The notes below the pieces were generated by a model, which ran no database searches, was not told where the DNA came from, and saw only the letters and a list, made by a program, of their open reading frames with translations. From Candidatus Woykebacteria bacterium RBG_13_40_15 (lineage in GTDB: Bacteria > Patescibacteriota > Microgenomatia > Woykebacterales > RBG-16-39-9b), in the NCBI GenBank assembly GCA_001816655.1, contig MHCP01000011.1, positions 1-38,563 on the forward strand: 38,563 nt of DNA, given 5' to 3'. Both the position numbers and the translations under genes were made by a program. Positions within the stretch are counted from its first letter, which is position 1. Each line of letters starts with the position of its first letter. Of this stretch, positions 1-38,563 are shown one piece after another.

Positions 1-1
1 C

Positions 2-3000
2 ACAGTCTGTCTCGAGAACCTCGCTAACTGCCTAGGCTCTGGTGACATCGAGGCCGTTGGTGATGTAACTAGCGGGGAGGCCTTCACAGATGCAGGCTCA
101 AATGGTACTTCCCTTTGGTTTAACAACTCTGGCTTCCAGGGACAACTAACGGTTGGTACTCTCTCTGACAGCAACAAGACCTACACTCTACCCAATCTTA
201 CTGGAGCAGTTGCACTTAGTGTTGGTTCACTCACAAATGGATCAGTCCTATTTGCAGAAAGTGGTCTGATTTCTCAAGATAACGCAACCTTTTATTGGAA
301 TAACTCAACTGATAGGCTTGGGATTGGGACGGATAACCCTGGGGCTAAACTGGATGTCCGGGGTAATGCGATATTTAATGAGGATAGCGGCGACTACGAT
401 TTCCGAGTCGAAGGTGATAATGAAGCCTATATGATTATGGTTGATGCTGGTACCGACACCTTAGGTCTAGGAGATAATGTACAAGCAGATACTAGATTAT
501 ATATTGGATTTGATACCTTAAGCGTTACTCAAGATGCAAGTAGCGAATTTGTTGATATAAATCCGGCTTTAACCGAAGCCGGTAGCGGCACCCACTCAAT
601 AATGGCGGGACTAAATATCCAAGCTCTCACTTTAAACGATGGTGCTGGAGATACGACTACTGCAACAACTCTTAGGGTAGCGGGCGCACCAAGCGGCGCT
701 ACAAATAATTACGCTCTGTGGATCGATGATGGGACTAGCCGGTTTGATAGCCTAGTACAACTTGGCGTGGATGAACCGGCTCTAACACCGAACATTGCTG
801 GGTCGCTAAGATTAATTTCCGCTGACGATAACGCCTACTCGACAACAATTACCGCAGATACCCAAACTCAAAACATCAATTATACGTTGCCACCAAATGA
901 TGGCAGCCCAAACCAAGTCTTACTCACCGATGGTTTCGGCGACCTTAGTTGGTCTACTGTAACTGGCGCTGGTGGTGTTGATATAAACGGCACTCCTACC
1001 ACGGGGCAGGCAACTTTCTGGTTTGACTCAAATACTATTGAAGGTGAGAATGCCTTCTTTTGGGGTAAGAATAATAATGTCTTAATTATTGGCGCTTCTT
1101 CACCTTCCGATGCAGCCGGCTCACATCTTCAAATCTTTGACAATTCCGGCACAGCGCAGCTTAATCTCCTTTATGACGGATCAAACAGCACTAGTTTCAC
1201 AGTTGATAGTTCTGGTAATTTAACGGTCAACGCTACTGGCACAAAAACAGTGATTTCTGATGACTTGCAAGTTTCGGGTAATGATATTCTAAATTCTGGA
1301 GGAAATTCTGCCATTGATGTCAATTCTCGAACTCTTCAAAACGGGGCTTGGACCGCCAATTCCACCGCCAATCCTGGATTTACCGTCGGCGATGGTTCAA
1401 CCGGCTACCTTAAGGTTGGCGGCTCAACTATATCTGACGCAGCAGGCAATCTCACACTAAACTCTGACACCACTATTTTAGCAATTAGCGACGCTACTAT
1501 TCGAGGGGTGGGAGCTTTGACAATAGAATCAACTACCAGCGACCTCACCCTCGATTCTGGCTCGAATATCGTCAAGATTGCCGATGCCACCTTACTAGGA
1601 AACGGCGCCTTGACGGTCTCTTCTGGAGGGAGTGGAAACCTTACTTTGGATTCTGCTTCAGATACGATAGTTATCGCTGCAACTGACACAACAATTCAAA
1701 GAGTAGCGGCTGGTACATTTACCATAGATCTAAATGACGCTAATACAACCTATTTTGACATTATCAACGGCGGTGCTGGTGTTGCTGATTTGAAAATAAA
1801 CGGCACGCCTCTAAGCGACACCGATGCAACCCCCGGTGCTGCGTTAGTCGGAACTTATGATGAGTTTACCAATTCTAATAGTGCTAATGTTCAAGATGTC
1901 TTGGATGACTTAGATGCCGCGATAACCAGCGGTGGTGGTAGCGCCATTTGGACTGATTCTACCCCAGGTACCGGTGCCGGTGTGATTTACCCAACCTACA
2001 ACACCGATGATCTAGCCATCGGTGGGACTATTGTAAATGCCTCTCCATTCGGCGTTGACGAATCTGAGAACACAATATATATCGGTGAGGGTTCAAATAG
2101 TAATGGAACTATCACTTTCAAAGCTTCCGATGGAGATACTGGTAACTTAGCCTACAACATTGACGATCGGTTTGCTTTTACTGGGGGCGGGGTCCTATTT
2201 GATTTTGGGGCGGCTGAACAATTTATCATTGACGCGACTGACCCGAATAGTAGCTTGGCAGGTGCGATAGTGGACATCGACGTTGATTCTCTCACCGATA
2301 GTGGCATTGGAATCGATCTCAATTATGAATCACTTCTTACTAATAATGCGGGTACAGAAATGCAGTACGCTCTTTCAGTCTCTCCGGTCCAAGGCTCTAC
2401 CGGTGCTAGCGGCACCCATGTACTTTACGGAATATATGTTCAAAACCTAGCCACCTCTGGCGTCCCTTCTGGCACCAACACAGAATATGGTATGCGTATT
2501 GGCACGGGCTACGATTACGGCTTGCAAATTGATGATGGGGTCACTACCGCACTTTTACTCGCTTCCAATGACGGCGACGCGGCTTCTGGGATTACGTTTG
2601 GAACTGGTGCAAACGCTGTCAATCTATATCGAAGTGCAAACAATACTTTACGTACTAATGGTAATTTAATTGTAGATTTGGACTTAACCGTTTCCGGCGG
2701 AGATATTATAGGAGCAAATAAAGCATCGATAGATTTGGGAGAAACAGCTGAGGGCCAAATCAGTTTCTTATCAAACAATGACATAGACAACTACATTTAT
2801 TTATTAACTGAAAGTGACCTTCCCCAGATTTTCTGGGAGGGCTCCGAAACAAATGATCCGGGAGTAAGAGTCAATTCCGACGGAAAACTAGAATACAGAG
2901 ATGACAACGATGCGTCCTGGACTACATTTGAAAGTATCAGCGTTGGTTCTGTCACCTTACAAACAGCCTACAATAATGACGCCGATAGCGCTACTGCTGA

Positions 3001-6000
3001 AATCCTGATGACTGCGAGTGATGGCTCAATCGTCTTTAAAACAATTGGAGGCGCCACCGACACCCAATTCCAAATCGCTGCTGCTTCAGCTCCAGAAATA
3101 GACCTTGTCAACATCACCAACACGGGCTTTGCTACAACGACTAATGGGGTAGATGGCCTGTCCATTGATTTTGTAACTGGCGATGGAGCAAGTGTCACCA
3201 ACAATGCTCTAAATATCGCTGTCACCTCTGGGGGAACAGCTAGCGGTGATATAGTAAACGGCATCAATTTATCACTTTCTGGAGCAGGTGGAACAGAAAC
3301 CGCTATCAATATTGGCTCTGGGTGGGATAAGGTTTTTGTTACAAACGCTGATCCGGTCGCAAGTGCAACAAGCAGCCTGATTGAACTTGGCGCTGCTCTT
3401 GTAGGAGGCTCTGCAAGCGGAACATATCTTGGAATAAACGCGGATGTGGGTTACGCTGGGGATTTCTTGAATTTTCAGGTCAATGGGACAACTAGCGCTA
3501 AATTAACAGCAAGCGGAGACTTGACTCTCGCTGGTGGCGATATCGTAGGAGCAGGCTCAACCGCAATTGATATCGGAGAGGCAACTGGCGGAGACATTAC
3601 TTTTAGCAATTCAGCTGCAGCTACGAACGATACCTTGGCTTTAAGACCTTACGCAGCAGGTGCAGCAACGTTCAAAGGAATTTTAACTTCAAACGACTTA
3701 ACAGCCGATAGAACCTGGGCCTTTCCGGATGCCACCGGGACTGTGGCTCTTAGTACCACTGACAAAAGAGTAGCGACCAAAATTGTCGCTGCGAGTAATT
3801 CCAGTAATCCAGATCAGGCCGATTTTAAAGCCGATGGTGCGGGAGGGACGGACGATGCAGTGACAATTGAAAATGCAATCGCTGCTCTTCCGGCCGGCGG
3901 CGGTGTTGTTTACTTACTTGAGGGAACCTACTATATTGGCGATGTTGCCAGCGATGGTGTAGACATCACCAAATCCAATGTTTCCATCATCGGCGTTGGA
4001 CAAGCCACCATCCTGCAAAGAGGTTGGGATGCCACATCAGACGACGGAGTAATCACCGTTGGTGACGGGGGATCAGCCACGGTTACTGGTGTTACTATCG
4101 CCAACCTTTCTATAAATGGGTGCAGGGCGGTCGCAGGTAGCTGCTCGGTAGCATATACCGGTAGTCAAAATTTTGGTATTTACTTTAATTATAAGGTCAC
4201 TTATTCAACTGTCCGTGAAACCTATCTTTATAGTAGCGACGGCGACACAATTTTCCTCCAAGGTAGTACTACTACCAACAATATTATTCAGGCTAATAGC
4301 TTCAATAGTAATAATGGTGATAATATTGTTTTAATGCTCGCCGTAAAAAACAACGTGCTTGGAAACAACATCTCAAACGGCCCCTGTATATTTCTCTCAA
4401 CCAGCGCGAATAACAACACTATATCGGACAACTACTGCCAATCGGGCTCAAATGGTATCGAAATTTCCGCGAGCAGTAATAATACGATCAGCGGCAATGT
4501 AATCCAATCAACCCTTGCATCTGGAATTGCTAGTATTTACTTATTTGGCGCCAGCAACAATACAGTTACCGCTAACACTATCTCCTCGGCTGGAGACGTT
4601 GGAATTAGTATCGAAGGTTCGAGTAATAACAATATTATTACTGCCAATGTCATAAATGAGGTGGGATCCGATCCTGATGATGGTATATTTATGGTAGATT
4701 CTGACAATAACGTTATTTCGTCCAATCGACTTTTAGACGCAAGTAGCAGCCGCTACGGTATCAACATCTCCAACTCCACCTCTAATTACAATCACCTTAT
4801 AGCCAACGAGATTACTGGATCGGGTTTTGCTTCAGGAAAAATTAACGATGCCGGCACCGGCACCACCATTCAACAACGGGATCAGTTTGAGATTGAATCG
4901 ACAAGGACTTTGGGGACCCTACTTTCCTTCGGCATTCCCCAAAGCACTACTTTGATAGGAGCGCTGACTGGTACCGATATCAACTTGTTCAACAGTCTCA
5001 TAGCCACCAATCAGAGTGTAACCGGCCAATATATTCGTCTCCCCACTGTAACCAATACCGGCACAGGTACTTATAATTATGCGGGTTTGAGTATACCTGA
5101 CATTGTGGGGGGCTTGACCCAAAATAATGCTGCTGGAACAACCAACTTCTACGGCCTTGATCTTGACATCCCGGCTATCACTGAAACAAGTGGTACTATC
5201 AACGCCTATGGGATTGATATCTCAGCTGGGGCGGCGGGAGCGGGAAGCACTTTGCGGGCCTTAAACATTGGCAACGCTAGCGGCGCCAGCACAGATAAAA
5301 CCGCCATCAACATTGGCTCTGGGTGGGATACTGGAGTTTCAATCGCTGAAATAGCAGGAGCTGGCAGTGGTATTGCTATCACCGGCACTGGAGCAAGAAC
5401 CGGTAATTTAATTGATCTTACCACTGACGAGACTGGAGATGGTGATCTAATAGATATTAATGTTAATGGAGCCAAAGCAGCAGGCGGCAACATCATTGAA
5501 ATTGAAACTAATGCTGCTGTTGCCAGTGACATCATCAGCATTACTACTAAAGCAGCCGCTACCTCTGGAAACCTAATCGACCTTAACATAGGTACTGTTG
5601 CTGACAGCGGTGATGCCTTCAATCTAACCATTGGTTCCTTAGCCACCGCCGCCCAAGCATTGGTAGTTTCCAACGCTGCTGCTTCCTCCACAGCAGGATG
5701 GCTCATGGATGTTGACACCTCGGCGGCTTGGACGCAGCCTGCTATTGACGTCGATCTTAACACGGCAATTTCAACAGGTAACTTCCTTGACATAACCTAC
5801 AACAACGTTGCTCACACTGGAAATGCGATTGACCTAAACATGGGAACTAACGTTGCCGGAAATGCGATTGACATATCAATCGCTGGATCCCAAAATGCCA
5901 TCCTGGCCATCTTAGGTGCCATTTCTAGCGGGACTGCCAATGGGCTGAATGTTACTCCCCCAGACATCACCACTGCTGGTGGAACAATCAACGGAATTAA

Positions 6001-9000
6001 TATTGGCAGCATCACCACTTCAGGTGGGGCTGACACGGCTATCAATATTGGCTCTGGGTGGGATGCTTCGATTGGAATTGTTGATAATGTGGCTAACGCA
6101 TTTACCATAAAACAAGGATCAAATTCTTACTTTGACATTAGTACTACTGACCTGACCCCTTCCCTCACCCTAGACGTTCCGGTTCAAGGAGGTACTTCAA
6201 CTAATTTGAATATCGGCAACAATACTGGCAATACTGCGGTAAACCTAAAAGCCGGGACCGGCAACGTAAATGTCACCGGCAACCTCCAAGCCCTGGCTTC
6301 CACAAACTTCAATACTCAATTGGTTGGTGGAGCAGAGTTAGGCGTGTCTGGTGCTAAGGTTTATGTTTCTGGCCGATACGCTTACGAGGTTCAGGATAGT
6401 GATGGTGGTGCCGGATATGAATTCAGAATTTACGATGTTTCCAATCCTGCTTCGCCAACAGCGGTTGGTGGAACCAATTTGGGTTACCTTGCCCAAGGTC
6501 TCCACGTCTCTGGCCGGTATGCTTATGTGACTAATAATTCCGATGACAGTACCGGAAATGAATTTCGCATCTTTGATGTCTCCAATCCCTCTTCTCCTAC
6601 CGAAGTCGGCGGATATAACTTGGGTGCCCACGGCTGGGGAGTATTTGTTTCGGGCCGATACGCTTACGTGGCTAGAGACAGTGCCGCAGGCAATGATCTC
6701 ATTATCTTCGATGTTTCCAACCCAGCTTCTCCAAATCCGGTTGGTGGTGTAGATTTAGGCCAAGGTGCGCCTAAGGTGTATGTTTCTGGGAGATATGCCT
6801 ATGTGGTTAAGGGTTCTAGTGTTGGTACCTGCTCCGGTGCCGATCAAACCGGCTGTGAATTTGTCATTTATGACGTTTCTAATCCCACCTCGCCAACAAC
6901 GGCTGGTTGGTATGATCTTGGAATGACTACGGGGTATGCCTGGGATGTGTATGTTTCTGGGAGATATGCCTATGTGGTTAAGGCAAACAATGGCATTGCC
7001 AACGATTTTCTCATCTTCGATGTCTCCAACCCTACCTCCCCAACAGTAGCTGGTGGAGTAAATCTAGGTTATAACGGCTATGCTGTATATGTGTCAGGCA
7101 GATACGCTTATGTAGTTCAAAGCACCGATAGCGGTACCGGCAATGAACTTCGCGTCTTCGATGTCTCCAATCCAGCCTCCCTTAGCGAAGTCGGGGGGTA
7201 TAATCTAGGTGTTGACGGCTGGGGAGTGTTTGTTTCGGGCCGATACGCTTACGTTTCTAGAGATACTAGCGGTAGCGATGAGTTACTCGTCCTTGACGTT
7301 ACCGGCATTGAAACCACCTCCCTTCTTGCCCATGCTTTTGAGGCCGGGAATGGCCAATTTCGCGATGATCTAATTATCGGCAATCAGCTCCAGGTGACTG
7401 GCGGCGCGGTGATCGGCACCGATGGTCTCCTCTCCAACGGCCCAGTCGGGATAAGCGCTATAAACACCGCTAACTCTGGTTTAGACGCCTTAACTCTCTC
7501 GGGAACTTTGGCAGCCTTTAACGGCTCCGATACCTTCCGCGGTCTTTATCTAAATTACATCAATACTGCCTCTCATACTGGTTCAAATACAATAAACCTT
7601 TTCGATATTGCAAATATTGCTGGCCAGGCTAACGCTACTCTTAACGCAATAAACATTGGGCAGCTCACCTCTAACACCGCCGCTGCCGAAACCGCCATCA
7701 ACATCGGCAGTGGGTGGGACATGGCTATAAATCTGGCGGATAGCTCTTCAATTGGCCTTGGAGCAAGCGCTGGAAGGCTAGCCTTTGCCTTAAATGGGGC
7801 TAGTGCTGACACAGTCACCCTCAATAGCGCCAACTTTGTTGTCCAAAATGATCTTTTGGTTAATCTCTCGGCGATTGACCACGGCGACAGCGCTCCCCAA
7901 GGACTCAAACTTCCTCAAGCAAATACACTTACAGCGATTTCCGGCGGCGGTGAGGGTTACATTGCCTACGACCTTGACGGTAATAATCTCAGTTACTTTG
8001 ATGGTTCAAGTTGGTTAGCCGTAGGCACTTCGAATTGGACCGATGGCGGCACTTATCTTTACCCTAATAATTATGAGTCGGTCCGAGTTGGTAGCGACGC
8101 TACCCATTACATTGACATTGCCCACGACGGAACCGACGCCACCCTCTCTTTTGCCCTTACGAATGCTTTGAATATAAACATTGGGACAATTGATCTTTCC
8201 GCCCAAACAGTTGATGTTACCTTAAACGCGGCCGCTGATGCCCTAAACTTCGACTCTAACACCCTCTCTATAGACGCTTCAAACAACCGAGTTGGAATCG
8301 GACTCAACAATCCAAGTGCTGTTCTAGATGTAACAAACAGCAACACAACTAATCTTTTATCGCTTTCTACCACAGGAGCGGTTACAACTCCTACTGCCCT
8401 TGCAATCTCTGCTACCAGTGGTTCAGGTATAATAACCAACGCGATCGACGTTTCAGATACAGAAATTGTTAACGCTATAAACCTAGGGGAAAATAACATA
8501 TTAATGACCGATTCTGGAACGGTCAATTGGAGAGATGGCACATACAATCTTTTTACCTTTAAGGATTTTTCTACTCAATTTGGTGGGGCTGCTTTGGCAG
8601 GCGCCTGGATAGATAAGAATTCTTATTTTGGTGAAGAGTTTACCAGAGAAAGGGCGCAAGTAAGTATTACAGGTAACTTTACCTTTGGGGATACAACTGC
8701 CTGGGGTTCTTCCGAAGTCGGTGTGTGTACCTGGGACATTCAAGATAATACAGCAAACGGAATTCTCCAGCAGACTTTTAGTGGTGGCACAGCCTGCCTA
8801 CTTTATCTTGGCGATGATGCAGGAACAGCAAGTCTAATCTTTAACGCTAGCAACAGACCTATAATTCAAATGAAGGTAAAGCCTAGTGGGTCGGGCGCTG
8901 CTTATGACTTTTGGGTAGGTCTTGGTGATTCAAATTCAGCCACCACCACTCCGCCGACAAATGGAATATATTTCACGAATAACGATAGCGGTTACTGGAC

Positions 9001-10276
9001 TGGGGTAACCAAAGTCGGAGCCAACTCAACTGTTAAAACTTGTAGCTCAACTATATCCACGACCACATTTGCCTATCTTAGAATCGAAGTAAGAAGTACT
9101 ACTGATGTTCGTTTCTTTGTTGATTCCAATGTTGGTGATGGCATAGTTGAAGAAGAATGTGGAACTAGCACAACCTATATCTATACAGCAGGCGGTTTGG
9201 CAGGAAATATTATGCATGCCTTTGTGGGAAATCTCTATGTTGATTATTTCCGAGTCTGGCAAGATGATTCCATCCCAATAGATTCGGATAGCGAAGAAGG
9301 GCTAGGCTCTAGTGACAGCACCGAAATTATTACTCCAACTTCCGGACATGACATTGCCGGCAGATATTCAGCGGCTGACGCTACAAGTCTATCCGCGGCT
9401 GATTTGGTCAGTTTAGACACAAGCGGAAAGGCTATACTTTCTGGTCAATCGTACGATCCTAATATTCTAGGGGTAATTTCCACTTCGCCGAACCAAATCC
9501 TTGGTTATGATGGCGATTGGACAACCGTAGAAGTATCTCTAACCGGTCACACTCCTATTAAAGTCTCAACGGAAAATGGGGCGATACAGCCTGGAGACCC
9601 ACTCACTAGCTCCTCTACTCCCGGTGTGGCAATGAAAGCCACGCAAAGCGGGCCGATTGTTGGAAAGGCGCTTGAGCCATTTGATGGCTCAGTATCAAGT
9701 ATCACGTATCAAGTATCAGGTGAAGAGTTTGCCGGAGGCAAGATTATGGTGTTTGTGAGCGTGGGATGGTACGTTGCCCCGCTTGGCGATAATCCGCCGG
9801 CTGGCGAAGGTAACTTCACTAGTATCGACGTGGGGACTTTGACGGCTGGAACGATAAATAGCCAAGTGCTTTTTGTCGGCGATCGTAAGCTTAGCATGGC
9901 TGCCACTGGCGCACTAATAGTCGATGGTGAAATGAATATCCTTGGCGACCTCTCGGTTGGAGGCGACCTAAAAGTAGCAGGAGCGATAGATACGAAAGAA
10001 TTGACTACGGAAAAGCTAAATATTGCTACTCCTTCTGCTGAACCTGGCGAAATTTCTAAAGCATCGACTGGAATTGAAATCTTAAAAGCTGGTGAAAATG
10101 TTGTTACTATTAAAACTTCCGCAGTAACAAGCGATTCTTTGATATTTGTCACTCCTACTACTGTGACTGATAAAGTACTTTCTGTAACTAAAAAGATAAC
10201 TGGAGATAGCTTTGAGGTAAAGATATTGAATCCATCGGACCAAGATATACAGTTTAATTGGTGGATTGTGAATTAG
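2..10276 (+). CDS. Giant surface/fibre-like protein, 5'-truncated (>3400 aa): beta-rich fibre repeats, right-handed beta-helix (~3770-4870), LVIVD repeats (~6310-7300), peptidase-G2/IMC-like domain and conserved FNWWIVN tail
   Basis: The frame of ORF 431..10276 is open back to base 2 (TVCLENLANCLGSGDIEAVG...RLGIGTDNPGAKLDVRG), so the true start is upstream of the window. Motifs: AIAALPAGGGVVYLLEGTY followed by NNTISGN-type repeats; six VxVSGRYAY[VE]..(F/L)DV repeats; LGVISTSP..ENGAIQPGDPLTSSSTPGVAMKA. Confidence 0.9.
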   Translation, partial: TVCLENLANCLGSGDIEAVGDVTSGEAFTDAGSNGTSLWFNNSGFQGQLTVGTLSDSNKTYTLPNLTGAVALSVGSLTNGSVLFAESGLISQDNATFYWNNSTDRLGIGTDNPGAKLDVRGNAIFNEDSGDYDFRVEGDNEAYMIMVDAGTDTLGLGDNVQADTRLYIGFDTLSVTQDASSEFVDINPALTEAGSGTHSIMAGLNIQALTLNDGAGDTTTATTLRVAGAPSGATNNYALWIDDGTSRFDSLVQLGVDEPALTPNIAGSLRLISADDNAYSTTITADTQTQNINYTLPPNDGSPNQVLLTDGFGDLSWSTVTGAGGVDINGTPTTGQATFWFDSNTIEGENAFFWGKNNNVLIIGASSPSDAAGSHLQIFDNSGTAQLNLLYDGSNSTSFTVDSSGNLTVNATGTKTVISDDLQVSGNDILNSGGNSAIDVNSRTLQNGAWTANSTANPGFTVGDGSTGYLKVGGSTISDAAGNLTLNSDTTILAISDATIRGVGALTIESTTSDLTLDSGSNIVKIADATLLGNGALTVSSGGSGNLTLDSASDTIVIAATDTTIQRVAAGTFTIDLNDANTTYFDIINGGAGVADLKINGTPLSDTDATPGAALVGTYDEFTNSNSANVQDVLDDLDAAITSGGGSAIWTDSTPGTGAGVIYPTYNTDDLAIGGTIVNASPFGVDESENTIYIGEGSNSNGTITFKASDGDTGNLAYNIDDRFAFTGGGVLFDFGAAEQFIIDATDPNSSLAGAIVDIDVDSLTDSGIGIDLNYESLLTNNAGTEMQYALSVSPVQGSTGASGTHVLYGIYVQNLATSGVPSGTNTEYGMRIGTGYDYGLQIDDGVTTALLLASNDGDAASGITFGTGANAVNLYRSANNTLRTNGNLIVDLDLTVSGGDIIGANKASIDLGETAEGQISFLSNNDIDNYIYLLTESDLPQIFWEGSETNDPGVRVNSDGKLEYRDDNDASWTTFESISVGSVTLQTAYNNDADSATAEILMTASDGSIVFKTIGGATDTQFQIAAASAPEIDLVNITNTGFATTTNGVDGLSIDFVTGDGASVTNNALNIAVTSGGTASGDIVNGINLSLSGAGGTETAINIGSGWDKVFVTNADPVASATSSLIELGAALVGGSASGTYLGINADVGYAGDFLNFQVNGTTSAKLTASGDLTLAGGDIVGAGSTAIDIGEATGGDITFSNSAAATNDTLALRPYAAGAATFKGILTSNDLTADRTWAFPDATGTVALSTTDKRVATKIVAASNSSNPDQADFKADGAGGTDDAVTIENAIAALPAGGGVVYLLEGTYYIGDVASDGVDITKSNVSIIGVGQATILQRGWDATSDDGVITVGDGGSATVTGVTIANLSINGCRAVAGSCSVAYTGSQNFGIYFNYKVTYSTVRETYLYSSDGDTIFLQGSTTTNNIIQANSFNSNNGDNIVLMLAVKNNVLGNNISNGPCIFLSTSANNNTISDNYCQSGSNGIEISASSNNTISGNVIQSTLASGIASIYLFGASNNTVTANTISSAGDVGISIEGSSNNNIITANVINEVGSDPDDGIFMVDSDNNVISSNRLLDASSSRYGINISNSTSNYNHLIANEITGSGFASGKINDAGTGTTIQQRDQFEIESTRTLGTLLSFGIPQSTTLIGALTGTDINLFNSLIATNQSVTGQYIRLPTVTNTGTGTYNYAGLSIPDIVGGLTQNNAAGTTNFYGLDLDIPAITETSGTINAYGIDISAGAAGAGSTLRALNIGNASGASTDKTAINIGSGWDTGVSIAEIAGAGSGIAITGTGARTGNLIDLTTDETGDGDLIDINVNGAKAAGGNIIEIETNAAVASDIISITTKAAATSGNLIDLNIGTVADSGDAFNLTIGSLATAAQALVVSNAAASSTAGWLMDVDTSAAWTQPAIDVDLNTAISTGNFLDITYNNVAHTGNAIDLNMGTNVAGNAIDISIAGSQNAILAILGAISSGTANGLNVTPPDITTAGGTINGINIGSITTSGGADTAINIGSGWDASIGIVDNVANAFTIKQGSNSYFDISTTDLTPSLTLDVPVQGGTSTNLNIGNNTGNTAVNLKAGTGNVNVTGNLQALASTNFNTQLVGGAELGVSGAKVYVSGRYAYEVQDSDGGAGYEFRIYDVSNPASPTAVGGTNLGYLAQGLHVSGRYAYVTNNSDDSTGNEFRIFDVSNPSSPTEVGGYNLGAHGWGVFVSGRYAYVARDSAAGNDLIIFDVSNPASPNPVGGVDLGQGAPKVYVSGRYAYVVKGSSVGTCSGADQTGCEFVIYDVSNPTSPTTAGWYDLGMTTGYAWDVYVSGRYAYVVKANNGIANDFLIFDVSNPTSPTVAGGVNLGYNGYAVYVSGRYAYVVQSTDSGTGNELRVFDVSNPASLSEVGGYNLGVDGWGVFVSGRYAYVSRDTSGSDELLVLDVTGIETTSLLAHAFEAGNGQFRDDLIIGNQLQVTGGAVIGTDGLLSNGPVGISAINTANSGLDALTLSGTLAAFNGSDTFRGLYLNYINTASHTGSNTINLFDIANIAGQANATLNAINIGQLTSNTAAAETAINIGSGWDMAINLADSSSIGLGASAGRLAFALNGASADTVTLNSANFVVQNDLLVNLSAIDHGDSAPQGLKLPQANTLTAISGGGEGYIAYDLDGNNLSYFDGSSWLAVGTSNWTDGGTYLYPNNYESVRVGSDATHYIDIAHDGTDATLSFALTNALNINIGTIDLSAQTVDVTLNAAADALNFDSNTLSIDASNNRVGIGLNNPSAVLDVTNSNTTNLLSLSTTGAVTTPTALAISATSGSGIITNAIDVSDTEIVNAINLGENNILMTDSGTVNWRDGTYNLFTFKDFSTQFGGAALAGAWIDKNSYFGEEFTRERAQVSITGNFTFGDTTAWGSSEVGVCTWDIQDNTANGILQQTFSGGTACLLYLGDDAGTASLIFNASNRPIIQMKVKPSGSGAAYDFWVGLGDSNSATTTPPTNGIYFTNNDSGYWTGVTKVGANSTVKTCSSTISTTTFAYLRIEVRSTTDVRFFVDSNVGDGIVEEECGTSTTYIYTAGGLAGNIMHAFVGNLYVDYFRVWQDDSIPIDSDSEEGLGSSDSTEIITPTSGHDIAGRYSAADATSLSAADLVSLDTSGKAILSGQSYDPNILGVISTSPNQILGYDGDWTTVEVSLTGHTPIKVSTENGAIQPGDPLTSSSTPGVAMKATQSGPIVGKALEPFDGSVSSITYQVSGEEFAGGKIMVFVSVGWYVAPLGDNPPAGEGNFTSIDVGTLTAGTINSQVLFVGDRKLSMAATGALIVDGEMNILGDLSVGGDLKVAGAIDTKELTTEKLNIATPSAEPGEISKASTGIEILKAGENVVTIKTSAVTSDSLIFVTPTTVTDKVLSVTKKITGDSFEVKILNPSDQDIQFNWWIVN

Positions 10277-10304
10277 TTAAAAGTTCAAAGTGCAAAGTTA
10301 AAAG
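10277..10304. repeat. Heptamer array, left arm of four-helix-bundle cassette 1
   Basis: TTAAAAG TTCAAAG TGCAAAG TTAAAAG fills the gap between the giant-gene stop codon and the next ATG. Confidence 0.8.
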
Positions 10305-10307
10305 TCT

Positions 10308-10688
10308 ATGAGAGCTAATAATAATGAAGATTTTAGAAGAAAACTAATAAGTAGGACTTTTGTTTTAGCTAAGAAAGTAATTCACTTAGTAGATAAATCC
10401 CCTAACAAGAGGTCCGCTTGGGTAATTTCCGACCAATTAATAAGGGCCACAACAAGTATTGGAGCAAATATCATCGAGGCGCAAGCGGCAAGCAGCAAAA
10501 AGGATTTTATTAACTTTTTGAATCATGCTCTGAAAAGCGGAAACGAAACAAAATTTTGGTTATCTCTAGCAAAAGAAATCATGCCAGAAACTGCTGATCA
10601 AATCAGCGATCTTCTAAAAGAGGTGGGAGAGTTAACTAAAATTCTCGGATCAAGCATTTCGACACTTAAAGGAAAGAACAAACTTTGA
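10308..10688 (+). CDS. Four-helix-bundle protein (TIGR02436 / 23S rRNA IVS-protein family, Avd-like fold)
   Basis: 126 aa with DQLIRATTSIGANIIEAQAASSKKDFINFLNHALKSGNETKFWL, the characteristic family motif. Confidence 0.9.
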   Translation: MRANNNEDFRRKLISRTFVLAKKVIHLVDKSPNKRSAWVISDQLIRATTSIGANIIEAQAASSKKDFINFLNHALKSGNETKFWLSLAKEIMPETADQISDLLKEVGELTKILGSSISTLKGKNKL

Positions 10689-10716
10689 ACTCTAAATTGC
10701 AATTTTTAACTTTGAA
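10683..10716. repeat. Heptamer array, right arm of cassette 1 (inverted)
   Basis: CTTTGAA CTCTAAA TTGCAA TTTTTAA CTTTGAA; CTTTGAA is the reverse complement of TTCAAAG in the left arm. Confidence 0.7.
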
Positions 10717-10731
10717 TTAAAAATAAGCCAC

Positions 10732-10760
10732 TTGACAGGATTTATTAATATAGTTAGACT
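10732..10760 (+). promoter_or_regulatory. Sigma70-type promoter
   Basis: TTGACA-N17-TAGACT, 30 nt before ATG 10791. Confidence 0.7.
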
Positions 10761-10790
10761 AAAGAGCGATTACTAAAAAGAGGGTAAAAA

Positions 10791-13052
10791 ATGAAAGAAA
10801 CAATTTCAATTTTGGCTACTAAAACGATACAAATCGGGCTTGTACTTTTAGCTTTTTTGATTCCAATTTTTTTCCTACCGACAACTAGCGAATTTTATAA
10901 TTTCAACAAAGTAACGCTTCTCGTAATCGGCACTTTCTTCCTTCTATTTGTATGGGGAATAAAGATGGTGGCAGAACAGCGGGTACGGATAACAACTACC
11001 CCACTTGATATTCCGCTACTTCTTTTCCTTGGAGCATTTGTTTTAGCTACGCTTTTTTCGATTGATCCTGTGGTTTCTTTTATTGGTGCTCACCCGGTGT
11101 TTTTTGGATCGCTGCTCTCAGTAGCAGCTCTTATCATACTTTACTTTTTAGCTGTGGTTCATCTTGATAGCACTTATAGAAGTGCTCTTTTGGTTGCCTT
11201 TGCGGCATCTGCCACGGTTTTAGCTGCCTGCCTAATCGCTTATTACTTTGGGCATCCCCTGCTTTCGCAGTCATGGGCAAAAGCGAGAAACTGGACTCCA
11301 GCTGGCAATCTTGATTCTTTAGCTTTCTTCCTGGCAATCGCTTCGCTTCTAACAGCCTCACTTGCTGTCTTTACAAAACAGCAAATTATGAAGTACATAT
11401 TATTTGTTCTAGTAGCTATACAAATAGTAGCTTTAATTTTGATAAATAGCCTCTTTTCTTATATAGCCATCGCTACAGGAATTGCCTTCATAGTGTTATT
11501 TTTAACCCAAGTTAAACTAAATCAAGACGACAAGATTGGACTCATTATAATTTCGGTTATTGCTGTAGTTTTAGCGGTTTTAGTAAATGTAAGCCCACTT
11601 GGCGATTCAATAATAAAGCCGCTTATTGCGGGCAGTGACAAGAATGTCTCTATTACTAAACCGATACGGCTCCCATTGCAAGCTGCTTGGCAATCAAGCG
11701 CCTCCTCCCTAACAATTAGGCCAATTTTTGGCAGTGGGCCGGGAACTTTTGGGACAATTTTCCCTTCATTCAAACCAATCTCACTGAATGCGGTTAATAC
11801 AAATAATGTTTGGAATATAAGATTTGACCAGCCCAATAGCGGCCTACTTGATATTTTAGCTTCGACAGGAGCGGTAGGAATAATTGCTTTTCTAATTTTG
11901 GCTTTCGTTCTTTTGAGGGTTTTAATTTCATTTTCTAATAAGTCGGAGCTTGTGCGTAGCAATCCCTTTGTAATATTTTTACAAGCATCGCTAGTCGTCT
12001 TCCTTTTCGGTCTTATCTTCTTTGATTTTTCAGTGATTACTGCTTGTGCCTTCTTTTTAATTACAGCTGCTTTCTTTACCCTTGTTCGTGATTGGGGGTC
12101 AAACCTAGCAAGTGAAGTTGATCTTGAGCTGGTAACTTTGAAGGCGGGGGCAATAAGAGCTGTCAGCGCAGACGAAAAAGCTAGGCCAAATTCCTTTGCG
12201 TGGGTTATATTTATTCCCGCAGTGCTTTTATTCGTCGGGGTGATATTTCTTTCCTGGAAAACATATCAAGCTGAATTTTATTACCGAAAGGCAATCGTAG
12301 CATTTAATGACAACAAAGCTGACGAAACCAGGAAGGAATTAATCGCCGCTATAAAGGCAAACACCTACCGGGACACTTATCACCGGGCCCTTCTGGTCAC
12401 CGATCTAGCTATCGCCCAGGCATTAAATAGGAAGGGCGATCTGTCTCAAAACGAGCAAAATACCCTTGCCGCCCTGGTTACTGAAGCAATAGCTCAAGGA
12501 AAGATAATAACAGGTTATGAAGGTAGTGGACTAGGCGTATTTCAAATAAAGAAAGTACCAGGCACCTCTAGTTATAATGTAGCAAATTGGGAAAGTCTAG
12601 CTAATGTTTATGCTAATATTGGGGGAAACTTAAGAAACGACGCCTCTGTCCACGCTATTAATACTTTCTCACAAGCCGTCAGGCTAGACTCAACCAACCC
12701 AAGGCTCTACGAAGCTTTAGGAAATGTTTACTTTAACCTGGGAGACGTAGATAATGCCATAAAAAACTTTGAACTAGCTACCTCAGCAAAAGTTGACTAC
12801 GCGTCAGCCCATTACAACCTGGCACAAAGCTTGAAGAGAAAAGGAGACAATCCAGCTAGGGTTGTAAATGAGCTTTCATATACATTGCAAATCTTAAAGA
12901 ACAACAATGAGAAAAGCAGTGTAATTAATCAAGTACAAAAAGAACTAGATGAAGCACAGAAAGAATTGGAAAAGGCTCAGCAAAAAGCCCAAACCCAAAA
13001 GCCAGCTTCTACAATTACTCCAACTGCTAGCCCAAGTGTAGCTCCTAAATAA
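10791..13052 (+). CDS. O-antigen ligase (Wzy_C)-like polytopic membrane protein with C-terminal TPR repeats
   Basis: About 12 hydrophobic helices, loop motif RPIFGSGPGTF..N..LDILASTGAVG, and TPR-like YEALGNVYFNLGDVDNAIKNFELA..AHYNLAQ. Confidence 0.8.
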   Translation: MKETISILATKTIQIGLVLLAFLIPIFFLPTTSEFYNFNKVTLLVIGTFFLLFVWGIKMVAEQRVRITTTPLDIPLLLFLGAFVLATLFSIDPVVSFIGAHPVFFGSLLSVAALIILYFLAVVHLDSTYRSALLVAFAASATVLAACLIAYYFGHPLLSQSWAKARNWTPAGNLDSLAFFLAIASLLTASLAVFTKQQIMKYILFVLVAIQIVALILINSLFSYIAIATGIAFIVLFLTQVKLNQDDKIGLIIISVIAVVLAVLVNVSPLGDSIIKPLIAGSDKNVSITKPIRLPLQAAWQSSASSLTIRPIFGSGPGTFGTIFPSFKPISLNAVNTNNVWNIRFDQPNSGLLDILASTGAVGIIAFLILAFVLLRVLISFSNKSELVRSNPFVIFLQASLVVFLFGLIFFDFSVITACAFFLITAAFFTLVRDWGSNLASEVDLELVTLKAGAIRAVSADEKARPNSFAWVIFIPAVLLFVGVIFLSWKTYQAEFYYRKAIVAFNDNKADETRKELIAAIKANTYRDTYHRALLVTDLAIAQALNRKGDLSQNEQNTLAALVTEAIAQGKIITGYEGSGLGVFQIKKVPGTSSYNVANWESLANVYANIGGNLRNDASVHAINTFSQAVRLDSTNPRLYEALGNVYFNLGDVDNAIKNFELATSAKVDYASAHYNLAQSLKRKGDNPARVVNELSYTLQILKNNNEKSSVINQVQKELDEAQKELEKAQQKAQTQKPASTITPTASPSVAPK

Positions 13053-13107
13053 TTCACTAGGTAGATTGATTTACAGTTGAATCTTGTGAGGTTACCCACC
13101 GTACAAG

Positions 13108-13184
13108 TGGTGGACCTGGACGGATTTGAACCGTCGACCTCGCCCGTGCGAGGGGCGCGCTCTGGCCAACTGAGCTACAGGCCC
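13108..13184 (-). tRNA. tRNA-Ala(CGC)
   Basis: GGGCCTGTAGCTCAGTTGGCCAGAGCG..CGCCC-CTCGCAC-GGGCG..GGTTCAAATCC..CAGGTCCACCA; G3:U70 pair and encoded CCA. Confidence 0.97.
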
Positions 13185-13234
13185 GCAGTAGACACTTAAG
13201 GAAAGTTGAACCCTTAACCCTTCCTATACCAATT

Positions 13235-13310
13235 TGGTGGACCCAGCCGGACTTGAACCGGCAACCTCTTCCATGCCATGGAAGCGCTCTACCAATTGAG
13301 CCATGGGCCC
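13235..13310 (-). tRNA. tRNA-Ala(GGC)
   Basis: GGGCCCATGGCTCAATTGGTAGAGCG-CTTCC-ATGGCAT-GGAAG..GGTTCAAGTCC..TGGGTCCACCA; G3:U70 pair and encoded CCA. Confidence 0.97.
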
Positions 13311-13464
13311 AAATTGTTACGGGGCTGCAACTAATACTACCGACAGGCAAATAATTGCGACACAGGCCCACGTTAGTTTATAGTTTAGGACCAAAGAGCA
13401 CAACGAATTTTACCAAGAATTAAACTTAACCTCAAGTGACTATCTTTAACCTTATATCTTAGCC

Positions 13465-14496
13465 TTAAATCTTTCTAATCAGTTCGTCTTGCAAAGTCCT
13501 TATACCCTCCCCACTCATGGCAGAGATAGGTAATACTTTGATCTTCTTATTTTTAAATTGAGATATTTTGTTCTTTAAATCATCATCGGTAAGTAGATCA
13601 ATCTTAGTCAAAATGATAATTTGTGGTTTATCTACTAATTCTTTAGAGTGAGACGACAGTTCATTATTTATAATTGTAAGTTTTAAGGTTGGGTTTTCCT
13701 CTTCGGCCGAGATTAAATGAAGCAGAAGTTTAGTTCTTTCAACATGCCTAAGAAATAGATCACCTAACCCCTTGCCCTTCGAAGCTCCTTCTATCAAACC
13801 AGGAATATCAGCCAAAACTAGCTCTTTTCCGTAGCCTGCCCCCCGAAGCCTTGGCGAAGGGGGGTGGTGCATAACCCCTAAGTTTGGCTCCAGTGTTGTA
13901 AAAGGGTAAGAGGCAATTTTAGGAGTAGCAGAAGTTAATTTTGATAAAAGTGTGCTTTTTCCGGCATTTGGAAGACCTATCAACCCAACATCGGCCAAAA
14001 GTTTCAACTCTAGCACCAATTCAATTTCTTGTCCTTCTTCCCCCGGTTCGTGCCACCGCCATAAATCTTTCTCGCTATATCCTTCTGATATCTTAGATCT
14101 TAGATCTGATTTCTTAATATGGGCATTTCCCCGACCGCCTTTTCCACCTTTGACTATCATTACCTTTTCTCCTACGCGAGTTAAATCTGCAAAAAGATGT
14201 CCTTGGTTGTCAGTTACCTTCGTCCCAGCTGGCACTGATAGAAACAAGGTGCTGCCTGCTGCTCCTTTCTTATGCTTTTCCGCACCTCGAGCGCCGTCAG
14301 TAGCCTTGAAATCCTTCTTATAACGATACGGGAGTAGCGTGGTTAGGTTTTTATCAACCGCTAGATAAACATCACCGCCAGCTCCTCCATCACCACCGTC
14401 CGGTGGTCCAAGGCTTCGTCGCCCTTGCTTCGCGAAGGAGACAGCGCCGCTACCTCCCTTTCCTGCTTTAACTTTTAGCCTAACGTAATCAATCAT
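13465..14496 (-). CDS. obgE: GTPase ObgE/CgtA
   Basis: Gly-rich Obg N-domain (GPPDGGDGGAGG), LELKLLADVGLIGLPNAGKSTLL, YPFTTLEPNLG, DIPGLIEGAS, TKID. Confidence 0.97.
   Translation of the reverse strand: MIDYVRLKVKAGKGGSGAVSFAKQGRRSLGPPDGGDGGAGGDVYLAVDKNLTTLLPYRYKKDFKATDGARGAEKHKKGAAGSTLFLSVPAGTKVTDNQGHLFADLTRVGEKVMIVKGGKGGRGNAHIKKSDLRSKISEGYSEKDLWRWHEPGEEGQEIELVLELKLLADVGLIGLPNAGKSTLLSKLTSATPKIASYPFTTLEPNLGVMHHPPSPRLRGAGYGKELVLADIPGLIEGASKGKGLGDLFLRHVERTKLLLHLISAEEENPTLKLTIINNELSSHSKELVDKPQIIILTKIDLLTDDDLKNKISQFKNKKIKVLPISAMSGEGIRTLQDELIRKI
13835..13864. repeat. 30-nt REP-like hairpin inserted in frame in obgE (encodes about PPSPRLRGAG)
   Basis: CCTG-CCCCCC-GAAGCCTTGGCGAA-GGGGGG, preceded by GTAG; lies between NLGVMHH and YGKELVLADIPG, a loop that is normally short. 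Confidence 0.7.
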
Positions 14497-14591
14497 ATTT
14501 ATAAATTTAGAATGCAGAATTAAGAATTTTAAGATTCAGATTAATCTTAACTAAAAGTAACAATAATTGCATTATGTTAAAATTAAGTTGT

Positions 14592-15311
14592 ATGAGAAAA
14601 ACATTTCAAAAAGCTATTCTCATAACAATAGTACTTGTTTTTAGCTTTTTACTTCCTGCCTTGCCGGCAGGCAGGTTTAATTTTTACTTAAACTCTGTTT
14701 ACGCTTTTCAGCAAAGCTCAACTAATTACCAACTAGAAGGTGATTTTAATATCTTTTCTGGTTCAAAAAGCTCTAGTAATTATAGCCTTACCGACACCGG
14801 CGGTGGCTTGGGACCAGGGGCTGGTACTTCTGAAAATTATGGTATAGGCGCTGGTTTTCAATATGTCCTGGCAAAGTCGCCAAATATTGCCTTTACTATC
14901 TCCAAAAATTTAATTGATTTAAACGTACTTTCTGAAGCTTCAATTTCGAAGGATACTTTAGATCTTCTGGTTACAACAAGTCTATCTCGGGGCTACAAAG
15001 TTTATATAAGTGAGGACCATGATCTCCAAAGTGGAAGTAACACAATTGTTGTTTCAGACGGCACTATAAACGCTGGAGAGCAGGAATATGGGGTAGCTAC
15101 TGATAAAACTCTCCAAGATGTAGCTAACAGTGATTGTACTGAAAATGATTCTATTTCTGCAATTACTACCTCAAACCAAAGCGTTGCATCAGCAACTACT
15201 GATGTTACGGGAGATCCAACGCAGCTTTGCTTTGCCGCTTCAAAGACTGGTAGCACGCCGGCCGGAAGTTATAGTCACACAGTAACATTTATAATTGTCG
15301 GTAATTTTTAA
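14592..15311 (+). CDS. Secreted protein with WxL/pilin-like C-terminal domain
   Basis: Signal peptide (probable start MRKTFQ at 14592; track start 14574), SSTNYQL/SSSNYSL repeats, ends TPAGSYSHTVTFIIVGNF. Confidence 0.7.
   Translation: MRKTFQKAILITIVLVFSFLLPALPAGRFNFYLNSVYAFQQSSTNYQLEGDFNIFSGSKSSSNYSLTDTGGGLGPGAGTSENYGIGAGFQYVLAKSPNIAFTISKNLIDLNVLSEASISKDTLDLLVTTSLSRGYKVYISEDHDLQSGSNTIVVSDGTINAGEQEYGVATDKTLQDVANSDCTENDSISAITTSNQSVASATTDVTGDPTQLCFAASKTGSTPAGSYSHTVTFIIVGNF
14655..14675. repeat. 21-nt palindrome inserted in frame (PALPAGR)
   Basis: CCTGCCT-TGCCGGC-AGGCAGG, a GC-rich block inside an AT-rich signal-peptide sequence; related copy at 32094-32112. Confidence 0.75.
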
Positions 15312-15332
15312 TTGGTGTGTAAAACTAATTGC

Positions 15333-15362
15333 TTGACAGTCACCGTTCAAGTCTGAGATAAT
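15333..15362 (+). promoter_or_regulatory. Putative sigma70 promoter
   Basis: TTGACA-N18-GATAAT with an extended -10 TG. Confidence 0.5.
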
Positions 15363-15380
15363 TTCTTCAAGTTGATAAAA

Positions 15381-16448
15381 ATGAAAAAAATAGGAATAAA
15401 AATTGTTCTAGCTGTCTTTGTAGTCTCTCTTATCTTCCCCCTATTTGCCGGCAGGACTGAGAGTGCTAACTTAACCACAATGAGCGACACGATGAGCCGT
15501 CTTAAAATTAGCCAGAATTCAAATCACACAATTGTCTTTACCACCCCAACTGGTGTAGGTGCGGGAGAAAAAATCAAGGTTACTTTTTCCTCAGGTTTTG
15601 CATCGGGTTTAAATGGTGTAGATTTTGCTGACATGGACCTGGCAGATGATGGGAGTGACCTAGCTTTGGACGCCACTCCATCGGGAGCAACTTGGGGAGC
15701 AGCAGTTTCCACCAGAACTGTTACTTTTACATCTGGCACGGGAACCATCGTAGCAAGTTCTGTTATAACAATCGAAATTGGCACAAACGCTACTTACGGA
15801 GTGCCTGGAGACACGCAAATTGCTAACCCAGGAAGCTCTGGGAGTAACACAATAAATCTCGCTATAACAACCGCCGCTGATGCTGATATAGATACAGGAA
15901 GTCTAGCTGTAGCTATCATGGATGAGGATCAGATAACAGTTTCAGCAACAGTCAATCCAACCATTACCTCAGAATTACTTGATAGCGGTAATAATCCGGT
16001 TAGTACATGTGGTTTAGGCACTCTAACAACAGCCTCAGTTAGCGGATGTATATACAAAAATAGAGTTAATACGAATGCTACCAGCGGATACAGTGCAACA
16101 ATAGTTGAAAATGGTAACCTATGCAATCCTTCAGTTGCTGTTTGTACATATAATATAACTGACGTTGCTGATGGAGCCGTAAGCACTGCAGATTCTACTG
16201 ATGAATACGGAGTTTCGACAAGCGACGCGAACGCAACCGGAATAACTGCTGATTACGACGGTACTTGCGGAACCGGGGCGACTGAAGATGCATCTGCTAT
16301 TACTGGATCAGCCCAGATTTACGCAGATGAATCAAGCCCCCAAACAAATGATGACACAACACTCTGCCATTCAGCCGTTATTCTTGGTGCGACAGCTTCT
16401 GGTATTTACAGTCATATCGTAACTCATATTACAACAGGAAATTTTTAA
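15381..16448 (+). CDS. Secreted protein, C-terminal paralogue of the previous gene (WxL/pilin-like)
   Basis: Signal peptide MKKIGIKIVLAVF.. (track start TTG 15372); shares EYGV(S/A)T, T.LC..A and G.YSH.VT.I..GNF with the upstream protein. Confidence 0.75.
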   Translation: MKKIGIKIVLAVFVVSLIFPLFAGRTESANLTTMSDTMSRLKISQNSNHTIVFTTPTGVGAGEKIKVTFSSGFASGLNGVDFADMDLADDGSDLALDATPSGATWGAAVSTRTVTFTSGTGTIVASSVITIEIGTNATYGVPGDTQIANPGSSGSNTINLAITTAADADIDTGSLAVAIMDEDQITVSATVNPTITSELLDSGNNPVSTCGLGTLTTASVSGCIYKNRVNTNATSGYSATIVENGNLCNPSVAVCTYNITDVADGAVSTADSTDEYGVSTSDANATGITADYDGTCGTGATEDASAITGSAQIYADESSPQTNDDTTLCHSAVILGATASGIYSHIVTHITTGNF

Positions 16449-16451
16449 TAA

Positions 16452-17468
16452 ATGAAAAAACTGCTCTTCGCTGCCATTTTTAATAAAAAAAACCTGCTTC
16501 TCACAATACCTGTTTTTGCTCTCTTTACCACCGCTGCTTTAGTAAAAGCCCAGACTGATCAACCAACTACCGGAGCCTTCGGTTTGGCCGTCTCTCCCCC
16601 AACCCTTTCTCTAACAATGAATCCAGGGGAAGTCAGAACAGAAAAGATTATTATTGAAAATGTAACCAATCAAGCGACTACATATTATCCAGAAAAAGAT
16701 GATTTTGTTGCTCCAAAAGATGAAAGCGGTACACCAACTTTTATCAGCGAGGAAAAAACTTCGAGTACTTACTCCTTATCGAAATGGCTTACTATCTCTA
16801 AGGCTTCAATTACTTTAGCTTCAAAAGAGAAGCAAGTAGTAGATGTGACAATTTCTGTTCCAGCAAACGCTGAACCATCTGGGCACTTTGGAGCGGTTTT
16901 GTTTGGAACCATTGCTCCCAATACAGAAGGGACTGGAACAGGTCTGCAGGGAAAGATAGGAACATTGATCTTGGTCAGAGTCGCGGGAGATGCCAAAGAA
17001 AATGGAGTCGTTGCTAGTTTCACAACTGACAAATCCATCTACCAAAAACCGCCTGTAAATTTTGTAAGTCGAATAAGAAACCTTGGCAACGTCCACTTTG
17101 CACCAAGTGGTGAAATAGTTATCAAGGACATGTTCGGCAGAAAAATTGATTCTCTCAAAGTAAATGATGTCGCTGGTAATGTCTTGCCAGATAGCGTTAG
17201 GAAGTTTGAAAATAAGTGGGAAAAGTCTGTCCTCCCCGGCCTTTATAAAGCCGAACTACTTTTATCTTACGGTACTCCGCAGAAGAGTCTTACGGCAAGC
17301 GTATCCTTTTGGATCCTACCGTGGGTACAAATTTTGATCGGTTTGGCAATCTTGGTGGTAGTAATTCTCCTACTTGTTCTGGGAATGAAGCGCTACAACC
17401 GTTATATCGTCTCAAAAGCGGAAAATAAAGAAACGCCTACCTCCACCCCACCGACTGTTCAATGGTAA
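16452..17468 (+). CDS. DUF916/DUF3324 (WxL-interacting)-like membrane-anchored Ig-fold protein
   Basis: Signal peptide, VSPP..L...PGE, ISVPANAEPSGHFGAVLF, IRNLGNVHFAPSG, GNVLPDSVRKF, C-terminal TM helix followed by a basic tail. Confidence 0.75.
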   Translation: MKKLLFAAIFNKKNLLLTIPVFALFTTAALVKAQTDQPTTGAFGLAVSPPTLSLTMNPGEVRTEKIIIENVTNQATTYYPEKDDFVAPKDESGTPTFISEEKTSSTYSLSKWLTISKASITLASKEKQVVDVTISVPANAEPSGHFGAVLFGTIAPNTEGTGTGLQGKIGTLILVRVAGDAKENGVVASFTTDKSIYQKPPVNFVSRIRNLGNVHFAPSGEIVIKDMFGRKIDSLKVNDVAGNVLPDSVRKFENKWEKSVLPGLYKAELLLSYGTPQKSLTASVSFWILPWVQILIGLAILVVVILLLVLGMKRYNRYIVSKAENKETPTSTPPTVQW

Positions 17469-17577
17469 CAGCGCTCGACTTCAACATCCTATTTTCTCAA
17501 TTTGGTTCACCATAGTTAATTTTGATATAATCCAGCACACGATTCTTGCAGGTTCAGTGGAATCCCGATACACATGG

Positions 17578-17623
17578 GCACTATGTACACACCTGGTGTG
17601 TACATAAACACCAAGAGTGTACA
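17578..17623. repeat. REP-like palindrome downstream of the transposase remnant
   Basis: ATGTACACACC-T-GGTGTGTACAT (17583-17605, perfect 11-bp arms), followed by a degenerate copy ACACCAAGAGTGTACAT. Confidence 0.85.
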
Positions 17624-17636
17624 TCACACAATCGGG

Positions 17637-18102
17637 TTAGTCGAAGAGATGGTGTTTTAAGATTTCGAGGCTTTTAGCGTAGTCTGCCTGGTCTAAAGTA
17701 AATCTTTCATAATCTGCATTTGTTTTGAAATAAGACATTACGCTCTGCAATTCAATCGGCACCAACTCAGAGCTCTTCCCTGCCTCTAGATTCAAATACC
17801 TTGGGTAAGAAGACCAGGGGTAATTTCTTAAATCAACTACCAAGTTTGACACCAACGGGTTTAAATGTATGATTTGGCATTAGACAGAAGGCAAGGATTT
17901 CTACTAACTGACCTTCGGGAAGCTTGTTAAAATTCTGTTTTGGTCGTGATAATCGATTATTAGTGGGGCGGTAGTAATGTGCTATTGTTTCAAGGAAGTG
18001 AGCGTAATCATGATCGCTTAGAAATATATTCCTTTTCTCAACTCCCCTATTAAACAGGTGATAAATTTCGTTTGTTACAAGCAAGGGCTTTCTTCTCGGC
18101 AT
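17637..18102 (-). pseudogene. REP-associated/IS200-like HUH (Y1) tyrosine transposase, internally deleted and frameshifted
   Basis: N-part MPRR..YHLFNRGVEKRNIF..D.DY..FL..ILAFCLMPNH joins out of frame to IHLNPLVSNLVVDLRNYPWSSY at ~17870; the central region is missing. Confidence 0.88.
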
Positions 18103-18137
18103 AATAATGCTTATATTATAAACCCTCTACCGCCTCT

Positions 18138-18173
18138 TGTACACACCTGGTGTGTGCAGTGTGTGCATAGTGT
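18138..18173. repeat. REP-like palindrome upstream of the transposase remnant
   Basis: TGTACACACC-T-GGTGTGTGCA, then GTGTGTGCATAGTG, which is inverted relative to CACTATGTACACAC at 17579. Confidence 0.85.
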
Positions 18174-18194
18174 ACTACTTATCCTTTTTTACTT

Positions 18195-18223
18195 TTGACT
18201 TTTGACTTCAAATATGGTATAAA
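18195..18223 (+). promoter_or_regulatory. Sigma70-type promoter for the SAM-fibre gene
   Basis: TTGACT-N17-TATAAA with an extended -10 TG. Confidence 0.65.
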
Positions 18224-18273
18224 AAAGGTATAATTATACGTTTGTGAGTTTGTTGGAAGCCTAGGACCTACCA

Positions 18274-21200
18274 ATGAACATTCTGCCCAACGACGACCCC
18301 GTTGGCGGGGTCGTTTTTAAATATAAAGAGTACTTAAAACAAAGCGGTTATTCTACTCCAACCGTTAAAAACTACCTCTCAGATTTACGCTATTTTTGTG
18401 ATTGGCTGAAAAACCATCACAAGGATTTGTTTTCACTGACAAAAGGCGATCTTGATAATTATCAATTTCATCTCTCGATAATCTTCAAAAATAAGCCGTC
18501 GATAAACTCCCGCAAGGCTTCATCGCTTCGCGGGTTTCTGTCCTGGGCTACTAAAGAGCAGATACTTTCTATTCAAGAAACAGCATTAATTCAAACTGAA
18601 AGCAAGCTCACCTCAGCAAAAAAATTAACTTGGTTTCTATCCCTCATCAGCTTCAAGCCAGCCCGCGAAAGAATAAGCCATTTTACTAGCTATAGACCAG
18701 ATTGGTATCACCGCTACCATCGCTGGAGTTTTGCAGCCACTCTCCACTATATAGTCTTGATAAGCTTTCTAGTTGTGGCTGGTGGTTCTTTGATATATTT
18801 CTATATATTTAGACCAGAAATGAACCAGACAAAAAAGGAGTTTGTAGCTGAACTTGGAAGCGTCCTAGCAGCTTCCCCACCAAAGATTCTTTCCTTTCAA
18901 GGTAGACTTACTAACCCAACCACAGGACAGCCAATTATTATTGCTACCAATATAGTATTTAGAATTTACACTTCTACCAGCGGGGACACTGGTAGCCCCT
19001 GTGCCAATACTTGCAAGTGGGAATCGAAAACCTGGAGTGTAACCCCAGACGCAAACGGTATTTTCTCGGTCACTCTTGGGGACACAGGAGCTAGTGATAC
19101 AGAGATTCCAGACACCCTTTTTACTGATAACCCAACTCTTTACTTGGGTGTTAAGGTTGGGGCTGACGCTGAGATGGCCCCAAGACAGAGAATTGCTTCT
19201 TCTTCTTACGCTTTGAACTCTGATGCCCTTGAAGGTTTTCACGGATCCCAATCCCCCGGGGCCAATCAAGTACCGATCCTTGATGGAAGCGGCAACTTAA
19301 TGTTCGCCGGGGCCGCGACAATTGGTACTAGCGCAAATGCCCTGACGCTAGATTCAGCTTCGGGAACACTTGCTCTTGGCTCAGGAACAACGACAATATC
19401 TTCGGCTGGAGCTTTGACTCTAAATTCGACTACTAGCAGCGCTGTTACTCTAGATTCTAGTACCACAGGGACAATTAATATTGGAAACAACGCTAATGCC
19501 AAGACAATTAATATCGGCAATGCCACAGATACTACCCTAGTCAATATTGACTCAGGAACCAGCGGGGTAACTATCGATTCTACCGGTACCGGAGACATAC
19601 TGGTTAATTCAACCGATACTCTTCTACTAGATTCGGCTGGGGTCTTAGAGTTGAATTCGTCAGCTGGAGTAATCTCAATCGGCAACGATGCTGTGGCCCA
19701 AAATATCAATATTGGTACTGGAGCCGCTGCACGAACAATTACAATTGGAAATACAACCACCACTACCGGAATAGTCTTAACCAAAGGCGCCTCTGGTGAA
19801 ATTACCCTTACTGGCTACGATGCTACCTGCACTGCTTTGGAAACTGATGCTGATGGGCACCTAAACTGCGGAACTGACGATGGCGGAGGTGGCGCTCTTC
19901 ACCAAATTACTGCCGCCACTGGTGACAACAGCATAAACAATGCCGCATGGAATCAAGTCTGGAACTGGCAGTTGGCAGGAGCAGAATCAGGCTTTAAATT
20001 TGCCGAAAACGCTGCGTCAACGGGAGGCGGAACAAATGATCAATTTATAGTCGATATTGCTACCCTAGCAACCTCTACGGCAGGACCTCTTCGGGTGACC
20101 TCAAATTCGATAGATACTTCCGATATTGTCTTTAATTTAAACAGCCTTGGGGACATAGAAATCCAGGATGCAGGAGCTGCTTTTGCTACTTTTGCTGACG
20201 ATGGGACGATCACCTTAGGCAAATCTGCCGCAGCATCTGCAATCAACATCGGCACTGGAACAGCCGGGAATACAATTTATATCGGAACTGACAATAGCAC
20301 CAAAGACACTATTTCTATTGGCTCGGCTTTAGATGACGTAGCCATTACTGGTGATGATTGGTCAATGACTAATGCGGGCGTGCTGCAATTTGGAGCAACC
20401 GGAAGCTATGATACCAACCTTTACCGCTCCGCAGCTAACACTTTAAAAACTGATGATTCTATTATTTCCGCCGGACTTGCTTCAGTCAGTGGTAGCAATT
20501 CAGTCTCAAATGTTCCCTACAATCTTCTAACCGACAAGGCTACCACTAACCGAGTGGTCAACCCTTCTTTTGAGGTTAATGTTACTGACGGCTGGCAGGC
20601 TTATGGTGGTGCTGTAGCGGGCGATCTTTCCCAAAACGCAACGCCGTATGTGGGAACTTATTCAATGAGAATTTACAAAACAGGGGCTGCTATTAACGAT
20701 GGGGCACAAACCACAACAATGCCAGTAAGTGCTTCAACAAAGTATGTTGCTTCTGTCTTTGTCATAGCAGTTTCAGGCTCGCCAACATTTAAAATCAGCT
20801 TGACTGGTGACAATAGCGGGCAAACTCAAAGCGGCGAATACACTGCTAGAGCAGTAACTAGATGGCAACGCTTCTTTGTTTATAAACAAAGCAATAGTTC
20901 AGACACAACATTTACTTTTGAAATTTATTCCTCGGCTGCTCAAAATTTTTACATTTACGTTGATGCAGTTCAGCTTGAACAAGTTTCCTGCAATAAGTCT
21001 TCTTGTGCCACTTCCTACGCTGATGGCTCTCTCGGACCAGAGTATGCTTGGACAGGCACGGCCCACAATTCAAGTTCGACTAGAACTACCGGTATTAAAT
21101 ATTTGGGTGGGGGCACTAGCGGGCCGGATCTCTACATTGGGGGCGGTGCTTATTTCGAAGGCGGAAGCGGGGATATTGATCTAAATGGTACGATTAACGC

Positions 21201-22896
21201 TACCGATTCTTCGATATTAAGTTTATATTTCTTAGGCACTCAGTACTTAAGCCCCAACCAATTAGCTATAGCCGACGTTAGTGGGGATGGCAAGGTTAGC
21301 CTCGATGATGATATTATACTTTCTTCTCTTATATACGACACCTATCCCAACAAGTACGACCCGAAAAGATTAATCGGTAATTTATACGGTGCCGGAACTA
21401 CGACACGGTTTGATGTCAACGGAGATATGGACGTCACCGGCAGCACGATTACTTTTGGAAGCTTTGCCAGCTGCGGAGCACTTTCTACAAACAGTTCCGG
21501 CGCTCTTGTGTGCAATACCGGTACCGGCGACACGGCAACTTTTACTGACGCCTCTCCAGGTGTCGTAGCAGATTCTGATGCAACAGAAATGTTTAATGAC
21601 GCCACACGGCCAAATATAACTCCAAATTCAGCTACTCAAACTGTTTTAGTTCATGCATCAGTGCGATTGGACGCTTCAGGAATAGCTGATGCAATAGCGG
21701 CTTTCAGAATTGTCCGTGAGGATGATGGCGGTTCGACTACACCTGTCTGTGATGGTACTGACCCTCAAGTAGGAAATACAATGATCGCTGGTGATCTGTT
21801 ACTATCAACCGATTTTAGTCAAGCCCAAGCTACAGTCTTGGACGCCCCGGCCAGCACCGCCGCCGTCTATTACACTGTCTGTACCAGCACAGATACTAAT
21901 ATGGGCGCGAACGTGCCGACTGCAACAAGTGTGACGGTAACATTAATTGAACTTGGGGCCGACCTTGCGGAAAATTACTATACGACTGATGATTCAATAG
22001 CCCCTGGGCAAATAGTTTCGACTGACAACTCAATACCCGCCGGGGCGGAAAAAACCACCAGAGCTTACGACTCGCAAATCCTCGGCGTTGTTTCCACTGC
22101 TCCTGGAAAAATTCTGGATGATGGGCTAGGCCTGAACTTTGGAAGGGCAATTCCTGTCGCTTTGGTCGGTCGAGTGCCGGTAAAAGTGAATGGTGAAAAC
22201 GGACCCATCGCAGTCGGCGACCTGATAACTAGTTCGTCCACTCCCGGAGTGGGCATGAAGGCTACAAAGGCAGGTTACGTGATCGGGCGGGCTTTAACCT
22301 CCTTCAGCGGTCAAGGAGAAGGTGCTGTAGTTGCTTTCGTAAATACCCAGTACGCAGATCCTGCGAATTTAGAAGCCGAGGGAAATTTGTTAGATTTAAC
22401 CGATTCTAGTTCAACTCCTAGTGCAGAGGCAACCAACTCCTCTTCTCTCAAACTTGACACAGAAAATAATATTGTCGCAACACTTTCTAGTGGGACCAGA
22501 TTTGTCTGGGTCAATTCGCTTGGTAAAGCGCTTGCCTGGATTTCTGATACAGGCGAGGCTTTTTTTGAGAAAGTTACTGCCCTGGTTGGTAATTTCCAAA
22601 AATTGATCTTTGGTGAACTGGTCGCTTCCAAAGACTCGCAAAATGCCGGTCAGGCCAGTTTCGAGCCTGATCAAACCGAAGTGGTTATTGAATCAGAAAA
22701 AGTGACCGAAGACTCTCTAATCTACGTTACCGCGGCAACTAAAACTGACGGTATTTCCCTTTACATTAAGGAGCAAAGGCCTGGGGAAGGCTTTACAGTG
22801 GCTCTGGAACGATCTAGCGGTGATCTACCAAACGAGGCAACAGCTTCAGCAACTCAAGCGATCAAGTTCAATTGGCTAATTATTAACCGGGAATAG
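18274..22896 (+). CDS. Fusion protein: integrase/Xer N-terminal SAM-like domain, TM helix, then a large extracellular fibre (CBM-like, dockerin-like, peptidase-G2-like, FNWLIIN tail)
   Basis: YKEYLKQSGYSTPTVKNYLSDLRYFCDWL..SINSRKASSLRGFLSWA; TM ~18730-18810; ILSFQGRLTN domain; NRVVNPSFE..IYVDAVQLE; GDIDLNGTINATDSSIL..ADVSGDGKVSLDD; GADLAENY..VALVGRVPVKV. AGGA lies 7 nt before the ATG. Confidence 0.88.
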   Translation: MNILPNDDPVGGVVFKYKEYLKQSGYSTPTVKNYLSDLRYFCDWLKNHHKDLFSLTKGDLDNYQFHLSIIFKNKPSINSRKASSLRGFLSWATKEQILSIQETALIQTESKLTSAKKLTWFLSLISFKPARERISHFTSYRPDWYHRYHRWSFAATLHYIVLISFLVVAGGSLIYFYIFRPEMNQTKKEFVAELGSVLAASPPKILSFQGRLTNPTTGQPIIIATNIVFRIYTSTSGDTGSPCANTCKWESKTWSVTPDANGIFSVTLGDTGASDTEIPDTLFTDNPTLYLGVKVGADAEMAPRQRIASSSYALNSDALEGFHGSQSPGANQVPILDGSGNLMFAGAATIGTSANALTLDSASGTLALGSGTTTISSAGALTLNSTTSSAVTLDSSTTGTINIGNNANAKTINIGNATDTTLVNIDSGTSGVTIDSTGTGDILVNSTDTLLLDSAGVLELNSSAGVISIGNDAVAQNINIGTGAAARTITIGNTTTTTGIVLTKGASGEITLTGYDATCTALETDADGHLNCGTDDGGGGALHQITAATGDNSINNAAWNQVWNWQLAGAESGFKFAENAASTGGGTNDQFIVDIATLATSTAGPLRVTSNSIDTSDIVFNLNSLGDIEIQDAGAAFATFADDGTITLGKSAAASAINIGTGTAGNTIYIGTDNSTKDTISIGSALDDVAITGDDWSMTNAGVLQFGATGSYDTNLYRSAANTLKTDDSIISAGLASVSGSNSVSNVPYNLLTDKATTNRVVNPSFEVNVTDGWQAYGGAVAGDLSQNATPYVGTYSMRIYKTGAAINDGAQTTTMPVSASTKYVASVFVIAVSGSPTFKISLTGDNSGQTQSGEYTARAVTRWQRFFVYKQSNSSDTTFTFEIYSSAAQNFYIYVDAVQLEQVSCNKSSCATSYADGSLGPEYAWTGTAHNSSSTRTTGIKYLGGGTSGPDLYIGGGAYFEGGSGDIDLNGTINATDSSILSLYFLGTQYLSPNQLAIADVSGDGKVSLDDDIILSSLIYDTYPNKYDPKRLIGNLYGAGTTTRFDVNGDMDVTGSTITFGSFASCGALSTNSSGALVCNTGTGDTATFTDASPGVVADSDATEMFNDATRPNITPNSATQTVLVHASVRLDASGIADAIAAFRIVREDDGGSTTPVCDGTDPQVGNTMIAGDLLLSTDFSQAQATVLDAPASTAAVYYTVCTSTDTNMGANVPTATSVTVTLIELGADLAENYYTTDDSIAPGQIVSTDNSIPAGAEKTTRAYDSQILGVVSTAPGKILDDGLGLNFGRAIPVALVGRVPVKVNGENGPIAVGDLITSSSTPGVGMKATKAGYVIGRALTSFSGQGEGAVVAFVNTQYADPANLEAEGNLLDLTDSSSTPSAEATNSSSLKLDTENNIVATLSSGTRFVWVNSLGKALAWISDTGEAFFEKVTALVGNFQKLIFGELVASKDSQNAGQASFEPDQTEVVIESEKVTEDSLIYVTAATKTDGISLYIKEQRPGEGFTVALERSSGDLPNEATASATQAIKFNWLIINRE
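18293..18318 (+). terminator. Intrinsic-terminator-like hairpin within codons 7-15 of the SAM-fibre gene
   Basis: ACGACCCCG-TTGG-CGGGGTCGT-TTTT. Confidence 0.55.
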
Positions 22897-22924
22897 TTGG
22901 TAGTTGGTATTTAGTATTATGTAT
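22894..22924. repeat. Heptamer array, left arm of four-helix-bundle cassette 2
   Basis: TAGTTGG TAGTTGG TATTTAG TATTATG TAT, starting at the stop codon of the fibre gene. Confidence 0.8.
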
Positions 22925-22928
22925 AAAA

Positions 22929-23309
22929 ATGAGAACAGAAAAGATAAAATCTTTTACTGATTTAACAGCATGGAAAGAGGCTCACAAATTAGTACTCGCG
23001 ATTTACAAAGTTGTAAAAACATTTCCAAAAGAAGAAAAATTCTGTTTAATTGATCAGATCAGGAGGGCATCTATTTCTGTTTCCTCCAATATTGCCGAAG
23101 GTTTTTCAAGGAAATCGGATTTGGAAAAGAGCCATTTTTACTATCAGGCGCTTGGTTCTTTAACTGAATTACAAAACCAATTATTAGTCGCAAGAGACGT
23201 TGGTTACATTAAAGAAAAGGCCTTTCTAGAACTAGCTAATCAAACAATAGTAGTCAGCAAATTGATTAATTCTTTAATAAGATATTTGAAGGGGAAAAAT
23301 AATACCTAA
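22929..23309 (+). CDS. Four-helix-bundle protein (TIGR02436 / 23S rRNA IVS-protein family)
   Basis: SFTDLTAWKEAHKLVLAIYKVVKTFPKEEKFCLIDQIRRASISVSSNIAEGFSR..GSLTELQNQL. Confidence 0.93.
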   Translation: MRTEKIKSFTDLTAWKEAHKLVLAIYKVVKTFPKEEKFCLIDQIRRASISVSSNIAEGFSRKSDLEKSHFYYQALGSLTELQNQLLVARDVGYIKEKAFLELANQTIVVSKLINSLIRYLKGKNNT

Positions 23310-23335
23310 TACTTACTACTCAATACTGAATACTA
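23301..23335. repeat. Heptamer array, right arm of cassette 2 (inverted)
   Basis: AATACCT AATACTT ACTACTC AATACTG AATACTA; AATACTA is the reverse complement of TAGTATT in the left arm. Confidence 0.8.
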
Positions 23336-23728
23336 ACTCCCCGGCACTTCATCTCGGGTATAACCAGCGAGGATTCCTTTAACCATATCGGCGACTTCTT
23401 TTGGTTCGTGTTCACTTTTAACGATGTACTTTACGGCTCCCTTGGAAAGAGCCGTCTCAGCATCCTTCTCACCGGACAAATTGGTCAACATCACTACGGG
23501 AATTCCTTTTGTTTCAGGATCGGCCTTGAGCCGCTCCAGAACCTGCAAACCGTTTAGTTTGGGCATCATAATATCCAAAAGAATCAAGGTTGGCTTTTCC
23601 AACCTGGCTTTATCCAAACCTTCTTGGCCATCTTTGGCCAAAGAAATCTCATACCTCTCAAAGGAAAAAATCTTTTCGTAAAGCCTGGAAATCAACGGAT
23701 CGTCTTCGACTATCAATATTTTAGCCAT
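23333..23728 (-). CDS. Single-domain response regulator (receiver only)
   Basis: KILIVEDD, LILLDIMMPKLNG, VVMLTN, YIVK; no output domain. Confidence 0.93.
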   Translation of the reverse strand: MAKILIVEDDPLISRLYEKIFSFERYEISLAKDGQEGLDKARLEKPTLILLDIMMPKLNGLQVLERLKADPETKGIPVVMLTNLSGEKDAETALSKGAVKYIVKSEHEPKEVADMVKGILAGYTRDEVPGS

Positions 23729-23745
23729 AACAAATACATTATATA

Positions 23746-25326
23746 TCAGCTTTTAGCGTTGGGCAAGGTAAAGAGGAAGATCGATTCCTTGCCAACTTGA
23801 GAGCTTTCCAAATAAATTTTTCCTCCCATTGCCTCGACTAATAATTTAGAGCTGTAAAGCCCAAGGCCTGTACCGGTAATCGTATTACGGGTAAGAATTT
23901 TTTCACCGACTTGCTGGAATCTCCTGAAAAGTAGCCTTTGATCTGGTTTAGAAATTCCAGAACCAGTATCTATCACTCGTACTGCTAGAGAGCCATTCTC
24001 CTTTTTAACTGTAACTTTTACCCCACCTTTTTCAGTAAATTTTATCGCATTGCCGATTAGATTAAAGAGAACCTGACTAGTGCGATTTCTATCAGCTGAA
24101 ACTAACGGTAACTGTATACCCTCTTTTTCTAATCGTAAATAAAGGCCTTTTGAACCGGCAGTATTCTCTAGCTGCCTTATTGTTTCTTTAATTAAATCTA
24201 GCAGATCAAATGTCTCTTTATGCAATTTAGTTTTTTTCTGTTCAAACTTTACAACATCTAAATAGTCGTTTACGAGCCCGATTAGGCGGACGGATGATTC
24301 GTGAATGTCGGAAACCATTTCCCGCAAAGATGGATCTTTCAACTGGAACGGAAAGTATTGCTTAATCATAGCTGCATTGCCTCGTATTGCAGTCAGTGGC
24401 GTTCGCATATCATGGGCAGCTACAGCAAAAAATTCATCTTTTGAACGCTCAAGTAGTTTTGCTTCTGTAATATCCTCAATTAAAACAGCTGTCCCGATAA
24501 ATTCCCTGTGGTCGTGGGGCATAGTTATGGGGTTCAAAAAAATTCGTAAAAATTTACCCTCAAGGAGTACTTCCCCAAATTCATATTGGTGCCTAGTTAG
24601 TTTGGCTTTTTCCAAGGCTTTATGTAAATTTAAGCTGCCTAATAATTTTTTCTCGATCTCACTCACTTTCGAAACCTGCTCTAGATCCAGTATTTCCTTT
24701 ACTTTCTCATTTATAGCTAAAATGCCATCTTTTGGCCCAGTTAAGACAAAACCAATCGGTAGATTGTCTATAGAAACTGCCAACTTTGCTCTTTCCCGCT
24801 GCAGTTGAATATAACCAAGATCCGTCTGTTCTTTTGCCTCTTTCAAGGCTTTTTGTTCTCTTCGTAATTCTTTAGTACGCTCCTCGACCCTACTTTCCAT
24901 AATGGCTTTTTCTTTTCTTAGTAGTTCCTCACTAATTCGTAGGGACTTCTCTGTTTGCTTAGATTTATCTCCCAAATCTTTTAACCGCCCTGTTACAACA
25001 CCAACAAATAACACACCGGCATGCCAAAATAGTCCTCCTCCCCCTATCAAAGAGGCCAAATTTGTCTCGCCAGCTAAAGTAAAAAGGAAAATATTTACAG
25101 GTAGGGAAAGGATACCGATAATTAATCCTCCCCATACCCCAAAGAGCCAACCTGCAGTAGTCACCGGCAATATCATTAAAACGGCTAATGGTAACCCGAT
25201 AATAGGCTCGATGAGCACAATAATTACTCCGTAAAAAATTACAGTAAGAAGAAGGGTAAGCCATTTAACCCAACCCGACCTAATACCCAGAAGTAAATTT
25301 CTATTAAAATCATCCATAAGTGACAT
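23746..25326 (-). CDS. Membrane sensor histidine kinase (TM, coiled coil, PAS-like, HisKA, HATPase)
   Basis: AHDMRTPLTAI (H box), NLIGNAIKFT (N), DTGSGI (G1), LFRRF (F), GTGLGL (G2). Confidence 0.93.
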   Translation of the reverse strand: MSLMDDFNRNLLLGIRSGWVKWLTLLLTVIFYGVIIVLIEPIIGLPLAVLMILPVTTAGWLFGVWGGLIIGILSLPVNIFLFTLAGETNLASLIGGGGLFWHAGVLFVGVVTGRLKDLGDKSKQTEKSLRISEELLRKEKAIMESRVEERTKELRREQKALKEAKEQTDLGYIQLQRERAKLAVSIDNLPIGFVLTGPKDGILAINEKVKEILDLEQVSKVSEIEKKLLGSLNLHKALEKAKLTRHQYEFGEVLLEGKFLRIFLNPITMPHDHREFIGTAVLIEDITEAKLLERSKDEFFAVAAHDMRTPLTAIRGNAAMIKQYFPFQLKDPSLREMVSDIHESSVRLIGLVNDYLDVVKFEQKKTKLHKETFDLLDLIKETIRQLENTAGSKGLYLRLEKEGIQLPLVSADRNRTSQVLFNLIGNAIKFTEKGGVKVTVKKENGSLAVRVIDTGSGISKPDQRLLFRRFQQVGEKILTRNTITGTGLGLYSSKLLVEAMGGKIYLESSQVGKESIFLFTLPNAKS

Positions 25327-25327
25327 G

Positions 25328-26947
25328 TTACTTCAACTGATTAGTTAAATATTTGGCGATAAAATAGGCGGGAATTATCGAAATCACTAAAAGAACCGCC
25401 GCGACTAAAAAGGTCAGCTCAATGCTGCGACCAGCCGTCTGCAATATCGAGGTCAGAGGCTTGCCGATAAACAGCATTCCCACTATGCTGTTGTCAACAT
25501 CCTTCAGCGGCGCATAGACGGCCAGAAGCGGTCGATTTAATACGTTCAAACTACCCTTAAAGGTTTTGCCTTCTTTCAAGACTTCCTGCTTAACCTGTGG
25601 ATTCTCCTCTTTGACACCAATGTAGCGGTGTTTCCCATCCGGCGCAAGAAAAGTGGTGGCGCTTCGGACATTACCGGCATACACAGCGCTGTCTAGGCCG
25701 GTGGCATTTTTTACTCCATCAACAAAGCTATTGTCAATCAAAAGTCCGGCTAAAACCGCGCCAACAATGTTTTTGTTGCTGTCTCGCACCGGAACAGCTG
25801 ATTTTATGAATATTACCGGAGAGAGAACATCCTCGCGGGTTACAACCCCAGTACTCGCCTCACCAATCAAGGCTCTTTTAACTAAAGGGTCGCTCGATAT
25901 TGAATCTCCCCAGCGATCGGTGTCCTCGCCTCGAGCAATCACCTTCCCAAACGGATCGGTAAAAATTAAACTCGGGAGCTTTTTTTCTTCAATAAATTTC
26001 TCTGAAAGTGTGCTCAAGCTTTTATGATCGCCCATCATCAAAGCGCTGGCCGCTGCAGAATTGGCGGCTAAGCTTTCGGCCGTAGCTGAAATTTCTGCTC
26101 TTTTACTGACCAAGGCGTAATCTAGGACGTTTGCTGCAGTTTCTAAATTGGCTAGAGACTCTTGCTCAACATTTCTCATAAGAAGAAAGGTAAAACTAAC
26201 CGTTGTTAAAAGAAAAACCAGTAAAGTAACTGTACTAAAAATCATAAACAGTTGGCTTTGCAGCCGCGTAACAAGATAGGACCAGCCCCATTTGCCAAAA
26301 ATTACAATACTAATAAGCAGCGTTAAATGCTCCACCCCCCACACCGGCCCAAAAGACCGAACCAAATCGAAGATAATTGGGTTGGTGCTATTTTGAAAAA
26401 ATGTAGCTAGGGAAAGGGCTTCAAAAATGGTAAGGAATAAAAACCCAAAGACAACTGGTTTCAAATGCCGTTCCAAGCCAACGATTACCCTACGGGCATA
26501 AAGAAGGCCGCTTAGCAAACTGCCAAAGGGAAGCAAAATTTTCGATAATGGGGAAAATGTTTGAAAATTGGTCAAAACAGCAAGAGCAGCGGGCTTTCCT
26601 TTTTCTTTCTTTAGTTTAAGTCCTTTAGTTTCTGGGACTGGCTGTAGGGGGTCAATAATCTGACCAAAAATTATGCTTAAGTAACCAAAAGCTCTGAAAA
26701 CGATTGTAAAGATTTCTGTTTTATCGCCAAAAATAGAAGGCCCCAAAACTGACTGCTCAATGACAGTAGCGTGAATTACAAAGGAAATAGATAGAAGTAA
26801 AAACCCGCTCCACTTGAAGATTTCTTTTTTCTCGCGGTGCACCAACCAAGCATCAAAGTAAAGCCAGGAAATGGCAAAGAAGACCAAGGCGGCGAAAAGG
26901 TTTAGCGCGAAATGAAAGTTTTGGCCAAAAAATTCTATAGGCAGCAT
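25328..26947 (-). CDS. Multi-TM membrane protein with extracellular Cache-like domain and no cytoplasmic output
   Basis: About seven N-terminal TM helices, IFTDPFGKVIAR, AVPVRD..IVGAV, YAPLKDVDNSIVGMLFIG, then a final TM and stop. Confidence 0.78.
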   Translation of the reverse strand: MLPIEFFGQNFHFALNLFAALVFFAISWLYFDAWLVHREKKEIFKWSGFLLLSISFVIHATVIEQSVLGPSIFGDKTEIFTIVFRAFGYLSIIFGQIIDPLQPVPETKGLKLKKEKGKPAALAVLTNFQTFSPLSKILLPFGSLLSGLLYARRVIVGLERHLKPVVFGFLFLTIFEALSLATFFQNSTNPIIFDLVRSFGPVWGVEHLTLLISIVIFGKWGWSYLVTRLQSQLFMIFSTVTLLVFLLTTVSFTFLLMRNVEQESLANLETAANVLDYALVSKRAEISATAESLAANSAAASALMMGDHKSLSTLSEKFIEEKKLPSLIFTDPFGKVIARGEDTDRWGDSISSDPLVKRALIGEASTGVVTREDVLSPVIFIKSAVPVRDSNKNIVGAVLAGLLIDNSFVDGVKNATGLDSAVYAGNVRSATTFLAPDGKHRYIGVKEENPQVKQEVLKEGKTFKGSLNVLNRPLLAVYAPLKDVDNSIVGMLFIGKPLTSILQTAGRSIELTFLVAAVLLVISIIPAYFIAKYLTNQLK

Positions 26948-26954
26948 CTCTTTA

Positions 26955-27017
26955 GATCTAAGTTATATGATGTAAGATTTAAGATATTTTAAATTCCTGC
27001 ATCTTCGATCTTACATC
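26955..27017. repeat. Empty heptamer-periodic inverted repeat
   Basis: GATCTAA GTTATAT GATGTAA GATTTAA GAT ... ATCTTCG ATCTTAC ATC; GATGTAAGAT and ATCTTACATC are exact complements. Confidence 0.75.
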
Positions 27018-29251
27018 TATAATCCTACTAATTTACCGAGTATTTCCTTCTCTGATAATACCCCAACCACTACCCTTTTGATAATCCCCTTTCTATCGAC
27101 AAAGTAGTGCGTTGGCAGATTTTGTAAATTAAAGGCTTCAACTGTTTCCCCATCTTTATCTACAAGTACATTTATCTCATACCCAGATATTTTTGAATAA
27201 ACTCTTATCTTAGCCGCGCTTTCAAACACAGAAATTGGAACCACGTTTATATCTTTATTCTTCTGAAGGGCGGTCAAAGCAGAAAATTGCTCTTTAGCTG
27301 GAGGCGCCCAGGTTGTAACAAAAGTAACGATGGTTGGCCTGCCTCGCAAATTTAATGAACTGGTTTCTCCTCCACCTACAGACGGCAATAAAAACGAGGG
27401 CACTTCTTTTTCGATCAGGCTTTTATTTTCTAAACTCGTCTTTAGCTTTAGATCTGTTTCGATATTAATTTTTTGAACCGATAGACTCGGTAAGGAAACA
27501 GCGATTGGCCCTAATTTTAATTTAAAAGTTTCCGCCAAGTGTAAATCGGTAATAAGTGGGATAGATTGTTTCGTTTCAAAAATATCACTAACCAAGGTTT
27601 GGTAGTCCGCGGCTTGCACTTTTAAGTAGTACTTTCCAACCGGAACAAACAGTTTGAAATTGCCTTCTTTATCGGTTACTTGAGGATTCTCCTGACCGTA
27701 AGGAGCACCGTCCCAAACCACCCAGTTATTCGAATCTGGCTCAAGGTAGTAAAGGGCCACTCTCGCCTTCTCGATTGGCCGATTATTTTTTCCTCCTAGC
27801 ACTCTGGGGCTCTCACTGACAAAAACTGTGTTCAGACTTCGTTGAAGCTTGTTACCGGCACCATCAACGGAATTTGCGGTTAAGTTGTAAGTTCCCGGTT
27901 TTTTGAAGCTTAAAATTCCCGACCAAAGACCGCTGTCAGCAGATTTTGTCAGAGAAAACAGACTACCGGCGCTTTTATCATTATTAATATCCTTAGCAGA
28001 AAGGTTAATACTAGTTGGCCCGCCAACTGCTGATAGAGTAATTTTTTGATCAACTCCGGTCAAGGAAACAAGAACGCACTGCTCACTTGGCTCGAGTACT
28101 TGCGGGCCAATAGAAACTACGTTGCCCCCAACTATCGGAGGCAGCTGATCAATAATTAGAGTAACTTTATTCGAATCCGCCGTGTTACCGGAGGTATCAG
28201 TGGCACGCGCAAGAGTAATATAATTTCCATCCTCTAAATTTTGGGGGGTAAATTCAAAGGAAACTTTCTTCCCACCAAGACCATCAACTTTGTCAGCCGG
28301 CAGCCAATTTCTTCCGTCGTCGGTCGAATATTCAATGCTAAAAATACCAGCATTATCCTCGGCCTCACCTTCTATTTTGGGGGCTTCCTTGAATGGGCCA
28401 TTTGGGACGGTAGAAATTCTAATTGTGGGTGGGGTTTTCTCGGTTTGTTTCAGAGATTTCTTTGTCAGAAAACCTACCGATGGGGCTACTGGACTTCCCA
28501 AAGTCGGGGTAAGAAAAGTGTTGTCTTCAGAGTAGCCGCTGTTACCTGCTACGTCTGTGCTTTCGATAGTAAAATGGTAGGCTGTGTCTACGCTTAAGTT
28601 TGTTAAAACAATGCTGTGGTTTAACGTAGGCGTAGGATTGCTCTTTTCATTTCCATAGTTGTCATCAAGGCCATAGTAAACCGTAGAAGTTGCCGGCTCG
28701 TCAGTCGTCCAGGAAATGGTAATCGAGTTAGAAGTCAAGTTTGATAAACTAATGTTATAAATCGTTGGCGGCGTTGTATCTGGTGCCTCGCCACTAATTT
28801 CTGTACCTAAATCCCCACTGCAACTAAGGGGGTTCGCCCCGTTTGGATCATCAGAAGCTTCTACAGTCCAATTAGCTGCTGGAGCTTGAGAACTACCCGA
28901 TGTGGCTTGGACGATAAAGGAGAGGCTCTCTGATGGGTTTAGGGCCCCTTCCCGTAGTGTTACTGTAATATCAGTGAAGTTAACACTCCACCCATTAACC
29001 TGATAACCTCCAATTCTAAAGTTTAGGGAAGGCCGGGTCACTTTTATCCACCGGATTGTATTTAAATCTGTATTATTTATCTGAAACTGAAAATCGGTTG
29101 TACTTGTTGGGGCTACGCTGTGAGGTAAGACACTAGCTGTACAAGAATAGATATTGGCGTAAGCTTTCGGCCAACTAACCCAATTAAACTGTAACAAAAT
29201 CAATAGGGTTACAAGTAACAGCGTTAGTGTTTGTTTACGTAACTTGGGCAT
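27017..29251 (-). CDS. Secreted multidomain protein: FN3/Ig-like domains, carboxypeptidase-regulatory-like domain, C-terminal TlpA-like thioredoxin fold without Cys
   Basis: Signal peptide; ITISWTTDEPATSTVYYG; ARATDTSGN; NPQVTDKEGNF; LRGRPTIVTFVTTWAPPAKEQ..LPTHYFVDRKGII. Confidence 0.8.
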   Translation of the reverse strand: MPKLRKQTLTLLLVTLLILLQFNWVSWPKAYANIYSCTASVLPHSVAPTSTTDFQFQINNTDLNTIRWIKVTRPSLNFRIGGYQVNGWSVNFTDITVTLREGALNPSESLSFIVQATSGSSQAPAANWTVEASDDPNGANPLSCSGDLGTEISGEAPDTTPPTIYNISLSNLTSNSITISWTTDEPATSTVYYGLDDNYGNEKSNPTPTLNHSIVLTNLSVDTAYHFTIESTDVAGNSGYSEDNTFLTPTLGSPVAPSVGFLTKKSLKQTEKTPPTIRISTVPNGPFKEAPKIEGEAEDNAGIFSIEYSTDDGRNWLPADKVDGLGGKKVSFEFTPQNLEDGNYITLARATDTSGNTADSNKVTLIIDQLPPIVGGNVVSIGPQVLEPSEQCVLVSLTGVDQKITLSAVGGPTSINLSAKDINNDKSAGSLFSLTKSADSGLWSGILSFKKPGTYNLTANSVDGAGNKLQRSLNTVFVSESPRVLGGKNNRPIEKARVALYYLEPDSNNWVVWDGAPYGQENPQVTDKEGNFKLFVPVGKYYLKVQAADYQTLVSDIFETKQSIPLITDLHLAETFKLKLGPIAVSLPSLSVQKINIETDLKLKTSLENKSLIEKEVPSFLLPSVGGGETSSLNLRGRPTIVTFVTTWAPPAKEQFSALTALQKNKDINVVPISVFESAAKIRVYSKISGYEINVLVDKDGETVEAFNLQNLPTHYFVDRKGIIKRVVVGVLSEKEILGKLVGL

Positions 29252-29340
29252 TACTTATATTTTATTACAGCTTTGTTTAAAAAACCACTCACAGAGTAGG
29301 CTAGCTTTTATCTATTTATTTTTGGAAAATACAGGTAAGC

Positions 29341-30549
29341 CTAGAAGAGAGATAGTGGATTTATAGCATTTCCACCGCGGCGGACTTCGAAATGAAGGTG
29401 GGGACCGGTACAGCGGCCAGAGCAACCTACCGCACCGATTAATTGCCCCCTGCTTACAGACTGGCCAACTGAAACCTTAATAGCTGATAGATGAGCATAG
29501 GCCACAGTATAACCCTCGCCATGATCAATTAGAATATAGTTACCAAATCCATATCCTTGATAACTAAGCGACGCAACTTTCCCTTCCCTAGCAGCATAAA
29601 CCCCAGTCCCGTATGGAGCGGCAATGTCTACTGCCGGATGCCACCACGATGGGTATTGGCTTATACCTCCACCCGGCACTGGCCAAGAGAAAAAACCACC
29701 CCCAGATGCGTAATAAATCGGGTTGTTTGTAGCTGGGGCATAAGGATAGGTTACTGGTGCGGGCTTTACCCCACCTGGAACTATCAAAGTCTGCCCAGCC
29801 TTTATCGAAAGTGTGTCGTCTATGTAATTAAAGGGGTAGTCAACAATCGTTTGCTGGTCAGCACTATATTCTTTGGCAATAGAGGCTAAAGTATCTCCAC
29901 TTTTTACTTTGTAGACGACCCCAGTAACTGGTGGGACGGAAATTGTATCGCCTGGTTTTATACTATTTTCATCAGAAATATCATTTGCCCATTTGATGGA
30001 AGCTACCGAAACATCGAATTTTTTCGCGATTCCTGATAGGGTTTCACCACTTACAACTTTATAACTTAATACTTCGGAGCGGGGCCTCCCGCTTGGTATT
30101 ATTGTCTCAGGCGTGTTTGTTGCCGCTAAAACCAGATCTCGAGTAAAGTCTTTTGGTGCTACTTTACTACTAAAAAGACTACTAACAATTAAGGCTATAG
30201 AGGCAATACCAATCACACCACCATGGACAGTGGGTCTAAAAAGTAAACCCCTTCTCCACATCAAAACACTTACCAAAGTATCTTTCCCGCCTTCAAGCAG
30301 ATAAACAGAGTCTACTAATTTTTTCCGTATATAACCTAAGTAGCAGAACAGGAAAACTATTGCTTGACAAGAAACGACTAACGTGGAAAATAAGAGATTT
30401 CTGATACTTAAGCTAAAGTTAACTAGACGGCTGAAAAAATTGACGCTAACAGCCGGCTTTGCAATATCGCCATTAATAAAATCATATTCGTAGGTGGTAT
30501 AAGTAGAGTAATATGTAGAGTCGCCTTCCGTTTGACTTGTATTTGTCAT
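29341..30549 (-). CDS. LysM-domain M23 family peptidase
   Basis: Two LysM repeats (YKVVSGETLSGIAKKF, YKVKSGDTLASIA), HPAVD, YAHLS, TGPHLHFEV. Confidence 0.93.
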   Translation of the reverse strand: MTNTSQTEGDSTYYSTYTTYEYDFINGDIAKPAVSVNFFSRLVNFSLSIRNLLFSTLVVSCQAIVFLFCYLGYIRKKLVDSVYLLEGGKDTLVSVLMWRRGLLFRPTVHGGVIGIASIALIVSSLFSSKVAPKDFTRDLVLAATNTPETIIPSGRPRSEVLSYKVVSGETLSGIAKKFDVSVASIKWANDISDENSIKPGDTISVPPVTGVVYKVKSGDTLASIAKEYSADQQTIVDYPFNYIDDTLSIKAGQTLIVPGGVKPAPVTYPYAPATNNPIYYASGGGFFSWPVPGGGISQYPSWWHPAVDIAAPYGTGVYAAREGKVASLSYQGYGFGNYILIDHGEGYTVAYAHLSAIKVSVGQSVSRGQLIGAVGCSGRCTGPHLHFEVRRGGNAINPLSLF

Positions 30550-30664
30550 TTATCCCCAAGCAACCAAGAGTAGTTAGCTGCCCAATTCTCTTTGTTGTGG
30601 GTACCCTCCTAAAGCCTGTCTAAAAACGCAAAAAGCTTAAAGGTGTCTTTAAGCTTCGCAGAAA

Positions 30665-30693
30665 AGTATAGCACAGAGGCGCTCGCTTGTCAA
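30665..30693 (-). promoter_or_regulatory. Sigma70 promoter of the M23 gene
   Basis: Minus strand TTGACA-N17-TATACT. Confidence 0.75.
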
Positions 30694-30776
30694 AGGTTAG
30701 GTAGTATTAATTGATTGTTATATCAAACAAAATAAGGGAGTTAAATATTTAAAATTTGTTGCTAGATGTGTGCCTG

Positions 30777-30840
30777 TTCTAGGTTTTAGGTTTCAAATTT
30801 TACGCCCTAGACCTTAGAACTTAGAACTTAGAACATAAAC
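30777..30840. repeat. Empty heptamer-periodic inverted repeat after rho
   Basis: TTCTAGG TTTTAGG ... CCTAGAC CTTAGAA CTTAGAA CTTAGAA CATAAAC. Confidence 0.72.
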
Positions 30841-30842
30841 CC

Positions 30843-32078
30843 CTATCCCATTTCTTTGTGCAAACTGTCAAGAAATTCTTCGTTAGAAGCTGTTTTTGCA
30901 AGCCTATCCAAGAAAAGTTCAGTTCTTTCCACCTCATTTAAGGTATCAAGCATCCGCCGCAGCCTCCAAATCTTTTGTAGGTGTGTAGAGTCAATCAAAA
31001 GCTCTTCATTTCGTGTGCCAGAACGTGAGACATCGATTGAAGGAAAGATTCTTCGCTCTGCTAATCCTCTATCGAGGTGAAGCTCCATATTTCCAGTTCC
31101 TTTGAACTCCTCGTAAATCAAATCGTCCATCCGGCTTCCAGTATCAATCAAGGCTGTAGCGAGGATAGTTAGAGAACCACCCTGCTCGAAGTTTCTAGCG
31201 GCGCCAAAAAAGCGCTTTGGGGGATAAAGAGCTGCAGGATCAAAGCCACCACTTAGAGTTCGTCCAGATGGCGGCAGAGCTAAATTGTAAGCACGACCAA
31301 GTCTAGTAATAGAATCAAGCAAAATTACTACATCTTGGCCTGCCTCAACTAACCTTTTCGCCCTCTCTAGGGAAAGTTCGGCAATTCTTGTTTGATGCTC
31401 GGCTGGATCATCGAAATTTGAGGAATGAACCTCACCTTTGATACTTCGAGTTAAATCTGTAACTTCCTCGGGGCGTTCACCAATTAAGACAGCCATAAGA
31501 ACCGCTTTTGGAAAATTAGTAGAAACACCATTTGCCATTTCCTTCAAAATCGTTGTTTTTCCAGCTTTTGGGGGTGAAACAATCATCCCACGCTGGCCAA
31601 AACCGACAGGGACGAGTAAATCAATAACACGTGTAGAAACAGGGGTTTTGCCAGTTTCTAGCTTTAGCAAGCGATTCGGATAAACTGGAGTAAGTTGTTC
31701 GAACCTAGGTCTTTTCGCTGTTTTTTCGACATCAAGGCTATTTACTTTAAGAACCCTTAGCATACCAAAATAGCGTTCTGTTTCTTTTGGAGGGCGCACT
31801 TCGCCTTCTACCTCATCGCCAGGCCTAATATCAAAACGGCGGATTTGAGATTGGGAAATGTAAATATCATCGGTACTTGGATTTAAACCATTAGCTCGCA
31901 AAAAACCATACCCTTCCGGCATTACTTCAAGAACGCCTTTTCGAGTCTCGCTTGATCCAGAAATAGACTCATGAGGTATTTCTATTTCTTTCTCTTCTTC
32001 AAGAACAACTTCAGGGGTTTCTTTTTTTGAATCTTCAGTTTTTTCTTCTTCTTTTGGAGTAGTTTTTGTTCTTGGCAT
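30843..32078 (-). CDS. rho: Transcription termination factor Rho
   Basis: [60 protein letters not shown]. Probable start ATG 32078; the track start at 32105 falls inside a palindrome. Confidence 0.97.
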
Positions 32079-32093
32079 ACAAGTAGAATTTAG

Positions 32094-32112
32094 CCTGCCT
32101 GCCAACAGGCAG
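32094..32112. repeat. Copy of the CCTGCC palindrome upstream of rho
   Basis: CCTGCCTGCCAACAGGCAG, similar to 14655-14675. Confidence 0.65.
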
Positions 32113-32258
32113 AACTTAATAATTAAGAATTAAGAACGAAAAATTAATTTCTTTATAATCAACGGTCAAAATTTCCATCGCTATTGGGAAAACAAAACTT
32201 GCGAGGTTAAAAATCACCCACATTTAATCACACAAAATAGCATTTGTCAACACTATTG

Positions 32259-32327
32259 ATCTAGGTTATATGTTGTAGGTTCTAGGAAAAACCAATTTCA
32301 TACATCCTAGACCCTAGAACCTAAATC
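32259..32327. repeat. Empty heptamer-periodic inverted repeat after the LPxTG gene
   Basis: ATCTAGG TTATATG TTGTAGG TTCTAGG-N12-CATACAT CCTAGAC CCTAGAA CCTAAAT. Confidence 0.8.
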
Positions 32328-32331
32328 AAAA

Positions 32332-33477
32332 TTAGATCTTTCTCTTCAAAAAGAGAACAGCGTATCCTGCTGGAACACTACCTAAAAGCAATAGTAAACC
32401 TGCTCCAGGACCGGTGTTTGGAAGCTCCGGTGTAGGAGTTGGTAATACTTCAGGTTTAACTACCTTTACTTTGAAGGTAATAAATCTTTCAAATTCGAAG
32501 CAGCCTTTAATATTGCCCAGTGAAACACCGCTGCTTGTAAACAGCTTACTTTGGCCATTTACATCAGCTACAAGTACCCCACCACTAGTATCAGCGTGAA
32601 CAAAGGTTTTAGTTGTACCAGGAATGTATTCTAGACGACCAACAAAAGGTGTATTAACTATAGCTGTATCGCTAAGGGTGCTGAAATTGTCCCCTAAAAC
32701 AAAGGCACGGTTAGTAAAGCTTTGTGCTTCGGCGGTTGGAAGAGCGTCTTTAACAATTACGTTTTCTGCGACACTTCCAACAGGCTTGTTGTGAACCATA
32801 ATTCGATATTCCAAGATATCACCAGCGTTTGCATTCACACTCTCAGAAAAACCAGTGTTTTGAGTAATATTGTTTACCTCTTTCTTGGTTTCCATACTAA
32901 CAGCTGGTCTTGGAGTAGGAACGCTAGCGTCAACAATATCAGCATAGAAAACGTACCAGTGTTTGTGAATGCTTTCTCCACCATCAATTTTATTAATTTT
33001 CATACCTTGAGGGGTAATAAGTGGAGACAAACCATTTACATCTGGAATAGCTACACCAACACTATCTTGATAACCGTAAACTCTAGTACTACCAGCTCTG
33101 TAAATAAGCTTTTTGCCAGCTGGAAGGCTTATGTTTGAATCAGAATACATTGAAACTGTTTGATCAGTATCAAGTATAGCTCTGTTCTTAACGTTGCCAG
33201 TTTGATCAAATGGGAATTCGTCTCTTAAAAGACCATTGATATAAGTTGTCTCTGTTGGATTATATACGTAAATTCTGAAAATAACTGGTTTGGAACTATC
33301 TGAAATTATCAGATCTTGAGTATAAGAACCAATACCTTCTTGCTTAGCTTGCTTTATAAAATCTATTTGGCTATCGGCCCCTGCTTTACCTAAAAAGGGC
33401 ACGCTTACAGACCCAAGCATAAAAGCTAGGGTAAAAGCGACTATTGAACTAACCTTCAGAATCTTTTGATTTAACAT
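32332..33477 (-). CDS. Sortase-type LPxTG surface protein with two DUF11/pilin-like repeats
   Basis: Signal peptide; ANAGDILEYRIMVHN..AENVIVKDALP; two repeated YRAGST/YIPGTT units; ELPNTG, hydrophobic stretch, KRKI. Start 33477 is favoured by promoter position. Confidence 0.8.
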   Translation of the reverse strand: MLNQKILKVSSIVAFTLAFMLGSVSVPFLGKAGADSQIDFIKQAKQEGIGSYTQDLIISDSSKPVIFRIYVYNPTETTYINGLLRDEFPFDQTGNVKNRAILDTDQTVSMYSDSNISLPAGKKLIYRAGSTRVYGYQDSVGVAIPDVNGLSPLITPQGMKINKIDGGESIHKHWYVFYADIVDASVPTPRPAVSMETKKEVNNITQNTGFSESVNANAGDILEYRIMVHNKPVGSVAENVIVKDALPTAEAQSFTNRAFVLGDNFSTLSDTAIVNTPFVGRLEYIPGTTKTFVHADTSGGVLVADVNGQSKLFTSSGVSLGNIKGCFEFERFITFKVKVVKPEVLPTPTPELPNTGPGAGLLLLLGSVPAGYAVLFLKRKI

Positions 33478-33485
33478 ATGGCGGT

Positions 33486-33514
33486 ATTTTAGCATACTCT
33501 ATAGGTCTTGTCAA
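33486..33514 (-). promoter_or_regulatory. Sigma70 promoter; near-leaderless transcript
   Basis: Minus strand TTGACA-N17-TAAAAT, 8 nt before ATG 33477. Confidence 0.7.
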
Positions 33515-33597
33515 GTCCTTAGTAATAAAACAATAAAGATATGCTTAAAACCCTTCTAAAACTAACCGATATTAACCGATTTTCTTTAGAAGGATTA

Positions 33598-33635
33598 GGA
33601 GCGAGGAACACTGGTTGTGTGTTGTTCCTCGCTCC
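33598..33635 (-). terminator. Strong hairpin after the GC-rich gene
   Basis: GGAGCGAGGAACA / TGTTCCTCGCTCC, 13-bp perfect stem; weak U-tract. Confidence 0.5.
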
Positions 33636-33656
33636 CTCCCATACATTCTGTCTGTC

Positions 33657-35357
33657 TTACACTGGCCCCCCGTAACCGTCATCCGGATCAGATGTTGGTT
33701 GAGGTGCCGGTATTGGTGTCTCCGTGGGCAGTGGGTTCGTCCCTGGGTCGTCTCCATCTGGAGGTATTGACCCTTCAGAGAACGTCGCCGTGTCCTGACA
33801 GATCACCTGATCGCCGCTCCACACCTTGACAGTTAGGGTGTGGTTGACGTTCAAGGTCGCCATGAACTCGACTTGATCCCCACCTCCAATGAACTCGCCA
33901 TCCAGGTACCATTTAACCTGGCGGCTCCATGAGGGCGGGGGGCCGTCCCATTGCACCGAAGCCTGCATTCGAGCATGTGTGTCCGTATTATCAACCCGGT
34001 GAGGGCCGATGATCGTGACATTACAGCTCAAGCATGGCGTCGGTGTTGCCGTTGGTGGCGGTGGTGTATTGGTCGGCGTCGGACCAGGTGTGCAGGGAGT
34101 CGGCGTCGGCAGCGGCGTTTCCGTTTCATCCTTCACACTCCGGTTCTTCCATTTACCGGCATCAACGAACGTGTCGCCACGTTCCACTGTGAAGGACTTA
34201 CAGCCACCACTTGGATATACAACCTCCCAACCCCCCTTACGCTCCTCGCAGATCTCGACCGATCTTTCCTGATCGTTGTTGCCCCCGAAGAGATTCAACA
34301 CGAACTGGAAATCTCCGTCGTCGTCTGTCCGCGCCGTACCCCATCCTTCAATCTCGAAGGTAAAGCGCTCAGAGGGCACCACTTCATGGGTGCCAATGAG
34401 TTCCACCTTCTTTCCGCGAATTCGTACTCGCGGGACTTCAGGGGTTGGCGTCACGGTAGGCTTAGGCGTCGGCGTGAGCGTCGGACCCGGTGTCGGCGTC
34501 GGTACTGGTACCGAAGGGATCGCAAGGTTGACACAGTTGTCGACCAAGATGAACGTTCCCTTCGTCGTTTCCACCGATTTTGCCGGCGTGTCCAAGTATG
34601 TACGGTCACGAGCCTCAATGCTGCTGCAATCATCTGACCGCAGAAGTATGTTGGTCTTGACGGTCCCGTTGAGGGTGATGTCGTCGATGTCCGTTATGTC
34701 ATCGACGGTCACGTCAATACCTTGACATTGAAGACCTGCAACCACACGCTCTTTCAGATCGTCCAGCGCGGTCAGGTTCTCCCCCGACTGCTCGTTACGA
34801 AATCCTGCTTGGACGACGTTCTGTCCCTTGGCCGGTGGTCCAGGAAGATTTCCTGGAATTGGCGCGAGATCGACACGTCGCGATGCATCAGTCAGGAATA
34901 TGCGAGTGTTCTGGTCGTGATAGCCGTCGACGTGCGACGTCAACACCACCTGCTCGTATTTGTTGCCGTCGACCCTCCAATAACCGTTTTCGTCGGCTTT
35001 GACGACCTCGACCTGGCTTTCGCCAATCGAGGCTGCATCAGCTACCAGATAGGGCGTCCTCCCAGGGATCTGTGCCATCACCGAAAGAGACGGTGGTTGG
35101 TAGTACCGAAGCACCACCACCTCCGCTCCCGGAATAGGCTTGCCGGACTCACGGTCCGTGACGGTACCTTCATAGAAGAAGGTGCCGTCTTGGCCTGGCT
35201 CTGTCTGGAGAACTGTCTCCGTGAACCCCGGAGTCATCATCTGCGTTAGCTGATCTCCCTTTGACAGGAAAGCCGCCAACACAGTGACAATGACGAGCCC
35301 AAGGATTCCGAAGCCAGCCATTCTGAGGCTGACTTTTCCTTCTCTAGTGATATTCAT
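33657..35357 (-). CDS. GC-rich membrane-anchored/secreted protein with carboxypeptidase-regulatory-like domain and Pro-Thr linkers
   Basis: N-terminal TM; GTVTDRESGKPIPGAEV..ADENGYW; PTPTP tracts; GAGGAGG before ATG 35357 (track start 35378). Confidence 0.75.
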   Translation of the reverse strand: MNITREGKVSLRMAGFGILGLVIVTVLAAFLSKGDQLTQMMTPGFTETVLQTEPGQDGTFFYEGTVTDRESGKPIPGAEVVVLRYYQPPSLSVMAQIPGRTPYLVADAASIGESQVEVVKADENGYWRVDGNKYEQVVLTSHVDGYHDQNTRIFLTDASRRVDLAPIPGNLPGPPAKGQNVVQAGFRNEQSGENLTALDDLKERVVAGLQCQGIDVTVDDITDIDDITLNGTVKTNILLRSDDCSSIEARDRTYLDTPAKSVETTKGTFILVDNCVNLAIPSVPVPTPTPGPTLTPTPKPTVTPTPEVPRVRIRGKKVELIGTHEVVPSERFTFEIEGWGTARTDDDGDFQFVLNLFGGNNDQERSVEICEERKGGWEVVYPSGGCKSFTVERGDTFVDAGKWKNRSVKDETETPLPTPTPCTPGPTPTNTPPPPTATPTPCLSCNVTIIGPHRVDNTDTHARMQASVQWDGPPPSWSRQVKWYLDGEFIGGGDQVEFMATLNVNHTLTVKVWSGDQVICQDTATFSEGSIPPDGDDPGTNPLPTETPIPAPQPTSDPDDGYGGPV

Positions 35358-35377
35358 TGGGATCCTCCTCTGCATCA

Positions 35378-35503
35378 CTAACCCAGCTCCCGTTCTCTCC
35401 TTGAAGGCTTGTTCGGCCTAAAGGAGATCGCGAAGTTGAGTAATCCATAACCGATGACCAGGAGCATTACGATCCTGGTTGTTTCCAGGATTGCGTCGAT
35501 CAA
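35378..35503 (-). CDS. Small 41-aa membrane peptide absent from the ORF track
   Basis: TTG start after AAGGAGGGAG; MIDAILETTRIVMLLVIGYGLLNFAISFRPNKPSRRERELG*. Confidence 0.55.
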   Translation of the reverse strand: MIDAILETTRIVMLLVIGYGLLNFAISFRPNKPSRRERELG

Positions 35504-35589
35504 GGTCTCCCTCCTTCTGTATTTACCCCGATAAATCGGGGAGAATGTATGGTGCAAAAAATTAATCTGCTCTAAGCAGATCGAATGCC

Positions 35590-35618
35590 ATTTTACTCCT
35601 TATTTTTTGAAATGTCAA
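35590..35618 (-). promoter_or_regulatory. Sigma70 promoter for the GC-rich genes
   Basis: Minus strand TTGACA-N17-TAAAAT. Confidence 0.7.
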
Positions 35619-35703
35619 CTACTATGAGACAATCAAGCCCGAGTAAACTCCCGAAAAAACGGTGTTTGATAAAAAAATTAGCCGAAAAATAGGCAAAAAA
35701 ATA

Positions 35704-35777
35704 GCCGTGAAATATACTCCTCAGCGCCCAGTATGAGTGTTACCCCAAACCAGACGCCGGGGACTAAATTTCACGGC
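35704..35777 (-). other. Long GU-rich hairpin followed by a T-run
   Basis: GCCGTGAAAT/ATTTCACGGC outer stem; inner CGGCGUCUGG/CUGGGCGCUG pairs fully only on the minus strand; then TATTTTTTT. Confidence 0.5.
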
Positions 35778-35884
35778 ATTCTCTGAAGTCTTATTGATAT
35801 ACTTTGTTATAGTGCAAAGGTCCTAAAATCTACCAAACTAAATTCAGACTTGATTTTTTTCCCAAATAACCTTTTAATAGAAAC

Positions 35885-36135
35885 TAGTTAGTACACCTGC
35901 TGTCCAGATGTACTTATCGAAACACTGCCATCGGTGTCAAAGGCCTTCCGACCATGGCGGTGTTTCATTTTCACCGCTTTTCGATAATCACTTACGATTA
36001 CACCGTAAGGTATAATTCCTCCCCGCCTCGCCAGCCGGCGGGCCGGGGGCGTCACAGTCCCCTGCCCAAAGACTGTGACCTTAGGACCTACCAATTTCCC
36101 GTTATAGATTCAAAATCTCTTAGCGGGAAATTCTG
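35885..36135 (+). ncRNA. Candidate structured non-coding RNA of unknown family
   Basis: Six consecutive stem-loops in a GC-elevated intergenic tract; three G:U pairs favour the + strand; TTGATT-N17-TTTAAT at 35850-35878. Confidence 0.55.
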
Positions 36136-36431
36136 ATCTTAGTCTCTCACAAAGTTTCTTTTTTGTCAAGTTTTTTTAGTCCCATAGAAAAAAATAGTTA
36201 AAACAACTAAAGAGCCCATAGCATAATCAGCTTCAAACTAGTGGTTGCTTGCTGCTTGCGGGAATTAACTAATAGACCTCCATCTAACGTAAGGGGGGAA
36301 TTACTTACTTGGGGCTAGCGGAATCAATTTTTCAGGACTAACCTGAACAAATATAGAAATTCTTCTAATTGTTTAAGAATTCTGTTTTTGTTCAGCTTTA
36401 ACAACCTGAACAAAGATAAAAACTCCTCGTA

Positions 36432-37346
36432 CTACTTAGTAGTTTTGTTCTTGTCCAAGTCGCTTACTTGAACAAAGATCATTCGGCCTGCTACGGTTTG
36501 AAGGACGCGAGATACAGTAGTGGAAATAGTTTCACCAACAAAGCTGGCGCCATTTTCTACAACAATCATAGTACCGTCGGGTAAATACCCCACTCCTTGA
36601 GTCTTTTCCTTGCCTTCTTGTATTACCTTAACCTCCAAGTTCTCTCCAGGCAGAAGTATTGTTTTAAGGGAGTTGGCTAGCTCATTTATATTTAGAATCT
36701 TTATGCCAGAAACTGTAGCTACCTTATTTAGATTAAAATCGGTTGTTAATATTCTAGCTTTAAGCCCCTTCGCTAAACCTAAAATCTTATCATCAATATT
36801 TTTCTCGTCGGGGGGATTGCCGGTATAAATTACTGTCTTTATCCACTTTGATTTCTTTAACTGCTCTAGAACTTCGAGGCCTCTTCTTCCTTTCCCTCGA
36901 CGAAGTGCATCAGAAGCGTCTGCAATATGCTGTAGCTCTGAAAGAATAAAACGAGGTACAATCAAAGTCCCAGATAAAAAACCGCTTTCAGCTACTTCGG
37001 CAATACGACCGTCAATCAGGACACTCGTATCAACAACGATCGGGTTTAAATAAGTTGATTTTTCTTTCTCTTTACCATTGGAAGATCGTCTAATTCTTGG
37101 AATATGCAACTGAGATATAACTTCGTTTGCTACTCTTTGGGAAAAGACTGTACTCCAATTTTTGATCCAACTACTAACAACTGGAACAACGTAAACCCCA
37201 ACAGCTCCTAGAACAATCGCAGCTACAATATTTATCCCCAGCTGAGCACCGCTATTGCCCATTAAGAGGAATCTTGAGGAAATTTGGTAACCTAGAAATC
37301 CAAAAGCTGCAGCTAAAACAATCCTAACGATCAGCTGAACATTCAT
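36432..37346 (-). CDS. yacL: PIN/TRAM domain membrane protein (YacL family)
   Basis: N-terminal TMs, VDTSVLIDGRI, ELQHIAD, RGRRGL-like KGRRGL, TTDFNLNKVA, QGVGYLPDGTMIVVE; lies directly after radA. Confidence 0.9.
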   Translation of the reverse strand: MNVQLIVRIVLAAAFGFLGYQISSRFLLMGNSGAQLGINIVAAIVLGAVGVYVVPVVSSWIKNWSTVFSQRVANEVISQLHIPRIRRSSNGKEKEKSTYLNPIVVDTSVLIDGRIAEVAESGFLSGTLIVPRFILSELQHIADASDALRRGKGRRGLEVLEQLKKSKWIKTVIYTGNPPDEKNIDDKILGLAKGLKARILTTDFNLNKVATVSGIKILNINELANSLKTILLPGENLEVKVIQEGKEKTQGVGYLPDGTMIVVENGASFVGETISTTVSRVLQTVAGRMIFVQVSDLDKNKTTK

Positions 37347-37410
37347 TGAAGATAATTCCTTTCTGATTAAGCAACGGCGAAATAAATCCCTTGAATAAAC
37401 CGCTACTAAC

Positions 37411-38562
37411 TTAATTTTTCAAATTTAATGCAAGTCTTACTGCTTCACGTAAAGTTTTAACTTGCTTATTAGTTATAAAATTTTTAAATCCAAGTCTTTT
37501 CGCTTCTTCTATCCTCTTCTCGAGAAACGGTGCACTTCTTACTTCACCAAGCAACCCTACCTCGCCTATTGCCACGCTGTCTTTAGATATTACCTCATCA
37601 TGGGCACTACTTGCAATAGCTAAACAAACTCCAAGATCAACGCTTCGTTCTCGGATTGAAAGTCCTCCAGCCACATTGACAAATACGTCTTGATTGCCTA
37701 GAAAAATTCCAGCGCGTTTAGACAGGGTGGCGATTAAAAGCTGGAGTCTAGTTTGATCGATTCCAAGGGAGCGGCGGATCGGCATCGCGAGATTAGTTTG
37801 ATTTGTTAAAGCCTGAATTTCGGTCAAAATTGAGCGGCTTCCTTCCATTACAGGCACGACAATTGAGCCTGGTGCGGAAATTCGATTAGAGAGAAATTTC
37901 TCAGAGGGATTTTTTACTTCCTTCATACCAGCCTCACTCATTTCAAATACACCAACTTCGTCCACCGGGCCAAATCTATTTTTTGAAGTCGTTAAGATCC
38001 TAAAGAAACCATCTTGCTCACCCTGCAAATATAAAACGGTGTCAACCAAATGTTCCAAGACTTTTGGACCAGCGATCGAGCCTTCTTTATTAATATGTCC
38101 TATCAAAAATACAGCCAGCTTTTCGTCTTTTGCCAATCGATGTAGTCTGTAAGCTGTTTCGCGAACTTGAGCAATGCTGCCCGCTGCTGACTCCAGGTCG
38201 TCTGTTGTAACTGACTGAATTGAGTCAACAACTAGGATTTGATAATCGCCTTCCCTTGCTGACTGCAAAATATTTTCAATATCAGTTTCAGCTAAGATGT
38301 AGAGATCGTCTTTTTTGTTTTTTAGAAGGCCAAGCCTACCTGCTCGCAAATGCACCTGAGCAACACTTTCTTCACCAGCGACATACAGTGATTTGAAAAG
38401 AGCCGCAATTTCCAGTAGCAGTGTGGATTTTCCGATTCCCGGATCGCCAGCCAGAAGAACTACACTGCCAGGCACGATTCCACCACCCAAAACTCTATCT
38501 ACCTCTTCTAAGCCTACCTTAAGCCTCTGTAGAGGCTTAGAGGAGCTACTAGAAAGCTTGGT
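37411..38562 (-). CDS. radA: DNA repair protein RadA/Sms, 5'-truncated by the window
   Basis: EVDRVLGGGIVPGS, GDPGIGKSTLLL, GEES, VVDSIQ, AGPKVLEHLVD, KNRFG; frame is open to the window edge. Confidence 0.96.
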   Translation of the reverse strand, partial: TKLSSSSSKPLQRLKVGLEEVDRVLGGGIVPGSVVLLAGDPGIGKSTLLLEIAALFKSLYVAGEESVAQVHLRAGRLGLLKNKKDDLYILAETDIENILQSAREGDYQILVVDSIQSVTTDDLESAAGSIAQVRETAYRLHRLAKDEKLAVFLIGHINKEGSIAGPKVLEHLVDTVLYLQGEQDGFFRILTTSKNRFGPVDEVGVFEMSEAGMKEVKNPSEKFLSNRISAPGSIVVPVMEGSRSILTEIQALTNQTNLAMPIRRSLGIDQTRLQLLIATLSKRAGIFLGNQDVFVNVAGGLSIRERSVDLGVCLAIASSAHDEVISKDSVAIGEVGLLGEVRSAPFLEKRIEEAKRLGFKNFITNKQVKTLREAVRLALNLKN

Positions 38563-38563
38563 G

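What the first reader, a model, noticed from the sequence alone, without database searches (positions are those of the whole stretch)
10277..10716. Four-helix-bundle gene 1 enclosed by inverted 7-nt-periodic arrays
Seen: (TT/TG)(A/C)AAAG x4 fills the space from the fibre stop codon almost to the ATG, and complementary CTTTGAA-type units start within the last codons. The arms could pair and loop out the whole ORF. Established: some members of this family sit in the loop of 23S rRNA intervening-sequence stems, and the fold is shared with the RNA-binding DGR protein Avd. Inference: an IVS-like cassette placed in mRNA rather than rRNA, possibly mobile or excised by RNase III.
Basis: partly seen in the sequence, partly recalled or inferred. 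Interest (0 to 1): 0.78.

Follow-up and report, generated by a model that had tools for sequence, protein, structure and literature searches.

The report
Heptamer-armed four-helix-bundle gene cassette
A small gene of the family first seen inside ribosomal-RNA intervening sequences sits here between a giant fibre gene and its neighbour, framed by mirror-image runs of 7-base repeats, a layout that proved typical of the gene family and hints at what its ring-shaped protein binds.

Summary
Four 7-nt units, plus a degenerate first unit that holds the fibre stop codon, fill 10275-10305 up to the ATG at 10308. A weaker complementary arm starts in the last codons (10681-10724).

It is not chance. By flank complementarity, the genome's five TIGR02436 genes rank 1, 2, 5, 9 and 10 of 900 ORFs.

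Of 108 family genes, mostly Patescibacteria, 99 have a period-7 arm. Controls shifted 110 nt outward have 3 and 0 of 107. Plasmid copies in cyanobacteria and Riemerella, and a true 23S rRNA intervening sequence in Azospirillum, show the same design.

New here:
- Arms hold 4-5 units and have a fixed polarity (5' arm C-poor).
- A 4-nt core follows the protein tree, while spacer bases drift.
- Start and stop codons are phase-locked into the arrays.
- There is no G·U excess and no unit-by-unit covariation.

The arms therefore look like inverted arrays of binding sites rather than a selected perfect RNA stem, although they can pair.

Four related genomes have an empty fibre-neighbour junction (3-53 nt). 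Others hold different cassettes or a transposase there, so the unit is gained and lost.

RNase III excision is untested. This scan has noted the same layout before on other DNA. In print I found only the Coxiella heptamers.

The parts
431..10276 (+). Giant fibre-like ORF (3281 aa) ending ...FNWWIVN*. Its stop codon lies in the first, degenerate unit of the 5' arm.
   Evidence: ORF list. C-terminal 70 residues resemble K1-lyase_C weakly (22.5 bits, below the cut-off of 27). C-terminal homologues found in 20 of 41 related genomes, G000 included.
10275..10305 (+). 5' arm: four in-phase units with core AAAGT, plus a degenerate first unit. It ends 2 nt before the ATG.
   Evidence: Sequence. Array caller score 14.0. 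Period-7 score 17 of 21.
10308..10688 (+). TIGR02436 four-helix-bundle protein gene (126 aa).
   Evidence: NCBIfam 97 bits, cut-off 24; Avd equivalog only 23.6 bits, cut-off 80. PDB 2RLD at E 9.4e-18, an entry with 5 chains.
10681..10724 (+). 3' arm: degenerate complementary units (CTTTGAA type) that begin inside the last codons and overlap the stop codon.
   Evidence: Direct repeat D4 and inverted repeats I1, I3, I5, I7. Arm-arm duplex -17.6 kcal/mol against -6.1 +/- 2.4 for shuffles.
10732..10760 (+). Promoter-like TTGACA-17-TAGACT just outside the cassette, probably the downstream gene's own promoter.
   Evidence: Consensus scan, 10 of 12 matches. A TTGACA box lies in the short spacers of relatives without the cassette (L122, L137); TAGACT follows it in L122. 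A consensus match only.
10791..13052 (+). Downstream membrane/TPR gene (753 aa), syntenic partner of the fibre gene in relatives.
   Evidence: Pfam TPR families. tblastn synteny in 10 of the 27 fibre-homologue loci, own locus included.
22894..23334 (+). Second cassette in the window: 5' arm 22894-22924, TIGR02436 ORF 22929-23309, 3' arm 23300-23334. It follows a 1540-aa CBM/dockerin protein that ends ...FNWLIINRE*.
   Evidence: period-7 scores 17 and 17; rank 5 of 900.

Best explanation
What it is. The region 10275-10724 is one copy of a compact, promoter-less arm-gene-arm cassette: about five 7-nt units, the ATG, a TIGR02436 four-helix-bundle gene, the stop codon, then about five complementary units. 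It lies exactly between the fibre gene's last codon and the promoter-like site of the next gene. It is the protein-operon counterpart of the ORF-bearing intervening sequences of 23S rRNA.

Shown here.
- The architecture is a property of the gene family.
- The arms are inherited with the gene; the core motif follows the protein tree.
- Arms hold 4-5 units with a fixed polarity.
- The core is conserved while spacer bases turn over.
- Start and stop codons are phase-locked into the arrays.
- The junction is empty or differently occupied in relatives.

Inferred.
- Each arm is an array of short sites read by the encoded protein. Relatives of this protein are homopentameric rings, so the likely reading is one unit per subunit.
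- The cassette is transcribed by read-through from the fibre gene.
- On the transcript, protein bound to the 5' array would cover its own AUG.
- The two arms can also pair into an imperfect stem of about 30 bp, the form that RNase III cuts in rRNA intervening sequences.
- How the unit moves is unknown.
For: Family-wide architecture.
- All five family genes of the genome have complementary flanks (ranks 1, 2, 5, 9 and 10 of 900), each with a different heptamer.
- Of 108 family ORFs (own 5, relatives, and 80 loci), 99 have at least one arm with period-7 score 14 or more, and 70 have both. Flanks shifted 110 nt outward reach this in 3 and 0 of 107.
- The 5' arm ends a median 3 nt before the ATG. 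The 3' arm starts a median 3 nt after the stop codon.

Arm anatomy.
- Units per arm: 4 in 45 of 84 5' arms and 40 of 88 3' arms; 5 in 19 and 24; more than 5 in 1 and 6.
- Polarity: 5' arms are 6.5% C and 21.9% G; 3' arms are 6.6% G and 20% C. TAG occurs 101 times in 5' arms, CTA 14 times.
- Core against spacer: mismatches concentrate in a few columns (51 of 69 arrays above the null, p=3e-4). GTAT is the periodic core in 25 of 78 5' arms and 25 of 77 3' arms.
- Core class changes 9 times on the protein tree, against a mean of 20.1 (minimum 15) in 300 label shuffles.
- In close pairs the 5' arm stays 77% identical in register with the ATG while synonymous third positions are at 46-53%.
- Phase: GT|ATG in 16 of 31 GTAT-class arms (4.4 expected). 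The stop codon overlaps the first core in 14 of 30 ATAC arms and 17 of 22 ATTC arms.

Protein.
- The Xanthomonas homologue is described as a homopentameric toroid (PMC4990558 introduction, passage read). 2RLD has 5 chains.

Operon context.
- In 85 of 108 loci a co-directional ORF ends within 200 nt upstream, with a median 32 nt from its stop to the ATG. In 89 of 108 loci a co-directional ORF starts downstream, a median 36 nt after the stop.

Gain and loss at this junction.
- The spacer between the fibre gene and the next gene is 514 nt here and 475 nt in G005 (same protein subfamily and arm class). It is 3-53 nt in G028, G001, G009 and G011. G012 and G007 hold an IS200/RAYT-like gene there.

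Link to IVS.
- The Azospirillum 23S IVS has heptamer arms.
- The Coxiella IVS has heptamers and an RNase III cut at the first repeat.

Pairing potential.
Against: - No binding experiment exists.
- Avd, the nearest studied relative, is recalled to bind nucleic acids without clear sequence specificity (recall, no call).
- On RNA the 3' arm carries the complement of the core, yet it is as well conserved as the 5' arm (84 against 85 of 108). An RNA-only operator model does not explain this.
- The core following the protein tree may be plain co-descent. Kin share labels.
- The focal 3' arm is degenerate (period-7 score 13 of 21).
- The five copies in this genome are only 24-28% identical to the focal protein, so there is no sign of recent transposition here. 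No recombinase is encoded.
- 80 of the 108 loci come from one protein clade and are mostly Patescibacteria MAGs, so the counts are not independent.
- One plasmid copy (Pseudanabaena) has direct, not inverted, arrays. 3 of the 12 plasmid loci fetched lack clear period-7 arms.
Confidence: 0.6

Rival explanations
1. IVS-like RNA element. The selected function of the arms is to pair in the transcript, loop out the ORF and be cut by RNase III, releasing the small mRNA or removing it from the operon transcript.
For: - The arms can pair: -17.6 against -6.1 +/- 2.4 kcal/mol here, and similarly in the other four cassettes.
- 84% of aligned arm positions are Watson-Crick pairs (2115 of 2525).
- Arm length of 28-35 nt suits an RNase III substrate.
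- The genome has RNase III.
- In Coxiella the 28-bp IVS stem is cut by RNase III at the first heptamer.
- The Azospirillum IVS arms pair in register, by my reading.
Against: - G·U (98) is not more common than A·C (102) among mismatches. Transversions number 210.
- Permuting the order of the 3' units does not lower complementarity (17.5 against 18.1; 0 of 52 loci at p<=0.05).
- A conserved 4-nt core with free spacers is not needed for a stem.
- The whole-region fold is ordinary (z -0.49).
- Cleavage would sever host operon transcripts in the 85-89 of 108 loci that lie between co-directional genes.
Confidence: 0.25
2. DNA-level mobile element. The arms are terminal inverted arrays, like the subterminal repeats of some transposons. 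They are bound as DNA and used by a recombinase encoded elsewhere, or by replication slippage at hairpins, to insert and excise the cassette.
For: - The two arms are equally conserved, and mismatch classes are strand-symmetric.
- The same junction is empty, or holds cassettes of different subfamilies (G013, G032), TIGR04258 genes (G022, G039) or a RAYT-like transposase in relatives.
- An arm pair without a gene follows a fibre homologue in G003, which has no family gene.
- Cassettes sit in unrelated operons, for example cas6-gene-cas4 and cas10-gene-cmr3 on cyanobacterial plasmids.
Against: - No recombinase lies in or next to the cassette.
- I looked for no target-site duplication and saw none in passing.
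- There are no near-identical copies within this genome.
- Phase-locking of the start and stop codons and the fixed polarity relative to the gene suggest a role tied to expression as well.
Confidence: 0.2
3. Host regulatory module of the fibre gene. The small protein and its arrays serve expression of giant surface-fibre genes, for example as a 3'-end stabiliser or attenuator, and are not a selfish unit.
For: - A four-helix-bundle gene follows a fibre-type C-terminus (...FNWWIVN) in at least 6 of 25 distinct sites in relatives: four TIGR02436 and two verified TIGR04258.
- Two of the five cassettes of this genome follow such a C-terminus. So do 5 of 85 upstream ORFs in the wider sample, those two included.
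Against: - 80 of those 85 upstream genes are of other kinds.
- Plasmid copies lie in cas operons and beside transposases.
- Protein subfamily and arm class differ between genomes at the same junction.
- Four relatives keep fibre-neighbour synteny without any insert.
Confidence: 0.08
4. Chance low-complexity sequence in an AT-rich spacer.
For: - The genome is 40.7% G+C.
- The focal 3' arm alone is weak (period-7 score 13 of 21).
- The RNA duplex energy of 100-nt flanks ranks only 208 of 900.
Against: - Ranks 1, 2, 5, 9 and 10 of 900.
- 0 of 500 shuffles reach the arm duplex energy.
- 99 of 108 loci against 3 and 0 of 107 controls.
Confidence: 0.01

Closest known systems
ORF-bearing intervening sequences (IVS) of 23S rRNA (Coxiella burnetii S23p IVS, PMC4990558; Azospirillum lipoferum plasmid AZO_p2 copy examined here)
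   Same: - Same protein family.
- The ORF sits between inverted arms of about four 7-nt units.
- The heptamers run up to the ATG.
- The arms can pair.
- Distribution is sporadic, as for horizontally moved elements.
   Different: - This one lies between protein-coding genes, not in an rRNA helix (no Rfam match).
- Excision by RNase III is not shown.
- In the non-rRNA copies sampled, the arms show no unit-by-unit covariation and no G·U excess.
- The literature I could search describes the heptamers only for Coxiella.
Avd, the accessory protein of diversity-generating retroelements
   Same: Related four-helix-bundle sequence (weak NCBIfam match, 23.6 bits). Pentameric ring (recalled for Avd).
   Different: - Below the Avd equivalog cut-off of 80 bits.
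- No reverse transcriptase nearby. The only RVT_1 match in the genome is on another contig (C15:53122-53709), about 24 kb from the nearest family gene.
- I did not look for template/variable repeats.
TRAP (trp RNA-binding attenuation protein) and similar ring proteins that read spaced short repeats
   Same: By analogy only: a ring oligomer, an array of short conserved cores separated by free spacers, and an array overlapping a start codon.
   Different: Unrelated fold. The period is 7 rather than 5, and the number of units is 4-5. Binding is not demonstrated. The TRAP properties are recalled, not from a call.
STRR heptanucleotide repeats of heterocystous cyanobacteria
   Same: Tandem 7-nt arrays in intergenic DNA. 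Cyanobacterial plasmid copies of this gene are flanked by such arrays (Nostoc, Aulosira, Geminocystis, Pseudanabaena).
   Different: STRR are described as dispersed repeats of unknown function. I found no stated link to this gene family (search listing only). The STRR unit sequences are recalled and were not compared.
MITE/IS-type elements with terminal inverted repeats; REP/RAYT systems
   Same: Inverted ends, presence/absence at a hot spot, and a RAYT-like gene at the same junction in G012 and G007.
   Different: No transposase in the cassette. The ends are arrays of a 7-nt unit that differ between copies. No multi-copy identical family in the genome.

Membership tests
TIGR02436 / PF05635 (23S_rRNA_IVP) four-helix-bundle proteins | Profile score above the curated cut-off | tested here: met
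   97 bits against a cut-off of 24, profile positions 3-109 of 109.
TIGR02436 / PF05635 (23S_rRNA_IVP) four-helix-bundle proteins | Four-helix-bundle fold assembling into a pentameric ring | not tested
   Only by sequence likeness to 2RLD (E 9.4e-18, an entry with 5 chains) and a statement in PMC4990558 about the Xanthomonas homologue. No model was built.
ORF-bearing 23S rRNA intervening sequence | Inserted in a helix of an rRNA gene | tested here: not met
   Lies between a fibre gene and a TPR/membrane gene. No Rfam match in 9500-11500 at E<=1.
ORF-bearing 23S rRNA intervening sequence | ORF of the S23p family flanked by complementary termini able to form a stem | tested here: met
   (-17.6 kcal/mol; 0 of 500 shuffles as good).
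ORF-bearing 23S rRNA intervening sequence | Tandem heptamers directly upstream of the ATG (reported for Coxiella) | tested here: met
   Four units plus one degenerate unit at 10275-10305. The same in the Azospirillum IVS.
ORF-bearing 23S rRNA intervening sequence | Excision from the transcript by RNase III | not testable with these tools
   No RNA run listed. An RNase III gene is present.
Diversity-generating retroelement (Avd component) | Avd equivalog score; adjacent reverse transcriptase | tested here: not met
   23.6 bits against a cut-off of 80. The single RVT_1 match is on contig C15, not in this window. Template/variable repeats were not looked for.
Heptamer-armed cassette (this scan's working class) | Period-7 arrays on both sides, inverted, abutting the start and stop codons, with a C-poor 5' arm | tested here: met
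   The 5' arm is clear and the 3' arm degenerate. Complementarity rank 9 of 900. Class statistics.
Transposable element with terminal inverted repeats | Encoded or associated transposase; target-site duplication; multiple similar copies | tested here: not met
   No transposase in the cassette. The other four copies are 24-28% identical as proteins, with different arms. Target-site duplication was not examined.

The most novel reading that the evidence does not exclude
The ring-shaped pentamer reads a 'heptamer code'. Each subunit recognises one 4-5-nt core, spaced 7 nt apart on single-stranded nucleic acid, so five units wrap one ring, and the last unit contains the protein's own start codon. 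Different protein clades read different cores (GTAT, GAAT, GTAG, GATT, AAAGT and others).

The many solo heptamer arrays at gene boundaries would then be trans targets or footprints of these proteins. That includes the 61 arrays in this genome, and possibly the STRR repeats of cyanobacteria and the arms of rRNA intervening sequences. If so, a large 'unknown function' family would be a set of naturally programmable repeat-reading proteins carried on a selfish cassette.
Probability: 0.2. Interest if true: 0.9.

Novelty: new variant of a known kind. Interest (0 to 1): 0.7.

Why it matters
PF05635/TIGR02436 is a large, widespread family with solved structures and no known function. The origin and spread of rRNA intervening sequences is an old open question.

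Nearly every sampled member carries the same arm-gene-arm design. A clade-specific core, 4-5 units and phase-locked start and stop codons are part of that design. This turns both questions into bench tests:
- Does the pentamer bind its own arms, and as RNA or as DNA?
- Are the arms cut by RNase III?
- Do the arms mobilise the gene?

The design also offers an explanation for the excess of 7-nt tandem arrays between genes in this genome, and possibly for cyanobacterial heptamer repeats. For annotation, it means these cassettes should be recognised as insertions inside operons, including cas operons.

Tried and rejected
- RNA evidence: no RNA holder was listed for 9800-11200.
- Rfam: no match around the locus.
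- Whole-region fold: not unusual (z -0.49). Arm pairing was therefore judged on the arms alone.
- RNA duplex energy of 100-nt flanks: a poor discriminator because it follows G+C content (family ranks 22, 28, 30, 92 and 208 of 900). Replaced by a composition-free alignment score.
- First attempt at search for related loci with a 10-sequence alignment: failed, no conserved stretch. A narrower alignment of 7 worked but biases the sample to one clade.
- Shine-Dalgarno test: family leaders 15 of 108; own-genome ORFs 201 of 704; next ORFs 7 of 89; shuffled leaders 16%. Uninformative.
- 'Cassettes insert into loops of older heptamer hairpins': a second, outer arm pair is rare (score >=14 in 2 of 108, >=12 in 6 of 108), although nested gene-less arrays occur in G022.
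- 'Solo arrays are empty hairpins': most are unpaired. An inverted partner at score >=11 was found for 13 of 61 arrays, against 6 in the control, and the 13 include cassette arms.
- 'Arrays depend on the protein': solo period-7 arrays number 11 in 326 kb from 7 genomes without the family (control periods mean 3.7). They number 76 in 400 kb from 5 genomes with it (control 25.7). Suggestive only: G035 has few, G003 has an excess without the gene, G039 is rich in all periods, and kin are not independent.
- DGR reading: no reverse transcriptase nearby.
- A script that was to list the ORFs after six fibre homologues stopped after two. L130 and L134 were therefore not verified as TIGR04258.
- Supplementary files of the papers were not opened.
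Full report
**1. The observation**

After the stop codon of a 3281-aa fibre-like ORF (431-10276) come four 7-nt units. TCT and the ATG of a 126-aa ORF (10308-10688) follow. Read in the phase of the AAAGT core, there are four full units plus a degenerate first unit that contains the fibre's TAG. The array caller gives 10275-10305.

The ORF is TIGR02436 (97 bits, cut-off 24). The Avd equivalog scores only 23.6 bits against a cut-off of 80.

Downstream, CTTTGAA overlaps the stop codon (10683-10689) and recurs at 10710-10716. This arm is degenerate: period-7 score 13 of 21, against 17 of 21 upstream.

The arms form a 28-nt inverted repeat at 71% complementarity and an 11-nt perfect one. As RNA they can pair at -17.6 kcal/mol, against -6.1 +/- 2.4 for shuffled 3' arms (0 of 500 as good). 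The fold of the whole 466 nt is unremarkable (z -0.49).

**2. Is it more than chance?**

The window is a whole contig of a 983-kb, 40.7% G+C genome that holds five TIGR02436 genes. Each has a different heptamer in its flanks.

I scored how well the upstream flank matches the reverse complement of the downstream flank. On that score the five genes rank 1, 2, 5, 9 (focal) and 10 of 900 ORFs of at least 90 aa. Both flanks reach period-7 score 14 or more in 7 of 941 ORFs, 3 of them family genes. The C30 copy has degenerate periodicity but strong complementarity.

**3. Generality**

The family is present in 30 of 41 related genomes, own genome included, with 1-18 matches each.

I pooled three sets of loci: the own five, the loci, and 80 loci found with a 7-protein alignment of one clade (mostly Patescibacteria MAGs). 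I kept every ORF that matched at least 90 profile positions and had at least 130 nt on both sides. That gave 108 ORFs. Shorter matches and contig-end copies were dropped.

| Measure | Family loci | Control |
|---|---|---|
| Mean arm alignment score | 16.6 (same locus) | 8.9 (arms paired between loci); 7.4 (flanks shifted 110 nt outward) |
| Loci with score >=14 | 72 of 108 | 0 of 107 (shifted) |
| Period-7 score >=14, 5' arm | 84 of 108 | 3 of 107 (shifted) |
| Period-7 score >=14, 3' arm | 85 of 108 | 0 of 107 (shifted) |
| Both arms / either arm | 70 / 99 of 108 | not counted |

The loci are kin and 80 of them come from one clade, so these are descriptive counts, not independent trials.

For other phyla I searched plasmids with the protein of the window's second cassette. 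There were 28 records, mostly cyanobacteria, plus Riemerella and Azospirillum. I fetched 12. By my count, nine have at least one clear period-7 arm. One of those nine, Pseudanabaena, has direct rather than inverted arrays. Three lack clear period-7 arms (Calothrix, Anabaena 90, Picosynechococcus); the latter two still have complementary flanks.

The Azospirillum hit lies inside a 23S rRNA gene (Rfam LSU, 508.9 bits). It is a true intervening sequence, and its ORF is framed by four to five heptamers on each side.

**4. Anatomy of the arms**

These tests were, as far as I can tell, not in the earlier notes.

(a) *Length.* Arms hold 4 units (45 of 84 5' arms; 40 of 88 3' arms) or 5 units (19; 24). 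More than 5 occur in 1 and 6. This is a narrow peak, not the tail expected of free slippage.

(b) *Polarity.* On the sense strand the 5' arm is C-poor (6.5% C, 21.9% G). The 3' arm mirrors it (6.6% G, 20% C). TAG occurs 101 times in 5' arms and CTA 14 times. Stops in all three frames lie within 45 nt upstream of the ATG in 63 of 108 loci.

(c) *Core and spacer.* Differences between units concentrate in a few columns (51 of 69 arrays above a uniform null, p=3e-4). The same 4-nt cores recur across genomes: GTAT in 25 of 78 5' arms and 25 of 77 3' arms, then GAAT and GTAG.

(d) *The core follows the protein tree.* There are 9 changes among 53 labelled rows, against a mean of 20.1 (minimum 15) in 300 label shuffles (FastTree, many unresolved forks). 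This shows that the arms are inherited with the gene. It does not by itself show recognition.

(e) *Constraint.* In close pairs (75-86% protein identity) the 5' arm is 77% identical in register with the ATG, while third positions of identical codons are at 46-53%.

(f) *Phase.*
- In 16 of 31 GTAT-class 5' arms the start codon completes the next core (GT|ATG), where 4.4 are expected.
- The stop codon overlaps the first core of the 3' arm in 14 of 30 ATAC-class arms and 17 of 22 ATTC-class arms.

(g) *No signature of a selected RNA helix.*
- Among 2525 aligned arm positions of 87 loci there are 2115 Watson-Crick pairs, 98 G·U, 102 A·C and 210 transversion mismatches.
- Permuting the order of the 3' units does not lower complementarity (17.5 observed, 18.1 permuted; 0 of 52 loci at p<=0.05).

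The arms thus share a core in inverse orientation and can pair imperfectly. Their variable positions do not co-vary.

**5. Context and mobility**

The cassettes are embedded in co-directional gene strings, and the arms fill the spacers. In 85 of 108 loci an upstream ORF ends a median 32 nt before the ATG. In 89 of 108 loci a downstream ORF starts a median 36 nt after the stop (ORFs called crudely).

At this locus, synteny between the fibre gene and the TPR/membrane gene is conserved in relatives:

| Genome(s) | Spacer between fibre gene and next gene | Content |
|---|---|---|
| G000 (this window) | 514 nt | TIGR02436 cassette |
| G005 | 475 nt | Cassette of the same protein subfamily, arms of the same A-rich class |
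| G028, G001, G009, G011 | 3-53 nt | Empty |
| G012, G007 (closest by the downstream gene) | 1.2 kb | IS200/RAYT-like gene on the other strand |

Other fibre-type genes ending ...FNWWIVN are followed by different inserts:
- TIGR02436 cassettes of other subfamilies in G013 and G032.
- TIGR04258 'four helix bundle suffix' genes with 9-nt arrays in G022 and G039 (verified). G040 and G026 look alike but were not verified.
- A gene-less pair of heptamer arms in G003, which has no family gene.

In this genome the second cassette (22894-23334) also follows a protein with that C-terminus. That protein reads two codons into the arm before the arm's TAG stops it.

A promoter-like TTGACA-17-TAGACT lies just outside the 3' arm. 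A TTGACA box also lies in the short spacers of two relatives without the cassette (L122, L137), followed by TAGACT in L122. The insert is therefore about 10275-10724, and it probably relies on read-through from the fibre gene.

**6. Solo arrays**

The genome has 61 period-7 arrays by one caller. Periods 5, 8 and 10 give 13, 16 and 19. Periods 6 and 9 are inflated by coding periodicity. Eight of the arrays lie at the five cassettes. Most of the rest are unpaired and sit at gene boundaries. They are commoner in sampled genomes that carry the family, but the sample is small and uneven.

**7. What is known**

- PMC4990558 (passages read) reports that the Coxiella IVS has a 28-bp terminal stem. It has three tandem heptamers plus a degenerate one before the S23p ATG, and the number varies between strains. 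RNase III cuts at the first repeat.
- The same paper states that the Xanthomonas homologue is a homopentameric toroid, and suggests S23p is not made in vivo.
- A study of CPR rRNA insertions found 23S_rRNA_IVP ORFs in 16S and 23S insertions (passages read).
- A DGR survey notes that PF05635 resembles Avd (passages read).
- My full-text searches for a link between heptamer repeats and this family outside Coxiella returned nothing relevant. Subscription journals are not covered.
- This scan's own earlier notes describe the same layout in at least 34 other genomes. I re-tested the claims I use.

**8. Reading**

The cassette identity, its inheritance as a unit and its gain and loss are well supported.

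For mechanism, the best-supported reading rests on five features: 4-5 units, a conserved core with free spacers, symmetric arms, fixed polarity, and codons locked into the array phase. Together they fit arrays of sites for the encoded pentamer. Imperfect pairing and RNase III cutting remain a possible but unproven RNA-level consequence. Equal conservation of the 3' arm is better explained by recognition of DNA, or by pairing, than by an RNA operator alone.

These steps are inference. None was shown.

**9. Verdict**

This is a real, non-random feature and a typical member of a widespread cassette class. The class is a variant of the known rRNA intervening sequences living in protein operons, and I did not find it described in print as such.

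Noticed in passing
window 22894-23334: A second TIGR02436 cassette lies in the same window, with different arms. It follows a 1540-aa CBM/dockerin protein whose ...FNWLIIN end runs two codons into the arm before the arm's TAG. A response-regulator gene converges on it.
   Followed up: partly
window 9691-9721: Four in-phase GTATCA-type heptamers lie inside the fibre ORF itself. They are the same class as the arms of the cassette on contig C25. Their meaning is unknown.
   Followed up: no
window 14084-14107, 18186-18208, 30805-30837, 32116-32136, 32298-32323; 61 genome-wide: Solo period-7 arrays occur at gene boundaries, for example 5 nt after the rho stop codon. The genome has 61 such arrays, against 13-19 for periods 5, 8 and 10. 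Most have no inverted partner within 700 nt.
   Followed up: partly
L124 933-1496 (-), L129 1847-2443 (+): TIGR04258 'four helix bundle suffix' proteins of about 190 aa follow fibre-type genes in G039 and G022. They are flanked by 9-nt rather than 7-nt arrays, and the proteins carry YK-rich repeat peptides.
   Followed up: partly
L116 2467-3225 (-), L135 2154-2849 (-): In the two closest relatives the same fibre-neighbour junction holds an IS200/RAYT-like gene. In L116, short ORFs with recurring DKAWPC-type peptides flank it, suggesting repeats. The junction is an insertion hot spot.
   Followed up: no
L176-L179 joined (G022:C1), about 8138-8427 and 57181-57403: Intergenic stretches hold several different heptamer classes nested as arm pairs, with no gene inside.
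   Followed up: no
L183, L187, L189: Cyanobacterial plasmid copies sit inside CRISPR-cas operons: cas6-gene-cas4 twice and cas10-gene-cmr3 once. The Pseudanabaena copy has about 12 direct AAAAGCT units upstream and AAAAGCC units downstream, so direct rather than inverted.
   Followed up: no
G000 contig C15 50978-51001 and 52858-53916: The genome's only reverse-transcriptase match lies about 2 kb downstream of groEL, after a heptamer array and a G+C-rich stretch. It may be a group II intron. This was not checked.
   Followed up: no
L136 (G003:C7, after the fibre-type stop codon): A gene-less pair of heptamer arms (about 7 and 5 units) follows a fibre homologue in a genome with no TIGR02436 match.
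   Followed up: partly

Follow-up and report, generated by a model that had tools for sequence, protein, structure and literature searches.

A four-helix-bundle gene enclosed by inverted heptamer arms

The gene at 22929–23309 encodes a four-helix-bundle protein of the PF05635/TIGR02436 family and is enclosed by two inverted arms of tandem heptamers, the whole unit filling the space between the stop codons of two convergent genes. This unit, which we call cassette 2 of the window (the entire 38,563-nucleotide stretch of DNA that was analysed), is of the same type as the intervening sequences (IVSs) of 23S rRNA that bear an ORF, placed here between protein genes. Its heptamer word is inherited with the protein lineage, and sequence comparisons suggest that the cassette protein recognises its own flanks. 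The cassette and its neighbours comprise the following features:

18274–22896, plus strand: upstream surface-protein gene, 1540 aa, with CBM_4_9 and dockerin domains
22894–22928, plus strand: left arm, five heptamers (TAGTTGG TAGTTGG TATTTAG TATTATG TATAAAA), 35 nt
22929–23309, plus strand: four-helix-bundle ORF, 126 aa (PF05635, 1.3e-36; TIGR02436, 3.9e-35)
23300–23334, plus strand: right arm, five heptamers (TAATACC TAATACT TACTACT CAATACT GAATACT), 35 nt
23333–23728, minus strand: convergent response-regulator gene, outside the cassette

Both arms run into the adjoining reading frames. The first three bases of the left arm are the TAG stop of the upstream ORF, and the arm ends one base short of the ATG at 22929. 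The right arm starts 7 nt ahead of the stop of the cassette ORF, the TAA of which (23307–23309) lies inside the second unit, and the last unit overlaps the stop of the response-regulator gene (23333–23335, minus strand). Phased as GTANTNN, the left arm has the core GTAGT or GTATT, giving the cassette a word of a GTATT core plus two variable bases; the right-arm word, (N)AATACT, is its reverse complement.

Tandem Repeats Finder (TRF) returned period 7 at 22894–22909 and 23308–23336, and the identity at lag 7 is 17/21 in each arm, where only 3 of 897 background genes have at least 16/21 on both sides. A repeat search found five overlapping inverted pairings between the arms, of 19–25 nt and 76–81% complementarity, indicating several possible registers of pairing. 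Alignment of the inverted arms scores 25; among 887 background genes from this genome, the 99th percentile is 24. Inverted repeats capable of forming a long stem thus bound the ORF, as expected of IVSs; terminal inverted repeats are also expected of transposons or MITEs. The initial annotation had described two heptamer arms around a 126-aa protein, and the sequence itself, TRF, the inverted-repeat search and the background comparison all confirm this description.

Heptamer repeats are common between the genes of this genome: period 7 is the commonest period of intergenic tandem repeats, with 36 intergenic arrays and 83 arrays in total against 21 in a shuffled genome. The arms could on this account flank cassette 2 by coincidence. 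However, arrays can be seen by eye at all five of the four-helix-bundle genes of the genome, and the same architecture is found in most relatives, as described below. Together with the rarity of two-sided periodicity among background genes, these data refute the chance reading, which we regard as extremely improbable.

No Shine-Dalgarno-like or promoter-like site was found inside the left arm. Nor do the arms of cassette 2 contain a terminator-like site (a single one lies elsewhere in the region, where 1.4 are expected), and an intrinsic terminator, that is, a G+C-rich hairpin followed by a T run, was rejected as their identity. The only ORF of the cassette is the four-helix bundle, and no known transposase, recombinase or domain of either was detected in it. 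In the window, an Rfam search at the gathering threshold returned two tRNAs and no other hit, and the loci of the remaining four copies in the genome gave none; by the same search, cassette 2 is not an insertion in a 23S rRNA helix.

The cassette protein and its relatives

The cassette-2 protein scores well above the family cut-offs (PF05635, 125.5 bits against 33.8; TIGR02436, 120.4 bits against 24). Its AlphaFold2 model has a mean pLDDT of 95.3 and helices at residues 13–31, 34–60, 64–90 and 96–124, predicting an up-down four-helix bundle like those of 2GSC and 2RLD. Foldseek matched the model best to 2GSC (TM 0.89) and also to 2RLD (TM 0.78), and phmmer aligned the protein to 2gsc_A at 4.2e-18. 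Each of these two solved relatives lists five chains, A–E. To our knowledge this very large family, despite its solved structures, has no known function outside diversity-generating retroelements (DGRs). Since the 1990s its members have been familiar only as odd ORFs in rRNA intervening sequences.

A sister feature, cassette 1, lies upstream in the window:

10275–10721, plus strand: cassette 1, four-helix-bundle cassette
10275–10309, plus strand: left arm, AGTTNAA x5 (sequence, TRF)
10308–10688, plus strand: four-helix-bundle ORF, 126 aa (family profile match)
from 10681, plus strand: inverse array (sequence, TRF)

The two proteins, both of 126 aa, are 29% identical over 100 residues, and they do share LKGKN at their C termini, as initially noted (...RYLKGKNNT and ...STLKGKNKL).

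Because the family includes Avd, we considered whether cassette 2 might be a remnant or accessory of a DGR, with an avd gene directly behind the variable 3′ end of a surface-protein gene. The position of the cassette behind such a gene resembles the target-avd order of DGRs. The fold of the protein is likewise that of Avd, matching Avd and DGR ribonucleoprotein entries 4DWL and 8UB7 at TM 0.73–0.79, and PF05635 is the commonest Pfam family near DGR reverse transcriptases according to the consulted part of PMC10053308. Unlike Avd, however, cassette 2 is accompanied by no DGR reverse transcriptase, template or variable repeat, and the Avd model NF033474 reaches 28 bits against a cut-off of 80. 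The sole reverse transcriptase of the genome, encoded on another contig (C15), is retron-like, no template-like repeat of the 3′ end of either giant gene occurs in the genome, and neither a DGR-type reverse transcriptase nor a template/variable repeat was found in the assembled genome (about 2% is unassembled). The DGR reading of cassette 2 is thus largely refuted and very improbable. The accessible part of its description presents Avd as a basic, pentameric barrel binding a defined RNA element, and flanking heptamer arrays are not among the features given there (bioRxiv 10.1101/2023.10.23.563531).

The architecture recurs across relatives

Arrays at related cassettes had been set as a test of the initial annotation, and they are present in most relatives. 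In related genomes, 74 of 87 scorable cassettes have an arm score above the 95th percentile of the 887 background genes, and 57 exceed the 99th. Lag 7 is the best period in 57 of 85 upstream and 62 of 85 downstream flanks, compared with 88 and 107 of 897 background genes. A second, independent sample of 80 named loci from Patescibacteria, collected with the single cassette-2 protein as query and covering close relatives in Patescibacteria-labelled MAGs only, gave 71 loci above the 95th and 60 above the 99th percentile. Arm length varies (medians of 4.4 and 4.7 units, range 3–13), which rules out strict five-unit arms matching a pentamer as a general rule. In 51 of 88 and 64 of 80 cases, respectively, the cassette lies just downstream of a co-directional gene, and such cassettes are therefore probably co-transcribed with it.

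The heptamer word follows the protein lineage

The five cassettes resident in this genome have five different heptamers. Across genomes, protein identity and heptamer similarity rise together (Spearman 0.42, with 0 of 2000 permutations as high), and they still do so after correction for composition (0.27, again 0 of 2000). These word comparisons cover the cassettes with clear arms by the criterion used, omitting 39 of 85 and 21 of 80. In all 14 disjoint protein pairs of 54–68% identity, heptamer similarity exceeds the 90th percentile of the background. Relative to the word of the window, 48 of 59 clear relatives of the cassette-2 protein (55 of 80 overall) exceed the 90th-percentile threshold; 38 of the 59 have a GTA-type core and 27 have exactly GTATT, a core that recurs in Patescibacteria relatives 47–71% identical to the cassette-2 protein. 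At such divergence neutral DNA would be saturated, which argues that the heptamer word is under constraint.

A cognate repeat for each cassette, as initially proposed, is thus borne out as an association, and the co-variation of protein lineage and heptamer predicted from it was found. A further proposal, that structure rather than sequence is conserved, holds in part: the word does differ between lineages, but within a lineage it is kept. The same correlation would be expected if protein and arms were inherited together and the word were constrained for another reason.

The best lead toward a correspondence between residues and bases is a tyrosine at HMM column 66, which occurs in 8 of 12 cassettes with a GAA core and in 0 of 39 with a GTA core, a contrast that represents one independent pair on supported branches. 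We also considered the heptamers as a stop-codon insulator giving stops in all frames to genes reading in. This idea was rejected as too weak and in the wrong direction: on the inward strand 34 of 46 heptamers hold a stop against 31.4 expected (P = 0.2), and on the outward strand 30 of 46 against 22.3 (P = 0.002).

RNA pairing alone probably does not account for the arms

An alternative reading is that the cassette is purely an RNA-processing element, in which the arms only form a double-stranded stem cut by RNase III, the periodicity is a by-product of slippage and recognition by the protein plays no part. In the predicted RNA fold of 22880–23350 the arms are indeed paired, at −105.8 kcal/mol compared with −88.3 ± 5.8 for shuffled sequences (z = −3.0, 3 of 100 as good). 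The frequent position of cassettes behind co-directional genes and the absence of a promoter-like site before the cassette-2 ORF fit a transcribed stem as well, and the IVS stem of Coxiella burnetii is cut by RNase III in vitro, as stated in the consulted part of PMC4990558.

Arm mismatches argue against this reading. G-U-compatible mismatches number 110 in the sense and 108 in the antisense direction over 67 cassettes, and 63 versus 74 over the 70 cassettes of a second set, so that the transcribed strand has no excess in either and the word itself, rather than RNA pairing, seems to be kept. Several registers are also nearly equivalent: other in-phase registers pair at 0.68 identity versus 0.81, and register-specific pairing is in only marginal excess (0.133 vs 0.087 simulated, P = 0.04, 20/36). 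Moreover, a stem alone would not call for the observed conservation of the word within protein lineages. We consider a purely RNA-processing role unlikely; the mismatch pattern would instead point to selection on word and orientation.

Unrelated cassettes occupy the site behind giant surface-protein genes

The ORF directly in front of cassette 1 ends at 10276; it encodes at least 3424 aa, with LVIVD repeats and a β-helix. The last ≈310 aa of the 1540-aa protein upstream of cassette 2 form a domain of the FNW-I-N type shared with this first giant protein of the window, at 32.6% identity over 344 aa. The initial annotation spoke of giant fibre genes. Large surface proteins are indeed encoded upstream, but their fibre or tailspike nature rests only on a K1-lyase_C match below threshold (23.9 bits against a cut-off of 27).

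Enrichment of cassettes behind such genes had been suggested, and a four-helix-bundle gene follows within 50 nt in 8 of 28 ORFs carrying the shared C-terminal domain, a count that does not include sub-threshold remnants behind the ORFs of G026 and G039. The genome has three genes of at least 1500 aa among 936 crude gene calls; two are followed by a cassette and the third by two gene-free heptamer hairpins. These associations might reflect a functional partnership, with the small protein serving the giant surface protein upstream, for example as a regulator or assembly factor. However, the remaining 20 of the 28 ORFs have no four-helix-bundle gene after the stop, and most show none in view. The cassettes adjacent to giant genes are scattered over unrelated lineages, with 7 changes on the protein tree for their 7 rows, and the two proteins of the window fall in different deep halves of it. 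One adjacent cassette, at the giant-gene orthologue of G007, is unrelated and on the opposite strand, and one is frameshifted. Other neighbours are found for three of the five copies in the genome, for example between pilC-like and prepilin-peptidase-like genes, and for 79 of 80 wider relatives, a giant-type neighbour occurring in 1 of 80. The family is moreover known from rRNA genes and many other contexts. We think a functional partnership quite improbable.

The link to giant genes is real, and of the two explanations offered initially the sequence data appear to favour a preferred insertion context. The site behind this gene family is occupied repeatedly by unrelated cassettes. Giant-gene orthologues in G003, G016 and G008 have no cassette, and the same spot in G012 holds an IS200-like gene flanked by palindromes. 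Neither a target-site duplication nor an exact empty site could be defined, the orthologous flanks being too diverged to fix the ends. An ancient duplication of giant gene plus cassette was rejected: the giants share a C-terminal domain, but the cassette proteins are not sisters. The association would reflect which places in a very compact genome allow cassettes to land and persist rather than a service to the giant protein, and repeated landing would identify the 3′ ends of these genes as hot spots of genome change.

Relation to known elements

REP/BIME sequences with their RAYT (IS200-like Y1) transposases, as well as MITEs, combine a small gene between inverted repeats with copies of the repeat scattered as gene-free hairpins. 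Cassette 2 resembles them in its intergenic position, its bracketing inverted repeats and the gene-free hairpins found in its genome. Unlike REP/BIME-RAYT, it encodes a helical bundle without an HUH or other known transposase motif, and its arms consist of tandem 7-nt words rather than a single palindrome; mobility is here inferred.

The closest parallel is the 23S rRNA IVS. That of C. burnetii, regarded as a selfish element, has GACAGAT x3 directly before the start of its S23p ORF, inside the stem cut by RNase III, and ORF-bearing IVSs are cited for Leptospira as well (PMC4990558, accessible part). Like these, cassette 2 has a PF05635 protein whose ORF is enclosed by pairing terminal inverted repeats. 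It differs in lying between two protein genes and in being one of five copies in its genome, no two of which share a word. Heptamer-built arms with a lineage-tied word are not stated as a general rule in that part of PMC4990558.

Intergenic heptanucleotide repeats have been reported as GGGAATC in Xanthomonas (70–75 convergent pairs), GGGGAYT in Nostoc and TAACTGA in Beggiatoaceae (PMC4692102, PMC4679880; accessible parts). They share with the present arrays the tandem 7-nt intergenic units, often in convergent pairs, and an unexplained excess of period 7. In those reports, as far as the accessible parts go, a single word prevails in a given genome, whereas here the word differs from cassette to cassette; no mention of S23, four-helix or intervening sequence was found in the same parts. 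In the literature searched we found no general description of such heptamer-armed PF05635 cassettes.

Taken as a whole, the evidence is best explained by an IVS-type four-helix-bundle cassette between protein genes whose own heptamers are recognition units, a reading that we judge fairly probable. The heptamers would be recognised by the cassette's own protein, and an oligomer may read a run of about five words per side, given the five chains in solved relatives and the pentameric RNA-binding barrel of Avd. Such self-recognition would serve the upkeep of the cassette itself through spread, excision or processing. The arms could also pair in a transcript, forming a stem like that of the Coxiella IVS. 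If the flanking heptamers are recognition sites of this kind, the role of the protein, the ends of rRNA IVSs and the intergenic period-7 excess become parts of one testable system.

Gene-free heptamer arrays

Inverted heptamer arrays also occur in the window away from any four-helix-bundle gene:

26954–27023, no strand: gene-free hairpin of inverted arrays, TAAGATN family, between two genes
30775–30836, no strand: gene-free hairpin of inverted arrays, CTAGAAC family, just downstream of rho
30843–32105, minus strand: rho, neighbour of gene-free hairpins
32111–32147, no strand: further heptamer array, near rho
32256–32329, no strand: gene-free hairpin of inverted arrays, CCTAGAN family, upstream of rho

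A broader reading, which we put forward tentatively as possible rather than probable, is that the family comprises sequence-specific readers of tandem words (a core of ≈5 nt plus a 2-nt spacer, one word per ring subunit). The cassettes would be autonomous, selfish elements recognising their own ends, and their spread followed by gene loss would seed heptamer arrays and hairpins. If true, this would account for the excess of 7-nt repeats long noted between the genes of bacteria, and it would offer a new, evolvable code of nucleic-acid recognition.

The similarity of the 26 gene-free arrays of the genome to the resident cassette words is 0.619, compared with 0.616 to the words of five random foreign cassettes (P = 0.52), and this lack of extra likeness gives no sign of resident proteins acting in trans. 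The gene-free arrays are slightly closer to foreign cassette words than position-permuted controls are (0.729 vs 0.701, 0 of 1000), and four of them, against 0.9 arrays for the controls, reach a similarity of at least 0.8 to foreign words. A four-helix-bundle-like ORF lies directly behind rho in 1 of the 29 relatives examined, which do not support an origin of the rho-side hairpins by gene loss. With G000 included, rho has heptamer arrays on its upstream side in 2 of 30 genomes and on its downstream side in 2 of 30, and given this rarity the rho-side hairpins are lineage-specific. The five cassettes, all with inverted heptamer arms, and at least eight gene-free hairpins are a notable load for an ultra-small CPR genome of ≈1 Mb.

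Architecture of cassette 2

Cassette 2 lies on contig C11 of a 983-kb genome in 36 contigs (97.6% complete). Its parts and its convergent neighbor are arranged as follows.

22894-22928, plus strand: left arm, 35 nt, five heptamers; its first triplet is the TAG stop of the 1540-aa ORF 18274-22896, and it ends 1 base before the ATG
22929-23309, plus strand: cassette 2 ORF, 126 aa, bracketed by the two arms
23300-23334, plus strand: right arm, 35 nt, five heptamers, starting 7 nt before the ORF stop
23333-23728, minus strand: convergent response regulator gene, its stop codon overlapped by the last right-arm unit

The words of the two arms (their 7-nt repeat units), AGTATT(N) on the left and (N)AATACT on the right, are reverse complements. 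Because the arms start and end on the stops of both neighbors, the space between two convergent genes is wholly filled by the cassette. Cassette 2 is real and well defined, a clean example with five units per arm that fits exactly from one neighbor's stop codon to the other's; its binding, oligomer state, processing, and mobility are properties that we infer.

Profile searches matched the 126-aa product to PF05635 (23S rRNA intervening-sequence protein, 1.3e-36) and TIGR02436 (four helix bundle protein, 3.9e-35), with a weak match to the model for Avd, the accessory protein of diversity-generating retroelements (DGRs; 28 bits, cut-off 80). An AlphaFold2 model built from a 40-row alignment has four long helices (pLDDT 95.3), and its top structural matches are 2GSC (TM 0.89) and 2RLD (0.78), followed by Avd (4DWL) and DGR ribonucleoprotein entries. 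A DGR was ruled out: the one reverse transcriptase that the genome encodes lies on another contig and is of the retron-like type (L065 1237-2295; G000:C15, ~52858-53916; retron St85 family model, 150.7 bits, below the cut-off of 235), and a template-like repeat of either giant gene's 3' end is absent anywhere in the genome. An intrinsic terminator was likewise rejected, and cassette 2 has no promoter-like site of its own and no Rfam family covering it.

Inverted heptamer arrays in the genome

The inverted-arm score of cassette 2, 25, exceeds the 99th percentile (24) of 887 genes from the same genome scored alike. Lag-7 identity is 17/21 in each arm, and values of at least 16/21 on both sides occur at 3 of 897 background genes. 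Genome-wide, Tandem Repeats Finder (TRF) returned 83 arrays of period 7, compared with 21 once the genome was shuffled; 36 of the 83 fall in the non-coding ~14% (the remainder after crude gene calls), exceeding every other period.

Inverted heptamer arrays surround all five TIGR02436 genes of this genome, each with a different word: AGTATTN (cassette 2), AAAGTTN (cassette 1), GTGTCAA, AGCAGTA/AGCAGAA, and a TAGTNAC type. Rfam searches of the window and the other loci placed none of the five in an rRNA gene context. One copy sits between pilC-like and prepilin-peptidase-like genes, as read from flanking translations; among relatives, pilC-like genes precede cassettes in two different families (L002, L108).

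Inverted heptamer arrays also form gene-less hairpins with a short loop, at least eight in the genome and three in the window.

26954-27023: gene-less heptamer hairpin
30775-30836: gene-less heptamer hairpin, flanking rho
30843-32105, minus strand: rho
32256-32329 (also 32111-32147): gene-less heptamer hairpin, flanking rho

Arrays adjoin rho upstream in 2 of 30 genomes and downstream in 2 of 30, this genome counted, and are therefore lineage-specific. The first giant gene contains an AGTATCA x4 array within its coding region (9691-9718). Read as its reverse complement, this array matches one lying between genes on contig C34 (1412-1437); it also resembles the contig C25 cassette in its right arm.

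Generality among relatives

TIGR02436 was present in 31 of 41 related genomes searched, from which we took 88 non-identical full-length genes with flanks, 87 of them scorable. Arm scores exceeded the background 95th percentile in 74 of the 87 and the 99th in 57. The best lag was 7 in 57/85 flanks upstream and 62/85 downstream, compared with roughly one in ten background genes; a period of 8 was best in 8/85 and 10/85, respectively. Arrays in this set have median lengths of 4.4 and 4.7 units, the upstream ones ending a median 2 nt before the start codon and the downstream ones setting in around the stop codon (21 of 53 within the ORF). A second, independent set, limited to Patescibacteria, took 80 loci from named assemblies, with 47-71% identity to the cassette 2 protein; 71 of them exceeded the same 95th-percentile threshold and 60 the 99th.

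The word follows the protein lineage

The initial annotation had proposed that each cassette has its own cognate repeat and that co-variation of protein clade and heptamer across genomes would reveal it. A fixed criterion dropped 39 of 85 cassettes; across the 46 kept, those whose arms are clear, word similarity correlates with protein identity (Spearman 0.42, or 0.27 after removal of the base-composition effect; 0/2000 label permutations as high in either case), which bears out the proposal as an association. Similar words make up 2.5% of pairs below 25% protein identity, 26% at 45-60%, and 82% above 60% (11 pairs), and all 14 close pairs at 54-68% identity, chosen to be disjoint so that no cassette counts twice, exceed the 90th percentile of background word similarity. 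By the same percentile, 48 of the 59 clear relatives of cassette 2, and 55 of all 80, carry a word similar to its own. A GTA-type core occurs in 38, in 27 of them as exact GTATT; 12 relatives, mostly with more distant proteins, have a GAAT-type core, and the final two positions are free to vary. The earlier statement that structure and not sequence is conserved thus needs correction within lineages. At 50-70% protein identity silent DNA is expected to be saturated; since the word is nevertheless kept, it appears to be under constraint that travels with the protein. These comparisons are evidence that heptamer word and protein lineage are passed on together.

DNA word or RNA stem

The predicted RNA fold of the cassette 2 region pairs the arms (z = -3.0; 3 of 100 shuffles as good). 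Arms kept for pairing in the sense transcript should have mismatches biased toward G-U-compatible ones on the sense strand. No such bias was present in 67 cassettes (110 sense, 108 antisense) or in 70 cassettes of the second set (63 sense, 74 antisense). Arms slid by whole units pair nearly as well, at 0.68 identity versus 0.81 in register, and pairing in register is only marginally better than in simulations with independent units (P = 0.04, 20/36). These patterns are sequence-based evidence against RNA-pairing selection on the arms. On the simplest reading, each arm repeats a single word, and complementarity follows from the opposite orientation of the two arrays. RNase III cutting of a paired cassette transcript may be compatible with this word reading, by analogy with the Coxiella intervening sequence, for which such cutting is shown and which has three GACAGAT units before its ORF (PMC4990558).

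A hot spot behind giant genes

Genes of at least 1500 aa account for 3 of 936 crude gene calls; a cassette follows two of them, and two gene-less heptamer hairpins follow the third (contig C32). A C-terminal domain of ~310 aa (32.6% identity, ending in an FNW-I-N type motif) is common to the window's two giant proteins. We collected 28 ORFs that carry it and whose stop is visible: from 30 loci, one duplicate and two whose ORF runs past the contig end were removed, and the first giant gene of the window was added. A four-helix-bundle gene lies within 50 nt after 8 of the 28, against ~0.1 expected from roughly 4 such genes per ~900, so the suspected enrichment holds. Six of the eight are intact, one is partial, and one, in G006 and syntenic with the window, is frameshifted with a decayed left arm.

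The link had been attributed to either functional partnership or a preferred insertion context. The adjacent cassettes are mutually unrelated (7 changes for 7 rows on a protein tree of weak resolution, in which 18 of 85 branches are starred), cassettes 1 and 2 fall in different deep halves of it, and in the wider sample a giant-gene-type neighbor stands beside 1 of 80 cassettes; these results speak for insertion context and against partnership. Among related genomes, the site is taken in G007 by a cassette that has a different word and runs on the other strand, and in G012 by a palindrome-flanked gene for an IS200-like Y1 transposase; it is empty in G003, G008, and G016, the stop codons abutting in the last. 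A hot spot is thus documented behind a family of giant surface-protein genes, and we read it as a favored landing or survival site.

Relation to published work

Full-text searches of the main texts of open-access papers returned no paper describing heptamer-built inverted arms as a general PF05635 feature or tying the family to intergenic heptamer repeats. The Coxiella paper (PMC4990558) remarks on heptamers for that single element, and papers on Xanthomonas/Nostoc and Beggiatoaceae (PMC4692102, PMC4679880) describe heptamer arrays in passages free of PF05635 family names. A study of CPR rRNA insertions (PMC11270868) reports IVP ORFs in 16S and 23S insertions, and its text contains neither "heptam" nor "inverted repeat". 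The cassette class seems undescribed in print beyond rRNA intervening sequences; the window adds the five-plus-five example, evidence for co-inheritance of word and protein lineage, evidence against selection on RNA pairing, and the giant-gene hot spot.

Other features of the giant genes

At L008 (G013:C8:13070-16390), two tandem four-helix-bundle cassettes, each ~62% identical to the cassette 2 protein, follow a 4824-aa open frame with the giant-gene C-terminal domain family. At 18274-18873, the head of the 1540-aa surface protein comprises ~100 residues matching a phage-integrase N-terminal SAM-like domain (PF02899, 8e-08) and then a hydrophobic segment, an odd start for a dockerin/CBM protein. 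At 10062-10273, the C-terminal 70 residues encoded by the first giant gene resemble the K1 capsule lyase C-terminal domain at a score below threshold (23.9 bits, cut-off 27), the sole hint of a tailspike- or fibre-like nature. A ~19-nt palindrome (GTACACACCTGGTGTGTAC type) occurs twice a short way upstream of the 1540-aa gene (~17585-17603 and 18139-18157), on either side of two small unassigned minus-strand ORFs (17637-17855 and 17833-18102), and similar palindromes are those flanking the G012 transposase gene at the cassette-orthologous site.

Follow-up and report, generated by a model that had tools for sequence, protein, structure and literature searches.

In the window, a 38,563-nt stretch of DNA from Candidatus Woykebacteria bacterium RBG_13_40_15, two small genes each lie directly behind a giant gene and between tandem heptamers in inverted orientation. 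Do such repeats belong to the gene they enclose, and what might the encoded protein do with them? We addressed these questions for the second of the two loci, cassette 2, and for its homologues in other genomes.

Anatomy of cassette 2 and its protein

Cassette 2 is located between a 1540-aa surface-protein gene with CBM_4_9 and dockerin domains (18274-22896, forward strand) and a convergent response-regulator gene (23333-23728, reverse strand), upstream of which lies a histidine-kinase gene (23746-25326). The left (5′) arm (22894-22924, forward strand) is G-rich and C-poor and contains 4-5 degenerate heptamers, TAGTTGG TAGTTGG TATTTAG TATTATG TAT. Its first triplet is the TAG stop codon of the 1540-aa gene, and it ends 4 nt short of the ATG at 22929. 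The ORF (22929-23309, forward strand) encodes a 126-aa PF05635/TIGR02436 four-helix-bundle protein (‘23S rRNA intervening sequence protein’, S23p family). The right (3′) arm begins in the final codons of the ORF (..N N T stop) and contains 5-6 heptamers complementary to the left arm, AATACCT AATACTT ACTACTC AATACTG AATACTA ACTCCCC (23296-23341, forward strand, with the repeats running from 23296/23301). The response-regulator stop codon falls within the outer edge of this arm. A G+C clamp forms the stem base, with CCGGG at 22887-22891 and its partner CCCGG at 23340-23344, both on the forward strand.

The first-pass annotation had described this locus as a 126-aa paralogue enclosed by inverted heptamer arms, which is confirmed by the sequence and by further analyses. 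TRF identified period-7 repeats at 22894-22909 (2.3 copies, 100%) and 23308-23336 (4.1 copies). An inverted-repeat search yielded pairs I1-I5, for example 22899-22923 and 23317-23341, 25 nt each and 80% complementary. Self-identity at lag 7 is 0.81 in both flanks and at most 0.61 at lags 5, 6 and 8-10; only 4 of the 991 genes in the genome reach 0.7 or more at lag 7 on both sides. The arm complementarity score is 42 (z 3.5 against 30 shuffles). The arms pair with each other in both the MFE and centroid structures of 22884-23346, forming a stem of ~31 bp, and the fold has a z of -3.1, with an equally good fold in 1 of 100 shuffles. No T-run follows the stem, and no promoter-like site was found between the giant gene and the ORF.

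The cassette 2 protein matches PF05635 with 125.5 bits (cut-off 33.8, E 1.3e-36) and TIGR02436 with 120.4 bits (cut-off 24). PF05635 is the sole domain above cut-off in the profile search, with bAvd a weak match. The AlphaFold2 model (pLDDT 91.6) contains helices at residues 2-29, 34-60, 64-90 and 96-125. Its Foldseek matches are 2gsc (XCC0516; TM 0.80-0.92, rmsd 0.6-0.7) and 2rld, followed by Avd within the DGR RT-Avd-RNA particle (8ub7, TM 0.78). The 2gsc and 2rld structures contain five chains each, and S23p is stated to be a pentamer, citing Lin 2006, in the available part of PMC4990558.

Cassette 1 has the same architecture. Its left arm of AGTTAAA-type heptamers (10275-10307, forward strand, 4.4 copies) begins at the stop codon of a gene of at least 3281 aa. 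The ORF (10308-10688, forward strand) encodes a 126-aa PF05635 protein (77.9 bits, E 8.3e-22; TIGR02436 97.0 bits) that is 25% identical to that of cassette 2. The right arm reads AACTTTG AACTCTA AATTGCA ATTTTTA ACTTTGA ATTAAAA (10677-10726, forward strand), giving a repeat pair of AGTTAAA / AACTTTN. Cassette 1 does not fold better than its shuffles (z -0.36), which counts against the RNA-processing reading given below. LKGKN, noted earlier at the ends of both proteins as running into the right arm, is present near both C-termini. However, it is the basic tail of the family and not a product of the arm, because the relative L030 ends in ..LKGK beside a different repeat.

Inverted heptamer arms across the PF05635 family

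Bracketing by inverted arrays is a rule for the PF05635 gene family across phyla. All five PF05635 genes in the 983-kb genome are bracketed by inverted heptamer arms. Of 112 homologous loci, drawn from many phyla, 73 passed a strict automated test; these loci, like all our cross-genome counts, include kin and are not independent. In our genome the same test was passed by 3 of 991 genes; two of these are PF05635 genes, leaving 1 of the 986 other genes. With a lag-7-only criterion, 49 of the 112 PF05635 loci passed, versus 3 of 100 control ORFs at the same loci. The period is 7 in 57 of the 73 passing cassettes, 8 in 15 and 4 in one. Arrays vary widely in length (2-11 copies, median 4.1), with no sharp peak at five, and equating five repeats with a pentamer is therefore suggestive at most.

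The arms themselves say little about whether they act as RNA or DNA. G exceeds C in the 5′ arm of 67 of the 73 cassettes, a polarity that is identical on both hairpin strands and therefore uninformative on this point. Among the positions of the arm pairings that are not Watson-Crick, G.U occurs 46 times and A.C 40 times. Without a bias towards G.U, nothing favours sense-RNA pairing over complementarity at the DNA level.

The first-pass annotation noted that the two window cassettes share an architecture and differ in repeat sequence, which is true and holds family-wide. Its proposal that each cassette has its own repeat is backed by the co-variation analysis. We matched the left arm of one cassette with the right arm of another, and the share of combinations in which the two arms pair fell with protein identity: all 24 at 70% identity or more, 48% at 60-70% (n = 61), 15% at 50-60% (n = 289) and 0-2% at less than 50%. 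Within the cassette 2 clade, 5.17 of 7 heptamer positions are conserved, versus 3.81 for unrelated cassettes, at a divergence at which 4-fold sites are saturated (0.32 versus 0.30 expected). The nearest relative also has period 8 for 12 of 14 period-8 cassettes, whereas shuffling the labels gives a mean of 2.65. These comparisons show that repeat sequence and period co-vary with protein clade, and the conservation pattern indicates that they are held by selection. The view that structure rather than sequence is conserved thus applies between clades; within a clade, the sequence is kept as well.

Gene and arms also appear to travel together. In Flavobacteriia, cassettes that are ~70% identical and have the same TAGTAAT/TAGTGAA repeats occupy two sites, sdhA|sdhB and gmk|nadD. 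The orthologous cassette in genome G006 has a frameshifted ORF and has kept its arms; the absence of arrays at orthologous cassettes, named earlier as evidence against the association, was not what we found. A comparison through the neighbouring histidine kinase, aimed at empty sites, found synteny only in G006; the surroundings differ in G003, G008 and G002.

The proposed link to giant fibre genes stands in part. The upstream genes are giant (1540 aa and at least 3281 aa), but their designation as fibre genes is putative: the domains found are CBM_4_9 and dockerin, and LVIVD and beta-helix. Their C-termini are alike (..IKFNWLIINRE in the 1540-aa protein and ..IQFNWWIVN in the other), and the same gene end is present at the cassettes of G006, G013 and L042. 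Of the three genes in the genome with at least 1500 aa, two have a cassette behind them, and behind the third is a gene-less heptamer hairpin. The association with giant-gene ends therefore holds in this lineage but not family-wide, as cassettes elsewhere lie in sdhA|sdhB (12), gmk|nadD (5), atpD|atpC, leuA|leuC, nuoI|nuoJ and HK|RR.

Heptamer arrays are also present without a PF05635 gene. Three gene-less inverted-heptamer hairpins, none assigned to a strand, are located in the window: AAGATNT / ATCTTNN (26954-27017), directly past the stop of the reverse-strand gene 27017-29251 (RNA fold z -4.7); GTTCTAG.. / ..TTAGAAC x3 (30776-30834), 8 nt past the stop of the reverse-strand gene 30843-32105; and TCTAGGT.. 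/ CCTAGAC CCTAGAA (32255-32325), directly past the stop of the reverse-strand gene 32332-33495 (RNA fold z -3.9). One of the three folds no better than shuffles (z -0.14), which, as for cassette 1, counts against RNA processing of the stems. The 16S rRNA of the same genome has a 69-nt inverted-heptamer hairpin inserted at a helix tip; the rRNA operon and cassette 2 are on different contigs. Genome-wide, there are 44 period-7 arrays of at least 3.5 copies, versus 1-5 in Markov shuffles, and the intergenic 11% of the genome holds 40 of 91 period-7 arrays. We found 331 arrays in 2.54 Mb of 13 PF05635-positive genomes and 4 in 848 kb of 8 negative genomes, with a Spearman rho of 0.87 across these 21 genomes, in which kin are not independent. 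This shows that heptamer arrays across a genome go together with PF05635 genes. Among the gene-less arrays of our genome, 7 of 30 are within one mismatch of a heptamer from its own cassettes, versus 7.8 ± 4.0 in the null built with foreign cassettes. Therefore, a strict model of one protein with one dispersed repeat family fails in this genome.

Possible roles of the arms and the protein

The nearest precedent is the intervening sequence (IVS) in the 23S rRNA of Coxiella burnetii, which contains an S23p ORF. According to the available part of PMC4990558, this IVS has a 28-bp terminal stem with RNase III cuts mapped inside it, and its ATG is immediately preceded by three tandem heptamers and a further, degenerate one, in a copy number that varies between strains; ORF-bearing IVS are also reported for Leptospira, Brucella and Xanthomonas. 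Going by the same text, cassette 2 resembles the Coxiella IVS in having an S23p/PF05635 ORF in the loop of an inverted-repeat stem (28 bp in Coxiella, ~31 bp here), tandem heptamers directly ahead of the ATG, no good ribosome-binding site and a host RNase III gene. Unlike an rRNA IVS, cassette 2 lies between the 1540-aa gene and the response-regulator gene, with no rRNA helix, and its cleavage by RNase III is putative. Our genome also differs in carrying five copies, each with another heptamer. As far as that text goes, the Coxiella heptamers are treated as local to one IVS, with no family rule.

Our favoured reading, to which we give an even chance, takes cassette 2 to be of the IVS type, though located outside rRNA: its stem would undergo processing in RNA, and its pentameric protein would read the repeats. 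The cassette would lack its own promoter and depend on read-through out of the giant gene for transcription. Within the resulting RNA, the two arms would pair into the ~31-bp stem, which would close off the ORF, mask the region before the AUG and contain the stop codon. By analogy with the homologous ORF-bearing 23S rRNA IVS, RNase III, whose gene is present in the genome (143 bits), may cut this stem. The cut would separate the RNA of the cassette from the host mRNA, whose 3′ end it would set. The protein, probably a ring pentamer like its solved relatives and RNA-bound Avd, would bind the repeat array of its own cassette with about one repeat per subunit. Binding could compete with or guide the formation and processing of the stem, leading to autoregulation and maintenance of the element. 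Gene and arms would move and be inherited as one unit, and copies that have lost the ORF may persist as the gene-less hairpins after other genes and within the 16S rRNA. The Coxiella authors' conclusion that S23p is probably not produced in vivo (available part of PMC4990558) counts against this reading.

The cassette could instead act as DNA, an explanation that we regard as unlikely. The arrays would be the terminal inverted repeats of a mobile element, with multiple protein-binding sites at each end; the four-helix-bundle protein would be a DNA-binding accessory, with host enzymes moving or copying the cassette; the gene-less hairpins would be MITE-like, and RNA pairing would be a by-product. 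Mobility would explain why one protein clade with its repeat is found at two Flavobacteriia sites and why atpD|atpC holds unrelated cassettes (29% identity) in two lineages, but movement must be rare because sites are conserved across whole orders (the 12 sdhA|sdhB loci). Four metagenome runs contained no joint, insertion/deletion or empty-site variant of cassette 2, and two contigs bridge the cassette unchanged. The abundance of arrays only in gene-carrying genomes fits an element of this kind, whereas the failure of gene-less arrays to share the heptamers of resident cassettes does not. Symmetric recognition of the ends predicts a G-rich 5′ arm on both strands, and the lack of an excess of G.U over A.C is also expected; a period of 7-8 nt is, we infer, a poor match to the 10.5-bp helical repeat of double-stranded DNA. 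Insertion sites in CPR 16S and 23S rRNA hold PF05635 ORFs alongside homing-endonuclease ORFs (available part of PMC11270868), but PF05635 is found alone here, without a catalytic domain.

In a further alternative, which we consider improbable, the arrays are slippage-prone gene-end signals (three-frame stops, hairpin terminators or stabilisers) at sites that the gene tolerates or prefers, and the protein is inert on the repeats. Arrays and convergent pairs with no known function in Xanthomonas and Nostoc (PMC4692102) and heptamer arrays in Beggiatoaceae, cyanobacteria and Bacteroidetes (PMC4679880) are consistent with this, as far as the available parts of these papers go. So is the location of gene-less arrays at gene borders, the nearest gene end being a 3′ end for 21 and a 5′ end for 15 of 36. 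Neither period 7 nor period 8 is a multiple of 3, and 38 of 66 left arms have stops in three frames versus 19 of 66 on the antisense strand. However, stop triplets are only slightly enriched (in 51 of 66 units, where composition predicts 44.6), 9 of the 66 left arms lack a stop altogether, and a three-frame-stop origin of the 7/8 period is a weak tendency at most. Punctuation would leave unexplained the bracketing of 73 of 112 PF05635 genes against 1 of 986 others, the clade-wide conservation of heptamers at saturated synonymous sites and the lack of arrays in related gene-free genomes, and the stem has no T-run behind it. The Avd-like fold (4dwl and 8ub7, TM 0.75-0.78), a distant sequence likeness (bAvd PF22296, 30 bits) and the position directly after a large surface-protein gene raise another idea, that the protein is Avd and assists a reverse transcriptase in diversifying the C-terminus encoded by the giant gene. 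An avd gene that follows the target gene is the established DGR layout. Sequence identity to Avd is ~9%, with 28 bits against the Avd equivalog NF033474 (cut-off 80) and PF22296 below its cut-off of 40. Unlike a DGR, the locus has heptamer-array flanks and neither a reverse transcriptase nor a template/variable repeat pair. The only RVT_1 match in the genome (97.6% complete), at C15:53122-53709, is not on the contig of cassette 2, and 24 kb separate it from the closest PF05635 gene. A blastn search with the last 400 nt of both giant genes returned only self-matches, so there is no template repeat. The sub-cut-off scores, the distant reverse transcriptase and the absent template repeat bring this idea close to refutation, and we consider it very improbable. 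The RNA in the Avd particle includes the 3′ end of avd's own message. Avd in that solved particle is a pentamer touching structured RNA, according to the structure entry titles.

Known repeat systems and implications

The STRR of cyanobacteria are intergenic heptanucleotide arrays. Others are TAACTGA in Beggiatoaceae, cyanobacteria and Bacteroidetes (PMC4679880), GGGAATC in Xanthomonas, with 70 convergent pairs that possibly form hairpins, and GGGGAYT in Nostoc (PMC4692102). The arrays in our genome are likewise tandem 7-nt units in few copies and mostly intergenic. Unlike in the available parts of those studies, which deal with one heptamer per genome, they comprise many heptamers and are linked to a gene family; those parts mention neither a four-helix-bundle protein nor an S23 protein. 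A literature search, mostly of main texts outside subscription journals, yielded no paper connecting the PF05635 family as a whole with flanking heptamer arrays.

RAYT transposase genes are flanked by inverted short REP/REPIN repeats, gene-less hairpins of which lie at gene ends, and the repeat type follows the clade. The PF05635 cassettes are similar in all these respects: a small gene bracketed by inverted short repeats, gene-less hairpins and a repeat that follows the gene clade. They differ in lacking a Y1 (HUH) transposase domain, in having tandem arrays instead of single palindromes and in that the gene-less arrays of our genome are not built from the heptamers that flank the resident genes.

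The S23p family is very widespread and often multi-copy; its two crystal structures date from 2006-2007, and it is not known to have a function. The over-represented heptamer repeats of bacteria are unexplained in the available parts of PMC4679880 and PMC4692102. Bracketing, the co-evolution of repeat and protein and the abundance of arrays only with the gene make both questions testable. Stems inside core operons (sdhAB, atpDC, nuoIJ) and rRNA also affect gene calling, operon prediction and assembly. Our results point to a new nucleic-acid reader that is sequence-specific and follows a modular logic of one subunit, one repeat. More tentatively, and less probably than not, PF05635 pentamers may be the missing trans-acting partner of bacterial heptanucleotide arrays (STRR, GGGAATC, TAACTGA and those of CPR). 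Each clade would read its own 7- or 8-nt unit, about one per subunit, and arrays would be created, spread or maintained genome-wide, including rRNA helix extensions. If true, this would be a protein-repeat system with a reach like that of RAYT-REP but with a non-enzymatic reader.

Anatomy and protein fold of the cassette

The window is contig C11 of Candidatus Woykebacteria bacterium RBG_13_40_15 (983 kb in 36 contigs, 97.6% complete, 40.7% G+C), a genome as small as expected for CPR-type bacteria. The TAG stop codon of the gene for a 1540-aa protein (18274-22896) begins the left array of the cassette (22894-22924, TAGTTGG TAGTTGG TATTTAG TATTATG TAT). The 126-aa ORF starts downstream at an ATG at 22929, and the right array extends from its last codons to 23341 (AATACCT AATACTT ACTACTC AATACTG AATACTA ACTCCCC). 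Both arrays and their inverted relation were detected by TRF and repeat finding. For both flanks, self-identity at a 7-nt shift is 0.81 versus at most 0.61 at other lags, and the arm complementarity has a z score of 3.5 against shuffles. RNA folding pairs the arms in the MFE and centroid structures, giving a ~31-bp stem that encloses the ORF (z -3.1), with a G+C clamp between 22887-22891 and 23340-23344. The heptamer-bracketed cassette placed by the first-pass annotation at 22894-23335 is real, its arrays, inversion, complementarity and fold all being recovered. The annotation was also right about a second cassette at 10275-10726, which has a different heptamer and whose protein shares the LKGKN motif.

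The giant genes preceding the two cassettes have features of their own. Four copies of AGTATCA at 9691-9718 lie within the coding region of the first (at least 3281 aa), ~580 nt from its end. In the 1540-aa surface protein, residues 16-96 at the N-terminus (window 18274-18570) give a match to Phage_int_SAM_1 (E 8e-8); this is odd beside CBM and dockerin domains and may reflect a fused or mis-started ORF.

The cassette protein belongs to PF05635 (23S_rRNA_IVP, E 1.3e-36) and also matches TIGR02436, 'four helix bundle protein'; the nearest named relative of the cassette is from a Candidatus Woesebacteria MAG. The AlphaFold2 model is a four-helix bundle (pLDDT 91.6). Its top structural matches are XCC0516 (2gsc) and BT_0352 (2rld), with five chains deposited in each, followed by Avd, the accessory protein of diversity-generating retroelements (DGRs), within the DGR RT-Avd-RNA particle. 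We rejected an identity as Avd, since the protein reaches 28 bits with the curated Avd model, whose cut-off is 80. A DGR reading was likewise rejected: the sole reverse transcriptase of the genome sits on another contig, and no template copy of the giant genes' ends was found. That reverse-transcriptase match (contig C15, 53122-53709; locus L115) contains a period-14 array at 53359-53399, and 2 kb upstream of it is an array of GCAGAAA units.

Inverted arrays and protein clades across the family

Such bracketing is the rule in this family. In the genome studied, each of the five PF05635 genes is flanked by inverted heptamer arrays with a unit of its own. The total set of 114 loci included 29 from 29 related genomes and 80 from many phyla (CPR groups, Bacteroidota, Planctomycetota, Verrucomicrobiota, Nitrospirota, Elusimicrobiota, Desulfobacterota and others). 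Two at contig ends were left out and 112 were tested. A strict automatic test, demanding equal period on both sides, a score of at least 0.66 and arm complementarity of at least 30, was passed by 73 loci (period 7 in 57, period 8 in 15 and period 4 in one); many of the 39 failing loci have shorter arrays by eye. As a control, only three of 991 genes of the genome passed, two of them PF05635 genes. The cassette is genuine and not due to chance. The median copy number per array is 4.1; on the left, a median of 9 nt separates the array from the ATG, and on the right the array begins near the stop codon. An exception in orientation is L086, a Kiritimatiellaeota MAG locus, where CGTGAAT flanks the gene on both sides in direct rather than inverted orientation. 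Our literature search found no paper stating that bracketing by inverted arrays is a family-wide rule.

In 67 of the 73 cassettes G is abundant and C scarce in the 5' arm, with the opposite bias in the 3' arm. This polarity is a real constraint; it holds on both strands of the hairpin, so it cannot tell RNA from DNA. G.U and A.C oppositions in the arm pairing are equal (46 versus 40). Stop codons in all three frames were found in 38/66 left arms read in the incoming direction versus 19/66 on their antisense, with a small excess over composition.

Co-variation was measured as pairing of one cassette's left arm with another's right arm in 104 cassettes, ten more being excluded (contig ends, stops or length above 160 aa). 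Such cross-pairing fell off with protein identity: 24 of 24 pairs with at least 70% identity showed it, compared with 48% of the 61 pairs in the 60-70% band, 15% of the 289 in the 50-60% band and 0-2% of those under 50%. The period is inherited too, the nearest relative having period 8 for 12 of the 14 period-8 cassettes; relatives share labels, so linkage adds to both the co-variation and the period figures. The ten cassettes nearest to the studied one (mean identity 58%, from several CPR classes) nearly all have (A/T)GTAT-type units. Their 4-fold sites are saturated (203/632 identical, 0.32 versus 0.30 expected), yet their consensus heptamers agree at 5.17 of 7 positions, compared with 3.81 for unrelated cassettes. 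Given this agreement despite saturation, the repeat sequence is under selection within a protein clade, and it varies from clade to clade; the contrast is the part of the co-variation that linkage alone leaves unexplained. The earlier proposal that each cassette has its own cognate repeat is supported by this co-variation, which the annotation had suggested as a check. The view that structure is conserved, not sequence, applies between clades; within a clade the heptamer is kept.

Genomic setting and arrays without the gene

Cassettes fit tightly between co-directional genes. Twelve lie between sdhA and sdhB of Bacteroidota (L058, L079, L085, L091, L093, L096, L098, L099, L101, L104, L109 and L112), the succinate dehydrogenase/fumarate reductase flavoprotein and iron-sulfur gene names being read off conserved ends. 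Their proteins are mutually nearest relatives within Bacteroidales, yet the repeat units vary by genus. Other sites are gmk/nadD of Flavobacterium (n=5), atpD/atpC, leuA/leuC, nuoI/nuoJ and histidine kinase/response regulator pairs. In the genome studied here, a cassette follows two of the three genes of at least 1500 aa, and a gene-less hairpin follows the third. The gene end ..FNW.I.N also precedes cassettes in G006, G013 (related genomes) and locus L042, and a different heptamer array in a relative's metagenome contig. The suggested link to fibre genes therefore stands in this lineage and fails for the family, given sites such as sdhA/sdhB and gmk/nadD; it is a habit of the lineage. At the orthologous site in G006 (L258:3190-3590), a giant gene ending ..RFNWLIVNKE is followed by a cassette and convergent response regulator/histidine kinase genes. 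The PF05635 ORF is broken by a frameshift, and the arrays, which the annotation had asked after at orthologous cassettes, are retained as TAAG-type arms (CTTAGAA CTTACAG CTTAAAA CTTACCA). In G008, an ORF beginning MPIRKTSFFENGFYHVYNRG (L259:3225-3884) adjoins the orthologous response regulator and may resemble IS200/RAYT-type Y1 transposases.

Arrays also occur without the gene. Among arrays of at least 3.5 copies, 44 in the genome have period 7 versus 1-5 in Markov shuffles, with other periods nowhere near, and 40 of 91 period-7 arrays fall in its intergenic 11%. Several gene-less hairpins directly follow stop codons, three of them in the window after minus-strand genes (26954-27017, 30776-30834 and 32255-32325); two isolated arrays in direct orientation occur close to gene starts (18186-18208 and 32111-32147). 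Gene-less arrays share no heptamers with the five cassettes of the genome beyond chance. Among 21 hand-chosen same-class genomes, some of them related and so not independent, samples of the eight without a PF05635 match held 4 arrays in 848 kb and those of the 13 with matches 331 in 2.54 Mb (rho 0.87); two negative genomes fall outside the sample, and for six positive genomes some contigs were chosen for length seen in the hit table and hence contain cassettes. On contig C35, inverted arrays of 4.6 copies each (3542-3573 and 3957-3988, 383 nt apart, complementarity score 44) lie in frame within an intact minus-strand 5'-3' exonuclease-like ORF and translate to ..KLQTPNSKLQT.. and ..DLKFEIGNLRF..; another hairpin overlaps the ORF's end.

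Relation to rRNA intervening sequences

In the 16S rRNA gene of the genome (C32:8415-8505; L256:716-806), 69 nt of inverted heptamers (GGGAGCA GATATCA GTTAGCA GTGAGCA ... TGCTCTC TGCTTTC TGTTCTC) are inserted where a helix has its tip (Rfam SSU position ~188), an ORF-less extension resembling an intervening sequence (IVS). Further heptamer hairpins lie ahead of the 16S (C32 7988-8058) and 5S (C32 14397-14575) genes. The Coxiella 23S rRNA IVS, which contains an S23p (PF05635-family) ORF, is reported to have a 28-bp terminal stem cut internally by RNase III; ahead of its ATG stand three heptamers in tandem and one degenerate copy, with copy number differing among strains (Warrier et al., PMC4990558). 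CPR 16S and 23S insertions are also described as containing PF05635 ORFs (PMC11270868). Heptamer arrays of unknown function were reported in Xanthomonas and Nostoc, including 70 convergent pairs (PMC4692102), and as TAACTGA arrays in Beggiatoaceae, cyanobacteria and Bacteroidetes (PMC4679880). The term 'S23' is absent from both texts, as are 'four-helix', '23S' and 'intervening' from the latter, the only text searched for these.

The cassette is of IVS type, located outside rRNA, and belongs to a very widespread gene-plus-repeat module. Its likeliest mechanism, inferred from homology and co-variation, has two parts: the stem would be processed as RNA, and a PF05635 pentamer would read the repeats.
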